Source: an uncultured delta proteobacterium (GTDB taxonomy: Bacteria; Myxococcota_A; Polyangia; Polyangiales; Polyangiaceae). Taken from it: DNA of 64,000 nucleotides. The position numbers and the translations under genes were made by a program. The notes beneath the pieces are model-generated. The model made no database searches, had not been told where the DNA came from, and was given only the letters and a program-made list of their open reading frames with translations. The stretch covers positions 1,344,001 through 1,408,000 of the forward strand of contig CAWJCS010000005.1 in NCBI GenBank assembly GCA_963841435.1. The letters run 5' to 3'. Within the stretch, counting starts at the first letter, position 1. The number at the start of each line of letters is the position of its first letter. Positions 1 through 64,000 of the stretch are shown one piece after another.

Positions 1-296
1 ATGCGCGCCGCGATGAGGTCGTGACCATCTTTGAAAATGGCGGCGCCAACGTCAACACGACTGCCGATCGAGCGTTTGACCGGATAGCGCCCGCCATCGA
101 CGATTGGCGTCACCTGCTCGATTACGACGTGAGGCGGCTCGGAGGCAGGGCTCATTCGCCCGCTCTTAACACGAACCGGTGCTCTCGCGCGCCCCCGTGC
201 CGGGCCCGTGCCCGGAGCACGCCGCCACGCCGCCAACACGGCACCGTCACTTTCCCCGCTTCGCTCGGCAGTTACGCCGGATCGGCGGGGGGGGTG

Positions 297-2019
297 CTAG
301 GGCGTCACACGGAAACCGTACAGGCGAAGCTTCGTGGGCGGCGGGATCGTGGATCGGGGCATGTCGCGGTTCGAGGGCAACGTTTCCCAACGGAGCATGT
401 ACAGGATGGTCGGATCGGGGCTCGCGCCGTCGTCCTTGCGAAAGCGCACCTCCATCTCGGCCGTGCTCGACTCCACTCTCGCAAGCTCGGAAGGGTACGG
501 CACCGGCTGTGGGATCGTCGCCTCGGCGGCGAGCGTCGTCGGATTCAAGCGAAACGCGCCGAGCCCACCGTACTGCGAGTGGTAAAAGTTCTGCGTGAGC
601 GTGCCGCCGGGCTGCACTTCGACCGGCTCCACCTCGATTTCGAACACGAGCGTGCCGCCACCACCGAAGTCCCAGCGGTAATCCCACTGCGACGTCTGAT
701 GAACGACCCAGCTGCCGTTCTCGAAGCGCGCGTTGTAAAGCTGCGTCTTCCCGTTCTGATCGTACTTGTGATACGCGATGATCGGTCGGTTCTGCGTGTC
801 GAAGCCGACCTTCGTGTTGTTGTTGATCATGCCGCCGCCGGCCGGCACGGGGTCGACGACCTCGCTCGTGCCGAGCGTGATGGGCAACGTCAGCGCCTGG
901 CCGCTCGCCTTCGTCCAGCTCAGGAGATCGGCGCTGCGCGCGTACGAGAGGTCGTGGTTCGTGGCGGCGTCGGGCGTGTCTCGCCACACCCACACGAGGT
1001 GAAAGAGGTCGTCGGGTCCCTTGATGGGGCCGACGGGGTAGGCGTTGCGCTGCCCCTCGCCGTCGGTGAGCGGTGTGCCGAGCAGGCGTGACCAGGTTTT
1101 CGTGCCCGTCGAGTACTCGTTGAAGATGTGGTTACCGTTGCCGCTCGAGCCGTCACGGTAGATGAACACGAGCTTGCCGCCGGGACCCCGGAAGAACTGC
1201 GGGTACGTGCAGCTCTGCTCGTTTTGCCCCGTCATCGAGAGCTGCTGGAAGGTGTCGATGTCGAGCGGCGCCGAGGTGCGGAAGTAAATGAGAGGCGAGC
1301 TGTGCATGTTGCCCGCCACGTGGATGTAGCCGTCGTCGTCGATGGCCATCACGATGTCGTTGTGGCTGTCCCAGCCGACCGAGGTCGGCAGCCGCACGAG
1401 CTTCCAGGTGGACGATCCGAGCGTCCGATCGGCAACCGTGAGCGCACGGTTCGCATCGTAGAACGCCGCGAACTGGCGATCCTGCCGCGTGATGAGGAAG
1501 AAGCCGACGGGATGCCCGGACCAGAACGTCGGTGATGTCGAGAGCTTCGGCGATCACCGAAGGCGTGCCGCCGCCACCACCCGCACCTGCGCCCGCATCA
1601 CCGCCCGCTCCCGCACCGGCGGAACCGCTCGCGCCGCCGCTCGCTCCGGAAGCGCCCGCACCCGCGCTGCCCGCCTGGCCGGCACCGGCCGCCTCGGTGC
1701 CGGCATCGCCGCCGGAACCTGCGACCTCGCCCGCGCTGCCACCCGCGCCCGCACCCGCCGCCGGTGCTCCGGCGCTGCCACCTTCACCGCCACCACTCAC
1801 CCCGGCAGCGGGACCAGCCCCCGCTCCAGCGCTGCCGCCAACGTCTGCGCCGCCCTGGGCTCCCGCAAGCCCCGCGGAGCCCGCCGTGCTCGAGCCGCCC
1901 ATCCCGGATTGGCCCGACGAAGCGGACTCGGACGACTCGCAAGCAAGCAGGGTGCACGCGAGCAAAGTGACCGACAGGCGCCACCGCGGGCCACTAATGC
2001 TGCACATGCCTCGGCTCAA
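297..2019 (-). CDS. BNR-4 repeat (beta-propeller) lipoprotein, putative polysaccharide lyase-like; single-base frameshift near 1525
   Basis: ORF 1153..2019 gives a lipobox (LLAC) and Gly-rich linker. Removing one T at ~1525 (GAC GTTC TGG) joins it to DVWSGHPVGF...WDSHN...HVAGNMH...TYPQF...YRDGSSGNG...WVWRDTPDAATNHDLSYARS in ORF 297..1397. The span is 3n+1. Confidence 0.8.
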
Positions 2020-2083
2020 GGTATCCGATGCCTTCTCACACTGCCAGCGAGGGCCACGATGTGCATGGTATCTTCATGACTCG

Positions 2084-3682
2084 TTGCGCAAGCGTCCGGC
2101 GCCAATCACGACTCGTACAGCGTCGATTATCTCGACGCTGCTATTTTGCTTTGCTTGCGGCAACGGGGGCGGCGAGCCGAGCGGCGTCGCGGGCAGCGCG
2201 GGCACGGTGGGCGGCGCCGCCGGGTCCGGTGGGTCCGGCGTGTCGGGAACGGCGGGCGCTCAGGCGGGCGCCGGTGGAGCAGCGGGCTCGAGCGGTGGCG
2301 TCAGCGGAGGATCGAGCAGCGGCGGCACAGCGGGCACGGCGGCCGGCGGCGATGGCGGCGGACCGGCGGGTGGCGCCGCGGGAGCAATTGGCATGGCGGG
2401 TAGCACGGCAGCGGGCACGGGCGGCGCGGCGGGCACGGGCGGTCAAGCGGGCGCCGCAGGCAACGCCGGAGCCGCCGGCAGCAGTGGCGCAAGTGGCGCA
2501 AGTGGCGCGAGCGGCGCGGCGGGCAGCTCGGGTGCCGGCGCTGGAGGCGCCGGGGGCGTACACGCAGCGGACGCAGCGTTCTGTCTCGCAGAGCTCGACC
2601 GCGCCGCCGACCAGTACGCCGGCTTTCGCACGGCGTACACCGATGCGACCCAAGTGCCACGCTCCGCAAAGAACGGCAGCGTGCGTCGCGTCGCCACGAG
2701 CGACTGGACGAGCGGCTTCCCCGCCGGCAGCTTCTGGCTGCTCTACGAGCACACCGAAGACACGGCGTTCCGCACCGCAGCACAGACTTTCACGGAGGCG
2801 CTCCGGGGAGAGCGCACGCGCACCGACAGCCATGACGTAGGCTTCATGATCAACGACAGCTTCGGCAACGGCTACCGCCTCACGGGCGACGCCGGCTACG
2901 CGAGCGTCGTGCGCGACGCCGCGGCTTCGCTCGCGACGCGCTTCAATGCCACCGTGGGGGCCACGCGCTCGTGGGATTTCGGCAGCTGGAGCTTCCCCGT
3001 GATCATCGACAACATGATGAATCTGGAGCTCCTGTTCCACGCGACGGAGCTCGGCGGCGACGCGAGCTTTCGGCAGATGGCCATCACGCACGCGCTCACC
3101 ACTCGGAAGAACCACTTCCGCGCCGACATGAGCTCCTATCACGTCGTCGACTACGACCCGAGCACGGGCGCGGTCATCAAGAAGCAGACCAACCAGGGCG
3201 TGGCCGACGAGTCCGCGTGGGCTCGCGGCCAGGCGTGGGGCCTCTACGGTTTCACGATGTGCTTTCGCGAGACGGACGACCAGAGCTTCCTCGATCAGGC
3301 CATCGGCATTGCGGACTTTTACACTCAGAGCCCCGCGATGCCGTCCGACGGCGTGCCCTACTTCGACTTCGACACCGCCGACGACGACACGATTCCCGAC
3401 TACCGGGACGCTTCGGCCGGCGCCATCGCGGCGAGCGCGCTCTTCGAGCTCGCCGGCTACGCACCCGCCGAGGCGTCCGAGCGCTACCTCGCGTTCGCCG
3501 TCAAGGCCATCCGCTCCCTCTCGTCAGCGAGCTACCGGGCGGCGCTGGGTCAAAACTCCCATTTTTTGCTGATGCACAGCGTCGGCAACTACCCACAGAA
3601 CGACGAGATCAACGTCGCCATCAACTACGCCGACTACTACTACCTCGAAGCCCTGCTTCGTTGCTCCAAGCTCGGCGGTTGA
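2084..3682 (+). CDS. GH88 unsaturated glucuronyl hydrolase, lipoprotein with Gly-rich linker
   Basis: DWTSGF, HDVGF, IIDNMMNLELL, SAWARGQAWGLYG, RDASAGAI and YADYYYLEAL motifs. TTG start at 2084 chosen ahead of the FAC|G lipobox; start uncertain. Confidence 0.9.
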   Translation: MRKRPAPITTRTASIISTLLFCFACGNGGGEPSGVAGSAGTVGGAAGSGGSGVSGTAGAQAGAGGAAGSSGGVSGGSSSGGTAGTAAGGDGGGPAGGAAGAIGMAGSTAAGTGGAAGTGGQAGAAGNAGAAGSSGASGASGASGAAGSSGAGAGGAGGVHAADAAFCLAELDRAADQYAGFRTAYTDATQVPRSAKNGSVRRVATSDWTSGFPAGSFWLLYEHTEDTAFRTAAQTFTEALRGERTRTDSHDVGFMINDSFGNGYRLTGDAGYASVVRDAAASLATRFNATVGATRSWDFGSWSFPVIIDNMMNLELLFHATELGGDASFRQMAITHALTTRKNHFRADMSSYHVVDYDPSTGAVIKKQTNQGVADESAWARGQAWGLYGFTMCFRETDDQSFLDQAIGIADFYTQSPAMPSDGVPYFDFDTADDDTIPDYRDASAGAIAASALFELAGYAPAEASERYLAFAVKAIRSLSSASYRAALGQNSHFLLMHSVGNYPQNDEINVAINYADYYYLEALLRCSKLGG

Positions 3683-3772
3683 GCGCTCGGCAAACGGGCA
3701 CGGCCGCGGGCGGCGGCGGATCGTTTTGGGACCGAAAGCTTCGTGATAGACATCGCTCGCCGGAGCGCAAGC

Positions 3773-4207
3773 ATGGGCCGAATCAACGTCTCTCTGCTTT
3801 CGGGTTGGCTCGCGTTTCTCGGCTGCGGCCGGCCCGAGCCGGCCGAGCCCCCCGCCAGCGCGGGCGCCGCGCGCGCGACGCCGGGCTCGCGCGCTCCGTC
3901 GCGCGTCGCTCCGGCGGGGTCTCCGCGCGACATCAATGGCTCGACTCCCGACGACGCGCACACGATGAGAAGCGGAGCACCCGACGGGGTGAGGCCGCGC
4001 GAGGAACGGGCGACCGAGAACGCGCTCTCCCCGCACGATGCGCACGATGGCGCCGCCAGCGGCGAGGAGCGCACACCCGCCTACACGCGAACCGTGGCGC
4101 GATGGCACCAGCTGCACGCGAGTGCGGGCGACACACGGACAAACCCGGTCGGACCTCACCCCGAACGCTTGACACCCACGAAGGGGTGGCGTTTCAATTT
4201 GGGTTAA
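3773..4207 (+). CDS. hypothetical lipoprotein
   Basis: MGRINVSLLSGWLAFLGC lipobox-like N-terminus, then a Pro/Ala-rich region with no recognisable domain. Confidence 0.35.
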   Translation: MGRINVSLLSGWLAFLGCGRPEPAEPPASAGAARATPGSRAPSRVAPAGSPRDINGSTPDDAHTMRSGAPDGVRPREERATENALSPHDAHDGAASGEERTPAYTRTVARWHQLHASAGDTRTNPVGPHPERLTPTKGWRFNLG

Positions 4208-4361
4208 TGCGACACGACGTTTTCGTCCGGCAGCGGATCGCGGCCTAACCGGTGGAACGGGGGTTCATGGCAGGGTTTCACTCGGGTAAGGGGGCGCCGG
4301 GGCGGACGGCTACGCAGGGCTACCCCTCGCGCATCACCAGGCAGCAAAGTAAGGAGGGGGG

Positions 4362-6971
4362 TTGAGCGCCAGCGCCGCGCCGCAGCGGGAGCGGGTGCTC
4401 CTCGTCGACGACGAGCCTCAGGTGCTGGTCGCGCTCGAGGATCTGTTGTCGGACGAGTTCGTCGTCATGACTTGCGGCTCGGGGGAGCGCGCCCTCGAGA
4501 TCCTGGAAACGGACGGCAACGTCGCCGTCGTCGTCAGCGACCAGCGCATGCCTCGCATGCCGGGCGACGCGCTACTCGCGGAGGTGGGACGGCGCACGAC
4601 GGCGTCCCGCATCCTCGTCACCGGCTTCGCCGATCTCACCGCCGTGATCCGGGCCGTGAACAGCGGCCACCTGTTCGCCTACATCGCCAAGCCCTGGGAG
4701 CCGAAGGACCTGAAGCTCAAGGTCCAGCTCGCCGCACACCATTTCCGGCTGAGCCAGGAGCTCGCCCACGAGCGGCGACTCTTGAACGACCTTCTCACGA
4801 GCACCCCTGACGCCATCTTCTTCAAGGACGCCGAGCTACGCTTTCTGCGAGCCAATCGGGCGTTCGCCGAGCTCCTCGACTCCGCGCCCGAAAAGCTCGT
4901 CGGCAGGCGCCTGGAAGATCTCGCCCCCGACCCCGCCGAGGCGGCGCGCGTCGCGGCCGAGGAACGGCGCATCGTCGCAACGGGCGAGCCCCTGCTCGAC
5001 GTCGTGCGCAGGCACGAGCGGCAGGGCGTCACACGCTACCTTTCGGAGAGCAAGGCCCCGATTCGAGAAGCGGACGGCCGCGTCGTCGGCATCGTGGGGA
5101 TTGCCCGCGACGTGACCCAGCGTGTCGCTCAAGAGGCGAGCATCGCCCGGCTCACTCGCGTGCGAGGCATCCTGAGCGGTGTCAACGCCGCCATCCTGCG
5201 CGCCTCCGACGGCACCGCGCTACTCCGCGAATGCTGTCGCGTCGCAATCGAGCACGGCGAGCTCTCGCTCGCCGGAGTCAGCGTGGTGGACCCGAGCGGG
5301 CAGCTCGAGGCCCTGGCGATGGAGCCGGCTGGCGTGCGTGTTCCCACGCGGGTGCGCAGGTTCCTCCTGAACGGCGCGGTTCATCCCACGCTCGCCGGCG
5401 TGATCGACCGGGGGCAGCCCGTGGTGCTCGACGCGGTCCCTGACGCGCCCTTGGAGCCGGGCTCCGAGCCGCCGCCTCGGCGCCGCGAGATTCGTTCGCT
5501 CGCGCTCGTCCCCATCGCGCGGCCCGGCGAGCATCCCGTACTGCTCTGGCTCTGTTCGCCCAAGCCCGATCAATTCGACGCCGAGGAGCTGATGCTGCTC
5601 GGCGAAACGGCCGACAACGTGTCGTTCGCGCTTGCGAGCATGGGCCGCAGCAGGCGCCTCGACTTCCTCGCGTATTTCGACGAGACGACACGCCTGCCGA
5701 ACCGTCAGCTCCTGTTCGATCGCACGGGGCAACAGCTCGGAGCGGCGAGCCTCGACGCGCCGCTCGCACTCGTGGTGGTCAACGTCGCTCGCATGCGCCA
5801 GGTCAACGAGTCGTTCGGCCGGCGAGGCGGCGACGACCTCTTGCTGCAGATCGCCCAGCGCATCGAGCCCCTCGTGGGCAAGAAGGGCACGGCTGCTCGC
5901 CTCGACGGCAACGTGTTCGCGCTACTCGTGCCGGCCGTGGACGCCGAGGCGGCGGCGGCGTCGTTCGCCGAGCACGAAGTTCTCGCGGCGTTTCGACAGC
6001 CCTTCGTGGTAAACGACGCCGAGGTGCGCGTTGCCGTGCGCCTCGGCATCGCCCTCGCGCCCGGCGACGGTGACAGTGCCGAGCTCCTGGTCTCCAACGC
6101 CGAGGCCGCGCTCAAGAAGGCGAAGGCGACCGGGCAGCCCTACCTCTTTTACTCGCCGGACATGAACGCACGCGTCGCCGAGCAGCTCGCGCTCGAAACG
6201 AAGCTTCGCCGCGCGGTCGACCACGGGGAGTTCCTGCTTCACTACCAGCCGAAGACCGACCTCACGACGGGGGAGCTCGTGGGTCTGGAAGCGCTCATCC
6301 GCTGGCAGGAGCCCGGCGGGGCGCTCGTCCCTCCCGGCCGCTTCATCCCGGTGCTCGAGGAGACCGGGCTCATCCGGGAGGTCGGCCGCTGGGTCCTCGA
6401 GCGGGCCGCGCTGCAGTACCACGAGTGGTCGCGCGCCGGGCGCTCGCCGCCGCGTATCGCGGTCAACGTCTCCGCGCTCCAGCTCGCCGCGCGCGACTTC
6501 GCGGGAAACGTGGAGCGCGTGTTGCGCCACTATCCGGACGGTAGCGGCATCGACCTCGAGATCACCGAAAGCGTGTTCCTCGACGACCTGGCGGGCAGCA
6601 TAAAGAAGCTCGAGGGGGCGCGGCGCCAAGGGCTGCGCGTCGCGATCGACGACTTCGGAACGGGTTACTCCTGCCTTTCCTATCTGGGGCGCCTGCCCAT
6701 CGACACCATCAAGATCGATCGCTCGTTCGTGGTGCGCCTGAGCACGGATCCGCAGGCGACCTCGATCGTCGATACCATCATCTCGCTGGCGCACGCGTTC
6801 GGGCTCGAGGTCGTTGCCGAAGGTGTCGAGACCGCGGAGCAGGCGCAACTCCTCCGCAAGCTCGGCTGCGACCAGGCGCAGGGCTACCTGTTTGCACGGC
6901 CCGAGCCTGCCGCGGCGACCGAAAAGCGACTCGGCTCGCGCTTCGATCTCGACGCCCTGCTTCGGAACTGA
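4362..6971 (+). CDS. REC-PAS-GAF-GGDEF(degenerate)-EAL protein, probable c-di-GMP phosphodiesterase
   Basis: REC (LLVDDE, SDQRMP, KPW), PAS (IFFKD...GIARDVT), GAF, GGDEF site reading LDGNVF, and intact EAL motifs ([28 protein letters not shown]). Confidence 0.93.
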
Positions 6972-7037
6972 GTACCTCACCCGACGAGCGCAGCGACGCT
7001 GTCGCGCGACTCGAAATATCCGTGAGGAGTTAGAAAT

Positions 7038-7065
7038 AGGAGTCTGGACACTGGTCCGGACTCCT
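7038..7065. promoter_or_regulatory. inverted repeat in the intergenic region upstream of the PilZ-GNAT operon
   Basis: AGGAGTCTGGAC-ACTG-GTCCGGACTCCT: 12-bp arms with one mismatch (a G-U pair in RNA). Confidence 0.45.
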
Positions 7066-7252
7066 GGCCATTTGGCCAGTTCACCGTCCCGTCACACAAC
7101 GTCACAGGCCTGGGTCGTCCTGACCCAGCCACCTTTGCACTTACTTTATCCCACAGTGTGCCGTCTTTTGATCTGACAGCCCGCCACCGGGTACCCTCCG
7201 GCCAAAATCACCTCAGCTCGTTCACCGTCCGCTCCCCCCATCGTGCCCTCGA

Positions 7253-9334
7253 ATGGCCGCCTCAGACCGCCGCTTCACTTACCGACTGGACCTCCTCGAG
7301 GATCAGGTCCGCGTTTCGTCGCCGAGCTCGACGCGCATCGTCGTTGCAGATCTGAGCGCCAGCGGAAGCGGGCTCATCGTCAACCCCGACGATCTCGACA
7401 GGGTGACCGCGGAGCCCGCCACTTTCGACATCGGCGGCGGGCAGTCGTTCGTGGTGCGGCTCGCCCCCGTGCGCGTCTCCCAGCTCGACCGGCAACTTCG
7501 GGTCGGTGCGAGATTCCAGGATCTGCCTCTGTCTGGCATGCGAGTCCTGTCGGAATTCTTGATACGCGAGTTTCTGGAAGAGACCCGAGCGCTCGGCCGA
7601 CTACTGGAGGACCCGCGCACCATCACGACCACGAGCCCCGTCTCCATTCGTCGGCACCTCAAGCGTTGCCTCGTCGTCGAGCGCCGTCCGCTCCGCGTGT
7701 ACGACCACGGGACGGTGCTGCCCCTCACCGTGCGCGTCGAGCGTATCGTGGATCTGGGGGGGCGACCGATGCTCGAGGTCGTGATCGGCGCACCGGGTCT
7801 CGAGATCGGCCGGGAGTACACGTTCGCCGTCGCTCGCCCTGGCGCCGTAACGCACTTCCGTGCTCGCCCAGAGCTCCGTTCCGAGAACACGTTCCTCGTC
7901 CCACTTCCCGATCAGCTCTGCCATGGAGGGTTCCGCGACTCGGTCCGAACGTCCTTGGACGGCGGCGGTGACGCGTTCGTGCGCTTTGAGCATCCGCGCT
8001 TGCCCGGGGTGCCCATCGGGCGCCCTCTTTTGGATCTTTCGGCCCGAGGCTTCGCTTTCGCCTCGGACCCCGAGAGCGACCTGCTGTTCCCTGGCGACCG
8101 GCTAGCTCGCGTCGAGCTGTTCTTGGGCGGAGAAACCTATCAGGTCATCGGGGCCATCCGCAGCATCGCGCCGCACCGGCGCTCGGACGTGTACACGTGC
8201 GGTGTCGAGGTGCTCGAGTTCGCCGACGTCGGTCAGGAAGTCCGCTTCCAGACCGCGGTCTTCCAGCGCACTCATCCGCGAGCCGTGATGGCGGAACCGC
8301 CGCAAGCCGCTGGCATGGCCTGGGACGTGCTGCAAGCCTCCGGCTATGTGGAGCTCTGGACCCGCGCCGGAGCGCGGCAGCGACTACAAGGCGAGTACGC
8401 GAGAAGCTGGACCGGCGCGACGCAAACCACCGGGCGACTGATGCTGGTGGAGAGCGGAGGCAAGGCCGTGGGGACCGTCGCCGCGAGCCTGCTCTACCCT
8501 AAAACTTGGCTCGTGCACCAGCTCGGTGTCGACCGGCGCGAAAGCACGGGACCCGCCCAGGTCTTGAGCCTCGCGCACGAGCTGTACTCGGGCGTGCTCT
8601 ACCTCTTCCAGAACCAGCAAGAGGCGGACTACTTCGCGATCTTCGCGGAGCGCGACCGCCGCTGGAGCCAGACCCTCTACGATGGCTTCGTCGCCGAGTA
8701 CCCGGACCGTAGCGCGTTCGCCTACGACCAGAATCGCGTTTTTCGCTGTGACGTGACGACGCCCGTCAGCCGGCAGCTGGGAGCCGAGCCAGGAATCACG
8801 GTCGTACGTGCCGACGCCGCTCGCCTGTTGCTCGCTTCGGAAGCCCTGCGGGCGTCTTCGTCGCCCCTTCTCTGCGATGCCATGGCCTACGGCGCCGGCG
8901 AGATCGGGCTCGAGGACTTCGCCCGCACGTGCCGTGAGCTCGGCTGTGAGCGAGAACGACACGTCTACGTCGCGCTCGAAAACGACACGCCGATAGCTGC
9001 GCTGATCGCCGAGAGCGGAGGTGAAGGGGTGAACATCTTCGGACTGATGAACCACTGCACGATCGCGAGCCTTGGCACGGGTCCCGTCAGCGCGAACGCG
9101 AAGAGGGCGCTCCTGCGCGAAGCGATGGACCACTTCTTGCGACAGAACCGGCACCAGTTCCTCTTCTTCGACGAGACCGACGCCGACGTCCCTGCCGTCG
9201 AGCTACTCGGGTTCGAATACGTGTCGGAAGGCATGCGCTTCATCGCAAGCAAGCGGGTAGTGCCTGCATGGCTGAGCTATCTGGAAGCCGCCTTCACGGT
9301 CCGCGCCGCGTCGCAGGTTGGCCGTGATGGCTGA
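7253..9334 (+). CDS. tandem PilZ-domain protein with C-terminal GNAT-like (putative N-acyl amino acid synthase-like) region
   Basis: Two RxxxR + DxSxxG pairs: RFTYR/DLSASG and RDSVR/DLSARG. The C-terminal alpha/beta region (LMLVESGGKAVGTV...WLVHQLGV; VYVALENDTPIAAL...ELLGFEY) looks like tandem GNAT folds. Confidence 0.7.
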   Translation: MAASDRRFTYRLDLLEDQVRVSSPSSTRIVVADLSASGSGLIVNPDDLDRVTAEPATFDIGGGQSFVVRLAPVRVSQLDRQLRVGARFQDLPLSGMRVLSEFLIREFLEETRALGRLLEDPRTITTTSPVSIRRHLKRCLVVERRPLRVYDHGTVLPLTVRVERIVDLGGRPMLEVVIGAPGLEIGREYTFAVARPGAVTHFRARPELRSENTFLVPLPDQLCHGGFRDSVRTSLDGGGDAFVRFEHPRLPGVPIGRPLLDLSARGFAFASDPESDLLFPGDRLARVELFLGGETYQVIGAIRSIAPHRRSDVYTCGVEVLEFADVGQEVRFQTAVFQRTHPRAVMAEPPQAAGMAWDVLQASGYVELWTRAGARQRLQGEYARSWTGATQTTGRLMLVESGGKAVGTVAASLLYPKTWLVHQLGVDRRESTGPAQVLSLAHELYSGVLYLFQNQQEADYFAIFAERDRRWSQTLYDGFVAEYPDRSAFAYDQNRVFRCDVTTPVSRQLGAEPGITVVRADAARLLLASEALRASSSPLLCDAMAYGAGEIGLEDFARTCRELGCERERHVYVALENDTPIAALIAESGGEGVNIFGLMNHCTIASLGTGPVSANAKRALLREAMDHFLRQNRHQFLFFDETDADVPAVELLGFEYVSEGMRFIASKRVVPAWLSYLEAAFTVRAASQVGRDG

Positions 9335-11630
9335 GCGGGCGGAGTGGCCGGATCTCGCTCCGCTCCTCGAAGGCCTCGACGACAACAGCGCGGAATTCGA
9401 GCCGCTCCGTTTTTTCTGCGACCAAGCAGCGGACGCGGAAGCACTGAAACGGCTGCTACTGGGCAAGGGGCGGCCGCTTTTTCGTCGCGACGACCTCGAG
9501 AGCCAGGTCCGCGAGCTTGTCCGCTCCCGTACACCGACCCTCACGGACGCCTCCAAGCTGGACGCGGCGGCGCGGGAGTTCATGCTCGAGCGCGGTGAGG
9601 CACGTTACGGCGTGTGGGTCTACTACCCATGGCGCCGTCTGCTCGTGCGTGTCCTGCCGCCGGAGGAGTTCGCGGAGCTTCGAACGACGCGCAACCGCTT
9701 CAAGATCACTCGAGAAGAGCAGGCGCGTCTCGCCGAATGCACGCTGGGCCTGGTGGGGCTCTCTGCGGGTCACGCCATCGCGACGGGCCTGGCGCTCGAG
9801 CGGATAGGCACGCGCATTCGACTCGCGGACTTCGACTCCATGGAGCTTTCCAACACCAATCGCGTCGCGTGCGGCATCAGCGTGCTCGGGATGAACAAGA
9901 CGCTGGTGGCGGCGCGACAGCTCTATGAAATCGACCCGTTCCTCTCCTTGTCGGTATTTCCCGAGGGGATCACCGACGACAACCTCGTAACGTTCCTCGA
10001 GGGCGGCGGTAAGGTCGATCTTCTGATCGAAGAGTGCGACGATCTGGAGCAGAAGGTCCGGCTCCGCGAGGCGGCGCGCGCCCGGCGGATCCCGGTGCTC
10101 ATGGAGACCAACGACCGAGGGCTTTTGGACGTGGAGCGCTTCGACTTGGAGCCGTCGCGCCCCGTGTTTCACGGGTTGCTCGGAGGCACGCGGGCAGCTG
10201 AGCTGAAAGGCCTGGGCGTGGCGGAAAAGATCACCCACTCGCTACGCATCGTGGGCAGCGAGGTCTCGCCACGCCTCGGGGCGTCGCTCGTCGAGATCGG
10301 ACGGACGATCGCGGCTTGGCCGCAGCTGGGATCAGGGAACATGCTCGGCGGCGCCGTCACGACGCACGCGGCCCGCCGGATTCTACTGGGCCAACCGCTT
10401 TCATCGGGGCGCTACCGAGTGGACCTCGACGAGCTCCTGGATGGATCCGGCCGCGTCGAGCTCGGACGCGAAGTGGGCCAACCGCCAGAACCTGCGGGCA
10501 CCGAAGCGCAACCCTCTGTGCCCGATCCACCGCCGCCTGCGGCGCGCGGGGCACCGCCGTCGCGCGCCGAGATCGAGTGGCTGGTGAGCCACGCGGCGCT
10601 CGCGCCGTCCGGCGGCAACCAGCAGCCGTGGCGCTTCGTCTGGCGCAAGGACGCGCGACTCGACGGCTACCTCGACCGCACCCGCGCCGGAGACCTGCTC
10701 GACTATGCGTGCTCGGCCAGCTACCTCGCGCTGGGAGCCGCCGCGGAGAACGCCAGCATCGCCGCCAGTGTCCTCGGGCGTGACGCGAGCGTCAACCTCT
10801 TTCCAGACGCTTCCGAACCCGACCTGGTGTTTCGTCTGAAGCTCGGGCAAGCCTCCGGCACCGTGACGCCTAGTCCGCTCCACGCTTGCCTTGCGATGCG
10901 CACCACCAACCGCCGCCCCGGCGACGGTCGATCGCTCTCCGCGGACCACACGCGGCGCCTCGAGCAGGCCGCACGCGCACGCGATGCCGAGGTTTCGTTG
11001 GTATGCGACGCGCCCACCCTGTCACGGCTCGGCGGATTGCTCGGCGCCGTCGATCGGTTTCGCCTCCTCAACGAGGGCCTGTACGAGGCCATGATGGCAG
11101 AGCTGCGCTGGGATCTCGACTCTGTGCTCACGACACGCGACGGCATCGACGTGGCGACCCTGGAGCTCGATGCGCTCGGGCTCGCCGCATTGCGACTCCT
11201 GACCGACGCGCGCACCGCGCGGTTCCTTCACTTTCTAGATCTCGGTTCCGGGCTCGAACGGCCGACACAGCGCCTCGTCGAGTCGGCGGCCGCCGTGGGG
11301 CTCGTCACCGTGAACGGGGTCGGCCCGCGCGCCTACGCGCAGGCCGGTCGGGCCTTCGAGCACGTCTGGCTGGTCGCGACCGAGCTAGGTCTCGGCGTGC
11401 AACCGATGACGGTCGCTCCCTACCTGTTCGCCAGGCTCACGCGAGGCGAGGGGGAAGGGCTTTCCCCTCGTGATGTCGAGCACCTCTGGACCCTCGAGCG
11501 GCGCTTCCGCGAGTTCTTTCCGACGCCGGATGGACGCGCCGAAGCGATGTTGTTTAGGATCGCGCACGCGCCTGCCCCACGAGCACGCGCCTTGCGGCGC
11601 CCCCTCGACGACATCCTGAGCGAGAGCTGA
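9327..11630 (+). CDS. ThiF-nitroreductase di-domain enzyme (Rv1355c/OxzB oxazolone synthetase-like)
   Basis: WVYYPWR, RNRFKITREEQ, VGLSAG, RLADFD...SNTNR, EECDD, DVERFD and WPQL in the ThiF part; APSGGNQQPWRF, RTTNR and LGVQPM in the nitroreductase part. Overlaps the upstream stop codon. Confidence 0.9.
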   Translation: MAERAEWPDLAPLLEGLDDNSAEFEPLRFFCDQAADAEALKRLLLGKGRPLFRRDDLESQVRELVRSRTPTLTDASKLDAAAREFMLERGEARYGVWVYYPWRRLLVRVLPPEEFAELRTTRNRFKITREEQARLAECTLGLVGLSAGHAIATGLALERIGTRIRLADFDSMELSNTNRVACGISVLGMNKTLVAARQLYEIDPFLSLSVFPEGITDDNLVTFLEGGGKVDLLIEECDDLEQKVRLREAARARRIPVLMETNDRGLLDVERFDLEPSRPVFHGLLGGTRAAELKGLGVAEKITHSLRIVGSEVSPRLGASLVEIGRTIAAWPQLGSGNMLGGAVTTHAARRILLGQPLSSGRYRVDLDELLDGSGRVELGREVGQPPEPAGTEAQPSVPDPPPPAARGAPPSRAEIEWLVSHAALAPSGGNQQPWRFVWRKDARLDGYLDRTRAGDLLDYACSASYLALGAAAENASIAASVLGRDASVNLFPDASEPDLVFRLKLGQASGTVTPSPLHACLAMRTTNRRPGDGRSLSADHTRRLEQAARARDAEVSLVCDAPTLSRLGGLLGAVDRFRLLNEGLYEAMMAELRWDLDSVLTTRDGIDVATLELDALGLAALRLLTDARTARFLHFLDLGSGLERPTQRLVESAAAVGLVTVNGVGPRAYAQAGRAFEHVWLVATELGLGVQPMTVAPYLFARLTRGEGEGLSPRDVEHLWTLERRFREFFPTPDGRAEAMLFRIAHAPAPRARALRRPLDDILSES

Positions 11631-11635
11631 AACCG

Positions 11636-14279
11636 ATGGAGCTCATCGGGAGCCTACTCATCGTTTACGCAGGCGTGCTCTCGATCAACGTCGGGCTTTC
11701 CGCACTGCTGTGGGCGCGCGATCGCACGCCTCTCAATCGGAGCCTGCTGATCCTGTGGGCTTCCGAGGTGCTCGCGTTTCTCGCCCAAGGCGTGGCGCAA
11801 GGCAACACGCTCGCAATCGTCTACGGGTTTTCAGCAACCTTCGTAGGCACCCTCGCGGCGGCATTTCTCTTGGCGCGCCTCGCCGGGCTCACCGTGCCGT
11901 GGCGCGCCCACACCGCATTCTTCGCGTTGAGCTGCTTGGCGAGCGCGGGCGCATACGCGTTGGGTGGGTCGTTCTGGATGGTCGCGCTGCCGGTGTGCGT
12001 GGCCGTCGCCATGCCGCAGCTCCACGCCGCGCTCCGGGCACTTCAGACGAAAGTGCTGACCACGACCGGACGTGCACTGGCCGTGACGTGCCTGGCACTT
12101 TCCGCCCACAACGTGGACTTCGCCTTCCTCAGGAATCGCCCCGAGTTCGCGGTTTTCGGCTTCATCATCGCCATTCTTCTGGCCTTTGCCCTCAGCACCA
12201 CGGCGCCAGCCGTCGTGCTGGAGCGCGTGGCCGCGGAGCGTGCCCGGGTGGAGGAGCTCGAGCGCTTCAAGTCCAAGTTTTTCGCCAACATCACGCACGA
12301 GCTTAAGACACCGCTCACGATGGTTCTCGCCCCGATCGAGCTTCTGCTCGACGGCGAGATCGGAGTGATCACGCCGCAGCAGCGCAGCACGCTGCTCGCC
12401 ATGTCGCGCAGCGGCGTCAAGCTCCTCAAGCTGATCGGGGACCTCCTCGATCTATCGAAGCTCGAGGAATCGCGTTTGCGTCTGCGCGTGGAGGAGCACG
12501 ACCTCGTCGTCTACCTGCGTGGGCTGCTCGAACAGACCACACCGCTCGCAGAGCGCAAGCGCCTCGGGCTGACCTTCGTTGCAAACTGCGAGGAAGCGCG
12601 CGTGTTCTGCGATCTCGATCGACTGGAGCGCGTGTTCGTCAACCTGCTTTCGAATGCGTTCAAGTTCACGCCCATGGGTGGATCCGTGATCGTGCGCGTC
12701 CGCGACGATGGCAACGCCATCGTGGCCGATGTGCACGACACCGGTCGCGGCTTTGCCCCGCGGCTGTCCGAACGCTTGTTCGAGCGATTCTACCAGGTCG
12801 ACGACGACACCCACAGTCGAGGAGGTGCCGGTATCGGGCTCGCGCTCGCCCGCGAACTCGTCGAGCTGCACGGGGGCAGGATCTGGGCCGACAGCGTGCC
12901 CGGAGAAGGGGCCACGTTCCACGTTAGGCTGCTAAAAGGCCGGGAGCATTTCGACCAGGCGGTGCTCGATCGACGCGAGCGCCGGACCGACCAGCAACGC
13001 GGCCAGCGCGAGAGCGATGTGGGGCTCTCCGGCTGGGATGTCGGATTCGAGGACCGGCATCGTTTCATCGACCTCGACCATGCCACCGAGAAGCGTGTCG
13101 TCCAGCGCGACCTCGACGAGCACCGGCGCGCCCACACGGTGCTCGTCGTCGAGGACACCCCTGACGTCGTGCGCGTGATCCACCTTGCCCTGCACCAGCA
13201 CTTCCGGATCTACAGCGCTCCCGATGGCGCCAAGGGCTTCGATCTCGCCGTCGAGCGCCGACCCACGCTCATCATCACCGATCTCGGCATGCCCATCGTC
13301 AACGGTCTCGAGCTGACGCGCAAGCTGCGCGCGGACCCGAGGACGCGCCACACGCCGATCGTCATGCTGACGGCGCGCACCGACCTCGACGACCGGGTCC
13401 TCGGCCTCGACACGGGGGTCAACGCGTACCTCACCAAGCCCTTCGCCCCGCGGGAGCTGCTCTCGACGGTCCGTTCGCTCTTGAGCACTCAGGAGCACAC
13501 GGCAGAGCTTCTGCTCAGTCAGCAAACCACGTCGCTCGAATCGATCGCCGGTGGCTTGGCTCACGAGATCAAGAACCCGCTCAATTACATCAAGAACGCC
13601 GTCGCAAGCATCCAGCGCGACGTCCAGGGCTCCGTGGAAAAGCTCAAGGCAGGAAAGCCGCTGTCCGACGCCGAGCAGGCCGAGCTCGGCAAGGTCGCCG
13701 GTCGGCTCGGTCGCATGGCGGACACGGCGCAGTCCGGCGTGAAGCGCATCACCGGCACGGTTGACCTCATGCTGCGCTATGCGCGCGAGGGCTACACGCG
13801 CGTGCACCAGCCGTACGACGTGTACGCCGCCATCAGCGACGTGCTCGGCGTCGTCGTCCCGGCGACGGGGTCGCGCGCACGGATCGAAACCACGCTCCAG
13901 GACGACGGCACGATCGAGTGCGTGCCTGACGAGCTGAATCAGATCGCGACCAACCTGATCCAGAACGCACTCGAGGCGGTACCCGCCGAGAACGGCGTCG
14001 TCGCGATCGGGGGGCGCGTTCAACGGCGGCGACCTCGTGCTCACGTTCCGCGACAATGGAGTCGGCATGTCGCCCGAGGTGCAGAGCCAGATCTTCACGG
14101 CGTTTTTCACCACCAAGGACGTCGGCCGCGGCCTCGGCATGGGCCTCACCATCACGCGGCGCTGCGTCGTAGCGCTCGGCGGAGCGATCAGCGTGCAGAG
14201 CCAGCTCGGCGAGGGGACCGAGTTCACCGTGCGTTTGCCCCGCAAACCGCGGCTCGGCGTGCCCGCGCCGGCCCCCTGA
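11636..14279 (+). CDS. membrane hybrid histidine kinase (multi-TM input, HisKA-HATPase-REC-HisKA-HATPase); single-base frameshift near 14020
   Basis: About 6-7 hydrophobic helices, then ITHELKTPL, NLLSNAFKFT, GAGIGL, REC (TDLGMP, TKPF) and a second H-box AHEIKNPL. The final RDNGVG...GLGMGL continues in ORF 14037..14279. Confidence 0.9.
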
Positions 14280-14364
14280 CACGCCTCGCGGGTGCTGCCC
14301 CGGCGCGGGGCAGGTGCTCGAGTAGCGTCGATTTTTGGCGCTCATCGCGTAGAATGGTTGAGCT

Positions 14365-15450
14365 GTGGGCCTTCTGTCCGATGGCGACCCGCATTCGGTG
14401 GGCTCGTCAACCGATTTTGCGAGCGGTGAACGCGCACCAGGGCTCCGCCCTGTTCCGCGCAACCGCGCCACTTCGCAGCGCGCCCTGGGGCCTTTTGCGA
14501 CGACGCTGCTCGTGGGTTCGATCGCCACGGCGGCCTGCTCTTTGATCACGCCGCTCGACTTCACGGGCGGCCTGGGGGGGACGAGCGGCAGCGCGGGCAC
14601 TGGCGCGACCGAAGGCGGCGCCCTGGGCGAGGGCGGCGAAGGCGAGGGCGCAACCGGCGGTGGCGGTACGCCCGCGCTCGGCGGCAACGGGGGGGCGACC
14701 GCGGGGGGGCGTGGCGGCGGTGCCGGAGAGGCCGGGCGCGGTGGTGACGGCGCGACGGGCGGCGACGGCGGTTCGAGCGCGACGGGCGGCAGCAGCGGCG
14801 ACGGCGGCAACGGGGGCACGAGCGGCGACGGCGGCTCGTCCGGTGCCGGCAATGGGGGCACGAGCGGCGACGGCGGCTCGTCCGGTGCCGGCAATGGGGG
14901 TGTGGCGGGCGGTGGCAATGCCGGCATGTCCGGCGGCGGCAACGCGGGCAGCTCGGGCGCCGGCGACGGTGGCACCGCTGGCGCCCCCCCCACCTCGTGC
15001 TCGATGGTCGACGCGAACGCCAAGGCGTTTGGAGGTCACTGCTACCTGCTCGTGACCACACCCACGACCTGGCCGCAGGCACGCACGGCGTGCCCGGCCC
15101 GCTATGCAGGGGGTCACCTCGTGACGATCACGTCCGAGTCAGAGCAAATGTTCGTCTGGCAGACGGTCGTGCTCGGCGGCACCGAACCTTGGCTCGGATG
15201 CACCGACGGCCTCACGGACATGCAAGCCGGGGACGGCTCCATCTTCGAGTGGATCACGGGTGAGGACATCCAGCAATATCACGGCTGGGCGGGCGGCGAG
15301 CCGAACAACTTCATGAAGACCTGCCCGTCGGGCACGGGCACCTGCTACGAGCACTGCGGCTTTTTGCAGTCTTTGACGCAAGGCTACTGGAACGACGAAG
15401 TCTGCAGCGCGAACAAAGCGTCTATTTGCGAGTGGGACACCGGCGGCTAG
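14365..15450 (+). CDS. C-type lectin domain lipoprotein with Gly-rich linker
   Basis: TAAC lipobox, HCY, WPQARTAC, HLVTITSESEQ, WLG, EPNN, and C...WNDEVC...ICE. Start uncertain. Confidence 0.85.
   Translation: MGLLSDGDPHSVGSSTDFASGERAPGLRPVPRNRATSQRALGPFATTLLVGSIATAACSLITPLDFTGGLGGTSGSAGTGATEGGALGEGGEGEGATGGGGTPALGGNGGATAGGRGGGAGEAGRGGDGATGGDGGSSATGGSSGDGGNGGTSGDGGSSGAGNGGTSGDGGSSGAGNGGVAGGGNAGMSGGGNAGSSGAGDGGTAGAPPTSCSMVDANAKAFGGHCYLLVTTPTTWPQARTACPARYAGGHLVTITSESEQMFVWQTVVLGGTEPWLGCTDGLTDMQAGDGSIFEWITGEDIQQYHGWAGGEPNNFMKTCPSGTGTCYEHCGFLQSLTQGYWNDEVCSANKASICEWDTGG
14806..14889 (+). repeat. 42-bp tandem coding repeat (GNGGTSGDGGSSGA x2)
   Basis: Two units at 14806-14847 and 14848-14889 differing by one base. 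Confidence 0.9.
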
Positions 15451-15649
15451 TCGCGCCCACGCTCACCGTCGATTGAACGCTGCCCCGGCCGGCGCCCCGG
15501 CCGCGACCGCGAGCGAGCCGGCGCCGATCGGGGGCGTCGGGCTTCTCGCACACCGACACTGCGAGTCGCGCGTTTCGAGTCGTCGAACGATACGACGGGT
15601 CTCGCTGGAAGAAATGAGAAGCAGAGCGAGGGCATCGTCGGAAAGTCAC

Positions 15650-15677
15650 TTTGGGCGAATGCGTTTGGGCGAATGCG
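15650..15677. repeat. perfect 14-bp tandem repeat upstream of the GH6 gene
   Basis: TTTGGGCGAATGCG x2, with a further CGAATGCG core near 15727. Confidence 0.8.
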
Positions 15678-15815
15678 ATGTTCCTCTGAACAAATACTCA
15701 TCCCGATTTCCCTTGGCGCAAGCGGCCGAATGCGGCAAGAGCAGTGACGACTCATCTGGGAGGGGCTGGGTGGTCGAGGATGAGTGTTCGTTTACAAGCC
15801 ACAAAAGGAAACACA

Positions 15816-17138
15816 ATGTCTTCGCGACCCACACACACCGCCAAGCTGGGGCAGCTGGCGGTCGCAGCCGTCGTCCTCGCGGGCTGCGGCGCAAGCCCCG
15901 GCGAGCCTTTCGATTCCGCCGAAGAGCCCCTGACGCTCACCAACGAGACGAAGCTCTTCATTCCCAAGCCGAACCCCGATGCCGTCAAGCAGATCGCCAG
16001 GTTGAAGGCACGCCACCGTAGGGTCGAGGCCGCCCGCATCAATCACATGATCGAAACGCCGCAGGCGGTGTGGCTAACCAACGGCTCGCGTGGGGACGTG
16101 GTCGCTCAAACGCGAGAGGTCGTCAGGCTTGCCGACGACAAGGGCCGGGTGCCCGTGCTCGTGGCCTACAACATCCCGTTCCGCGATTGCTCGCAGTTCT
16201 CCGCCGGCGGCGCCACCACCAAGGAAGAATACCATGCGTGGGTTGACGGCATTGCCGACGGCATCGGGCGTAAGGACGCCATCGTGATTCTCGAGCCGGA
16301 CAGCCTCGGCATCATTCCCTGGTACAACCCGCTCGCCGATCGCGACGACTGGCTGCCCGATCCCAACGTGCTCGAGTGGTGCCAACCCACCGATGCCGAT
16401 CCTGCGACCGCGGCTCAGGACCGCTTCGACATGCTCAAGGACGCGGTCGAGACGCTGAAGAGCCTCCCCAACACGAAGGTTTACCTCGACGGCACGCACA
16501 CCGCATGGCTCGCCGCGGGTGACGCGGCCGATCGTCTGCTCCAGGCCGGCGTGACGGAGGCCGACGGCTTCTTCCTGAATGCCTCGAACTATCAGGACGA
16601 CCCGCGTCTCGAGAAGTACGGCGCGTGGGTTGCCAAGTGCATCTGGTTCGCAGATCCGACCTCCGGCTCCTGGGGCGCTGGCCACGCCGAGTGGTGCAAC
16701 AGCCAGTACTACCCGGCAACGTTCGACGACCTGTCGACGTGGGCTCTCACCGACCAGTGGTACACCGACAACGTCGAGAGCCAGACGTGGGTGCCGTATC
16801 CGGGCGACGAAGGCATCAGCCACTTCGTCATCGATACGAGCCGCAACGGCGTCGGGCCTTGGCAGGCGACGCCCGAGCAGCTCGCGCTCGGTGACGTTCA
16901 GGATTGGTGCAACCCGCCGGGCCGTGGCCTCGGCAAGCGCCCCACCACCAACACGGGCAACCCGCTCATCGACGCGTACCTGTGGATCAAGCTGCCGGGC
17001 GAGTCCGACGGGCAGTGCAACCGCTGGGACCCCGTCGGTTCGCCGGATCCGGTGCGCAACACGATGGACCCGGCTGCGGGCGCCTGGTTCCCCCAGATGG
17101 CGCTCGAGCTGACGGCCAACGCCAATCCGCCGTTCTGA
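15816..17138 (+). CDS. GH6 cellulase (endoglucanase-type), lipoprotein
   Basis: PQAVW, YNIPFRDCSQFSAGG, ILEPDSL, VYLDG, GFFLNASNY, FVIDTSRNG, WCNPPGRGLG, WIKLPGESDGQC and AGAWF. LAGC lipobox; AAGGAA RBS. Confidence 0.95.
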   Translation: MSSRPTHTAKLGQLAVAAVVLAGCGASPGEPFDSAEEPLTLTNETKLFIPKPNPDAVKQIARLKARHRRVEAARINHMIETPQAVWLTNGSRGDVVAQTREVVRLADDKGRVPVLVAYNIPFRDCSQFSAGGATTKEEYHAWVDGIADGIGRKDAIVILEPDSLGIIPWYNPLADRDDWLPDPNVLEWCQPTDADPATAAQDRFDMLKDAVETLKSLPNTKVYLDGTHTAWLAAGDAADRLLQAGVTEADGFFLNASNYQDDPRLEKYGAWVAKCIWFADPTSGSWGAGHAEWCNSQYYPATFDDLSTWALTDQWYTDNVESQTWVPYPGDEGISHFVIDTSRNGVGPWQATPEQLALGDVQDWCNPPGRGLGKRPTTNTGNPLIDAYLWIKLPGESDGQCNRWDPVGSPDPVRNTMDPAAGAWFPQMALELTANANPPF

Positions 17139-17232
17139 CCGAACGTGACGTCAGCCGGGTCGTGGCGCTCCCGTGAACGCCACGCCCGGCTTGGTCACTC
17201 GTGCCAGGCACCGCGATGGCGAGCCGTTCGGC

Positions 17233-17772
17233 CTACGGCTTGCTCCAAGCGCGTCCCTTCCGATACTCGGCGAGCGCTGCGAGCACCACCTGGTCGGCAC
17301 GATCGCGGGAGTACAAGTCCTCGACGACGCTGAGCTTGTTTTCGAGCACCTTGTAGTCCTCGAAGAAGCGCCGGATCTCGCGCGTCGTGTGCAGGGGCAG
17401 CTCGCTCACGTCGTGCAAGTGCGCGTACGCCGGGTCGTCGATGGCCACGGCGACGATCTTGTCGTCGATGCCCTTGTCGTCCTTCATCGAAAAGCCGCCG
17501 ATCGGGCGCGCACGCACGATCGTGAGCGGCACGACCGGCTCCTGCATGAGCACGAGAATGTCCAGCGGGTCGCCGTCGTCGGCGTGTGACTGCGGAATGA
17601 AGCCGTAGTTGGCGGGGTAATGCACCGACGAGTAGAGCACCCGATCGAGCATCAACAGGCCTGTCCGCTTGTCGAGCTCGTATTTGAGCTTCGAGCCCTT
17701 GGGGATCTCGATGACCGCGGGAAGGAACTCCGCGGGGCTCTCTGGTACCAAAATGTCGTGGAGCGGGTGCAT
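17233..17772 (-). CDS. ppa: inorganic pyrophosphatase (family I)
   Basis: [37 protein letters not shown] and FFEDYK. Confidence 0.96.
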
Positions 17773-17982
17773 GACGCCCGCACAAGCTTGCGCGGCGCGC
17801 ACGCGTTGGCAAGCGCGGGGCGCCGACCCCGGTGTCGGGCGCGACCCACGCGCGTGATGAACCGGAAACACACCGTCAGCCGGGCATCGGGAAGGACGCC
17901 GCCCGGCAAACAGCGCGAGAGAGATCGCCGGCGGCGGCGCGCGCGCCAAGGTCGCACGCGCGCCGCACGATCACACGCAGGT

Positions 17983-19011
17983 CTACTTGAACGCGATGGC
18001 GGCGCTCGTCGGGCCGGCGAGCGGCAGGATGCTCACGTCCTTGAAACCAGCCTGCTTGGCCCAGCGGGCGAAGTCCGACCCCGTGTAGTCGAAGCCGCCG
18101 GGCGTTTCGATCAGCATGTTGAGCGACATCAGAAGGCCGAAGGCGTTCTGGCGTCGATCGTCGTCGATGATGTTTTCGATCGCGATGAGGGCGCCGCCGC
18201 TCGGCAGCGCCGCGTACGCCGCCTTCAGGAGCGAAAGCTTCTGCTCGGAATCCCAGTCGTGCAGGACGTTGCCCATCGTGATCACGTCGGCCTTTGGCAG
18301 CGGGTCGCGGAAAAAGTCACCGCTCGCCACCTTGATGCGCTCTCCGAATCCGGCCGCCGAGACGTTGCGCTTGGCGATCGGTGCGACCGCAGGCAAGTCG
18401 AACGTCGTGAGAGCGAGCTCGGGATACTTCGACGCGAGAACGACACTGAGCGCTGCACCCGCACCGCCGGCGTCGCAAACGCTCTTTCGTTTGGAAAAGT
18501 CGAACTTCTCGGCGAGAGCCATGAAGGCGCCCATCTGCACGCCGCTCATGGCGCGGAGGAAGCCTTCGAGCCGCTGCTCATCGGCGTAGAGCGCCGCGAA
18601 GAGGTCCTCGCCGCGTTTGGCCTCGTTCTGGGGCTCGCCCGTACGGAGCGCTTCGGTGAGGGTACCCCAGAAGCCATACAGGCGGTGGTTCGCCATTTCG
18701 AGGATGCCCCCGACGTACGAACGCTTGTTGCGATCGAGGAACAGGTCTGCATCGGGGGCGTTCTGATACGTCCCGGAGAAACTCGGCCCCGAGCGCTCGA
18801 GCATGCCGATGGCGACGAGCGCGTCGAGAAAATCGGCCGCCGAGCGCGCGTGGAGCCCGAGCTCCTTCTGGATGACGGGGCCCGTCTTCGGCTCCTTGGC
18901 AAGCAACGTGAAAAGGCCGAGCTCGACCGCCGACAAGAACGTCTTGGTCGCGAAAAAGCCCGTGCCGAGTTGGAGAATGCGGCCTGGATCGAGGTGCGTG
19001 TGCGTGGACAT
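17983..19011 (-). CDS. SAM-dependent O-methyltransferase (methyltransf_2 with dimerisation domain)
   Basis: SAVELGLF, DAGGAGA, FDLP, GDFF, GNVLHDW and LMSLNMLIET. GGAG RBS. Confidence 0.92.
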   Translation of the reverse strand: MSTHTHLDPGRILQLGTGFFATKTFLSAVELGLFTLLAKEPKTGPVIQKELGLHARSAADFLDALVAIGMLERSGPSFSGTYQNAPDADLFLDRNKRSYVGGILEMANHRLYGFWGTLTEALRTGEPQNEAKRGEDLFAALYADEQRLEGFLRAMSGVQMGAFMALAEKFDFSKRKSVCDAGGAGAALSVVLASKYPELALTTFDLPAVAPIAKRNVSAAGFGERIKVASGDFFRDPLPKADVITMGNVLHDWDSEQKLSLLKAAYAALPSGGALIAIENIIDDDRRQNAFGLLMSLNMLIETPGGFDYTGSDFARWAKQAGFKDVSILPLAGPTSAAIAFK

Positions 19012-19188
19012 CGGTGAAGCTCCTTGGAGTGCGACCAAAAGTGCGCGCCCCGAAGAGAGGTGTACCGAGTTGCGGACGGCGAGAACGCTAAGAGATGGGC
19101 AACCAAGTTGCTAAATGAATGCTAAGAGCGGCGCCGCGACGCCGGACTCCACCAGCGCCGAGACGAGCGGGCGTCTATTTCTGCGCCT

Positions 19189-20524
19189 TCACGGAAAAGC
19201 AGCCGTGGCCGTCACGATCTCGAATGGCCGATCCACTTGAAGCGCCAGCCGCCCGCGCCCGGCAGGGACGATCTGCACGCCCGGAAAGCGCTCGGCGAGG
19301 CGCCGACGCAACAGAATGATTCGCGTATCCAGGTTATCGCGTACCGGCGGGAGCTTGAGCGACGTGTCGAGGCGCAGCTCCTTCTTCGTGAACTCGTGGC
19401 GACCGGTCGCCCCCTGGATCGTCAGCAACCGAAAGAGGATGCGGCCGGGAAGCGACTTGATCACGTATTCGTCGTCGAAGAAGACGCTGTCGTCGGCCGG
19501 ATAGTAACGCACTCGAAGAGGTGGTCCCCCCGCGCGGGCGGCCCTCGCCGTGGGAGTCATCGTGTCGGCTTCGTCCGTCGCGTCGCGCATCGCAAGCGCC
19601 AGGAGACCGGCAACGACCGAAAGCACGTGTGCGTCATCCTCTCCGAAGCGCCCGCACTCCTCGTCCTCGACGTAGAGAACGAGCGCGAGCCTGTCGTCGA
19701 GCGACGCGGGCACCGCTGCCTGGCTGCCCGCGTTCGGGAGCCCCGGCAGCGGGATCAGCTTGTCGGATGCCTGCACGCCGGCCATCGCACGGAACAGGTC
19801 AATCTCGCGCGGCACGTTGTTCACTCTGAGCGCGCGACGGCGTTCGCCCGCGACGCCGATGATGCCCTGCCCGAGCACGACGCTGGCGCCCACTCCGCCG
19901 GGATACCCGTGACACGCGAGCATCGTGAGCTCCTGCCCCTCGTCCGACGGGACGAGCAGCATGCAATGCCGGTAACCGAAGTAGCGCTCGAGGCTCCCGA
20001 GCAGCTCCGTGATGCGCGCGTCGAGATCGGCAATCGCGAGCACCTCGGAGCTCAGGCGCGAAAGGGCCTCGAGCTTCGTCGGCAACGCCAACGTGGGCTC
20101 GGCCGGCTCAGCCATCGAGATCGGAGCGAACGACCTCGCCGGAGTGGACGGCGTAGACATCCGCCGAGTGAAGCCGAAAAACTCCCTGCATGCTCATGAG
20201 CGACGCGATTGCGTCAACCTCGGCGCGCAGTTGCTCGAACAGCTCACCGCTCGTCTCGCTGCGCACGAATCGTACGGCGAGCCGCAATTGCCGTCCATTC
20301 TTCGGTCCGAACAGCGTGATCTGCGCTCTTGGATTCTCGCGGATGTTGGCGACCGTCTTGGTGAAGAACTGGTTCGAGAGCGCCACGTGTCGGTCATCGA
20401 CGCGCACGACCTTGGAAAGGTACGTCACGTTGGGCGTCCCATCGGCGGAGACGGTCGCGATCACGGCAGGCATGATGCCCTCGAAGCAATCGCGATAGGC
20501 CGAGAGGTCGATTGGCGCTGCCAT
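19189..20524 (-). CDS. PPOX-like + GAF + C-terminal wHTH-like regulator, probably one gene with a single-base frameshift near 20130
   Basis: ORF 20108..20530 (CFEGIMPAVIAT...PNVTYLS...LSNQFFTKT) overlaps the GAF ORF 19189..20160 (GQGIIG, AAVP, F...D; DDSVFFDDEYVIK...ELRLD...NLDTRIILLRRRL). The span is 3n+1. Confidence 0.75.
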
Positions 20525-20526
20525 GG

Positions 20527-20991
20527 TCAAAGGGGTGCACCCGCGCCGGGACCGGGCGTCTGATTGAAGACATGCTCGGGCCGCATCCGCACCCAGCGCG
20601 CGCCACCGTGACCATGGAAGAAGCCGCGCAGCTGCGCTGCCTGGAACCCGACGCGCGCGAGGGTCGCCCCGAACGCTCCGAAGTACGTGTTCGCGGCCGC
20701 TCGGGCGTCGTTCGACGCTTCCTCGATCGCCACGAGCGGCCCCTTGAGCTGCAGGCCGCGAAACGTCAGTGGGTCGGTCAAATTCACGGCGAAGGTGCCG
20801 GCGCGTGCCGCGGCCTCGCGAAACGCCACGGACTGCTCGTCGAGCACGATGAGGGAGAGCACGCCCGCCTCGGCGTCCAACACCGCACCGAAGCCGCGCA
20901 CGGACTCGGGCACGAGGCCCGGCCCGGCGGCGGCCAGCTGAACGGCAACGACGCCCTCGAGCAGGTCACGAAGCGGAGCAATGTCCGTCAT
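20527..20991 (-). CDS. pyridoxamine 5'-phosphate oxidase-like (split barrel) protein
   Basis: FAVNLTDPLTFRGLQLKG and C-terminal FNQTPGPGAG. Stop lies 2 nt from the start of the PPOX-GAF gene. Confidence 0.75.
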   Translation of the reverse strand: MTDIAPLRDLLEGVVAVQLAAAGPGLVPESVRGFGAVLDAEAGVLSLIVLDEQSVAFREAAARAGTFAVNLTDPLTFRGLQLKGPLVAIEEASNDARAAANTYFGAFGATLARVGFQAAQLRGFFHGHGGARWVRMRPEHVFNQTPGPGAGAPL

Positions 20992-21204
20992 CGTCGTCTG
21001 CCAACCCTGCCCGAGCACCGGGCGCAGCACAAGGTGGCCCGCCTTCCCAGCGAGCACCAAGCTCGCTTCGACCATTTGCTCGGCGCTCACGTCACTTCCG
21101 CGCGTCGTGTTGCGAGAGGCTACACCCCGGCCGCACGGTGGCTTCTGACGCTTGCCTCGGGCCCGACGGTTCTGGGCGTTTCTCGTCGAAGAATTCGCGA
21201 AGTA

Positions 21205-21372
21205 CATTAGCTCGATCGTGAGCGCCTCTCGCTCCTGGTAGAGCTCGGGGAACGAGAACTTCGCCTTCGACGCCTCGAGCGTCACGAGCGACTGCGCGAG
21301 CGCACCGGTGCGAAGCTCGGCGCGTGCTTTCTCGAGCAGGCGCACCTCTTCTTCGAGCTCGCTTTGGCGCAC
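21205..21372 (-). pseudogene. fragment resembling the C-terminal TPR-like domain of myxobacterial anti-sigma-type membrane proteins
   Basis: ELEEEVRLLEKARAELRTG...L..LE...KF....L..EREALTIE pattern, with no proper start or N-terminal domain. Confidence 0.45.
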
Positions 21373-21582
21373 GCGTGCCGGAGCATCCCAAACGGGGAAC
21401 GCGGCGACCGAGCTTTCCGGGCGCGAGGGAGCGGGCGCCCTCTGCTCGGCGGGGCTCCTAGCGCCGCGAATCTTGGGATCCTTGGCGCCTTGCCGCCGGG
21501 CCCGGCACGGTCGGTGGCCCGGTCCGCCAGGCGCACGAAATGCAATCTTCGAGAAAACCGGTTAAGTTGCGCGCCGCACCCC

Positions 21583-23718
21583 ATGCCCGCCGCCGAACCT
21601 TACAAAAACCACGAGCTTCCGCTCGAAGCGCGCGTCGACGACCTCATTGCACGTCTGACCTTGGCGGAGAAGATCGACTGTCTTTCGACCAACCCGAGCG
21701 TGCCGCGGCTCGGCATCGTTGCGAGCGGGCATGTCGAGGGACTGCACGGGCTCGCGCAGGGCACGCCGGGCGCTTGGGGTGGCGACAGTCCGATTCCAAC
21801 GACGACGTTCCCCCAAGCGATCGGGCTTGGCGAAACATGGGACCCGAAGCTCGTTCGAAAGGCGGCGGCGCTCGAAGGCAAGGAGGCGCGCTGGATCTTC
21901 CACCAGCACGGGGGCAAGCGTGGTGGCCTGGTGATTCGCGCACCGAACGCCGACCTCGGGCGTGACCCGCGCTGGGGGCGCACGGAGGAGTGCTTCGGTG
22001 AGGATGCGTTCTATTGCGGCGTGATGACGCAGGCGGTCGTGCGCGGGCTGCAGGGCGACCACCCGACGTACTGGCAGAGCGCGTCGCTCATGAAGCATTT
22101 TCTCGCGAACAGCAACGAGGTCGGGCGCGAGCGCGGAAACTCCGGCTTCGATGAGCGGATGTTCCGCGAATACTATTCGGTGCCCTTCCGGAAGGGGATC
22201 GAGGCGGGATCACGCGCGTTCATGGCGGCGTACAACAAGTACAACGGCGTGCCTTGCTGCCTGCACCCCGTGCTCGAGGAAGTGACGCGCGCGGAGTGGG
22301 GGCACGATGGGATCATTTGTACCGACGGCGGCGCGTTCCGGCTGCTCGTCGAGGAGCATCGCTACTTTCCGACGCTCATCGACGCGGCGGGGCCCGTCCT
22401 CGGCGCAGGCATCACCCAGTTTCTCGACGAGTATCGCGAGGCCGTCGAGGGAGCGCTCGAGGAGGGCTCGCTCACCGAGGCGGAGATCGACCGGGCAATC
22501 CGACCGAACTTTCGCGTGATGATCCGACTGGGGTTGCTCGATCCGCCGGAGCGCGTGCCCTACACGCGCATCGACGCGACGCCGCCGTGGGAGACTGACG
22601 AGGCACGTGCGCTCGCACGTGAGGTGACCGAGGCGTCCATCGTGCTCCTGAAGAACGAGGGCGCGCTCTTGCCGCTTGCGGCGGACGGGCTCCGGTCGGT
22701 GGCGGTGATCGGGCCGCGCGCCGACGAGGTGCTCTTCGACTGGTACAGCGGGTCGCCTCCGTATGCGGTGTCGCCGCTCGAGGGGATCCGCGCGCGGCTC
22801 GGCCCGGGCGTCGAGGTGCGTCACGCGCGCGAGGGCGCGGAGGCGATCGCCGCAGCGAAGGCGTCGGACGTTGCGATCGTGTGCGTGGGGAATCATCCGA
22901 CGGGCGAAGGGCCGTTCGGCAAATCCGCTCATCCGAGCTACGGTAAGGAATCGGTGGACCGGCTCGATCTCGCGCTGCCGGACGAGCCGTTCCTCGCCGA
23001 GGTGCTCGCGGCGAATCCGAAGACGGTCGTCGTTCTCCTGGCGAGCTTTCCGTATTCGATCGTCGAGACCACGGAGCGGGCGCCGGCCATCGTGAAGATG
23101 ACGCACAACAGTCAGGAGCTCGGAACCGCGCTTGCCGGCGTGCTTTTCGGCGACCTGAACCCGGGGGGGCGCCTCGTGCAAACGTGGCACCGGTCGGTGA
23201 GCGAGCTGCCGCCCATGCTCGACTACGACCTGCGGCTCGGAAGAACGTACATGTTCTTCGAGGGCGAGCCGCTGTTCGCCTTCGGGTTCGGGCTTTCGTA
23301 CACGACGTTCGGATACGAGGCGTTTCGCATTGAGCGCGCATCGGGCGGCGACGCTCGCGAGTCCCGCGGCGCGGCGGCAGGCGGTGGAGCGACGGCGGGG
23401 CCCGGCGACGTGATCGAAGCGAGCGTTCGGGTGACGAACACCGGGAAGCGCGCGGGTGATGACGTCGTGCAGCTTTACGCGCGCTACGCGCGGTCGCACG
23501 TGACGCGGGCAAAGAAGCAGCTCGTCGCCTTCGAGCGCCTGCGGCTCGCGCCGGGAGAGACGACGCTCGTTTCGTTGTCGTTCCCGGTGTCGGAGCTTGC
23601 TTTCTGGGACGTGACGCGGCGGGCGTTCGTCGTCGAGGCGGGGAAGGTGGAGCTCGAGCTCGGGAGGTCGGCGGCCGAGGTCGTCGCTGGCGCGAGCCTC
23701 GAGATCGCGGCGGCGTAG
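21583..23718 (+). CDS. GH3 beta-glucosidase/beta-xylosidase with Fn3-like C-terminus
   Basis: EGLHG, TTFPQAIG, RDPRWGRTEE, KHF, MAAYN, CTDG, SIVLLKN, FGFGLSYTTF and DVVQLY. Confidence 0.95.
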   Translation: MPAAEPYKNHELPLEARVDDLIARLTLAEKIDCLSTNPSVPRLGIVASGHVEGLHGLAQGTPGAWGGDSPIPTTTFPQAIGLGETWDPKLVRKAAALEGKEARWIFHQHGGKRGGLVIRAPNADLGRDPRWGRTEECFGEDAFYCGVMTQAVVRGLQGDHPTYWQSASLMKHFLANSNEVGRERGNSGFDERMFREYYSVPFRKGIEAGSRAFMAAYNKYNGVPCCLHPVLEEVTRAEWGHDGIICTDGGAFRLLVEEHRYFPTLIDAAGPVLGAGITQFLDEYREAVEGALEEGSLTEAEIDRAIRPNFRVMIRLGLLDPPERVPYTRIDATPPWETDEARALAREVTEASIVLLKNEGALLPLAADGLRSVAVIGPRADEVLFDWYSGSPPYAVSPLEGIRARLGPGVEVRHAREGAEAIAAAKASDVAIVCVGNHPTGEGPFGKSAHPSYGKESVDRLDLALPDEPFLAEVLAANPKTVVVLLASFPYSIVETTERAPAIVKMTHNSQELGTALAGVLFGDLNPGGRLVQTWHRSVSELPPMLDYDLRLGRTYMFFEGEPLFAFGFGLSYTTFGYEAFRIERASGGDARESRGAAAGGGATAGPGDVIEASVRVTNTGKRAGDDVVQLYARYARSHVTRAKKQLVAFERLRLAPGETTLVSLSFPVSELAFWDVTRRAFVVEAGKVELELGRSAAEVVAGASLEIAAA

Positions 23719-23722
23719 CCGC

Positions 23723-25321
<1,599 letters not shown>

Positions 25322-25469
25322 TGGGGAGAGACGACCATAGCGCCCCAGGGCCCGCGACGCACCCGGATGCCGCACAAACACAGCCAGACTGTACCGGCCC
25401 GCGGGATACTGCAGCGGTTACACGAGGCGCGTGCAGACGCGTCGGGTGTGAGGTACCCCCAGTCGGACC

Positions 25470-26156
25470 ATGCAAGGCAAGCGAACCGTGGTCCGGGGCG
25501 CGGAGTTTTCGCTCGCGGCAGCGCGCGCCATTGCAGAGCTCTTGCGCGTCGAGGCATCGCCGGGAGGGATGGCGTCACTCGCGCTCGCGGGAGGAACGAC
25601 ACCGCGCGCCGTCTACGAAACGCTCGCGGGGCAAGACAGTATTCCCTGGGAGCGCATCGAAATCTTCTTCGGTGACGAGCGGTGCGTGCCACCCGACGAC
25701 CCCGAGAGCAACTTCCGGATGGCGAAGGAGGCGCTACTCGACCGCGTGGGTGTCCTCCCCGGGAACGTGCACCGGCCGCGCGCCGAGAGCGCCGATCGCG
25801 ACGCGGCGGCACGCGACTACGAAAAGGAGCTCCCCGCGTCACTCGATGTCTTGGTGTTGGGGATTGGGGAAGATGGGCACACGGCGTCCCTTTTTCCGAG
25901 CTCGGCCGCGCTCGCCGAAGGCACGCGGCGCTACGTGGCCGTCATGGGGCCGAAGCCGCCGCCGGAGCGCCTCACGTTGACCCCCATCGCCATCGCAGCG
26001 GCGCGCGACGTGGTGATGCTAGCCAAGGGACGCGGCAAGGCGGAGGCGGTGAAGCGCGCGCTCGAGGGCGACTTCGATCCACGAGAAACGCCGGCATCGC
26101 TCGTGCGCCACGCGTTCTGGATCCTCGACGAGGAAGCGGCGAGCCTGCTTTCGTGA
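25470..26156 (+). CDS. pgl: 6-phosphogluconolactonase
   Basis: LAGGTTP, FFGDERCVPPDDPESN, LGIGEDGHTASLFP and KPPPERLTLT. Confidence 0.95.
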   Translation: MQGKRTVVRGAEFSLAAARAIAELLRVEASPGGMASLALAGGTTPRAVYETLAGQDSIPWERIEIFFGDERCVPPDDPESNFRMAKEALLDRVGVLPGNVHRPRAESADRDAAARDYEKELPASLDVLVLGIGEDGHTASLFPSSAALAEGTRRYVAVMGPKPPPERLTLTPIAIAAARDVVMLAKGRGKAEAVKRALEGDFDPRETPASLVRHAFWILDEEAASLLS

Positions 26157-26173
26157 CGGTGGCAAGAGCCCGT

Positions 26174-26947
26174 TCAGCTCCCCGTGCTCTGGTAGTGCGA
26201 AAGCGCGCGCTCCCACGCCACGAAAGCGAGCGCGGCGCTCGCGACGGCCGCGACGGGAGGGGCGACGAGCGCCGGCGCCATCGGTAGATCGCCGCGCAGC
26301 CACGACACGGGCACGAAAATCGCTGCGCCGAACGGGAAGACGAACAAGATGAGGCCGCCGAGCCAGCGCGGGTAGATCGACGCCGGGTAGCGCGCGGCGT
26401 TGAGCAGGTGATGCACGGCCATCATGTGCATCGTCCACGGACCCGTGACGCGGATCGTGAGCGAGCCGACGAGCACGAGCGCGGCCGTGTAGATGACGGC
26501 GCCGGAGAGCACCCAGAGCGGCAGACAAACGAGCGTCCAGGCCGGTGCGCCGAGGCCCGAGAAGCCGATCGCGAAGGTGACCACCCCCGTCGTGAAGTTG
26601 CCGAGCGAATGCAGCTCGGGCCGTGAGAAGAGCACGAAGAAAAGGCTCCGCACGGGATACACCAAGAGGCGATCGAGCTGACCGTCGAGGACGTACCAGG
26701 GCAGCCACCAGATACCGTTGAAGGCCATCTCCGAAAGGCCGAGCACCATCGCGGTGAGCCCGAACAACGAGAGCACGGACGCGCTCGTCCAGCCGCCAAG
26801 CGAAGGGACGTGGCTCGTCACCACCCAGAAGAAGGTGAACGCCGCGAGCTGCATCGAGACGGCGGTGACGATGCCGACCAGGAAATCGACGCGATATTCG
26901 GCGCGAGATTTTAGCGCCATGCGAAAAAGCGTGAGGTAAAAGCGCAT
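26174..26947 (-). CDS. ABC-2 family transporter permease
   Basis: EYRVDF, GGWT, GQLDRLLVYP, YPASIYP and YQSTGS; about six TM segments. Confidence 0.9.
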   Translation of the reverse strand: MRFYLTLFRMALKSRAEYRVDFLVGIVTAVSMQLAAFTFFWVVTSHVPSLGGWTSASVLSLFGLTAMVLGLSEMAFNGIWWLPWYVLDGQLDRLLVYPVRSLFFVLFSRPELHSLGNFTTGVVTFAIGFSGLGAPAWTLVCLPLWVLSGAVIYTAALVLVGSLTIRVTGPWTMHMMAVHHLLNAARYPASIYPRWLGGLILFVFPFGAAIFVPVSWLRGDLPMAPALVAPPVAAVASAALAFVAWERALSHYQSTGS

Positions 26948-26985
26948 GATCGAAAGTCCTTCGGAGCCCGCAGGTGCCGGTTCCG

Positions 26986-27813
26986 CTAACCTCCTTGCAC
27001 CTGGTGGCGGCGCATGACGGCGCCGAAGATCAGCGAGGAAAAAGCCAGCAACCCGGCGCCCCACGCCGCCTGCTCCGCGAGCAGAACGGGCGCCGCGGCA
27101 CTCGGTGCCATGCCGAGCCAGAGCACGACCGGCGTCTCGATGACGTGCCGAAACGGCAGGTAGCGCGCCGCCGCGCGCAGACCCGCGGGAAACATCACGA
27201 GCGGCGCCGCGAGGCCCGAGAACACCTGATGCAAAGCCGCACGCGCGAACAAGACGCCGTAGCCCGACTGCAGCACGAACGAAGCCTGCACGATGAGATA
27301 GCTGATGCCGAACGTCACGAGGAACGCGAGCCCGGCGCTCACGAGGCCGAGCAGCATGGAAAGGGGGCTCGCGGGCAGGAGCGCCGAGCCGAGCAAGACG
27401 TAGCCCACGACGAAAATCGGCACGACGAACGCCAGGTTCACGAGCGCGTCGCCCACGGCCTGCGCCATCTGCATGCTCATGAAACCGAGGGGGCGAACGA
27501 GATCCGAGGTCACGAGCCCCAGGCGCACACGCTGCAAGAACCTGAGCTCGATGAACAGCGTGAGCACGGCGTTGAGCAGGAACGCCGAGACGAGGTAGGC
27601 CATCATGGGCGCTTCTTCGATCGGCCCTGGATGCGGGTTTTGCCGATAGACCTCGCGCCACACGAGCAAAAACACGCAATAGGCGAAGCCGCTCGCCACG
27701 AGCGACACGAGCGTCGAAAGCCGGTAGGTGAGCTTGGCCTGCGCCGTGCAGAGCGAAAGCGCGCGGAACCCGCGCACGGCTTGCAAGAGAGTCGGCGTGG
27801 GGAGCGTGCTCAC
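26986..27813 (-). CDS. ABC-2 family transporter permease
   Basis: TYR, DLVRP, FSG...PL..FP, LPF and C-terminal VQGG. The GTG start overlaps the ATPase stop. Confidence 0.88.
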   Translation of the reverse strand: MSTLPTPTLLQAVRGFRALSLCTAQAKLTYRLSTLVSLVASGFAYCVFLLVWREVYRQNPHPGPIEEAPMMAYLVSAFLLNAVLTLFIELRFLQRVRLGLVTSDLVRPLGFMSMQMAQAVGDALVNLAFVVPIFVVGYVLLGSALLPASPLSMLLGLVSAGLAFLVTFGISYLIVQASFVLQSGYGVLFARAALHQVFSGLAAPLVMFPAGLRAAARYLPFRHVIETPVVLWLGMAPSAAAPVLLAEQAAWGAGLLAFSSLIFGAVMRRHQVQGG

Positions 27814-28856
27814 GAAGCCACCGCCTTCAGCGTGGGCGCGTCGAGCCCCTTGCCGCCGCTTCGGTAGAGGCGCGTGACGATGGCGTCGAGCTCGACGCTC
27901 TGCAACGTGAGATCGCGCACCGGCAGGCGGCGCAGCACCTCCGCCGTGACGCGCGGCGTGCTGGCGGCGCGCGGGCATTCGACGCGCAGCCGCGAGTGTC
28001 CTTCCCAGTGCATTTGCACCGCTTCCGCGGCAAGCTCGTGTTCGAGCGCGCGTTTCGCTTCGTCGCTCACCTCGCCCTCGAGCTCGACCACGAGCGTGCG
28101 CTCGTCGGCGAAGCGCGCGTGGAAGCCCTCGCGGCTGCCGTCGTAGAGCAGCGCTCCCTTGTCGAGCACGAGCAGCCGCTCGCAAGTGGCCGAAATGTCC
28201 TTCAAATCGTGCGTCGTCAGCAAGATGGTCGTGCCGAAGCGCCGCCGCATCTCGACGAGGTGCTCACGCACGCGCTCCTTGACGAGCACGTCGAGGCCGA
28301 TCGTCGGCTCGTCGAGGAAAGCAACGGCCGGCGCGTGGAGCAAGCTCGCCGCGAGGTCGCAGCGCATGCGCTGGCCGAGCGAGAGCAGCCGCACGGGTGT
28401 GTCCAAGAACTCGCCGAGCTCGAGACGCTCGACGGCCTCGCCGTAGGTGAAGCGATAGACGTCGTCCGGAATCGCGTACATCGCCTTCAGGAGCTCGAAG
28501 CTGTGCCGCGCGGGGATGTCCCAGAGGATCTGCGGCTTCTGCCCGAAGACGACGCCGATGCTCTGCGAAAGAACGCGACGCGATTGGTGCGGCACGAGAC
28601 CGAGCGTTTCGAGACGCCCGCCGCTCGGCACGAGGATGCCCGTCAGCATCTTCACGGTCGTCAACTTGCCCGCACCGTTTTCGCCGATGAGCCCCACACT
28701 CTCGCCACGCCGGATCGTGAAGGAGAGATCGTGGACGGCGCGGACGTGCTCGCTCTCCACGGAGAAATAGCCGCGCAGCCCCGCCCAGAAACCGTTCACG
28801 CGCTTTCGGCGCTGGTAGGTCTTTTCGAGTCCCTCGGTGACGATTGCGATGTCCAT
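27810..28856 (-). CDS. ABC transporter ATP-binding protein
   Basis: Walker A GENGAGKLTT (Ser expected at L), signature LSLGQRMR, Walker B FLDEPTIGLD and TTHD. Confidence 0.95.
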   Translation of the reverse strand: MDIAIVTEGLEKTYQRRKRVNGFWAGLRGYFSVESEHVRAVHDLSFTIRRGESVGLIGENGAGKLTTVKMLTGILVPSGGRLETLGLVPHQSRRVLSQSIGVVFGQKPQILWDIPARHSFELLKAMYAIPDDVYRFTYGEAVERLELGEFLDTPVRLLSLGQRMRCDLAASLLHAPAVAFLDEPTIGLDVLVKERVREHLVEMRRRFGTTILLTTHDLKDISATCERLLVLDKGALLYDGSREGFHARFADERTLVVELEGEVSDEAKRALEHELAAEAVQMHWEGHSRLRVECPRAASTPRVTAEVLRRLPVRDLTLQSVELDAIVTRLYRSGGKGLDAPTLKAVAS

Positions 28857-28880
28857 GGTCGATTCCAAAGCCAGAAATGA

Positions 28881-28916
28881 GAAAAGCCGCCGTGGCGTGG
28901 GCCAGGGCGGCTTTTC
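28881..28916 (-). terminator. intrinsic terminator-like hairpin in the ABC operon leader
   Basis: Perfect 11-bp inverted repeat GAAAAGCCGCC/GGCGGCTTTTC with inner TGGC/GCCA pairing. On the minus strand it runs into TTTTCTCATTTCT about 25 nt before the ATPase start. Confidence 0.7.
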
Positions 28917-28936
28917 GACGGTTGCGTCGCGGTGCC

Positions 28937-29023
28937 CTAGCCGGAGCCCCCCTCGTGGATGAACGCCGCCCACGCTCGGAGAGCGCGCGGGGTGTGGCGG
29001 CGGTTCGTGATGCTCTGCTTCAT
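28937..29023 (-). CDS. candidate 28-aa leader peptide (MKQSITNRRHTPRALRAWAAFIHEGGSG)
   Basis: Short ATG-started ORF ending ~20 nt upstream of the hairpin; no clear RBS. Confidence 0.3.
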   Translation of the reverse strand: MKQSITNRRHTPRALRAWAAFIHEGGSG

Positions 29024-29130
29024 GGCCGGTCGGAGGATGGCGCGCCGTGTTTTCGGCGTCAAGACAGGCCCGCGCGGCGCCACCTCCGGGCTGAACGGGC
29101 GGGGGGCTAAAGTGGCCATCGCGCCGGCCG

Positions 29131-29454
29131 TTGGGTAGGGCGATGACTGTCCTCCGACGCCCAGCGTCTACCGAGGACCCGGCTGGCAGCTCCAGCGAGC
29201 AGCCGCGGGTCAACCGATGGCCAGGCGATGAAGGGACACTGCCGACTCGATGCCCTCACATGGGCGGGTGCGAGATGTTCCCCTTGTTCTCGCTCGCGGG
29301 TGCCCTCTCGGTCTGGAAGACGAACTACTGTTCTGCCGACTACACGCGCTGCGAGCGGTATCAGCGTTCTCGCGAAGGTCAACCCGTGCCGACCAACTTG
29401 ATGCCAAACGGAGCGCTGCTCAGGAAGTGGACCCCACCGGCGAGCAAGCCGTGA
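29131..29454 (+). CDS. small four-Cys putative metal-binding protein
   Basis: CPHMGGC...YCSADYTRCERY...PTNLMPNG. Its stop overlaps the GTG start of the YeeE gene; the true start is uncertain. Confidence 0.6.
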   Translation: MGRAMTVLRRPASTEDPAGSSSEQPRVNRWPGDEGTLPTRCPHMGGCEMFPLFSLAGALSVWKTNYCSADYTRCERYQRSREGQPVPTNLMPNGALLRKWTPPASKP

Positions 29455-30062
29455 GCTACTGGCCGGCGTGGCTCGGTGGGCTGTCGCTCGCCACCGTCAT
29501 GGTCCTGCACTGGTTCGGAGTGGGCCGGATGATGGCCGTCTCGGGCCGCGTCACGGCGATCATCGATCGCCTGCGGCTCGGGCCGCGCGAGCCCGCCGCG
29601 CACCTGTCCGAGGACGAGCTCGTCGCCGCCTTGCGCGCGGCGACGGAAGCGGAGTTCGGCACGGCGTCCTTACCCGAGCCCGCCCCGTCGTCGGAGTCGA
29701 GCGCGCGTGGGGAGAGCCGGCGACCGGCGCGACGCGCACCCCAGCCGTTCGCTGCTCATCTCGTGATGTTCGTCTTCCTCGGGCTCGGCGGGTTGCTCGC
29801 CACGCGTTCGAGCTGGTCGACGAGCGCCACGTTGCGCGGCCAAGGCTTCGCGACGCTGGCCGGTGGTTCCCCGTGGGTGTCGGCCGGCTTGCTACTGGTC
29901 GGTGGCATCTTGGTCGGGTTCGGGACGCGCATGGCAGGCGGCTGCACGTCCGGCCACGGCCTGTGTGGTGCGAGTCGCCTCCAGCGCGGCAGCTTGCTCG
30001 CGACGGTGGGTTTTTTCGGAGCCGGCGTCGTCACGTCGTTCGTCCTCGGGAGGTTCTTGTGA
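29451..30062 (+). CDS. YeeE/YedE family sulfur-compound transporter subunit
   Basis: GRMMAVSG and GGILVGFGTRMAGGCTSGHGLCG. Confidence 0.92.
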   Translation: MSYWPAWLGGLSLATVMVLHWFGVGRMMAVSGRVTAIIDRLRLGPREPAAHLSEDELVAALRAATEAEFGTASLPEPAPSSESSARGESRRPARRAPQPFAAHLVMFVFLGLGGLLATRSSWSTSATLRGQGFATLAGGSPWVSAGLLLVGGILVGFGTRMAGGCTSGHGLCGASRLQRGSLLATVGFFGAGVVTSFVLGRFL

Positions 30063-30493
30063 CGCTCGAGCGTGTGCGCGATTTTGCAGGCGTGGCGTTC
30101 ATCGGGCTCTTCTTCGGCTATGCGCTGAGCCGCATCGGCTTCAGCTCGTGGGACGAAGTGCACGCGATGTTCACCTTCCGCCATTTCAACCTGCTCCTCG
30201 CGTTCGTGATCGCGCTCGCGGTGCTCGGGCCGGCGTGGGCGCTCATCGCGAAGCTCTCCCGCCCACACTGGACGCCCCGCCCGATCCACAAGGGAACGCT
30301 CGTCGGCGGCATCCTGTTCGGCGCCGGCTGGGCGCTCTCGGGCGCGTGTCCGAGCATCGCGGCGGTGCAGGTCGGCGAAGGGCAGCTCGGCGGCATCGTG
30401 ACGTTCGCCGGCATCTTCGCCGGGAATTTTCTCTACGCGCTCGCGCACGAGCGCTACTTCCGCTGGACGGCGGGCAGCTGCCTCGACGACTGA
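30059..30493 (+). CDS. YeeE/YedE family partner subunit
   Basis: GLFFGYAL and GGILFGAGWALSGACP; GTGA overlap with the upstream gene. Confidence 0.9.
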   Translation: MTLERVRDFAGVAFIGLFFGYALSRIGFSSWDEVHAMFTFRHFNLLLAFVIALAVLGPAWALIAKLSRPHWTPRPIHKGTLVGGILFGAGWALSGACPSIAAVQVGEGQLGGIVTFAGIFAGNFLYALAHERYFRWTAGSCLDD

Positions 30494-30767
30494 CGCGACG
30501 ACGCGAGGCGCGCTCGGCGACGCGCCCCATTTCCATGGGCTCGACCCTACCCGGCGGCGCGGAGCGGCTGAGGAGCGCGGTTATATAACCCGCGGGGAGC
30601 AACGGCGGGGTGAAGGGCACGCCACATCTGCGCTCTTCGGAAGATGCGGGTTGCGCTCCACCATCTCGTTTTGATTGGATGACGTGCCGAAACATGACCG
30701 GTGCCACCATCGGGACCGGAGACTCTGCCGAACGCGGATGGGGGCCGAACCGAAACGAGATGACCCC

Positions 30768-31895
30768 ATGACCTGCGACGTACTCTTCGTCGATGACGAG
30801 CCCGAGAACCGCATCGTGTTCGAGGCCGCCTGCGCGGGTCATTTCGACGTGATGACGGCCGCGTCCGCCAAGGAGGCGCTGGAGATTCTGCGCGAGCACG
30901 AGGTTTTCGTGTTGATCGCCGATCAGCGCATGCCGGAGATGACCGGCCTCGAGCTGCTCGAACGGGTGCGCGACGAGTTCCCGAACGTCGTGCGGATGCT
31001 CGTCACCGCTTTCGCTGACTTGCAGAGCGCCATCGACGCCATCAACCGCGGACAGGTGCGCCGCTACCTCAGAAAGCCCTGGGAGCACGCCGAGCTCTTG
31101 TCGGTGCTCGGCGAAGGCGTCGAGTACCACCACATGCGCTCGAAGGTCTGGGCGCTCGAGCGGCGGCTGCTCGAGACCGAACGGGTGTACGCGCTCGGCG
31201 TGATCACGGCGGGCCTCGCGCGCGAGCTCGACGGCCCAGTGTCGGCGCTGCGCGGGCACGTCACTCGCGCACGCGACCTCTTGCGCGTTGCGTTCGAGTC
31301 GGTGAACGCCACGACGCCGGGCGGCTCGCCGCTGCGCGCACACTTGGTCGACGCCGACGAGGAGCTCGCCGAAGCCCTGGCACGCGGCCAGAGCGTGCTC
31401 GACGTCGTACGCGGCGTCGGCATTCCGACGGGCCCCGCCGCGCGGCAAAACGTGAATGCGAGCGAGGTCTTGCGCCTCACGATGAAGCTCATCCAGAGCG
31501 AGCTCAGGGCGGCGGGCAGCGTCGTCATCGACGTGCGGCCCGTTCCGCTCGTGTCGGGGTCGCCCGCCCAGGTCGGGCACGTGATGTTGAATCTGCTCGT
31601 GGGCGCGCTCGACGGCATGACGAATCTGCCACGCGAGCGGCGCGAGCTCGGTATCCGGCTCGCCCACGAGGAGCCGTGGGTGGTGTTCGAGGTCAAGGCC
31701 TCCGGCAGCCCACAAGCACCCGAAGGCGGCCAGCGTACGCCGGGCTCCGCACCGCCGGATCTCGGTCCCGGCCTCGGGCTCGCCATCTCGCATTCCATCG
31801 TGTCCGAGCTCGGCGGCGAGCTCGACTCCGAGCACCCACCGGATGCGAGCGCGGTCTTTCGCATGCGGCTCCGCCGGGGCACGACCGACACCTGA
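30768..31895 (+). CDS. response regulator fused to a degenerate histidine kinase domain
   Basis: REC (FVDDE, ADQRMPEMTG, KPW). H-box reads AGLARELDGP, N-box NLLVGALD, and only GLGLAI is conserved. Confidence 0.85.
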   Translation: MTCDVLFVDDEPENRIVFEAACAGHFDVMTAASAKEALEILREHEVFVLIADQRMPEMTGLELLERVRDEFPNVVRMLVTAFADLQSAIDAINRGQVRRYLRKPWEHAELLSVLGEGVEYHHMRSKVWALERRLLETERVYALGVITAGLARELDGPVSALRGHVTRARDLLRVAFESVNATTPGGSPLRAHLVDADEELAEALARGQSVLDVVRGVGIPTGPAARQNVNASEVLRLTMKLIQSELRAAGSVVIDVRPVPLVSGSPAQVGHVMLNLLVGALDGMTNLPRERRELGIRLAHEEPWVVFEVKASGSPQAPEGGQRTPGSAPPDLGPGLGLAISHSIVSELGGELDSEHPPDASAVFRMRLRRGTTDT

Positions 31896-31938
31896 AGGAA
31901 CCGAGCGTCCGCCGCGCGAGCCGTTTGGACGAGCCCCG

Positions 31939-32907
31939 CTACGCGGGCGGCGGCACGCTCTTGTGCACGGCGGCGCGCCGGAAGCCGCGCGCGAGCGCCT
32001 CACCGATCGTAGCGAGCGACGCCTGACCCGTGACGCCGCCGATGAGCAGCGGCAGCTCGATCGTGTCGAGACCGAGGCGGGCGAGCCGCTCGCGGCAGTC
32101 CGCCTGAACGCCTTCGCGCACGGCCCGCCGGACTCCCGCCGCGAGCGCGGCGTTCCCCGGCACGTCGTCGAACGGCAGGGACGGCGCGAGGCTCGCGAGC
32201 CGCTCGCGGTCGGGCCGCGCGAACAGCTCGGCGCGCACGGCGTTCACGATCAACGCCGCAATGGGCAGCTTGAGCTCGCCTCGCACGGCGAGCACGAGCT
32301 CCTCGGTCTCGTTGACGGGCAGCTCTTCCGGGAGCGTTACGACGACCACGCCCGAGCGGGATGGGTCCTGGAACATGCGCCAGGCGCGCTCGGCGTCCGC
32401 GCGCAAGAGTCCCGGGGGCGATAGCTCGACGATCACCTTGGGGACGCGCAGCATGTCGAGCCCGTGGCCCGTGGCCGGCGCGTCGAGGAGCACGACGTCG
32501 AAGCGCGGCGCGCCGTCGACCTCCTCGATCGAGTGGTACCAAGCCTTGCCGAGCTGGGCCCATTCCTTGAGCCCGGGGGCGCCCGCGAAGAAGCCCTGCA
32601 CGTAGCGATTGTCGAACACCGCGTCGGCGAGCGCCCGGCTCCGGAGCTTCAGGTGCCCGTATTCACGGATGGCGACCTCGGGCTGCAGGCGCACGGCAGC
32701 AATGCGCGGTGCGAGCTCGGTCACCTCGGGACCGAGCGGCGGTGCCCCGAAAAGCACCGAAAAGCGCTCCTTGAGTCCGGTAACCGCCACGAGCACGCGA
32801 CGACCCTCGGCGGCGAGCGACAGCGCGAGCGCCGCGCACACGCTGCTCTTTCCAACACCACCCTTGCCCGTGACGAACAAGAAGCGGCGGCGATCGAGAT
32901 CGAGCAT
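31939..32907 (-). CDS. ArsA/Get3-like P-loop ATPase
   Basis: FVTGKGGVGKS, LDAPATGH, VVTLPEELPVNET and IVN. Confidence 0.9.
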   Translation of the reverse strand: MLDLDRRRFLFVTGKGGVGKSSVCAALALSLAAEGRRVLVAVTGLKERFSVLFGAPPLGPEVTELAPRIAAVRLQPEVAIREYGHLKLRSRALADAVFDNRYVQGFFAGAPGLKEWAQLGKAWYHSIEEVDGAPRFDVVLLDAPATGHGLDMLRVPKVIVELSPPGLLRADAERAWRMFQDPSRSGVVVVTLPEELPVNETEELVLAVRGELKLPIAALIVNAVRAELFARPDRERLASLAPSLPFDDVPGNAALAAGVRRAVREGVQADCRERLARLGLDTIELPLLIGGVTGQASLATIGEALARGFRRAAVHKSVPPPA

Positions 32908-32958
32908 CGGCGAGGACGGCCCAGACCCGTGGTAAACCCCGAGCCTACCGGAGGTCAA

Positions 32959-33699
32959 ATGGGTCATCGAATCAGGATCGCGATCGGCCTCGGCCTGATG
33001 GCCGCGGCCTGCCACGGCACGGACGGCAAGGCGGACGAGGACGAGAACGCGGCCGCCAGCGCGAGCGAGGCTCCCCAAAAGCAGGTCCTGCCGATGCCTT
33101 CGGGCCCGAGGCTGGCCATCGAGGCCGGGGAGGGGCTCGGCGCCATCCGCTTCGGTGCCACGGTGGCCACGATCGAGCGCCTGATGCAGCGCCCTTGCGA
33201 GGTACGGACCGAGAATCTTTGCCGCTACGTGGCGCGCGGCGTGGACTTCCACCTGCTGGGGGGTGAGCTCGTCCGCGTCCACGTGCAACGCGCGGGGCGC
33301 CCCGCCGGCAACGACGTGACGGGCAAGCCCCTGGTGTTCGGATTCTTCAACGGCGGCATCCGTCCCGACCTGGCGCTCGGCATGACCCCGCAGGCGATTC
33401 AACAGTATCTCGGCAAGCCCGAGCGCATCGAGCCCATTCCCGAGCCGAACCCGCAAAACATGGTCGCGCGCGATCACTACCCGGGGCTCGTCATCGAGTA
33501 CGACCGCTTCACGAACGGCAACATCATCTTCGCGGGCGCCGAGGTGTTCAAAGACCCTCGCGTCTCGCGGCCGGACCCGCCGCCGGCCGCCCAGGCTTCG
33601 GCGGCGCCGAGCGCCGCTCTGTCCTCCGCACCCGCGCCGAGTGCAACGGCAGGCCCCGGTGCGAGCGCCGCGCCTCGGCAGCCGGAGCCGGTGCACTAG
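32959..33699 (+). CDS. hypothetical lipoprotein
   Basis: GGAGG RBS, AAAC lipobox, GLGAIRFGAT and LGMT...YLGKP motifs, Pro/Ala tail. Confidence 0.75.
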   Translation: MGHRIRIAIGLGLMAAACHGTDGKADEDENAAASASEAPQKQVLPMPSGPRLAIEAGEGLGAIRFGATVATIERLMQRPCEVRTENLCRYVARGVDFHLLGGELVRVHVQRAGRPAGNDVTGKPLVFGFFNGGIRPDLALGMTPQAIQQYLGKPERIEPIPEPNPQNMVARDHYPGLVIEYDRFTNGNIIFAGAEVFKDPRVSRPDPPPAAQASAAPSAALSSAPAPSATAGPGASAAPRQPEPVH

Positions 33700-33708
33700 C
33701 GCCGCGCG

Positions 33709-34228
33709 TCAGAGCTGCCGGACGCGTCGCCGCTCGAGGATCGTCTGCTGCGTGATGGCACGTTGCGCCTCCACGCTCTCGATCAGCGTCCAGAACGTCG
33801 TGCTCGGGGCGCGTGCCCGTCATCTCGAGCAGGATGTCGGCGGCGCGCTCGGGCGACATCGCGCCGAAGTGACGCCCCGGCAGCTCGACGACGGCCGTGC
33901 GCGCCTTGAGCCCTTCGAGCGTGCCCAGAATGCGCTCCACGACGGCCCGGAACACGAGCTCCGAAAAGTCGCTTGCTCGTCCCAACCCGAAGACGAGCAC
34001 TTTGTCGAACACGAGCTTCGGCCGCCCCGGAACGAGCACGACCTCGCCGAGCGCACCCGTCATGAAACCCAACGTCACGAGCCTCGAGAGACGCCCACCG
34101 AGTCGGTAGTCGCAAAGGCCCGCGACACCGCGTGGGGGTCGCTCCCCGGACGCGTGCGAGCAAACCAGGATCTCGGTCCCGGCCAGGTCGAGACGCCTGA
34201 GGTCGGGCTGCGTGAAACGAAGATCCAT
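33709..34228 (-). CDS. M17 leucyl aminopeptidase N-terminal-domain-like protein; single-base frameshift near 33794
   Basis: MDLRF...ERPPRGVAGLCDYRLGGRLSRL...GEVVL...KVLVFGLG. Removing one T gives EHDVWTLIE...ERRRVRQL*. The span is 3n+1. Confidence 0.7.
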
Positions 34229-34290
34229 GATGCTAGACCCCTCGAGCTCCCGAAACCCGCATGGCTCGTCGCGCGGAGGGTCGCCCCCGC

Positions 34291-34729
34291 TTAGCCCGTA
34301 CCCGCCGTCGGGGGTTCCTTGGGTCGTCCGAGATCGTCCGCCACTCGATCGAGCACGCCGTTCACGAACGGACCGCTCTCCTCCGACCCGAAACGCTTGG
34401 CGAGCTCGACCGCCTCGTCGAGCACGACGGCGCGCGGCACGTCCTCGCGGTGCGCGAGCTCCCACGCGCCTAGGCGCAAAACGTTGCGATCGACGCGGGC
34501 CATGCGCTCGATCCGCCAGTTCGTGCTCGCCTTCGTGACGCGCTCGTCGAGCTCGGCAACGTGCGTGCGCACGCCGCGCACGGCCTCGTCCGCGTAGTCC
34601 TTGCCTTCGGGATCCCCCGGCAGCTCACGCCAGAAATCGGAAAATGGCCTGCTCCGGGTCCGCGCCCGAGGCTTCGATCGCGAACAGCATCTGCAGCGCG
34701 GCCTCGCGGGCGGTGGTGCGGGCTCCCAT
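34291..34729 (-). CDS. nusB: transcription antitermination factor NusB; homopolymer frameshift near 34642
   Basis: RTTAREAALQMLF in one frame; NWRIERMARVDRNVLRLG, DEAVELAKRFG and FVNGVLD in the next. The span is 3n+1. Confidence 0.92.
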
Positions 34730-34807
34730 ACGAGACCACCCGCTACCATGGCGGAAGAAGGCGAGCCATCTTGCACGAACGAAGCAAGGACCCCATGCTC
34801 GGAGCGC

Positions 34808-35647
34808 ATGACAAAGCGCCCCTTCGGACCGACCCGACGCGAAGTCGCCGTGATCGGCCAGGGCACGTGGCAAATGGAGGGAGATGATCGCGCGGGGGCC
34901 GTGCGGGCCCTCGGCGTCGGGCTCGATCTCGGCCTGACGCACGTCGATACCGCGGAGCTCTACGGGTCCGGCCGGGTCGAGAGCCTGGTGATGGACGCGA
35001 TCGCCGGCCGGCGCGACGAGGTCTTTCTCGTGAGCAAGGTGATGCCCCCGAACGCCACCAAGAAGGGAACAATCCGCGCGTGCGAGGCGAGCCTCTCGCG
35101 GCTCGGCGTCGAGCGGCTCGACTGCTACCTACTGCATTGGCCCGGATCGCACCCGCTCGAGGGAACCATCGACGCCTTCGAGGCGCTCGTTGCGAGCGGG
35201 AAGATCGCAAGCTTCGGGGTCTCGAACTTCGACGAGGCAGAGCTCGAGGAGGCGGTCGCCATCGCCGGGCCCGGCCGGATCGCAGAAAACCAGGTGCTCT
35301 ATCACCTCGGCGAACGCACCATCGAGCACGCTGTCCTTCCGTTTTGCGAGGAGCACGGCATCGCCGTGGTCGGCTACACGCCGTTCGGCGGCGGCCGCTT
35401 CCCGCCACCGGAGGGAGAGGCCGTGCTCCGCCGCATCGCAGCGTCTCACGGGGCGACGATGCGCCAAGTGGCGCTCGCGTTCCTCACGCGCCGCCCGAGC
35501 CTGTTTGCCATTCCGAAGGCCTCACGCGAGGAGCACGTGCGCGACAACGCCGGGGCCATCGGCCTTGCGCTGAGCGCCGAAGAGATCGACGCCATCGACG
35601 CGGCGTTCCCCGTGGGCAAGCGACGGCGCGGCGTTGCCACCCTGTGA
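34808..35647 (+). CDS. aldo/keto reductase
   Basis: IGQGTW, DTAELYG, FLVSKV, YLLHWP, GVSNF and IPKAS. Confidence 0.95.
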   Translation: MTKRPFGPTRREVAVIGQGTWQMEGDDRAGAVRALGVGLDLGLTHVDTAELYGSGRVESLVMDAIAGRRDEVFLVSKVMPPNATKKGTIRACEASLSRLGVERLDCYLLHWPGSHPLEGTIDAFEALVASGKIASFGVSNFDEAELEEAVAIAGPGRIAENQVLYHLGERTIEHAVLPFCEEHGIAVVGYTPFGGGRFPPPEGEAVLRRIAASHGATMRQVALAFLTRRPSLFAIPKASREEHVRDNAGAIGLALSAEEIDAIDAAFPVGKRRRGVATL

Positions 35648-35711
35648 CACGCCGTCTGGGCCCGAGTGCGGCTCGAACGTCTCCGGGAAATCCCAGTAGG
35701 TCTGGAGTAGG

Positions 35712-36608
35712 ATGACGATCTGGCTGGTCGGCGCACGCGGCATGCTGGGGACCGCGCTCCGTGCCCGGCTCGAGGCGGCGCGCGTCGCATTCATCACGAC
35801 CGATCTCGAGCTCGACATCGGCGAGGCCGAGCCCGTGCTCGCCTATGCCCGGCGCGAGAAGCCCACGCTGATCCTGAACGCCGCCGCCTACACGCGCGTC
35901 AACGACGCCGAAACCCACGAAGCCGAAGCGCTTCGCGCCAACGGAGCCGGCCCCGAGCATCTCGGTCGGGCAGCGACCGAGCTCGGCGCGCGAGTCGTCC
36001 ACGTCTCGACCGACTACGTCTTCGACGGCCGCGCACAGGAGCCCTATCGTGAGGACGCGCCCACGGCGCCGCAAGGCGCGTACGGTCGCACCAAGCTCGC
36101 CGGAGAGCAGCGGCTCTTCGCGGCGTGCCCCAGGGGGGCACTCGTCGTGCGCACGTCTTGGCTGTTCGGCGAGAACGGACCCAACTTCGTGCGCACCATG
36201 GCGCGCCTGCTCGCCGAGAAGGACGAGCTTCGCGTGGTGGCCGACCAGCGCGGTCGCCCGACTTACACCGGGGATCTCGCGGAGGTGCTGCTCGCGCTCG
36301 GTGGCGTGACACGGCCCGAGCCGTGCCCGCCCGGGCTCTACCACTTCGCGAACGCCGGCGAGACGACCTGGCATGGGTTCACGCTCGCGATCCGGAACGC
36401 CTGCCTCGAGGCGGGCCTGCCCGTGAAGGCCCAACGCGTCACCGCCGTCACGACGGCGGACTTTCCGCGTCCAGCACCGCGCCCAGCGTACTCGGTGCTC
36501 GACACGACCAAGATCGAGCGAGTGCTCGGGATGCTGCCCCGTCCGTTCGAGGCGCCGCTCGTGGAATATCTGGCGAGCGAGGCGGGAAGCGCGACTCATG
36601 GCCGATGA
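35712..36608 (+). CDS. rfbD: dTDP-4-dehydrorhamnose reductase
   Basis: GARGMLG, NAAAYT, STDYVFDG, YGRTK, RTSWLF, DQRGRPT and PAPRPAYSVL. Confidence 0.95.
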   Translation: MTIWLVGARGMLGTALRARLEAARVAFITTDLELDIGEAEPVLAYARREKPTLILNAAAYTRVNDAETHEAEALRANGAGPEHLGRAATELGARVVHVSTDYVFDGRAQEPYREDAPTAPQGAYGRTKLAGEQRLFAACPRGALVVRTSWLFGENGPNFVRTMARLLAEKDELRVVADQRGRPTYTGDLAEVLLALGGVTRPEPCPPGLYHFANAGETTWHGFTLAIRNACLEAGLPVKAQRVTAVTTADFPRPAPRPAYSVLDTTKIERVLGMLPRPFEAPLVEYLASEAGSATHGR

Positions 36609-37101
36609 CGCCCCGGAGCGCTTCCGGCGTGCGCTCGGGGCCCGCGCGGACACCGTTCACCTCGTCACGTATCGCACCGACGTAGGCCCCGTCGAAGGCA
36701 TGACGGCGACGGCCATCACCGCGCTCTCCCTCGCCCCGCCAGCGCTGCTCGCCTGCATCAACCAGTCGGCCCGGGCCCGGGACGCCATCCGAGCGCGCGG
36801 GCAGTTCGGCGTGAGCATCGTGGCCGCAACGGAGCTCGAAATCGCCCGCGCGGCCGGGCACCCGGGCGGCAACAAGGCGATCGGCGACGCGCTCGAGGAC
36901 GACGGCGACCCGTCGCGAACGCCCGTCTTGAGGAGCGCGCTCGCGTCGATGCAATGCCGCGTGGTCGAGGAGCACGATCTCTACACGCACACCGTGTTCG
37001 TCGCCGACGTGACCGAGACCTCGCTCGGACCGGCGGGCGACCCCCTCCTGCACTTCCTGGGCGGCTACGTCACGGTGGGGCCGCTTCCCAAGCCGCGCTG
37101 A
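36598..37101 (+). CDS. flavin reductase-like protein
   Basis: FRRALG, GMTATA...SLAPP, FGVSI, HTVFVADV and PLL. Confidence 0.88.
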   Translation: MADDAPERFRRALGARADTVHLVTYRTDVGPVEGMTATAITALSLAPPALLACINQSARARDAIRARGQFGVSIVAATELEIARAAGHPGGNKAIGDALEDDGDPSRTPVLRSALASMQCRVVEEHDLYTHTVFVADVTETSLGPAGDPLLHFLGGYVTVGPLPKPR

Positions 37102-37681
37102 AAATGAACCCGGCGCGTCGCTCCCAGCGCCCCTCGAACGAGTGCCCGGCAGCAAACGGACCCGCGCCCACGCCGAGCACGCCGCGAAAGCTCCCCTCGG
37201 CGAGCTCGAGGGTCACGTCCCCGAAGCCGAGGTAGGTGCCGCTCGTCGGGAACTGGCACTTGTAGACTGCCTCCTTCGCTGAAAACACGACGTGCGCGAG
37301 GATCCCCGCGTCTAGACCGACCCCGGCGGCGCGAGCGGTCTCGGCAGGCGAGCACACGCGCCGCGCGAGCGCCGGCGCCAGCGGGACGTCGGGCTCCGCG
37401 TCGACACCGAGACCCCGAAAGCGGGCACCTGGCGCGACGGCCGCCCAGCACAAACCATGCGTGTGCGTCAGGCTGCCCACCACGCCCGGGGGCCAGAGTG
37501 GCTCGCGGTGCGCGCCGGAGAGAATCGCGACGGGCGCAACGCCGAGCTCCCCGAGTGCCAGTCGCGCGCAGGCGCGGCCGCTCGCGAACTCCCGGCGCCG
37601 CTTTTCCACCGCGCGCGAGACGATGGGCTCTTCCTCGGGAAAAAGCTCGACCAGATACGTCGGATCGGCCCAGGCGCTCAT
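37070..37681 (-). CDS. 4'-phosphopantetheinyl transferase (EntD/Npt-type)
   Basis: KRRREFASGRACAR, PLWPPGVVGSLTH, LGVDAE and FSAKEAVYK. Start uncertain. Confidence 0.92.
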   Translation of the reverse strand: MSAWADPTYLVELFPEEEPIVSRAVEKRRREFASGRACARLALGELGVAPVAILSGAHREPLWPPGVVGSLTHTHGLCWAAVAPGARFRGLGVDAEPDVPLAPALARRVCSPAETARAAGVGLDAGILAHVVFSAKEAVYKCQFPTSGTYLGFGDVTLELAEGSFRGVLGVGAGPFAAGHSFEGRWERRAGFIFSAAWEAAPP

Positions 37682-37867
37682 GGCGCCCGGGGGCAAGATC
37701 GCGGGCGCGCCGCTCAGCGTGGGAGCCTCGGGGGTCAACCCGGCAACGCTAGCAAAAAGCGGGCGCCGGGCCGACCACGGCGCCATGCCGAGCTCACCCC
37801 GCGCGCTTCGATAACCAGGCCTTGCCGCTTCTTGGCATTCCGTTCGCACGTCTGATGAAATGCGCAG

Positions 37868-38683
37868 GTGCTGTCGTTCACGAGGGCTCACTCCCCGGTG
37901 ATCGCGGCGCTCGCAGCGGTCTGGGTGACGGCGCGGGCGCCTGCCGCGGGCATCCGGCCGAGGCCGGAAGCCCATTCGGCCCCCAGCACGGAGACTCGCG
38001 CGCGCGAAAGCTCGCCGCCGCCCGACGGCGACCATGCCGCGGCGCCTCCCGCGAGCGCCGGCACACAAGCGCCCTCGCCGCCCGACCCCACGCCACGCTC
38101 GGCGGGAAGCGCCGCCGAGCCCGCGGCGGAGGCGGCGCGCGAGGTTAGCGCCATCGTCGAAACGAGCGCCACGCGCGGGCTCGCGGCGTACACCCCCATG
38201 AGCGAGGAAGATGCGGCCCGGCACATCGCGCGGGCGTGGCACTCCATCTTCAAAGCGGCGCCCCCCGCGAGCACGCTTTCGGTGCTCTGGGCCCACTGGG
38301 CGCACGAGACGGCACGCGGCCAGCGCATGCACGCCTACAACTTCGCCGGGCTCAAGGGGCGCGGGCCGAGCGGTGCGAGCGTCGTCGTGTGGACGCGCGA
38401 GGGCGATGCACCGAACGACCTGGTGGAGCGCTCGTTTCGAGCCTACCGGAGCCCAGCGGAAGGAGCGCGCGACTACCTGCGCCTGCTCGTGACCCGCTAC
38501 CCGTCGGCCGTGCGCGCCGCGCGCGACGGCAACGCCTACGCGTTCGCCCTGGCGCTCGACCGTGGCGGCTACTTCACGGGCGATAGCCACGTGTACACAC
38601 GTGCGCTCACGAGCCTCTCCTTCGAGTGCCGCCGGCGCGGCCTGGCCGCGGACCTCGAGGCGCCGAGCGCACCGGCCGGATGA
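37868..38683 (+). CDS. secreted GH73/FlgJ-like peptidoglycan hydrolase
   Basis: AHWAHETARG (catalytic Glu position), YNFAGLK, TRE, FRAYRS...DY and GYFT, after a signal-like N-terminus and Pro/Ala linker. Confidence 0.75.
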   Translation: MLSFTRAHSPVIAALAAVWVTARAPAAGIRPRPEAHSAPSTETRARESSPPPDGDHAAAPPASAGTQAPSPPDPTPRSAGSAAEPAAEAAREVSAIVETSATRGLAAYTPMSEEDAARHIARAWHSIFKAAPPASTLSVLWAHWAHETARGQRMHAYNFAGLKGRGPSGASVVVWTREGDAPNDLVERSFRAYRSPAEGARDYLRLLVTRYPSAVRAARDGNAYAFALALDRGGYFTGDSHVYTRALTSLSFECRRRGLAADLEAPSAPAG

Positions 38684-39519
38684 CGCTCCGCCCATTCGGG
38701 TCCACGGGGGTAAACGTTGCGCGCATTGGACAGGGCACATTCCTCATGGAGCACGCCGACCGGTCGGCCGCCGTGCGGGCAATCCGCCACGGTCTCGACC
38801 TCGGACTCAGCCACATCGACACCGCGGAGATGTACGGCGAGGGAGAGGTGGAGCGGGTGGTGAGCGAAGCGACGGCCGGGCGGCGCGACGAGGTTTTCCT
38901 CGTGAGCAAGGTGCTCCCCTCGAATGCCAGCCGCAGCGGGACCGTGCGGGCCTGCGAAGCGAGCTTGAAGCGACTCGGGACCGATCACCTGGATGCGTTC
39001 CTCCTGCACTGGCCAGGAAGCCATCCGCTCGAGGACACCATCGCCGCCTTCGAGGAGCTCGTCCAGGCAGGCAAGATCCGGTCGTACGGCGTCAGCAACT
39101 TCGACGAAGTGGAGCTCGCGAGAGCCGTCGCCCTTTCAGGGCCGGGGCGGATCGCGTGCAACCAAGTTCTCTACCATCTCGGGGAGCGGACGAACGAGCA
39201 CCGCGTCATCCCTGCTTGCGAGGCACACGGGGTGGCCGTGGTCGCCTACACGCCGTTCGGTCGCGCCACTTTTCCCCCAGCGACAGGCGCCGAAACATTG
39301 TCGCGCATTGCGCGCGAACGAGGAACCACGGCACACGCGCTGGCACTCGCGTTTCTCACGCGAAAGAACGCCGTGTTCGCCATCCCCAAAGCGTCCGCCC
39401 CTCAGCACCAGGCCGCGAACGCCGAGGCCATGCGGCTCGCGCTCACCGACGACGAGATCCTCGCCCTCGAGGCCGCGTTTCCAATCGCCCCGCGGCGCTG
39501 TGGCGTGGCGCGAATCTAA
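38680..39519 (+). CDS. aldo/keto reductase (paralogue of 34808..35647)
   Basis: IGQGT, DTAEMYG, FLVSKV, LLHWPGSHPLE, GVSNF and IPKAS. Confidence 0.95.
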   Translation: MTLRPFGSTGVNVARIGQGTFLMEHADRSAAVRAIRHGLDLGLSHIDTAEMYGEGEVERVVSEATAGRRDEVFLVSKVLPSNASRSGTVRACEASLKRLGTDHLDAFLLHWPGSHPLEDTIAAFEELVQAGKIRSYGVSNFDEVELARAVALSGPGRIACNQVLYHLGERTNEHRVIPACEAHGVAVVAYTPFGRATFPPATGAETLSRIARERGTTAHALALAFLTRKNAVFAIPKASAPQHQAANAEAMRLALTDDEILALEAAFPIAPRRCGVARI

Positions 39520-39669
39520 GTCACGAATCTCGGTGATGTAGTGCTCGCGCCAGCGTTTGACAGGAGGTTTGCCGGGGGTAGTCTCATGCCTCGCAGACAG
39601 TTGAGCCATGCATCACATCCCGCCGTGGTTCGAGTGGTGCTCTTCATGTCGTCCGAGGAGCCCAGCTGA

Positions 39670-42114
39670 GTGAGTCAGAGTGACGCACCCCGGACCACGC
39701 TGGGCGGGCAGCTTGCCTCGACGCCACCCGCCCAAGTGCTGAAGGTCCTCGAGGGCAAAAAGTCAACGGCGCGGGTGTCTTTCGACACCGAGATTGGGCA
39801 CGGTGAGGTCAACCTCGTCGAGGGCAAGATCGTCGACGCGATGCTCGGAGACCTGTTCGGACGCCAGGCGCTGCTGTCGCTGCTCGGCGCGGCCGAGGGT
39901 CATTTCAGCGTCGCTGATCTCGCCAAGGCCGAGCCGCGCCCACCGCTGTGTCCGAGCATCGACCTGCTCTTGTCCGAGCGCGCGAAGCGCATCGCGGATT
40001 GGCGCCGCCTATCCGAGCAGATGCCACCGCTTTCGTCCTCGCTGAAGCTCTCGCCCGAGGGTGTGGAAACGCTCCCCAAAAAGGACCTCAAGCCGGAAGA
40101 GAAGCGCCTCGTGCCTCTGCTCGACGGTCGCCGCAGCATCGCCGACCTCGTCAACGACAGCGAGCTCGACGCCGTCGACGCTTTCGGCATCCTCGTAGGC
40201 TGGCTACGGTCCGGCCTGATCCTAGAGCTTCCGGGGCCCGAGCACCGTCAACCCGAGCCGTTCCAGCCCGCGCGTCCGACGCCGCGCCCCCACCCGGCGG
40301 GCGCTGGGGCCATGTCGCAGCCCCCGTCGGCGGCCGCGCCCGTGCCCGCTGCCAAGCCCGCCGCCGGTGCGGGGCCCGCCCCCGGTGCCGCACCGACGGT
40401 ACCGATGGCCGAGCCCGTAGAGCCGATTTCCTCACGCCGGGGTCGCGGCGGCCGGCGCACCACCGTGATCGGTATGGGCATTCCCGCGCCGGAGCCCGTC
40501 CAGCCACGGCGCGCGGAGGTGCATCGCACCATCTCCGTCGGGTCCCCGAGCGCACCGCCACCCGTCGAGCCGGGGCGCATCCGCACCATCTCCGCCATGC
40601 CCGCGCCCCCTGTAGCGAGCGCCTACTCGCCAGCGGGCCCCAGGTTGTCGCCGGCGGCCGCCGCCGCCGCGGAGCGCAGCGCCGTCGAGCGAGCGCGCGC
40701 CGGCGGAAGGCGCGCCATCGGCCGCTACGAAATCCTCGCGCGCATCGGCCACGGAGGAATGGGGTCCGTCTACCTCTGCCGCATGACGTCGGAAACGGGC
40801 TTCCGGCGCCTGTTCGCGCTCAAGCTGCTCCGCCAGCACCTGCTCGACGATCCGACGGCGGCGACTCGTTTCCTCGAAGAGGCGAGGCTCGCCGGGCTCT
40901 TGCACCACCCGAACGTCGTGAGCGTCCTCGACGCGGGCATCGACGGCGCGCAGCCGTTTCTCGTGATGGACTACGTCGAGGGTGCGAGCCTCAAGCAGCT
41001 CTTGTACGCCCATCCCATCGCCCGGCCCGCGGAGCTCATCGTTCCGATCGTCCTCGATGCGCTCGCCGGCCTGCATGCAGCGCACAACTTGGTCGACGAC
41101 GATGGCGCTCCCCTGAACCTCGTGCACTGCAACGTCTCCCCGGAGAACCTGCTCGTGGGCGTCAACGGCGTGTGCCGGCTCGTCGACTTCGGCGTCGCAC
41201 GCCGCGAATCGACCGGGGGCGACCGCATCGCGCACGGCAAGCCTGCCTACCTGGCGCCGGAGCAGGTGCTGCGCCGTGGCGTCGATCGGCGCGTCAACAT
41301 CTTTGGCATGGGCATCGTCCTCTACAATACGCTCACCGGCACCAGGCTGTTCGACGCCGCGAACGTCGACGAAACCATGAACAACGTCGTCCATCAGCCG
41401 ATCCCTCCGCCGAGCACGATCGGGCTCGGCCCGCCGCCGTGCTTCGACTTCATCTGCATGAAGGCGCTCGAGCGTGACCCGGGACGCCGCTACACGTCCG
41501 CAGAAGACATGGCGAGCGAGCTTCGGCGCGTGGCGCTACGCGAAAATCTCGTCGCGCCGCCGAACGCCATTGCGGCGTGGGTGCGGACTTGCGTCGGTCG
41601 CGAGCTCGACCAGCGGCGCCTGTCCATTCTCGACGCTTCGCGAAACCGCGGAGCGCCGGACGCAGGGCCCGCCCCACGCGCCTCCGTTCCACCGCTGGCG
41701 GACGGATCGACCGTCGTCTTGCGCTCCATCCAGCCACCCCAAGTCGGCGTGCCGAGCGAGCTCCCGTCCGAGCCTCCTCCCGATGGTGAAACGACGGGCA
41801 CCATGCCCCTCGACTTGGGCGCGCGCGCCCGACGCTGGGCGTTAATCGCCGCCGCCGCCATCGCGGCAAGCGCAGTGCTCATCACGCTGCTCTGGCCCGG
41901 GCGGGTCTCGCGGTTCTTCCGGCTCAACACGAGTAGCGTGCGCTCGGACGGCATCGACATCTCGATTGACAGCGCCGCCGTCGACACGGGCAGCGAAGCC
42001 CCTTCACCGAGCGCGAGCGCGCTTCTACCGAGCGGCGACACGCCTCCCGAGCCAGCGCCGAGCGCCGGCTCGGCCACGTCGCAAGGCTCCGACACTTCGG
42101 AGGGCTCCGAGTAA
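39670..42114 (+). CDS. DUF4388/PATAN-like domain + Ser/Thr kinase + TM helix
   Basis: N-terminal G.L.....QVL...GKIVDA...GHF pattern. Kinase motifs GHGGMG, FALK, HCNVSPEN, DFG and GKPAYLAPEQ. Confidence 0.9.
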   Translation: MSQSDAPRTTLGGQLASTPPAQVLKVLEGKKSTARVSFDTEIGHGEVNLVEGKIVDAMLGDLFGRQALLSLLGAAEGHFSVADLAKAEPRPPLCPSIDLLLSERAKRIADWRRLSEQMPPLSSSLKLSPEGVETLPKKDLKPEEKRLVPLLDGRRSIADLVNDSELDAVDAFGILVGWLRSGLILELPGPEHRQPEPFQPARPTPRPHPAGAGAMSQPPSAAAPVPAAKPAAGAGPAPGAAPTVPMAEPVEPISSRRGRGGRRTTVIGMGIPAPEPVQPRRAEVHRTISVGSPSAPPPVEPGRIRTISAMPAPPVASAYSPAGPRLSPAAAAAAERSAVERARAGGRRAIGRYEILARIGHGGMGSVYLCRMTSETGFRRLFALKLLRQHLLDDPTAATRFLEEARLAGLLHHPNVVSVLDAGIDGAQPFLVMDYVEGASLKQLLYAHPIARPAELIVPIVLDALAGLHAAHNLVDDDGAPLNLVHCNVSPENLLVGVNGVCRLVDFGVARRESTGGDRIAHGKPAYLAPEQVLRRGVDRRVNIFGMGIVLYNTLTGTRLFDAANVDETMNNVVHQPIPPPSTIGLGPPPCFDFICMKALERDPGRRYTSAEDMASELRRVALRENLVAPPNAIAAWVRTCVGRELDQRRLSILDASRNRGAPDAGPAPRASVPPLADGSTVVLRSIQPPQVGVPSELPSEPPPDGETTGTMPLDLGARARRWALIAAAAIAASAVLITLLWPGRVSRFFRLNTSSVRSDGIDISIDSAAVDTGSEAPSPSASALLPSGDTPPEPAPSAGSATSQGSDTSEGSE

Positions 42115-42431
42115 GGAGGCCTCCCCAATAGGAGCCGGCAAGGGGGATGACCGCCCACGAAGAGCGGTCGCCGGCACCGCGGGGCCCGAGCGCCGGCAGG
42201 CGGGCCAGGGCCCAGGCGGATAGTAAAATTTTTGCCGGTGAGACCTCACGAACCCACCTGACTGACCGGCTTCCTGAAGGTGGGGATAGTGCTGATAGAC
42301 GGTGGGATAGCCCTCCGCCCGAGCTACCCCGAATACATCGAGCAAGCGAGAGGCGTCCGAAATGCCTGCGTTTTTTGCTCCCCGCGCTCTACTGGCACAG
42401 ACCCTCGCGATCAAACCAAGACCGGGTGAAC

Positions 42432-42505
42432 AAAAGGGGAAGAAGAAGAAGAAGAAGAAGAAGAAGAAGAAAGGGGAAGGGGGAAGGGGGAAGGGAGAGA
42501 AGGAA
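42432..42505 (+). repeat. pure polypurine tract containing (GAA)11 and G-runs
   Basis: GAA x11 at 42439-42471, followed by GGGGAAGGGGGAAGGGGGAAGGG. Confidence 0.9.
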
Positions 42506-42670
42506 CAGAGCACCCCCGCGAAGGGCAAATGAAGGGGCACATGCAGGGCATGCAGAATGACCACCAGCCAAAATGAGAAAATGTGTTGAAAGGTGCGAAA
42601 AAAAATGGGACCCTCAAAAGTAATTTCTGTCGTCCCGTGAAAGCACCGCGGGAATAACAAGGGAACTGTG

Positions 42671-42898
42671 ATGGCTCGAAAGCTCTTGGTCGTTTCGATG
42701 CTGGCCGCCGGAATCCTCATGGCGCCTCACGCAGACGCGTTCGGCATGTTCAAGAAGGCGAAGCGGTACACGCCGGTTCCGCCCGGCGGCAACGCCGTGC
42801 CGGAGCTCAGTGTCGGTCCGTCCGCGGGCCCTGCCCTCGCGCTGCTCGCCGGCGGGCTGCTCGTCGTCGCCGGCCGTCGCCGGCGCAGAGCCTCCTGA
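42671..42898 (+). CDS. tiny VPE-CTERM (VPEID-CTERM-like) exosortase substrate
   Basis: Signal peptide ending A-D-A, 19-aa passenger, VPELS motif, TM helix ALALLAGGLLVVAG and RRRRR tail. Adjacent to an exosortase. Confidence 0.88.
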   Translation: MARKLLVVSMLAAGILMAPHADAFGMFKKAKRYTPVPPGGNAVPELSVGPSAGPALALLAGGLLVVAGRRRRRAS

Positions 42899-42976
42899 GC
42901 TACCGATCGTGCTCGCCTCAAGGGTGAGCGCGGGGCTTCGGGGACGAGGTGGCTGGCGGGCGGCGCTCGTTGGTGA

Positions 42977-44554
42977 ATGACCGCCATTTCAGATCGAACG
43001 TCGCGGGGACGGGTGTCCTCGCTTGCGACGTGGGGCGTCGCAGGCGCGCTGTTGGTGGCGGAGTATCTGCTGATCTCCTTCCGGTTCGATGCCGCGACGG
43101 TGGTGCAGCGGGGCGGACTGTGGACGTTCGTGGGCTCGGTCGGCACGGTCGCCCCGCTCGCGGTCGTCGCGGCCACGGCGGTGCTCGTGCTCGGGGGCGC
43201 CCGCCCGGCTCCGGGTAGCGCCGCCACGGCCCCGCGCCGCAAGCTGCGCTACGGCCTACTCGCGGTCCACGCCGTTCTCTACGGCGCGTTCGTCGCCATC
43301 ACGAGCCTGGTTTTCGGCGCAGACGCGGCTCCCCCGGGCCCGCCGGCGCTTTGGCTCGGCGTGTGGGCGAGCGCGGGTGGCTCCTCGGCTATCGCGCTGC
43401 TGCTCGGCATCGTCGGCCCGGGTAAGCTGCGCTCGGTCGCATCAACGTCGCTGGTCGTCGCTCTCGGTGTCGGCTTCGCTGCGTGGCTCGCCGGCATGGC
43501 GACGACCGCTCTCTGGCAACCGCTCACGCACGCGACGCTCATGCTCGTCGTGGCGCTGCTCCGACCGTGGTTTCCGGAGGTGACGGTGGTTCCCGACGAC
43601 GCCGTGGTCGCGCTCCGCGACTTCACGGTCATCATCGAGCCCGCTTGCAGTGGACTCGAAGGAATCGGTCTCGTGCTCGTGTTGATGCTGGGGCTTCTCG
43701 TGGCGTTTCGTGCCGAGCTCCGCTTTCCGCACGCCCTGCTCTTGCCGCCGCTCGGCGTCCTCGGCGTGTGGCTCGCGAATGGCGCCCGGCTAGCGCTCCT
43801 GATCGCAATTGGAGCCTACTGGGACCCGCACGTCGCGCTCGGCGGCTTCCACTCCAAAGCCGGCTGGGTGTTCTTTTGCGCGATTGCGCTCGGCCTCGCG
43901 GTGCTCGCGCGCCGCTCGAAATACTTCGCGCGACGGCCGGAGGCCGTCGACGCGCCGACAGAGAATCCCACCGCGGCCTACCTGATGCCCGTGCTCGTCG
44001 TCATCGCCACGGGCCTCGTGACGGGCATGCTGACGAGCGGCGTCGACGAGCTCTACGGTCTCCGACTGCTCACGGCCGCCACCGCCCTTTTCGCCTATCG
44101 ACGCTACTATGCGGAGCTCGAGCGGCGCATCCACCCAGCGTCGCTCGCGGTCGGAGCCGCCGTCGGCGCGCTCTGGATCGTCACCGCGGTCCCGCCGGCA
44201 GTCGAGCCCGAGCCGGTCGGGTCGCTGTGGCTCGCCGCGCGGATCGCGGGGGCGGTATTGCTCGCTCCGGTGTGCGAAGAGCTCGCCTTTCGCGGCTACG
44301 CGTTGCGGCGCCTCGTCGCTTTGGATTTTTCGAGTGTTTCGTTTCGTGCCTGGTCGCCGCTGGCGGTCCTTGGCTCGTCGCTCGCCTTCGCGGCGCTGCA
44401 CGAGCGCTGGATGGCGGCCTTCCTGACCGGCATCGTCTACGCCGCCGTGCAGATCCGCTCCGGTCGCTTGCTGGACGCCATCGCGGCGCACGCGAGCTCG
44501 AACGCCGTCATCTGCGCTTGGGTCCTTTTTACTGGCGAGCGCTTTCACCTCTAG
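42977..44554 (+). CDS. xrtE: exosortase fused to CAAX/Abi protease (exosortase E-type)
   Basis: Exosortase triad motifs ACSG, NGAR and FHSKAGW. CAAX motifs EELAFRG, FAALH and AHASSN. Confidence 0.9.
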   Translation: MTAISDRTSRGRVSSLATWGVAGALLVAEYLLISFRFDAATVVQRGGLWTFVGSVGTVAPLAVVAATAVLVLGGARPAPGSAATAPRRKLRYGLLAVHAVLYGAFVAITSLVFGADAAPPGPPALWLGVWASAGGSSAIALLLGIVGPGKLRSVASTSLVVALGVGFAAWLAGMATTALWQPLTHATLMLVVALLRPWFPEVTVVPDDAVVALRDFTVIIEPACSGLEGIGLVLVLMLGLLVAFRAELRFPHALLLPPLGVLGVWLANGARLALLIAIGAYWDPHVALGGFHSKAGWVFFCAIALGLAVLARRSKYFARRPEAVDAPTENPTAAYLMPVLVVIATGLVTGMLTSGVDELYGLRLLTAATALFAYRRYYAELERRIHPASLAVGAAVGALWIVTAVPPAVEPEPVGSLWLAARIAGAVLLAPVCEELAFRGYALRRLVALDFSSVSFRAWSPLAVLGSSLAFAALHERWMAAFLTGIVYAAVQIRSGRLLDAIAAHASSNAVICAWVLFTGERFHL

Positions 44555-44724
44555 CGAACGCGCGACGCGAGTCTCGCGTCAGCTCCGCACGCCAGAGAAA
44601 AATCCCTAGGCGTTTTGGGTACTCGGTGCTCCCGCCGCACGTGACAAGCGCCTGGCGCTTGTGCTCTGCTGAGGCGGAAGGTACCCGGGATGGCGGGCAC
44701 CCCTCGGGGATCAAAGGATCTATC

Positions 44725-45699
44725 GTGTTCTCGAAGAACGCTCTCCGCATCGACGCTCTCGCCGCCACGACCGCCATCGCAGAGACCGTTCGACGCCAGG
44801 TGATGGAAACGCTCCGCCGCCGGGGCGTCGTCGTCGGGCTCTCCGGTGGGATCGACAGCTCAGTGGTGGCAGCCCTGTGCGTGAAGGCCCTGGGGCGCGA
44901 GCGCGTGCTCGGCCTCTTCATGCCCGAGCGCGACAGCTCCGACGACGCGCTCAGTCTGGGGCGCCTGCTCGCCGAGTCCCTCGGCATCGAAACCGTGCTC
45001 GAGAACATCGGCCCCGGCCTCGCGGCCCTCGGCTGCTACGAGCGTCAGCTCGAGGCGATTCGCAGAGTGGTGCCGGAGTATGGCGACGGTTGGAAGTGCA
45101 AGCTCACGCTACCGACGGCCGCGGAAAAATCGCGATTCAGCGTCTTCCAGCTGGTCGTCGAAAGCCCGAGCGGCGAAACGCGCTCTTCGCGCATGCCGCA
45201 CGACGCATACCTCAAGCTCGTGGCGGCCACGAACTACAAGCAACGCGTGCGCAAGCTCACCGAGTACTATCACGCCGACCGCCTCGCCTACGCAGTCGCG
45301 GGCACGCCCAATCGCCTGGAGTACGATCAAGGCTTCTTCGTGAAGCAGGGTGACGGCGCGGCCGACGTGAAGCCCATCGCGCATCTTTACAAGACACAGG
45401 TCTACGCGCTCGCGGAGCATCTCGGCGTCCCCGAGGAGATCCGTCGCCGACCGCCGACCACGGACACGTTCTCCATGCCTCAGACGCAGGAGGAATTTTA
45501 CTTCTCGCTGCCCTACGACCAGATGGATCTCTGCCTCTACGCGTTGAACGAGGGGGTCCCTGCAGCCGAGGTTGCGCAGGCCATCGGGCTTGGCACGGCG
45601 CAGGTGGAGCGCGTGTTCGAGGACATCGAGCGCAAGCGCACCGCCACCCGCTACCTTCACGCGCGGCCACTCCTCGTGGAGCCCGTGTTCGAGAGCTGA
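44725..45699 (+). CDS. nadE: NAD+ synthetase-like ATP-dependent amidoligase (no glutaminase domain)
   Basis: GLSGGIDSS, NYKQRVR, GTPNRLE, GFFVKQGDG, PIAHLYKTQV and PTTD. Possibly a biosynthetic paralogue. Confidence 0.88.
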   Translation: MFSKNALRIDALAATTAIAETVRRQVMETLRRRGVVVGLSGGIDSSVVAALCVKALGRERVLGLFMPERDSSDDALSLGRLLAESLGIETVLENIGPGLAALGCYERQLEAIRRVVPEYGDGWKCKLTLPTAAEKSRFSVFQLVVESPSGETRSSRMPHDAYLKLVAATNYKQRVRKLTEYYHADRLAYAVAGTPNRLEYDQGFFVKQGDGAADVKPIAHLYKTQVYALAEHLGVPEEIRRRPPTTDTFSMPQTQEEFYFSLPYDQMDLCLYALNEGVPAAEVAQAIGLGTAQVERVFEDIERKRTATRYLHARPLLVEPVFES

Positions 45700-45703
45700 C
45701 ACG

Positions 45704-47695
45704 ATGTGCGGCATAGCGGGCATTCTCGCGCGGGGCGGCCCGCCGCCGACCCGCGAGGCGCTCGGCAGGATGGCGCAGGCCATCACGCATCGAGGCCCCG
45801 ACGAGCTCGGGATGTACCGCGACGCCGAGATCGGGCTCGCTCACACGCGCCTGTCGATCATCGATCTCACGTCGGGGCAGCAACCGATGACGAACGAGGA
45901 TCACACCCTGTGGGTGGTCTTCAACGGCGAGATCTTCAACTACGTCGAGCTCAGGGCCGAGCTCGTGGAGCTCGGTCACACCTTCCGCACGCACAGTGAC
46001 ACGGAGGTCATCCTCCACGCCTTCGAAGCCTGGGGCGACGGCGCCTTTTCGCGCTTCAACGGGCAATTCGCAATCGCGCTCTGGAGCAGCACGACACGCA
46101 CGCTCACGCTCGCGCGCGACCGCGTCGGCGTGCGTCCGCTCTTCGTTTTGGAGCACGCCGGCCGCATCGTGTTCGCGAGCGAGGTGAAGGCCATCTTCGC
46201 GTCCGATCCGGAAATCCCTCGCGAGCTCGACCCCGTGGGCATCGACGAGACCTTCACGTTCTGGTCGGTGGTGGCGCCGCAATCCGTGTTCCGCGGTGTG
46301 ACGGAGCTGCCCCCGGGGCACCTTCGCAGCTACGCCGCATCGGGCGTCAGCGAGCGAGAGTACTACCGTCCGCGCTACCCGCGCCACGGCTCGGGCGCGT
46401 TCGCGGGCACGCTCGAGGACGCCGTGAGCGAGGTGCGCGCCGCACTCGAACGGGCGACGCGACTTCGCATGTTGCGCGCCGACGTGCCCGTGGGCTGTTA
46501 CCTGTCGGGCGGCCTCGACAGCTCGCTCGTGGCGGCGCTCGGGTTGCGCGCCAAGCCCGACGGGTTCAACACCTTTTCCCTCCGCTTCGAGGACCAAGAG
46601 TTCGACGAGACGCGCTTTCAGCGGCAAGTGAGCGAGGCGCTCGGCACTCAGCACCACGAGGTCGTGGTTTCGCAGAGGGACATCGCGAACGTGTTCCCCG
46701 CCGTCGTGGCTCATGCCGAGCGGCCGATCCTTCGCACCGGCCCCGCGCCGATGTTCCTCCTGTCGCAGCTGGTCCACGACAACGGTATCAAGGTCGTGCT
46801 CACGGGCGAAGGAGCCGACGAGATGTTCGCCGGCTACGACTTGTTTCGCGAGGCCAAGGTGCGCCGCTTCTGGGCTCGCCATCCCGAGAGCCAGCTCAGG
46901 CCTCGCCTGATCGAGCGGCTGTATCCGTACCTTTCGCGCTCGCCGGCGGCACAGAAGGCCATGGCGCGCGGCTTTTTCGGCCGAAACCTCGCGGCGCACG
47001 CCACCCCGGGCTTCTCGCACGATCCGCGCTGGCACTCGGCTTCGGCGCTCAAACGCCTGTTCTCGGCCGATCAGCGGGAGCGTGCGCGCGGCGTCAACGT
47101 GACGGCGCGCCTGCTCGCCGATCTGCCGGAGGACTACGCCGACTGGTCGTTGCTCGCGCGCGACCAGTACCTCGAAGTGCGGACGCTGCTACCGGGGTAC
47201 ATCCTGTCGTCCCAAGGCGATCGCATGCTGATGGCACATTCGATCGAGGGGCGGTTTCCCTTCCTCGACGCCGACGTGATGGAGCTCGCGAATGGCCTTC
47301 CGCCCGCGATGAAGCTCAAGGTGCTGGACGAAAAGCACGTGCTCAAGCGCGCCGGTGCCGACCTCTTGCCAGCCGAGGTTCTCGAGCGCAAAAAGCAACC
47401 ATACCGCGCGCCCGACGCAGCCTGCTTCACGCGCGCGGGCGCCCCCGAGTGGGTCGCGGAGACCCTGCGCCCCGAGCGTCTGCGAAAGGCGGGCGTGTTC
47501 GAGCCGGCCACTGTCGCGAGGCTCTACGAGAAATGTCGTGCGGCGGGCAACGCGCCCTTATCCAACGCCGACAACATGGCCCTGGTCGGCGTGCTGTCAA
47601 CCCAGCTGCTCTTCGACCTCACCGAACGCCCGCCTCCTCCGGCCCCCGACGCCGCGTGGAAAACGCTCATCGACCGGATGCAACCACCCGATTAA
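45704..47695 (+). CDS. asnB: asparagine synthase (glutamine-hydrolysing)-like amidotransferase
   Basis: MCGIAG, HRGPD, RLSIID, NGEIFN, LSGGLDSS, TGEGADE and RFPFLD. Confidence 0.95.
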   Translation: MCGIAGILARGGPPPTREALGRMAQAITHRGPDELGMYRDAEIGLAHTRLSIIDLTSGQQPMTNEDHTLWVVFNGEIFNYVELRAELVELGHTFRTHSDTEVILHAFEAWGDGAFSRFNGQFAIALWSSTTRTLTLARDRVGVRPLFVLEHAGRIVFASEVKAIFASDPEIPRELDPVGIDETFTFWSVVAPQSVFRGVTELPPGHLRSYAASGVSEREYYRPRYPRHGSGAFAGTLEDAVSEVRAALERATRLRMLRADVPVGCYLSGGLDSSLVAALGLRAKPDGFNTFSLRFEDQEFDETRFQRQVSEALGTQHHEVVVSQRDIANVFPAVVAHAERPILRTGPAPMFLLSQLVHDNGIKVVLTGEGADEMFAGYDLFREAKVRRFWARHPESQLRPRLIERLYPYLSRSPAAQKAMARGFFGRNLAAHATPGFSHDPRWHSASALKRLFSADQRERARGVNVTARLLADLPEDYADWSLLARDQYLEVRTLLPGYILSSQGDRMLMAHSIEGRFPFLDADVMELANGLPPAMKLKVLDEKHVLKRAGADLLPAEVLERKKQPYRAPDAACFTRAGAPEWVAETLRPERLRKAGVFEPATVARLYEKCRAAGNAPLSNADNMALVGVLSTQLLFDLTERPPPPAPDAAWKTLIDRMQPPD

Positions 47696-47708
47696 ACTCG
47701 TCGATCCC

Positions 47709-49259
47709 ATGCAAGCCGTCCCGCTCCTCCACGACTACCTCTCCGACGCCGCCGCGAGTCTCCCGGACAAGGTCGCGCTGGTCTGCCAGGGCCAGCGCCT
47801 GACCTACCAGGTGCTCGATGCCCGCGCGAACGCGCTCGCTCACGCGCTCGTCGCACGCGGCGTAACGCGTGGCGATCGCGTGCTCGTCTTCGCCGATAAC
47901 ACCATCGAGACGGTGATCGCGTTCTGGGCAGCGCTCAAGGCAAGCGCCGTCGCGTCGATCGTCAACCCGCTCACGAAGGAGGAAAAGCTCGCCTACCTCC
48001 TGAACGACTGCCGGGCGTCGGCGCTCGTCAGCGACGCCCACATCGCATCGGTGTTCGTGCCCGCGGCGCGCCGCAGCGAGCACCTAAAAACGGTCATCGT
48101 CTCGGGCTCGGTCAACGCCGCAGCGCTCGCCCCGCTCCCCCTCGCCGTCCACTGGGACGAGGCGATCGCGGGCAAGCCCACCACGGCGCCCGCGCGGCGC
48201 AACATCAACGTCAACCTGGCCGCCATCATCTACACCTCGGGCAGCACGGGGGACCCCAAGGGCGTGATGCTCACGCACCGAAACATGCTCACGGCCGCGA
48301 CGAGCATCTCCGCGTACCTCGAAAACCGCGAGGACGAGGTGATCCTCGGCGCTCTACCGCTGTCGTTCGACTACGGCCTTTACCAGATGATCATGGCCTT
48401 TCGCGCGGGCGCTCGCCTCGTGCTCGAAAGAAGCTTCACCTTCCCGGCAAAAGTACTGAAGCTCGTCGTCAACGAGGGTGTGACGGCATTTCCGGGTGTA
48501 CCGACGATGTTCGCCATCATGGCGAGCATGAAGACACTCAAGGACTTCGACTTCTCGAAGGTGCGCTACGTCACGAATACTGCGGCAGCGCTACCGGTCA
48601 AGCACGTGACGATGCTGCGCGACCTCTTCCCGGGAGCCCGCATCTACTCGATGTACGGCCTCACGGAGTGCAAGCGATGCACGTACCTCCCGCCAGCCGA
48701 CATCGAACGCAAGCCGACCAGCGTCGGTATCGCCATCCCGAACACGGAGCTCTGGCTCGTTGACGAGGACGACCGGAAGCTCGGCCCGAACCAGGTGGGC
48801 CAGCTCGTGATTCGCGGCGCCACGGTGATGAGAGGGTACTGGGAGAAGCCGGAAGCCACGCAAAAGAAGCTCAAGCCGGGGCCGCTGCCGGGCGAACAGG
48901 TGCTCTACACGGGGGATTTTTGTAAGCTCGACGAGGAGGGCTACCTCTATTTCGTCGGACGCATGGACGACATCATCAAGTCGCGCGGTGAAAAGGTGGC
49001 TCCCAAGGAGGTCGAGACCGCGCTCATGAACCTCCCGGGCATCAAGGAAGCCGCTGTCATCGGCGTCCCCGACGAGATTCTGGGGCAGGCGGTGAAGGCG
49101 TTCGTCGTGCTTTACGAGGGCGTCGAGATGTCCGAAAAAGACGTCGTGAGGGAGTGCCAGCGCATGCTCGAGAACTTCATGGTTCCCAAGGTCGTCGAGT
49201 TCCGCGCCGAGCTGCCGAAGACGAACACGGGCAAGATCAAGAAGACGGATCTATCGTGA
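47709..49259 (+). CDS. AMP-forming acyl-CoA/acyl-ACP ligase
   Basis: YTSGSTGDPKG, MYGLTE, TGD, GRMDDIIK and PKTNTGKI. Confidence 0.95.
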   Translation: MQAVPLLHDYLSDAAASLPDKVALVCQGQRLTYQVLDARANALAHALVARGVTRGDRVLVFADNTIETVIAFWAALKASAVASIVNPLTKEEKLAYLLNDCRASALVSDAHIASVFVPAARRSEHLKTVIVSGSVNAAALAPLPLAVHWDEAIAGKPTTAPARRNINVNLAAIIYTSGSTGDPKGVMLTHRNMLTAATSISAYLENREDEVILGALPLSFDYGLYQMIMAFRAGARLVLERSFTFPAKVLKLVVNEGVTAFPGVPTMFAIMASMKTLKDFDFSKVRYVTNTAAALPVKHVTMLRDLFPGARIYSMYGLTECKRCTYLPPADIERKPTSVGIAIPNTELWLVDEDDRKLGPNQVGQLVIRGATVMRGYWEKPEATQKKLKPGPLPGEQVLYTGDFCKLDEEGYLYFVGRMDDIIKSRGEKVAPKEVETALMNLPGIKEAAVIGVPDEILGQAVKAFVVLYEGVEMSEKDVVRECQRMLENFMVPKVVEFRAELPKTNTGKIKKTDLS

Positions 49260-49939
49260 ACGAATCCGACACCGCACGTTCCGCGTACGCGCGCGGAACC
49301 CAGACCTTCATGGGGCTCGAGCTCCTGGTGGCGCCCGGCTCGCTCGTCCCGCGCGTTGAGACGGAGCTCGTGGCGCGCGCCGCGCTCGCCGAGCTCGCGG
49401 GCCTCGGGGTCGCCGAACCGCTCGTCGTCAACGTGTGCTGCGGCGCGGGCAATCTCGCCTGTGCGATCGCGAGCCAGGTGCCCGGGGCCCGGGTGTGGGC
49501 CACCGATCTTTCGGACGAGTGCGTCGCGCTCACGCGGCAAAATGTAGAAAAGCTGGGGCTTGCCGAGCGCGTGAGCGTCGTCGAGGGCGACCTGTTCGCG
49601 GGCCTTCCCGAGGCAGAGCTCGCAGGCGCCGTCAACCTCGTCGTGTGCAATCCCCCGTACATTTCGAGCGCACGGCTCGAGGAGCGCACGGACCTCGTCG
49701 CCGAGCCACGCCTGGCCTTCGACGGCGGCCCCTACGGCCTGTCGATCCACCAGCGCGTGAGCAAGGACGCGCTCTCGCTACTCAAGCCCGGCGGCGTGCT
49801 GGCGTTCGAGTTCGGCCTCGGACAAGATCGTCAGCTACGCATCGTGGTTGATCGCGCGCGCGGGTACGACGGCATCCGGTTCTTCGACGACAGTGCGGGT
49901 CACCCGCGAGCCCTCGTGGCCAAAAAAAAGGTGTCATGA
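49256..49939 (+). CDS. HemK/PrmC-like NPPY methyltransferase lacking the PrmC N-terminal domain
   Basis: LVPRVETE, CCGAGN, GDLF, CNPPYI, EPRLAFDGG and EFG..Q. Confidence 0.88.
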   Translation: MNESDTARSAYARGTQTFMGLELLVAPGSLVPRVETELVARAALAELAGLGVAEPLVVNVCCGAGNLACAIASQVPGARVWATDLSDECVALTRQNVEKLGLAERVSVVEGDLFAGLPEAELAGAVNLVVCNPPYISSARLEERTDLVAEPRLAFDGGPYGLSIHQRVSKDALSLLKPGGVLAFEFGLGQDRQLRIVVDRARGYDGIRFFDDSAGHPRALVAKKKVS

Positions 49940-50187
49940 CGACTGCTGAACGCATCAGGCAATTCATCGGGACGAACTTCTACGTGCCGGACCCCGCGGC
50001 GCTCAAGGACGATTCCTCGTTCCTCGACCTCGGAGTCATCGACTCGACCGGGGTGCTCGAGGTGGTGGGCTTCCTCGAGCAGGAGTTCGAGGTGAAGGTC
50101 GACGACATGGAAATCGTGCCGGAAAACTTCGACTCGATCGCGAATCTGGTGCGCTTCGTCGAACAGAAGAAGGGCTCAGCGGGATGA
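49936..50187 (+). CDS. acyl carrier protein
   Basis: GVIDSTGVLE (phosphopantetheine Ser) and ENFDSI. Confidence 0.95.
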   Translation: MTTAERIRQFIGTNFYVPDPAALKDDSSFLDLGVIDSTGVLEVVGFLEQEFEVKVDDMEIVPENFDSIANLVRFVEQKKGSAG

Positions 50188-50756
50188 AGCTCGGCGCGCT
50201 CGTGCAGCAGCTGAAGAGGGACTACTTCCGGCACGAGGCGTCGCTCAAGAACCCGGCGCTCTGGGCCGTGGCCGTGTACCGCTTCGGCAGGTACACCGAG
50301 GAGCTCGAGCCGGGCCTCGGCCGCGCACTCGCGTCGAAGGCCTACGGCATGATGTTCCTCGGGGTCGAGCTCACGAGCGGCATCGTGTTCAACCGGGAAG
50401 CATTGGTGGGCGAGGATTTCCACCTCATTCACTGGGGTAACACGAAGATCCACCCCGGCGTCGTGATCGGCGACCGCGTAGGCATCATGCACGACGTGAC
50501 GCTCGGCACGTCCATGGAGCGCCCCGGCGTGCCAACGATCGGCAACGACGTGTTCATCGGCACGGGCGCCAAGATCCTCGGACCCGTGCGCGTGGGCGAC
50601 GGAGCGATCATCGCCGCCAATTCGCTCGTCATCACCGACGTGCCTCGGGGGGCCACGGCAATCGGCGTCCCTGCGCGAATGCTCAACTACACGGGGCGCG
50701 GCGACCGGGTGCCCGGCGAGAAGCGCGCCCCGACCGCCGGCGACCGCCCCGCCTAG
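50184..50756 (+). CDS. serine acetyltransferase-like hexapeptide-repeat acyltransferase
   Basis: YRFG, VTLG, PTIGNDVFIGTGAKILG and GVPAR. Confidence 0.9.
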   Translation: MKLGALVQQLKRDYFRHEASLKNPALWAVAVYRFGRYTEELEPGLGRALASKAYGMMFLGVELTSGIVFNREALVGEDFHLIHWGNTKIHPGVVIGDRVGIMHDVTLGTSMERPGVPTIGNDVFIGTGAKILGPVRVGDGAIIAANSLVITDVPRGATAIGVPARMLNYTGRGDRVPGEKRAPTAGDRPA

Positions 50757-50854
50757 CTCGCGAAGCAGAGTGCCGCGGAAGGGCCCGGGAGCGCGCCGTG
50801 ACGCTCGGAGCGGCTGGCTCGCACGCGCGCGCCGAGGTCGGCCTTTTCGCGCGC

Positions 50855-51838
50855 TCAGCGTGCCCTAGCGAGCTGTCGCGAGGCGTCGTGGGGCAGCTCG
50901 GCATGGCGTCCCAGACCGGCACGCTCGACCGCGCGGTTGAGTTGGTCGACGATCTCCGGGGCGGCGCGCTTCTGGCCATCCGACGTCGGATGGCTGTTCT
51001 TGCCGCCGTCGCTCGGGAAAGCGAGAAAGTTCGAGGCGCCGTGATCGGTGAGAAGGTCGTAGTAATCGATGACCGCGACGTTCTTCAGCGGATAACCCTC
51101 GAGCCAGCCCTGCTCCGACGCCGCCCAACTCGCAAACTCCCGCGCGAGCGGCGCGGCCTTCTCCATGCGGCGGACGGTGCTGCGCCCCGTCACGGCGCGG
51201 ACCAGCCACAGGCCGAGCCGCTCCGGATAGGTGCGGGGCGCGAGCGGCGGCGTCGTGAGGAACACGAACAAGGTTTCGGGGTGGCGCTCGAAGGTCGGCA
51301 GGATGCTGCGCATGGCGGCCTTCGCGTTCTCGAGCGTCAGCCCGGGACCCTTGGGGTTGCCCGGCGCTTCGCCGCGACCCACGAATTCGTTGTTCGGGTA
51401 GCACGACTTGAACAGGATGACGTCGTGCCTCTTGCCATCGGCCATCGGGGCGTCGCCGTCTTCGGTCGTGAGAAGCTCGGCGATGTGCGCGTTGAACTTG
51501 GCGGGCCAGTCGAACACGTCCGTCTGGTCGCCGAGCCGGCTGTGATAGGTCGCCGTGTGCACCTCGTAGCCAGCCTTTTCGAGCAGGCGCCGCATGCCGC
51601 CACCGCGTGGGCTCTGACCGCGAACCCCTTCGGGCCCCGGTTCGGCGAGCAGCTGATCGCCGATCGAGTGGTGAATGAAGAGCAGATCGAGCTTCCGCTC
51701 GGGGGCGGGCGCGCGCGGCCCGGCCGTCACCTTCGAGCGCCCCGCCGGCACGGAGTGGGCCGTGCCCTGGATTGGAATCAAGAGCGCGGCCCCGGAAAGC
51801 ACGAGGCCAACCGCACCCGCGAGAACCCACTTCCTCAT
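50855..51838 (-). CDS. exported SGNH-like hypothetical protein
   Basis: Signal peptide; FIHHSIG, FKSCYPN, TTPP and SHP motifs suggest a Ser/His hydrolase fold (inference). Confidence 0.6.
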   Translation of the reverse strand: MRKWVLAGAVGLVLSGAALLIPIQGTAHSVPAGRSKVTAGPRAPAPERKLDLLFIHHSIGDQLLAEPGPEGVRGQSPRGGGMRRLLEKAGYEVHTATYHSRLGDQTDVFDWPAKFNAHIAELLTTEDGDAPMADGKRHDVILFKSCYPNNEFVGRGEAPGNPKGPGLTLENAKAAMRSILPTFERHPETLFVFLTTPPLAPRTYPERLGLWLVRAVTGRSTVRRMEKAAPLAREFASWAASEQGWLEGYPLKNVAVIDYYDLLTDHGASNFLAFPSDGGKNSHPTSDGQKRAAPEIVDQLNRAVERAGLGRHAELPHDASRQLARAR

Positions 51839-51947
51839 GCGCGCACCGTAGCATCCGGCGGCCGCGCGAGCCAAACACTCGAGATCGCGGAAGAACGCCA
51901 CGCTCGGTCTGCGTGCATTCCCGGCAACGGCGAGCGCGACCCGCGCG

Positions 51948-53012
51948 TCAGCCGCGGCGATACACGATGAGATCGTCGCGCGGGCGACCGCGGCGCTGCA
52001 GCCGGTCGAGCAGGTAGCGCACCGAGCCCCAAAAGCTTGCGGCCTTGCAGACCAGATTGAGCGCCGCATAGGCGACCGCCGTTGGCAATCGAGCGCCGCG
52101 CCGCCGCGCCCAGCGCGTCATCGTGAAGAGCACCCGCAGGTACGAAAAGAGCACGAGCAGCGCGAGCGGCCAGTAGACGAGGCCGAGCCCGACGGCGATG
52201 AGCGGCAGCACGAGGACGTAGATCGCCGAGCTTCTCGCGCGCTTGAGGAGCAGCTTGCCGGGACCTTTTCGGTACCGGAAACCGACCTCGAGGTAACCGT
52301 AACCCGCGCGCAAACTGCGCCGAAAATACTCGCCGAAACGCGTCATGCGCGCGTCGTGTGACGTCATCTCGCTTCCGAGCCGGACGATCTTCCAACCCTT
52401 TTCCCGGATGCGGAACGAAACGTCGATGTCCTCGGCGTTGATCGTCGAAGCCGACCAACCGCCCGCGTCAACGATGGCGCGCGTGCGCACGAGCACGTCG
52501 CCTCCGAAGTTCGAAACCTCTCCCGGCGGATGGTCCCAATCAACGTCCATGAGTCGGCTGTAGAACGACTCGCGCACGCGCTCCTCGCGGCGGCGCCCGA
52601 ACACCGCCGCAACGTCCGGGTGCGCGTCGAGGTAGCGCACCGCCTCCTCCACCCAACCGGGCTGAAGCAGGCAATCGCCGTCGATGAAGTGGACCAACGG
52701 CAAGTCGGGCCTGAGCCGGACGACCGCTTCCAGGCCCTCCTGCCGGCCGCGCGAAGGCGTGAACGGCGCTTCGGTGAAATGGAGCACCGTGGCGCCGCGC
52801 GCCGCGGCCGCCTCGCGGCTGCCGTCGGTCGAGTTCGAGTCCGCGTAGACGGTGAGCGCGAACGAGCGCGTTGCGATCGCCAGGCCCCGGAGCAAGCGCT
52901 CGCCCTCGTTCTTCCCGATGACGACGCCGGCCACGCGCTCGCCACCCGGCGGCAGCGCGTTCGGCCGCGCGGGATTCGCTCCGTCAACACTGGAAGGGGT
53001 CTCGACCGTCAC
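51948..53012 (-). CDS. GT2 family glycosyltransferase
   Basis: VVIGKNEG, DSNSTDGS, FIDGD, AEDID and C-terminal TM segments. Start uncertain. Confidence 0.9.
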   Translation of the reverse strand: MTVETPSSVDGANPARPNALPPGGERVAGVVIGKNEGERLLRGLAIATRSFALTVYADSNSTDGSREAAAARGATVLHFTEAPFTPSRGRQEGLEAVVRLRPDLPLVHFIDGDCLLQPGWVEEAVRYLDAHPDVAAVFGRRREERVRESFYSRLMDVDWDHPPGEVSNFGGDVLVRTRAIVDAGGWSASTINAEDIDVSFRIREKGWKIVRLGSEMTSHDARMTRFGEYFRRSLRAGYGYLEVGFRYRKGPGKLLLKRARSSAIYVLVLPLIAVGLGLVYWPLALLVLFSYLRVLFTMTRWARRRGARLPTAVAYAALNLVCKAASFWGSVRYLLDRLQRRGRPRDDLIVYRRG

Positions 53013-53054
53013 GCTCGCGCGGGCCTTTATACGCCAAGCGGGCGGGAGTGCGAT

Positions 53055-54083
53055 ATGAACGGGCTCGGAAAACCCCGCGACCCGACGATGCAAGGCGAAG
53101 CCTCAAAGAACCCCGCCGAAGGCGAGCGCGCGCGCGTGCTCGTCGTGATCGTCAACTTCCGGACACCGGACCTCACCATCGACAGCTTGCGAAGTCTGGC
53201 TCCCGAAGCGAAAACGGTACCCGGCGTCCGCGTCGTGGTCGTCGAGAACGACTCGGGGGACGACTCGGCCGACGCGTTGCGCCGCGCCATCGACGAAAAC
53301 GGCTGGTCGCACGTCGAGCTCGTGCTCTCGGACAAGAATCGCGGCTTTGCCGGTGGCAACAACCTGGGCATCGCGCACGGCGAGCCCGCCGAGTTCGTGC
53401 TGCTTTTGAACAGCGACACCATCATGCACCGGGGCTGCCTCGAGCGGTGTCTCGCCGTGATGGCCGAGCACCCCGAAGCCGGGGCGATGAGCTGCCGCGT
53501 GCTCAACCGCGACGGCACCATCCAGAACGTGACGCGTCGCTTCCCGACGCCGGTGCTCTCGACGGTGGCAGCCTTCGGTCTGCCCTGGAAATTGCCCGCG
53601 TTCTTCAAGTGGGCCGACGCGGAGGATCTGGATTGGGACCGCGAGGGCGGGGCGCGCAACGTCAACTGGCTCGGCGGCGCTTTTCTTTTCGTGCGTTCGG
53701 CGGCCTTTCCCGAAGGGAAAGTGCGACTCGACGAGGACTTCTTCTTCTACGGCGAGGACGTGGTGTTCAGCCACGTGCTGATGCGCCGTGGCTACACCCG
53801 ACGCTACGACCCGGTCGCGTCAATCGTGCACCTCGGCGGCGCTTCGTCGGATCCGAGCCGCATGCCGAGCAGCGAGCGATCGATTCAGCGCTGGAAGGCG
53901 CGCTACCTCGTGCAGGAGAAGTGCTACGGGCGCGCTGCCGCCAGCTGGTTGCGTGGTGTCAACCTCGTGACGACGAGCGCGCGCATCGTGCGGGCCCTCG
54001 CGCGCCGGCCCGCCGATCGCAACAAGCTCGACCGCCTCGTCGGCCAGCTCGGGACCATCCGCGCCACGCGGGGCCCTGGATGA
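53055..54083 (+). CDS. GT2 family glycosyltransferase (rhamnosyltransferase-like)
   Basis: IVNF, ENDSGD, NRGFAGGNN, LLNSD, FFFYGED and HLGGAS. Confidence 0.92.
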   Translation: MNGLGKPRDPTMQGEASKNPAEGERARVLVVIVNFRTPDLTIDSLRSLAPEAKTVPGVRVVVVENDSGDDSADALRRAIDENGWSHVELVLSDKNRGFAGGNNLGIAHGEPAEFVLLLNSDTIMHRGCLERCLAVMAEHPEAGAMSCRVLNRDGTIQNVTRRFPTPVLSTVAAFGLPWKLPAFFKWADAEDLDWDREGGARNVNWLGGAFLFVRSAAFPEGKVRLDEDFFFYGEDVVFSHVLMRRGYTRRYDPVASIVHLGGASSDPSRMPSSERSIQRWKARYLVQEKCYGRAAASWLRGVNLVTTSARIVRALARRPADRNKLDRLVGQLGTIRATRGPG

Positions 54084-55197
54084 GCGCCGCGGTGCGCGTC
54101 GCCTTCTGCCTGCCGGGACTCCATCGCGTCGCACGAGGCGCCGAGGTGGCCTTCGAGTCCATCGCGGCGGCGCTCGCTCGGCGCGCCGACTACGAGGTCA
54201 CGCTGTTCGGTTCCGGTGAAGCACGGGCGGGCGATCCTTACCGATTCGTGCATGCGGACTGCGTGCCGCGCGAACGCTTCGAGCGCTGGCCGAAGGGCCC
54301 CATCCTGCGCACGGACGGGCACTGGGAGGAGCTCACGTTCTTGCCCGGGTTTCTCCGACGCTTTCGGCCCAGCGACTTCAACGTCGTCGTCACCTGCAGC
54401 TATCCGCTGCAAACGTGGGCGGTGCGCGCACGTCGCGGGCGTCGGCGCCGCCCGCTGCACGTGTTCGTTACGGAGAACGGCGACTGGCCACTTTATCGGA
54501 AGAACTCCGAGTACCTGCTGTTCGACTGCGATGCACTCGTCTGCATCAACCCCGACTATTACGACGCCCACGCTGGGAGCTTTCGCACTGCGCTGATCCC
54601 GAACGGCGTGGACACGACGACGTTCTATCCAGCGGCCGGTGATCGCGCACGCTTCGGGCTCGGACCCGAGGATCGCGTGGTGTTGATGGCGAGCGCGCTC
54701 ATTCCGAGTAAGCGTGTGATGGAGGGCATTTCGGCGGTCGCCAAGCTCACGAGTGCTAGCCTGGTCGTCGCGGGTGACGGCCCGTTGCGCGGCGAGGTCG
54801 AGCGCGCGGGCAACGAGCTCATGGGTGCGAGGTTCCGCCGGCTCCGAGTGCCACGCGAGGACATGCCGGCGCTCTATCGCAGCGCTGATGCCTTCCTCCA
54901 CATGAGCTTGGATGAGCCGTTCGGCAACGTCTACGTGGAGGCGCTCGCGAGCGGTCTTCCCATCGTGACCCACGACCGCCGCGTCACGCGCTGGACGCTC
55001 GGCGCCCACGGCACGTTCGTCGATGCCCAGAACCCGGAGAGCGTCGCGGCCGCCGTCGAACGGGTGCTCGCCGAGCCGGGGTCCAAAGAAGCTCGTGCGG
55101 CCGAGGCGCGGAACCGCTTCGACTGGAAACGCATCGCGGAAAAATACGCCGACTTCTTAACGAAGTGCTCGGCACGGAAGCCTCGGGGGCTGCATAA
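54080..55197 (+). CDS. GT4 family glycosyltransferase; C-terminal single-base deletion near 55158
   Basis: GAE, IPNGVD, K, AGDGP, EPFGNVYVEALASGLP and FDW. Restoring one base gives FLDEVLGTEASGAA* ending at 55197. Confidence 0.88.
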
Positions 55198-55372
55198 GTG
55201 CGTCCACCGGCGGGAATTGCCCGCGCCCACCACACCGTTTCCCGACGACGCCCCGTGCCCGACCCCGCCAAACCACCAAACGTCCGGGCGGGTCGCCGAG
55301 GCAGCCGAGCCGTTTGACAGGGCGCGGCGAAAAGCTAGCCTCGGTAGGCTCACGCGCTCGCGGAGCACAGGC

Positions 55373-57274
55373 ATGACGGGACCGCACGAAACCTTGCCGG
55401 AGCCGGAGGGCGAGCCGTCCGAGGCAATCCAAGCCGGAACGGCGGATCTCGTCGCGCGCGCCAATTTGGTGGTGGTGGGCGGCAAGCTCACGGGGCGCGT
55501 CTTCCCGCTGCTGCGCCCCGAGACCAGAGTGGGTCGCACGGCGGCCGCCCACATCCAGCTCGAGGAGCGCGCCATCTCGACCCGGCACGCCACAATCGTC
55601 CAGACGCCCGACGGTCACTCGGTCATCGACCACGGCTCGACGAACGGCACCTTCCTGAACGGTCGCAGGCTCGCACCCAACGAACCGTTCGAGCTCAGCC
55701 CCGGCGATAGCCTCCAGTTCGCGGAGACGGTGCTCACCTACCTCCCCACCAACGCGGATGGGTCGCAGGAGCAGACTCACTACCTTTCAAAGCTGCTCCC
55801 GCAGGTGGCGCAGTCCTCCGCGTTGCAGCTCCCCGACACGGGCCTCCCCGACGCGCAGCTCCTGGTGCAGCTGCTCAAGGCCACCCAGCCCGAGGAGGCG
55901 CCCAAGGAGTCGGTCTCGCTCGAGCAGCGGATTGCGCAGCTCAGGCAGCTGGTCAACATGATCCGGCGCAACTGGCTTCCGCTGTTCTTGTGCGCGGCGC
56001 TGATGGCGCTCGCGGCGGACGCGTCGGTCTTCTTGAAGCCGCCGCAGAGCGTGGCCAAGTGCCGCATTCGCATCACGCCCCCGGCTGGCGAAAAGTACGA
56101 TCCGTACGACAGGGACAACGACAGCTTCACCGTCCCGCTGATCCAGAGCTTCACGAGCCCCACGCTCATCGAGGCGACACTGAAGGCGATGGGCGTCCCT
56201 CATCCCAACAAGTACAAGGTGGATGACACGCTCACCTTCCTCACCTTCAAGCCGACGCAGTACGCGACGTACGAGGGGACCTACACCAACACCGATCCGA
56301 GGTACGCCGTCGAGTTCCTGACCAAGCACGTGGAGGGTTTTCTCAAGACGGAAATCTCGCACGCGCTGCACGTCGCGAAGACCGAGGTGGAGTTTCTCGA
56401 GTCGCGAGTCAAGGAGCGCGAGGCGGAGCTTCGCAAGACCGAGGCGGAGCTCGAGAAGTTCAAGCAGGCGAACATGGTCGGGCTGCCGGAGTTCGCGATC
56501 CAGCACGTGAACTCGCGCGAGGCGCTCTACAAGCAGCGATCCGACCTCGGCGCCCAAATGGCACGCGCCAACCTCGAGCTTGGCGCGGCACGCAAGCGCA
56601 TGTCCGAGCAATCGCCACTGCTCACCAAACGCGCCGAAGGGGCCGCGCCCTACGAGACGGCATTGGTCAACACGAGGCGAAAGCTCGGCGAGGCCCGCGC
56701 GAAAGGCTTCGGCGACCAACACCCCGAGGTGATCGCCCTGATGAAGCAGGAGAAGGAGCTGCAGGATCTGGCCGACAAGGCCCGCAACACGCAGTTCTCC
56801 TCCCTGGATAAAAGCGCCAACCCCGGACTCATCGACGAGAGGCACCGTGTCGCCGATCTCGAGGTCGCCCAGCGCGCCATCGGCGCTCAGCTCGGCGAGG
56901 TGAACGAGCAGCTCAAGCGGCTCGACGGCATCGTCGACAAGCTGCCGGAGGTCGAGGCTCGCTTCGCGGAGCTGACGCGCGCCTACAACGTGAACACCGA
57001 CCTTCACGCGCAGCTGTTCTCCCAGCTGCGCCAGAAGCAGCTGGCGCTGGATCTCGAGCGTAGCTCCGTGATGGCCCGCTACGAGGTTCTCGTGCCGCCC
57101 GAAACGTCGGGCGTGCAGCTGCGCCGCGTGCTCCTGCTTCGTACGCTCATTGGCATCGCCGGCGGGCTCGTGCTCGGCGCCTTCGTCGTGGCCATTCTCG
57201 AGCTTCGCCGCTATCTCGCCACGCGGCGCTCGACGAGCCAGGCCATCGTGCTCAGCACCGTGCGCCCGGACTGA
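55373..57274 (+). CDS. FHA domain fused to a GumC/Wzc-like polysaccharide co-polymerase (no tyrosine kinase domain)
   Basis: FHA motifs VGR, ISTRHA, DHGSTNGTFLNG and GD. Then TM1, a long coiled coil with FGDQHPEV, TM2 and a short tail without Walker motifs. Confidence 0.88.
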   Translation: MTGPHETLPEPEGEPSEAIQAGTADLVARANLVVVGGKLTGRVFPLLRPETRVGRTAAAHIQLEERAISTRHATIVQTPDGHSVIDHGSTNGTFLNGRRLAPNEPFELSPGDSLQFAETVLTYLPTNADGSQEQTHYLSKLLPQVAQSSALQLPDTGLPDAQLLVQLLKATQPEEAPKESVSLEQRIAQLRQLVNMIRRNWLPLFLCAALMALAADASVFLKPPQSVAKCRIRITPPAGEKYDPYDRDNDSFTVPLIQSFTSPTLIEATLKAMGVPHPNKYKVDDTLTFLTFKPTQYATYEGTYTNTDPRYAVEFLTKHVEGFLKTEISHALHVAKTEVEFLESRVKEREAELRKTEAELEKFKQANMVGLPEFAIQHVNSREALYKQRSDLGAQMARANLELGAARKRMSEQSPLLTKRAEGAAPYETALVNTRRKLGEARAKGFGDQHPEVIALMKQEKELQDLADKARNTQFSSLDKSANPGLIDERHRVADLEVAQRAIGAQLGEVNEQLKRLDGIVDKLPEVEARFAELTRAYNVNTDLHAQLFSQLRQKQLALDLERSSVMARYEVLVPPETSGVQLRRVLLLRTLIGIAGGLVLGAFVVAILELRRYLATRRSTSQAIVLSTVRPD

Positions 57275-57280
57275 CCGAGC

Positions 57281-58738
57281 TCAGCGCGAGGTCACGTTGC
57301 CCTGCAAGGCGGCCGCCTGGGAGAGGCGCCGTCGGACCCAGAGCACGACCGCCAGGCGTGCAACCTCGGCGCGTGTCAGGCGCGCGCCCTTCTCGCCGGC
57401 GAGCCCTTGCGAAAGACCGGCGAGCGTGCCCGCGAGGAAAATGGGCAGGTCGTTGAAGCCGCCGTTCGGCAGCAGATCCAGCGTGTAGACGATGGAGATC
57501 ATGCCGACGCCGGCGAGCAGGCGCTGATGCTCCCGGGGCACGCGAGGCAGGCTCCGGAGCGCCATGCCGAGCGGCAAGACGAGCAGACCGAAGTACGTGA
57601 TGTACTCGGCGAACCCACCGCGTCCGAGGATGGCGATCCAAGCGCCGTCGATCACGGAGATGTTTTTGCCCTCGGAGGTCCAAATGTGACCCCGCGCGAA
57701 GTAGCTCCAGCCAAAGAGCGGTCGCTCCCAAAACTTGTCGAGCAGCATGTCCTCGTTCGTGAAGCGGAAGCCGAGCGACGCACCGCGCTCCGGGCTCAGG
57801 CCGTAGAAGAAGTCGCAAATGTCTTGCGCGGGGAAGATCCCGGTCAGGCGCAGGACGGGATAGAGAAAGACGATGATCCCCAACCCCGCGGCAAGCCGCA
57901 GCTGCGCGCGCGGCGTCAATACCCACATCAGGGGCACGAGCACTATCCCGTAAACCAGGGCTCCGAGGCTGTTCAAGAGCGCCAAGATCACCGTCACGTA
58001 GATCGCTAGCGCGGTCGGGTGGAGCCAGCGCACCGCGCGGACACGCGCCCTGACGAGTGCCCAGGAGGCAAGCGCTGACGCGCAGACGAACAGGGCCAGC
58101 GCGAGCCCGTGATGCATGAAGACTTGCGGCCGCCACCCGTCCGCTCGCTTCACCTGTCCCCAGGCGTGCTGGCGGTACCCGTAAATCCAGGAGTGGAGCT
58201 GCGGGCTCATCTTCAGCTCGAACAGAATGAGCGGGGAGTAGATGAGAAACGCGATGACGAGCGCCTTGAGCAGATCGCGAGCGTCGCTGGAGGTTCGAAA
58301 CATGGTCCGCCCGACGAGGAACGGGACGAACGTGTGGAGCGCCATGCTCAGACTGAACGACACGAGATCGTAAGGGCCCTGACCCTGGATGGTCTTCGGA
58401 CCGTAGTGCAGCGTGTCCTGATTCGTGAAGATGGTCCCGGCGAGCGCCACCAGCGAGAGCAGCATCAGTCGATCGATCCCGTGGCCGGGTTTCGCGCTTC
58501 GGAACTTCGGTCGTGCCCCGAGATACACGCCGCAAAAGATGCAGAGCGCGGGTAGCGTGAGCTTGTCGAGGGTCGGAATCAGCGGCGCATCGAATTGCAG
58601 AAGCTCGGGCAGGAACAGCACCGTGCCCAGGAGGACGGCGAGCACCGCGCGGGGGGCCGGCAGTTGCGAAAACGCGAGCATGGTCGCCGGGACCACCAGC
58701 CACATCATCACGTACGCGAGGATTGTGGGGTGCTGCAC
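57281..58738 (-). CDS. Wzy polymerase/O-antigen ligase-like membrane protein
   Basis: Ten or more TM segments, RPQVFMHHGLAL, SLGFR, RPLFGW and DGAWI. Confidence 0.85.
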   Translation of the reverse strand: MQHPTILAYVMMWLVVPATMLAFSQLPAPRAVLAVLLGTVLFLPELLQFDAPLIPTLDKLTLPALCIFCGVYLGARPKFRSAKPGHGIDRLMLLSLVALAGTIFTNQDTLHYGPKTIQGQGPYDLVSFSLSMALHTFVPFLVGRTMFRTSSDARDLLKALVIAFLIYSPLILFELKMSPQLHSWIYGYRQHAWGQVKRADGWRPQVFMHHGLALALFVCASALASWALVRARVRAVRWLHPTALAIYVTVILALLNSLGALVYGIVLVPLMWVLTPRAQLRLAAGLGIIVFLYPVLRLTGIFPAQDICDFFYGLSPERGASLGFRFTNEDMLLDKFWERPLFGWSYFARGHIWTSEGKNISVIDGAWIAILGRGGFAEYITYFGLLVLPLGMALRSLPRVPREHQRLLAGVGMISIVYTLDLLPNGGFNDLPIFLAGTLAGLSQGLAGEKGARLTRAEVARLAVVLWVRRRLSQAAALQGNVTSR

Positions 58739-58920
58739 GAGTTCATGGTGCCTCGACGACGCGCAGGTTGCCAGCTACGAAGCGTGGCGCGACGCGACAG
58801 CGGGTCGCGATTGAGCCGGCCAGGCTCCGCCACGTCCAGAAACGGAGCACGGTTGCCCGGCGAAGACCCCAATGGTACGAGCCCACTCGCCGTGTTCGTC
58901 CGATGCTCCGCGGGAGTCGC

Positions 58921-60345
58921 ATGAGCCCCGAGGACTACACCGTCATCGTCGTAGGTACGGGGTTCGCGTCGTCCTTCTTCTTGCTGGAATACCTGAAGCA
59001 CGCGGAGCCCAGCGCTCGAGTGCTCGTCCTGGAGCGCGGCAGGCGTCTCGAGCCGACCACGAGGCTCAAGCAGCGCATCACCAGCGACGTCCGCTTCGAC
59101 GACGTGAGCATCAACCGAACGCCACGAAAGCCGTGGATCCAGAACATCGCCTTCGGGGGTGGCTCGTGCTGGACGGGGAACACGCCTCGGCTACACCCGA
59201 ACGACTTCAAGACGAAGTCCACCTACGGGGTCGGGCAGGACTGGCCCATCGGCTACGACGAGCTCGAGCCGTACTACACACGCGTCGAGGACGTGATGTG
59301 CATCGCGGGTGCGAGCGAAGGGCCCTACCCGCGATCGAAGCCGTACCCATCGCCGCCGCACCGCTTCAACGCCCTCGACGAGCTGCTCGCGGCCCGCTAT
59401 CCGGGCATGCACATCCATCTGCCGAGCGCTCGGGCGAGCAGCGAGCGCGCAGGCCGGCCGCTTTGCTGCGCCAGCGGGATTTGCAGCACCTGTCCGATCA
59501 TGGCGAAGTTCCAGGTCGACCAGCACATGACTCTGCCCTACGAGGATCCGCGGGTCACGCTGCGCCTCGACGCGAACGTGGAGCACGTCAACCTGCAGGG
59601 TGGGCAAGCCACCGGCGTCAGCTATTCGACGGCGGGGCGCACCTATTCGGTCAGGTCGGATCTCGTCGCGGTCGGAGCGCACGCGATCATGACGCCGTTC
59701 ATCCTGCTCAAGTCGGGCTTTCGCGACAAGGCGCTCGGTCACTACCTGAACGAGCAGATTTCTCGCGACGTGCGCGTCGATTTGCAGGGCGTTGACAACT
59801 ACGACGGCGGGCAGGCGGTCACGGGCCTCGGCCTCATGTTCCTGGACGGGGCGTTCCGCAAGACACGACCGGGCTGCTTGGTGGAGAACTGGAACGTGCC
59901 GTGGTTGCGCGCCGAGCCTGGTCGCTGGCGCCAGCGCGGCCTGCTCAAGTTCGTGTTCGAGGACGTGCCCGAGTACGACAACCACGTCGCGGTGAGCCGA
60001 GAGGATCCCTCGAAACCCGAGCTCTACTATCCCCGCCATTCGGCCTACATGAAGGCTGGGCTTTCCTCGGTGAAGCAGCGCATGGAGGAGCTCGCCGCAA
60101 AATTGCCGATCGAGGGGTACGACGTACGGCCGATCGAGGGGCTGGGTGGGTCGGCGCACATTCAGGGCACGACGCGCATGGGCACCGACCCGGCCGAAAG
60201 CGTCGTCAACCGGACGCTGCGACACCACACGGCCCGCAACCTGCTGGTCCTGGGCAGCGGCACCTTCCCCACCTGCCCTGCTGCCAACCCCACGTTGACC
60301 TTGTCGGCGCTCTCGATGTGGGCGGCGGAGCGTCTGTTCTCGTGA
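58921..60345 (+). CDS. GMC family oxidoreductase
   Basis: VVGTG, VLERG, WPIGYDELEPYY, C..SG.C..CP, HIQGTTRMG and NPTLT. Confidence 0.92.
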   Translation: MSPEDYTVIVVGTGFASSFFLLEYLKHAEPSARVLVLERGRRLEPTTRLKQRITSDVRFDDVSINRTPRKPWIQNIAFGGGSCWTGNTPRLHPNDFKTKSTYGVGQDWPIGYDELEPYYTRVEDVMCIAGASEGPYPRSKPYPSPPHRFNALDELLAARYPGMHIHLPSARASSERAGRPLCCASGICSTCPIMAKFQVDQHMTLPYEDPRVTLRLDANVEHVNLQGGQATGVSYSTAGRTYSVRSDLVAVGAHAIMTPFILLKSGFRDKALGHYLNEQISRDVRVDLQGVDNYDGGQAVTGLGLMFLDGAFRKTRPGCLVENWNVPWLRAEPGRWRQRGLLKFVFEDVPEYDNHVAVSREDPSKPELYYPRHSAYMKAGLSSVKQRMEELAAKLPIEGYDVRPIEGLGGSAHIQGTTRMGTDPAESVVNRTLRHHTARNLLVLGSGTFPTCPAANPTLTLSALSMWAAERLFS

Positions 60346-60788
60346 GCGCCTTGAAGATCACCCGCCGCAAGCTGTTGGCCCTGGGCGCCACGTCGGGCCT
60401 CGCCGGCATCTATGGTCTGTACAAGTGGCACTTCGGCGACGCGACGGAGGTGATCGTCACGATCCTACACCGTCGCGTCGGGTACCTCCGCGTGGACACG
60501 AGCACCTTCCACACTTTCGCCAAGGACTACGTCGTGTTTCGCAAGCAATACGAGAGAGAGCTCGCGAAACTGTCGGCGCTGGCGTTGCCGCTGCGCTTCA
60601 TGAGCCCCTACGCGTGGCTGGAACGCGGCCACCCCTACCGTCGCCTCGAAGACAACGTCGTCTCCCGCTACCTCTTGTCAACGGATTTTTTCCAGAATGG
60701 CGCCAACGAGCGGACGCTCGTCAAGTACCTCTCGTTCTACGACCCGTTGCTCACCATCTGCCGCAACCCGCTCGCCCGGCGCAGCTGA
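60342..60788 (+). CDS. Tat-signal small partner subunit of the GMC oxidoreductase
   Basis: ITRRKLL twin-arginine motif, YLLSTDFF, and GTGA overlap with the GMC gene. Confidence 0.75.
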   Translation: MSALKITRRKLLALGATSGLAGIYGLYKWHFGDATEVIVTILHRRVGYLRVDTSTFHTFAKDYVVFRKQYERELAKLSALALPLRFMSPYAWLERGHPYRRLEDNVVSRYLLSTDFFQNGANERTLVKYLSFYDPLLTICRNPLARRS

Positions 60789-62462
60789 CTAGCGCGAGAG
60801 CCGCAGGACCTGGTAGGGAGCGCTGTCCGGCAGCGGGAGCGGCCTGTAGTCGACGCCGAGATGGTCGAGCTCGCTTTCGAGCGGCATGGGCTTTACGAGG
60901 AACACCGGACGCCGCCAGTCTAGCTGGGCCGTGACGTCCGGCACGGGAGCGAGCGGCTCGGCGCAGGTCCCACAGCGGAATCGTCCGTGCACCTCGATGG
61001 CGGGATCGAGCAGGTGCCCGATGACGAAGAAGTCGAACGTCGTGTCGTCGAAAACGATTTGCGCGGCGTGCGCTCGGGGGATCGCCTTCGTGCTGGCGAG
61101 GATCGCCTCCCCACCCGAGCGGTGCCACCAAGTACGCGCGTTCAGCAGCGCGGCGTCGCTCAGCAGCGTCAGGGCGCAGAGCAAGCCGAATGCCACCCGC
61201 AGCCCCCGCGTGCCGCTCGCAGCGACCGACCCACGACCATCGCCGAAGACGGCACCCGCCACGACGAGCGTCACGACGACGCACGACGGCAGGAGGTAGC
61301 GCGCGTACGAAGTGCGCGCGGCCGCAAGGTCGCCCACCAAAACCAAGAGCCAGGGCACGGCCACCAACGTGGCGAGAAAGCTGACCGCGGCGCTGCGCGC
61401 ATGGCGGACGACCCGATACGCCGACAGCAGCACCACGGCCAACACGAACACGACGATCGAGTAGAGGCCGATGCGCTCCGAGAGCCGCGGGTGCGTGTCG
61501 ATCAGCGGGAGATCGAAGAACACCCGCACGAGCGTCATGGTCCAGTATCGGATCGTGTCCGCGGCGCCGTGTTGGACGACCTGACCCGCATTCGTCTGCA
61601 CCGACCCACGGTTCTCGACGACGACCCAGAGCCAGGGGCTGAACAGAGCGAGCGCACCCGCCACGGTCGCCGCGTAGGCCGCCAGCACTCTTGGCCGGCG
61701 AAAGCTCGTGATGGCCACGTGCGCCGCGTGCGCCAACAGCACGGGAACCGTGAGCAGCGAGCTGTAGAACGACAAGGCGAGCAACGTGGCGTAGAGAAGC
61801 CACGAGCCGCGCGTCAACCGCCGCATGGCTCGAAGCAACGCCACGCCCGCAAAGAGCGCCGCTGCGAGCCACATGGAGTATTCCCGCGCCTCCTTTGCGT
61901 AGAGCAATTGCAGCGGCGAGATGGCGCTGAGCGCGACGGCAGCGATGGCGGCGGCGCGGCCCTCGAAGAGCTCTCGCGCGAGCAGGTAGACCGCGACGAG
62001 CGCGAGGACGCCGAACACCGCGGACAGGCTGCGAACGTCCATCAAGCCTCCCCCGAAAAGCGGTGCCCACAGGCGCGCGCACGCGTAAAAGAGCGGGGCG
62101 TGCTCCCCCTCCTCGATCGCAAGGCTACGCAGCGTGTCGCCGACGGAATGGCCTTCGACCACCGCCTGATAGCGCATCAGGCGCTCGACCGAGAGCGGCT
62201 GATGCGCGAGAAACTCGCGGACAACGTCCGATTCGAGGTACCCCGAGAGCCGCAATCCCGTGAAGGTTTCGTCCAGCCAGAGCGGCTGGTGATCGAGCCG
62301 CCAGAAGCGCGGCAGGGCGCCGAGGCCCAACACGAGGAGCAGCCCATGGCGACGGAAGAGCGATCGGATGCGAGCAGCGGGCCCTTCTGGCGGCGACGGC
62401 TCGTCGCCGTGGAACCGAGCGGTTCCGCTGGACTGGCCTTTCGACACCGTGGAGCGCGTCAT
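60789..62462 (-). CDS. GT-C (ArnT/PMT-like, GT39/GT83) membrane glycosyltransferase
   Basis: LWLDE, HAPLFY, RSLS, SP..L.YAKEAREY and RYLLP; many TM segments. Confidence 0.9.
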   Translation of the reverse strand: MTRSTVSKGQSSGTARFHGDEPSPPEGPAARIRSLFRRHGLLLVLGLGALPRFWRLDHQPLWLDETFTGLRLSGYLESDVVREFLAHQPLSVERLMRYQAVVEGHSVGDTLRSLAIEEGEHAPLFYACARLWAPLFGGGLMDVRSLSAVFGVLALVAVYLLARELFEGRAAAIAAVALSAISPLQLLYAKEAREYSMWLAAALFAGVALLRAMRRLTRGSWLLYATLLALSFYSSLLTVPVLLAHAAHVAITSFRRPRVLAAYAATVAGALALFSPWLWVVVENRGSVQTNAGQVVQHGAADTIRYWTMTLVRVFFDLPLIDTHPRLSERIGLYSIVVFVLAVVLLSAYRVVRHARSAAVSFLATLVAVPWLLVLVGDLAAARTSYARYLLPSCVVVTLVVAGAVFGDGRGSVAASGTRGLRVAFGLLCALTLLSDAALLNARTWWHRSGGEAILASTKAIPRAHAAQIVFDDTTFDFFVIGHLLDPAIEVHGRFRCGTCAEPLAPVPDVTAQLDWRRPVFLVKPMPLESELDHLGVDYRPLPLPDSAPYQVLRLSR

Positions 62463-62611
62463 GTCCGAAGATCTCGCGGCGCGAGCGCCGCTCGGGGCCT
62501 CGCGCGAGGCTATCGTCGATCACAGGCTCCGCCAAGCGAGAGCTATGGCGGCTCTCGCCCGAGCTCTTCACCCGATTTCCCCGCTGAGTGGTAGTTTACC
62601 TGAACCGAGGC

Positions 62612-63568
62612 ATGGGTTTCGTCGAATCGAGCCGAGCGTTCTTCCAATCTCGCTGGGGCGCCGCGCTGAAGCTGCTTCTGGGCCTTGGCGTCCTCGTGAT
62701 CGTGGTGCGGTCGGTCGAATGGAGCGTGCTTTCGAGCCTCGCATCCCGCACGAGCCCGATTGGGGTGCTCCTCGTTGCTCTGAGCGCCATCGGCGCCCAC
62801 GTCGTGGGGGCCGCCCGCTTCAAGCTGCTCTGCGATCCCGTGGTCCGGCTCCCCCTTCTCACCCACGCTCGCTTGTACTTCGTCTCGACCTGCTTCGGAC
62901 TCTTCTTGCCGAGCCTCGTGGGGGGTGACAGCGCGCGCGTCGTGATGCTGGTCCAGAGCGGAGCCAAGGCCTCCCAAGCAACGACCCTGGTTCTCTCGGA
63001 ACGCATCATCGGGGTCGCCTCGTTGCTGCTCGTCTCTGCGTCGGCCGCGCTGTTCTCGCCGTTGCCCGCGTGGGCCAAGGGAGGTCTGGGTGCGGCGGCG
63101 CTCCTCGCGCTCTTGGCGCTCGAGATCATGCGCAGGGTAGGCGCGACGCTCAAGCCCGGGCAGGCCTGGGCGCAATCCGCGCTCGACGCGGTCGCCCGCG
63201 CGCTCAGCGTCGAGCGCGTGGGTTCCGTTCTGCTCGTGTCGCTCTTCTATCAGACGGCTGCCGTGGCGACGACGGCGTTCGTCGGGTGGGGCCTGGCGCT
63301 CGACGTACCGAAGATTCTCGTCTTCACGCTCACGCCGCTCGTCTGGTTTGCGACCATGCTGCCCATCTCCGTCGGGGGGCTCGGCGTGCGGGAAGCGGGC
63401 TTCTTGATCGTGTTTTCCTGGGCGGGCGTCGAACGGGAGCCCGCCCTCTTGTTGTCGCTCGGAACCTACGCGGGCGTGGTGATCGTCGGGCTATGCGGAG
63501 CGATCTGGTTTGCTCTGGCTCGCTTCGGTGGGCGGCCCGCGCCGCTTTCGTCATCCCACACACCGTAG
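62612..63568 (+). CDS. lysylphosphatidylglycerol synthase TM / flippase-like protein
   Basis: LPSLVGGD, ER..G and LPISVGGLGVRE. Confidence 0.9.
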   Translation: MGFVESSRAFFQSRWGAALKLLLGLGVLVIVVRSVEWSVLSSLASRTSPIGVLLVALSAIGAHVVGAARFKLLCDPVVRLPLLTHARLYFVSTCFGLFLPSLVGGDSARVVMLVQSGAKASQATTLVLSERIIGVASLLLVSASAALFSPLPAWAKGGLGAAALLALLALEIMRRVGATLKPGQAWAQSALDAVARALSVERVGSVLLVSLFYQTAAVATTAFVGWGLALDVPKILVFTLTPLVWFATMLPISVGGLGVREAGFLIVFSWAGVEREPALLLSLGTYAGVVIVGLCGAIWFALARFGGRPAPLSSSHTP

Positions 63569-63630
63569 TGAACGGCGACGATTGGCACGCGAAAGTGGCT
63601 TTGCGAGCAAAGGCGCTCGGCTGTCCGGCG

Positions 63631-64000
63631 TCAGGCCGCGCGGCGTCGAGCCATCGCGCGCCCGAGCGTGAGCAGCGCGTACGCAAAAAGGGGGGACAGC
63701 GTGGAGATCCCGCGATCGACGGCGACCGCTGCCGTGCCGGTCGCGAGGTTGACACCTGCGAGGCGGTTCAAGAGCGCGATGGCCGCGACGCCCACGACCC
63801 CCTCGGAGAACGGCAGGAGCGACAGGATGCCGGCAATCAGCGAAATCGGGTAGACGAACAACACCGCGAGGAGCTCGACCTGGCTGCCCGCCGCGCGGAG
63901 CAGCACCCAGAGTTTGACGAAATCGGCGAGCCACGCGACGAGCGTAACGAGTAGGTAGCGCGCGAGCACCCGTGGCGAAGCAAAGACCTCGTCCCATACG
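63631..64000 (-). CDS. flippase-like (LPG synthase TM) protein, 3' part; start lies outside the window
   Basis: SLLPFSEGV...DR pattern and hydrophobic helices. Confidence 0.7.
   Translation of the reverse strand, partial: VWDEVFASPRVLARYLLVTLVAWLADFVKLWVLLRAAGSQVELLAVLFVYPISLIAGILSLLPFSEGVVGVAAIALLNRLAGVNLATGTAAVAVDRGISTLSPLFAYALLTLGRAMARRRAA

Follow-up and report, generated by a model that had tools for sequence, protein, structure and literature searches.

Here, we show that three adjoining forward-strand genes of the window (the whole stretch of 64,000 nucleotides analysed) encode, in order, a protein with two PilZ domains and a double GNAT region, an oxazolone-type ThiF-nitroreductase and a membrane-bound hybrid kinase. 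The domain folds, the family of the middle enzyme, the conservation of motifs and the conserved synteny are seen directly. The reading that we favour, with a probability of roughly 0.5, is that positions 7253-14279 hold a signalling module conserved across Myxococcota, in which a c-di-GMP-responsive N-acyl amino acid/oxazolone synthase is coupled to a dedicated kinase. That the PilZ-GNAT protein, the oxazolone synthetase and the sensor kinase occur together in many relatives suggests that oxazolone lipids have a role in signalling. The published oxazolone studies have so far described no such phenotype (bioRxiv 10.1101/2020.06.11.147165; PMC12856293). The four plus-strand genes were verified at the coordinates first given (4362 to 14279), and the features considered here are as follows.

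4362-6971, + strand: REC-PAS-GAF-GGDEF (degenerate)-EAL gene (Pfam)
7253-9334, + strand: PilZ-PilZN-PilZ-tandem GNAT gene, 693 aa (AF2 model, Foldseek, VIA, family alignments A1 and A4)
7253-7582, + strand: N-terminal PilZ, residues 1-110 (R7xxxR11, D33xS35xxG38)
7607-8281, + strand: YcgR/MrkH-like PilZN and PilZ pair, residues 119-343 (VIA, motifs)
8276-9265, + strand: tandem (double) GNAT region, residues 342-671 (VIA, Foldseek)
9327-11630, + strand: Rv1355c/TrzS-family ThiF-nitroreductase gene (NCBIfam NF005901, Pfam ThiF and Nitroreductase)
11636-14279, + strand: HK-REC-HK kinase gene, 6-7 TM helices (Pfam, reading frames, hydropathy, alignment with the orthologue at locus L006)
14313-14339, + strand: terminator-like hairpin and T-run, 34 nt past the corrected kinase stop
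30675-31895, + strand: orphan REC-HATPase gene, 406 aa (Pfam REC and HATPase_c)

The first-pass annotation had described the three genes as a coupled operon, which was confirmed. The ATG of the ThiF-nitroreductase gene at 9327 overlaps the PilZ-GNAT stop at 9334 by 8 nt (an alternative in-frame TTG start lies at 9318), and a 5-nt gap separates the end of this gene at 11630 from the kinase start at 11636. Such spacing indicates that the three genes are coupled, and the recurrence of the arrangement in many genomes takes it far beyond chance. The hairpin likely marks the end of the operon, although terminator-like sites in the region are no commoner than in shuffled sequence, so that it is suggestive by position alone.

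The REC-EAL gene lies directly upstream as previously noted, but 281 nt away, and so probably belongs to a different transcription unit. Pfam identifies EAL (9.8e-74), GGDEF (1.3e-28), PAS_4, REC and GAF_2 domains; the GGDEF domain is degenerate (no GG[DE]EF), while EAL, DDFGTG, KID and EGVE are present, and the product is predicted to be a receiver-controlled c-di-GMP phosphodiesterase. GGDEF/EAL ORFs were found at none of 38 related loci, showing that this gene adjoins the module and is not a conserved part of it; it is probably in this lineage alone that the phosphodiesterase reduces the local c-di-GMP level. The first-pass annotation proposed that the kinase could feed back on the REC domain of the phosphodiesterase; this is not supported, and the conserved REC partner is instead the gene at 30675-31895.

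In the PilZ-GNAT protein, Pfam detects a single weak PilZ domain at residues 258-337 and nothing else. The AF2 model (pLDDT 84.1, pTM 0.78) and the motifs agree with the tandem PilZ arrangement claimed earlier, both domains keeping the RxxxR and DxSxxG c-di-GMP motifs. Those of the N-terminal domain were read in the translation and are kept in family alignment A1, and Pfam detects this domain in relatives (L039, 7.9e-13; L005, 2.7e-11). The second canonical PilZ domain carries R228xxxR232 and D261xS263xxG266; R228 and R232 are invariant among 29 diverse family members, 25 of which keep at least one strict motif pair. By VIA, the PilZN-PilZ fold resembles c-di-GMP-bound MrkH and YcgR (MrkH 5ejl: Z 17.4, rmsd 2.8 over 213 residues, model range 119-343; Alg44 PilZ: Z 14.3, rmsd 2.1 over 104 residues, model range 225-342). 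Taken together, c-di-GMP probably binds this protein, and the odds that it also gates its activity are about even.

The C-terminus of the same protein is indeed GNAT-like, as had been proposed (a double GNAT; Foldseek E 1e-10, VIA Z 14-16.5), but its sequence is not related to that of TrzA or FeeM. The top VIA match for residues 342-671 is HisAT/NAT16 (9emd, Z 16.5 over 275 residues), whose matches range from Z 16.3 to 16.5 and include an N-myristoyl-histidine complex, followed by VipF (Z 14.5; Foldseek E 9.5e-11), the clavulanate tandem GNAT (Z 14.0) and N-myristoyltransferases (Z about 13). HisAT reportedly acylates a free amino acid at its alpha-amino group (PMC12219266). At the sequence level, Pfam Acetyltransf_1 is sub-threshold (E 0.007), comparison with a TrzA-like protein gave no likeness (hhalign probability 0.2%), the FeeM and Acetyltransf_5 Pfam models did not match, and no canonical acyl-CoA-binding motif was identified in this region. 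FeeM+PilZ clusters in the ESM Atlas appear as weak look-alikes (score 0.81-0.83) and serve as leads only. Fold likeness does not settle the substrate, and we regard the protein as a candidate c-di-GMP-responsive N-acyltransferase.

The middle gene had been taken for an oxazolone-type ThiF-nitroreductase, and its product scores 731.6 bits against the NCBIfam NF005901 "Rv1355c family" equivalog (cut-off 476), which places it in the TrzS/Rv1355c family. Pfam finds both ThiF and Nitroreductase domains; the protein shares 36-38% identity with actinobacterial members, the motifs of both domains are invariant in nine myxobacterial and three actinobacterial members, and the gene is single-copy in its genome. 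TrzS, of the same family, reportedly converts N-acyl-Trp, which an acyltransferase encoded next to it provides, into N-acyl tryptazolones (PMC12856293). A search of the window's own genome (95% complete) returned no match to a TrzA-like protein or PF13444. We consider it fairly probable that an N-acyl amino acid or oxazolone is the product of the PilZ-GNAT and ThiF-nitroreductase pair.

The third gene was described earlier as a multi-TM hybrid kinase; the 6-7 TM helices and the HisKA-HATPase-REC order were verified, but a second H-box and HATPase follow (HK-REC-HK), and the gene is frameshifted. Its start at 11636 and stop at 14277-14279 lie in different frames, with the shift near 14010-14023, where one extra base (near 14019-14020) breaks the frame in the assembly; the uninterrupted ORF (11636-14545) ends in a nonsense tail. 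The intact L006 orthologue (884 aa) aligns in two frames, over 3-797 and then, in the following frame, over 793-878; a metagenome contig is one base shorter at 14020. Hydropathy indicates that the sensor is nearly all membrane, with short loops.

To place the module in context, 401 genomes of the phylum were surveyed, with the TrzS family counted above the cut-off. The PilZ-GNAT protein was present in 26 and a TrzS-like enzyme in 22, with both in 16, compared with about 1.4 expected if independent, although related genomes are not independent; in 14 of these 16, the two genes lie no more than 6 kb apart on one contig. The first-pass annotation had named a kinase not conserved beside the enzymes as a point that would tell against the proposal, but the kinase is kept there: in 17 of 25 other genomes, a hybrid kinase gene lies next to that of the PilZ-GNAT protein, with varying gene order, and all 18 neighbour kinases tested have the window kinase as their best match in the window's own genome, which holds many kinases, so that they look orthologous. 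By comparison, the ThiF-nitroreductase adjoins in 13/25. The kinase stays where this enzyme is absent or replaced; loci such as G016, G170 and G360 keep it with no tailoring enzyme between, and a B12-radical SAM protein, fatty-acid desaturase or Cupin_8 protein takes the place of the enzyme beside close homologues. Conversely, at least three of the loci retrieved for six TrzS-positive genomes without PilZ-GNAT have in its place a small gene of FeeM or GNAT type (L070, FeeM 9.3e-14; L069 and L071, Acetyltransf_1). REC-kinases adjoining the module elsewhere find their best tblastn match in this genome at 30675-31895 in 13 of 15 cases, which makes the product of that gene the probable phosphorelay partner of the kinase. 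Overall, functional coupling of the kinase to the enzymes is very probable; that it is the receptor of their product is a more tentative proposal, held at somewhat below even odds.

Under our preferred reading, c-di-GMP on the two canonical PilZ domains would set the N-acyltransferase activity of the PilZ-GNAT protein, which would acylate an amino acid, most likely aromatic, like the known TrzS-type substrates. The co-translated TrzS-like enzyme would then adenylate, cyclise and desaturate the N-acyl amino acid to an N-acyl oxazolone. The co-transcribed HK-REC-HK kinase would be tied functionally to this product, in the simplest case as its membrane-embedded receptor, and would relay the signal, with the orphan REC-kinase encoded at 30675-31895 as the probable recipient. 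Here, product identity, c-di-GMP gating and ligand sensing are what we infer; the earlier observation is confirmed, and its interpretation is supported in part.

PilZ proteins frequently work through contacts with proteins, and the PilZ-GNAT protein might instead be a c-di-GMP-controlled acetyltransferase of proteins (or of other non-amino-acid substrates) or an adaptor, acting directly on the HK-REC-HK pathway as has been suggested for PixB, with the ThiF-nitroreductase as an accessory with another substrate. The kinase is the commoner neighbour and outlasts the tailoring enzyme, which suggests that the link could be protein to protein, e.g., by acetylating or binding the kinase pathway; the lack of sequence likeness to TrzA or FeeM and the presence of protein-acting VipF and N-myristoyltransferases among the fold matches point the same way, and GNAT substrates are described as unreadable from sequence (PMC8316039). 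We nevertheless find this explanation unlikely, given the 8-nt translational coupling to an enzyme of a family with no known substrates other than N-acyl amino acids, the lack of another candidate acyltransferase supplier in the genome, the substitution by FeeM or small GNAT genes at TrzS-positive loci without PilZ-GNAT, the small-molecule or lipid tailoring nature of the enzymes that replace ThiF-nitroreductase (desaturase, B12-radical SAM, cupin), and a top fold match that acylates a free amino acid.

It is also doubtful that an N-acyl oxazolone is made but serves as a stress or membrane lipid or an antibiotic rather than as a signal, the kinase controlling the pathway from upstream in response to another cue, e.g., envelope state. 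Membrane-only sensors do report membrane state as well, and the kinases adjoining FeeM-type loci differ from, and are not orthologues of, the window kinase. Antibiotics are reported to induce oxazolone production in proteobacteria, with no response to the added compound (bioRxiv 10.1101/2020.06.11.147165), and tryptazolones are described as mainly intracellular (PMC12856293). However, a DNA-binding response regulator is not a conserved neighbour (the sole case is a MerR-REC in L040), leaving kinase control of operon transcription with no visible output, and the kinase family and the synthase are inherited together despite changes in gene order. Such co-inheritance is typical of synthase-receptor pairs, e.g., CqsA/CqsS. 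Finally, myxobacterial genomes are so rich in kinases that one beside any gene is not rare, yet chance proximity or mere co-transcription without shared function is highly improbable: the synteny counts already contradict it, the neighbour kinases are specific counterparts of the window kinase, and the overlap and gap point to coupling.

Our reading is best compared with the TrzA/TrzS (Rv1356c/Rv1355c) tryptazolone pathway of mycolic-acid bacteria, together with OxzAB and TyzACB. As in TrzS, the middle gene fuses a ThiF cyclase with a flavin oxidase; directly before it, in the same orientation, is a gene for a protein with an acyltransferase fold, and a gene for c-di-GMP turnover is a neighbour, as described for rv1354c/rv1357c and found at a Nocardia locus (L065) (PMC12856293). 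In contrast, the acyltransferase here is 693 aa and unrelated in sequence to the TrzA-like proteins (roughly 250 aa), the operon includes a dedicated HK-REC-HK kinase, the phylum differs, and the product is only inferred. The first-pass annotation knew of no description of this wiring, and none of the three-gene module was found in print, but TrzAS with its c-di-GMP neighbourhood (PMC12856293), PixB (PMC8316039) and PilZ-NAS fusions with proposed c-di-GMP control (PMC4897644) are published partial precedents. PixB (MXAN_2604) of Myxococcus xanthus, compared by description only, likewise has two PilZ domains and a GNAT acetyltransferase domain; it is reported to bind c-di-GMP in vitro and to require for its function the acetyltransferase domain, which works without c-di-GMP binding during growth, and its gene may share an operon with two genes downstream (PMC8316039). 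Another study describes MXAN_2606, two locus tags from pixB, as an orphan HK-RR-HK (bioRxiv 10.64898/2026.08.28.747804). The acetyltransferase domain of PixB is Pfam-recognised (PMC8316039), whereas none is above threshold here. The metagenomic N-acyl amino acid synthases Nas354 and Nas343 (Thies et al. 2016) are fused to PilZ but carry a FeeM-type domain (NAS type I), unlike the double GNAT without FeeM signal here, and their published description mentions no oxazolone synthetase or kinase partner (PMC4897644).

HisAT/NAT16, VipF and other double GNATs match residues 342-671 in fold (Z 16.5 to 13), though at only 10-15% identity, and are without PilZ domains. In CqsA/CqsS and LuxM/LuxN, the autoinducer synthase gene adjoins that of a membrane hybrid-kinase receptor. 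Here, similarly, a putative synthase of a hydrophobic molecule lies beside a hybrid kinase whose sensor is a membrane helix bundle with short loops; in contrast to those pairs, the synthase chemistry is unrelated, a second kinase module follows the receiver, and the synthase carries c-di-GMP receptor domains.

ORF calling placed four long ORFs on the + strand around the module in a window of ~67% G+C. This confirms the four-gene observation of the first-pass annotation, whose coordinates and spacings were all correct, except that the kinase start (11636) and stop (14277-14279) differ in frame. Its interpretation was supported in part, but the feedback loop that it proposed was left without comparative support. 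The features concerned are as follows.

Features of the module and its surroundings
4362-6971, + strand: REC-PAS-GAF-GGDEF-EAL gene (Pfam domains)
7253-9334, + strand: PilZ-PilZN-PilZ-double-GNAT gene, 693 aa (predicted structure, motifs)
9327-11630, + strand: ThiF-nitroreductase gene, ATG at 9327, end at 11630 (NCBIfam, Pfam)
11636-14279, + strand: HK-REC-HK kinase gene, frame broken (Pfam)
14313-14339: terminator-like hairpin and T-run, after the corrected kinase stop
30675-31895, + strand: orphan REC and HATPase_c gene, 16 kb 3' of the module (Pfam)
14365-15450, 15744-17138, 1532-3682, 21364-23000: secreted polysaccharide-related genes around the module (C-type lectin domain protein, GH6, GH88-like, GH3)

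The ATG of the ThiF-nitroreductase gene at 9327 overlaps the PilZ-GNAT stop by 8 nt, and a spacer of 281 nt separates the EAL gene from the PilZ-GNAT gene. By eye, this spacer carries at 7000-7060 an imperfect inverted repeat AGGAGTCTGGAC...GTCCGGACTCCT plus a TGGCCAnnnTGGCCA palindrome. A sigma-70 promoter scan of 6800-14700 returned no site, using a consensus that may not suit myxobacterial promoters. The kinase reading frame slips near 14010-14023. For an intact 884-aa orthologue on a metagenome contig (L006), residues 3-797 align to the window in one frame and residues 793-878 in the following one, and a soil-metagenome contig (151 nt, depth 2, 95-99% alike) has one base fewer at 14020, which would restore the frame. 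The break thus reflects either a fault of the assembly or a recent mutation in the source strain, two cases that this single small low-depth contig over the site cannot separate.

The middle gene encodes an N-terminal ThiF domain fused to a C-terminal nitroreductase-type domain, both found by Pfam. Its product matched NCBIfam NF005901 ('Rv1355c family protein') with 731.6 bits over model positions 7-718 of 722, above the curated cut-off of 476 bits of this equivalog model, which upholds the earlier assignment of the gene to the oxazolone-synthetase family. It is the only NF005901-type gene in its own genome (7.78 Mb) and shares 36-38% identity with annotated Rv1355c-family proteins from Mycolicibacterium, Rhodococcus and Mycobacterium plasmids. 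Many invariant ThiF and nitroreductase columns of Asp, Arg and Gly, including E236-C237-D238 and an APSGGNxQPW block (numbering not that of M. tuberculosis), are common to it and three actinobacterial members; in M. tuberculosis TrzS, the nucleotide- and flavin-site residues include D217 and R540. Rv1355c is TrzS, which together with the acyltransferase TrzA (Rv1356c) yields N-acyl tryptazolones, and the authors noted that c-di-GMP genes flank trzAS (PMC12856293). Their discussion calls the physiological role of acyl-oxazolones in bacteria 'a major unresolved question' (PMC12856293). The Nocardia farcinica locus has the same order as M. tuberculosis, namely TrzA-like, TrzS-like and GAF-GGDEF-EAL genes.

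Pfam detected on the 693-aa PilZ-GNAT protein a weak PilZ alone (residues 258-337). An AlphaFold model (m96e02a309825) was built from 27 sequences (pLDDT 84.1, pTM 0.78). In it, residues 342-671 resemble double-GNAT enzymes, with E 1e-10 in Foldseek and Z up to 16.5 in VIA. Over 275 residues they come nearest to HisAT/NAT16 (Z 16.3-16.5), a histidine N-alpha-acyltransferase, also in its complex with N-myristoyl-histidine; the next matches are VipF, the clavulanate tandem GNAT, GlmA and N-myristoyltransferases. The C-terminus, first described as GNAT-like, is thus a tandem GNAT by predicted structure in both Foldseek and VIA. The expected resemblance to known acyltransferases was borne out for a GNAT-type fold beside a ThiF/oxidase gene, but not for sequence kinship to TrzA-like or FeeM proteins. 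The family profile (A1) showed no relation to the TrzA-like ORF of N. farcinica (hhalign probability 0.2%), and no FeeM/Acetyltransf_5 signal (PF21926, PF13444) appeared at E up to 5. On these two results, PilZ-GNAT as a sequence relative of TrzA/FeeM-type synthases was ruled out. FeeM was also not among the 50 VIA matches listed, which leaves room for single GNAT halves to be remotely similar to it.

A word-indexed protein search recovered 32 relatives, each unnamed or 'hypothetical', and the same search with a broader alignment (A2) reached the close subfamily only (35 proteins). No NCBIfam model matched the window protein or the 11 relatives scanned. An exhaustive profile search returned 1112 clusters (50% identity) at E up to 1e-30, by which measure the family is both large and unnamed. 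No longer fused forms were found, which is weak evidence, and the longest representatives (853-924 aa) carried no additional Pfam domain among the eight proteins scanned.

The PilZ beta-barrel fold was found in the model through matches to Alg44, MrkH and YcgR. Residues 119-343 form a PilZN+PilZ pair, most similar in VIA to MrkH (Z 17.4, rmsd 2.8 over 213 residues), with further matches to YcgR (Z 15.7), PP4397 and MotI; residues 225-342 superimpose on the Alg44 PilZ (Z 14.3, rmsd 2.1 over 104 residues). Another PilZ occupies the N-terminal 110 residues, with motifs R7xxxR11 and D33xS35xxG38, and is detected by Pfam in relatives. A second canonical site is made of R228xxxR232 and D261xS263xxG266. 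R228 and R232 are invariant across 29 diverse family members (alignment A4), and at least one strict RxxxR/[D/N]xSxxG motif pair is kept in 25 of these 29. Taken together, motifs and modelled folds argue for c-di-GMP binding by the PilZ-GNAT protein. When superimposed, the PilZN-PilZ pair (119-343) of the model lies at an rmsd of 2.8-4.0 from c-di-GMP-bound MrkH and 11.6-11.7 from apo MrkH.

To place the module in its phylum, we searched an identical set of 401 genomes with both queries, counting PilZ-GNAT at E up to 1e-10 (profile A1) and the Rv1355c family above the NF005901 cut-off. PilZ-GNAT was present in 26 genomes and the Rv1355c family in 22, with both in 16; the two genes lay at most 6 kb apart on one contig in 14 of the 16 and on separate short contigs in the other two. 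Neighbourhoods were inspected in all 25 non-own genomes with PilZ-GNAT. A hybrid kinase adjoins the gene in 17 of them, a ThiF-nitroreductase in 13 and both in 11; six have no such kinase, and in two the neighbour is missing at a contig end. The neighbour kinases are HisKA-HATPase-REC proteins, most with a second HATPase, and one is cut at the start of its 7TM region by a contig end. For all 18 neighbour kinases tested, the window kinase was the top match in its own genome, though many kinases are encoded there, so that the kinase had rightly been expected to be conserved beside the enzymes. The order PilZ-GNAT, ThiF-nitroreductase, kinase occurs in the window and in L006 and L016, whereas most other loci have PilZ-GNAT, kinase, ThiF-nitroreductase. 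In one genome (G016; L039 125-3370, - strand) the neighbour kinase is HisKA-HATPase-REC-HD_5, an HD-GYP-type end replacing the second kinase module; through this domain the module is tied once more, and independently, to possible c-di-GMP turnover.

The strongest indirect argument for the PilZ-GNAT protein as the probable N-acyltransferase of the pathway is a complementary gene pattern: FeeM or small GNAT genes occur in TrzS-positive genomes that lack it. The own genome (95% complete) contained no TrzA-like protein or PF13444 match. Among the loci of six TrzS-positive genomes without PilZ-GNAT, L070 (7905-11994) carries, next to the ThiF-nitroreductase gene, one gene of the FeeM family and one for a multi-TM kinase; two of the six (L069, L071) have a small GNAT gene, and two (L067, L069) a kinase immediately 5'. 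The kinases at these FeeM/GNAT-type loci (L070, L067, L069, from one family of the phylum) are multi-TM, non-hybrid and not orthologous to the window kinase, a pattern which shows, at the level of gene content, that oxazolone synthetase genes acquired kinases repeatedly. A STAS protein lies near the TrzS-family genes of L067 and L068.

The middle enzyme is also replaced. In closer homologues (30-35% identity; L003, L004, L038, L040) a B12-binding radical-SAM enzyme takes its position and the kinase is retained, and on short metagenome contigs the gene after PilZ-GNAT encodes a fatty-acid desaturase (L013, L017) or a Cupin_8 protein (L015). Other arrangements were seen. In L056 (G370) and L053 (G325), the partner of PilZ-GNAT is a STAND-like Ser/Thr kinase-AAA_16 protein of ~1270 aa, accompanied by a Haem_oxygenas_2 iron-containing redox enzyme or a FAD_binding_4 oxidase, and these take the place of the histidine kinase and ThiF-nitroreductase. 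In L046 (G209; 1-2384, - strand), the gene immediately 3' of the ThiF-nitroreductase encodes a fused HMG-CoA reductase/polyprenyl synthetase, and its 794-aa ORF is truncated at the end of the locus. In L005 (9914-12752), a Chloroflexia MAG outside Myxococcota, the PilZ-GNAT homologue looks frameshifted or misassembled, since profile matches are spread over three different ORFs or frames; after it comes a ThiF gene at the contig end.

The first 198 residues of the kinase form six to seven hydrophobic helices with very short loops, and hold motifs that are kept in L006 and L016. The protein has an H-box, a receiver with its Asp and Lys, and a further H-box, and the second ATPase G1 and G2 boxes lie downstream of the frameshift. 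The locus thus holds a putative synthase adjacent to, and conserved together with, a hybrid kinase whose sensor consists of membrane helices only. A resembling arrangement is that of the synthase/receptor-kinase pairs CqsA/CqsS and LuxM/LuxN.

The upstream gene (4362-6971) is predicted to encode a receiver-controlled c-di-GMP phosphodiesterase, because its protein has no GG[DE]EF and the EAL, DDFGTG, KID and EGVE motifs are intact. With 14 GGDEF and 11 EAL ORF matches in the own genome (7.8 Mb), its position next to the module is unlikely to be due to chance. It had been proposed that the kinase signals back to the REC of this EAL protein. Comparison lent that loop no support: no GGDEF or EAL ORF was detected by phmmer at 38 related loci (540 kb), where the same queries recovered both actinobacterial controls, and a different REC is conserved. 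A REC-HATPase gene of ~380 aa flanks the module at many loci, and 13 of 15 such proteins have their best own-genome match at window 30729-31883, inside ORF 30675-31895; the REC of the EAL protein ranks only 4th to 47th. Judged by these matches, the conserved receiver partner is the orphan gene 30675-31895, not the phosphodiesterase.

The most likely chain runs from c-di-GMP through the acyltransferase, an oxazolone and the HK-REC-HK kinase to the REC-kinase. Binding of c-di-GMP to the PilZ domains would set the activity of the double-GNAT N-acyltransferase, and the TrzS-like enzyme would turn the resulting N-acyl amino acid into an oxazolone. The HK-REC-HK in the membrane would be functionally tied to this lipid, most simply as its receptor, and would probably signal onward to the REC-kinase at 30675-31895. 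We infer every step of this model that goes further than folds, family membership and synteny. More broadly, the PilZ-double-GNAT family may consist of c-di-GMP-gated N-acyl amino acid synthases, whose products would be modified by tailoring enzymes that can replace one another (TrzS-type oxazolone synthetase, B12-radical SAM, desaturase, cupin) and read by a co-inherited membrane HK-REC-HK receptor. We hold this reading tentatively, at a probability of roughly 0.35.

A chance neighbourhood of the module genes is excluded, as the synteny counts speak against it. In the main rival reading, the PilZ-GNAT protein itself acts on the kinase pathway, by acetylation or binding, and the kinase, being the most constant neighbour of PilZ-GNAT, agrees with such direct action; the complementary FeeM and small GNAT genes speak for a role in lipid synthesis. 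In a second rival reading the chemistry is the same, but the lipid serves in stress and the kinase acts upstream as a regulator.

If the c-di-GMP-gated synthase and receptor reading is true, these genes would represent a hitherto unrecognised class of lipid-signal synthase/receptor pairs, in which the intracellular c-di-GMP level would be translated into a lipid cue plus a phosphorelay. That reading would also supply the first receptor and physiological role for acyl-oxazolones, and a hint at the function of PixB-type acetyltransferases in myxobacterial development. Here and at the related loci, physical and evolutionary links join a TrzS-type oxazolone synthetase to a putative c-di-GMP receptor-acyltransferase and a specific membrane kinase, so that both the role of acyl-oxazolones and the substrate of PixB become testable in non-pathogenic soil bacteria. 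Should c-di-GMP turn on the lipid and the lipid be the kinase ligand, a nucleotide second messenger would be connected to two-component signalling by a new route, and myxobacteria would possibly have a new family of cell-cell signals.

Among the closest described systems is PixB of M. xanthus, which has two PilZ domains and a GNAT domain and binds c-di-GMP; its acetyltransferase domain is required for motility control and c-di-GMP binding for development, and the discussion gives the acetyltransferase substrate as unknown (PMC8316039). Two PilZ domains followed by GNAT are common to both proteins, and the window protein adds a PilZN barrel and a doubled GNAT (PixB compared by its description). 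Two locus tags from pixB lies MXAN_2606, an 'uncharacterized orphan hybrid HK-RR-HK', whose transposon mutants aggregate poorly yet are enriched among spores (bioRxiv 10.64898/2026.08.28.747804). N-acyl amino acid synthases with a fused PilZ domain have been reported, with c-di-GMP control proposed (Thies et al., PMC4897644). In the accessible titles, abstracts and passages of the oxazolone, oxazolone-synthetase and PilZ-linked synthase literature, we found no description of the PilZ-GNAT/TrzS/kinase module. The locus combines three known kinds of system: oxazolone pathways of the TrzAS type, acyltransferases linked to PilZ, and synthase/receptor-kinase pairs. Its apparent novelties are the double-GNAT type of acyltransferase and the conservation of the three genes as a set.
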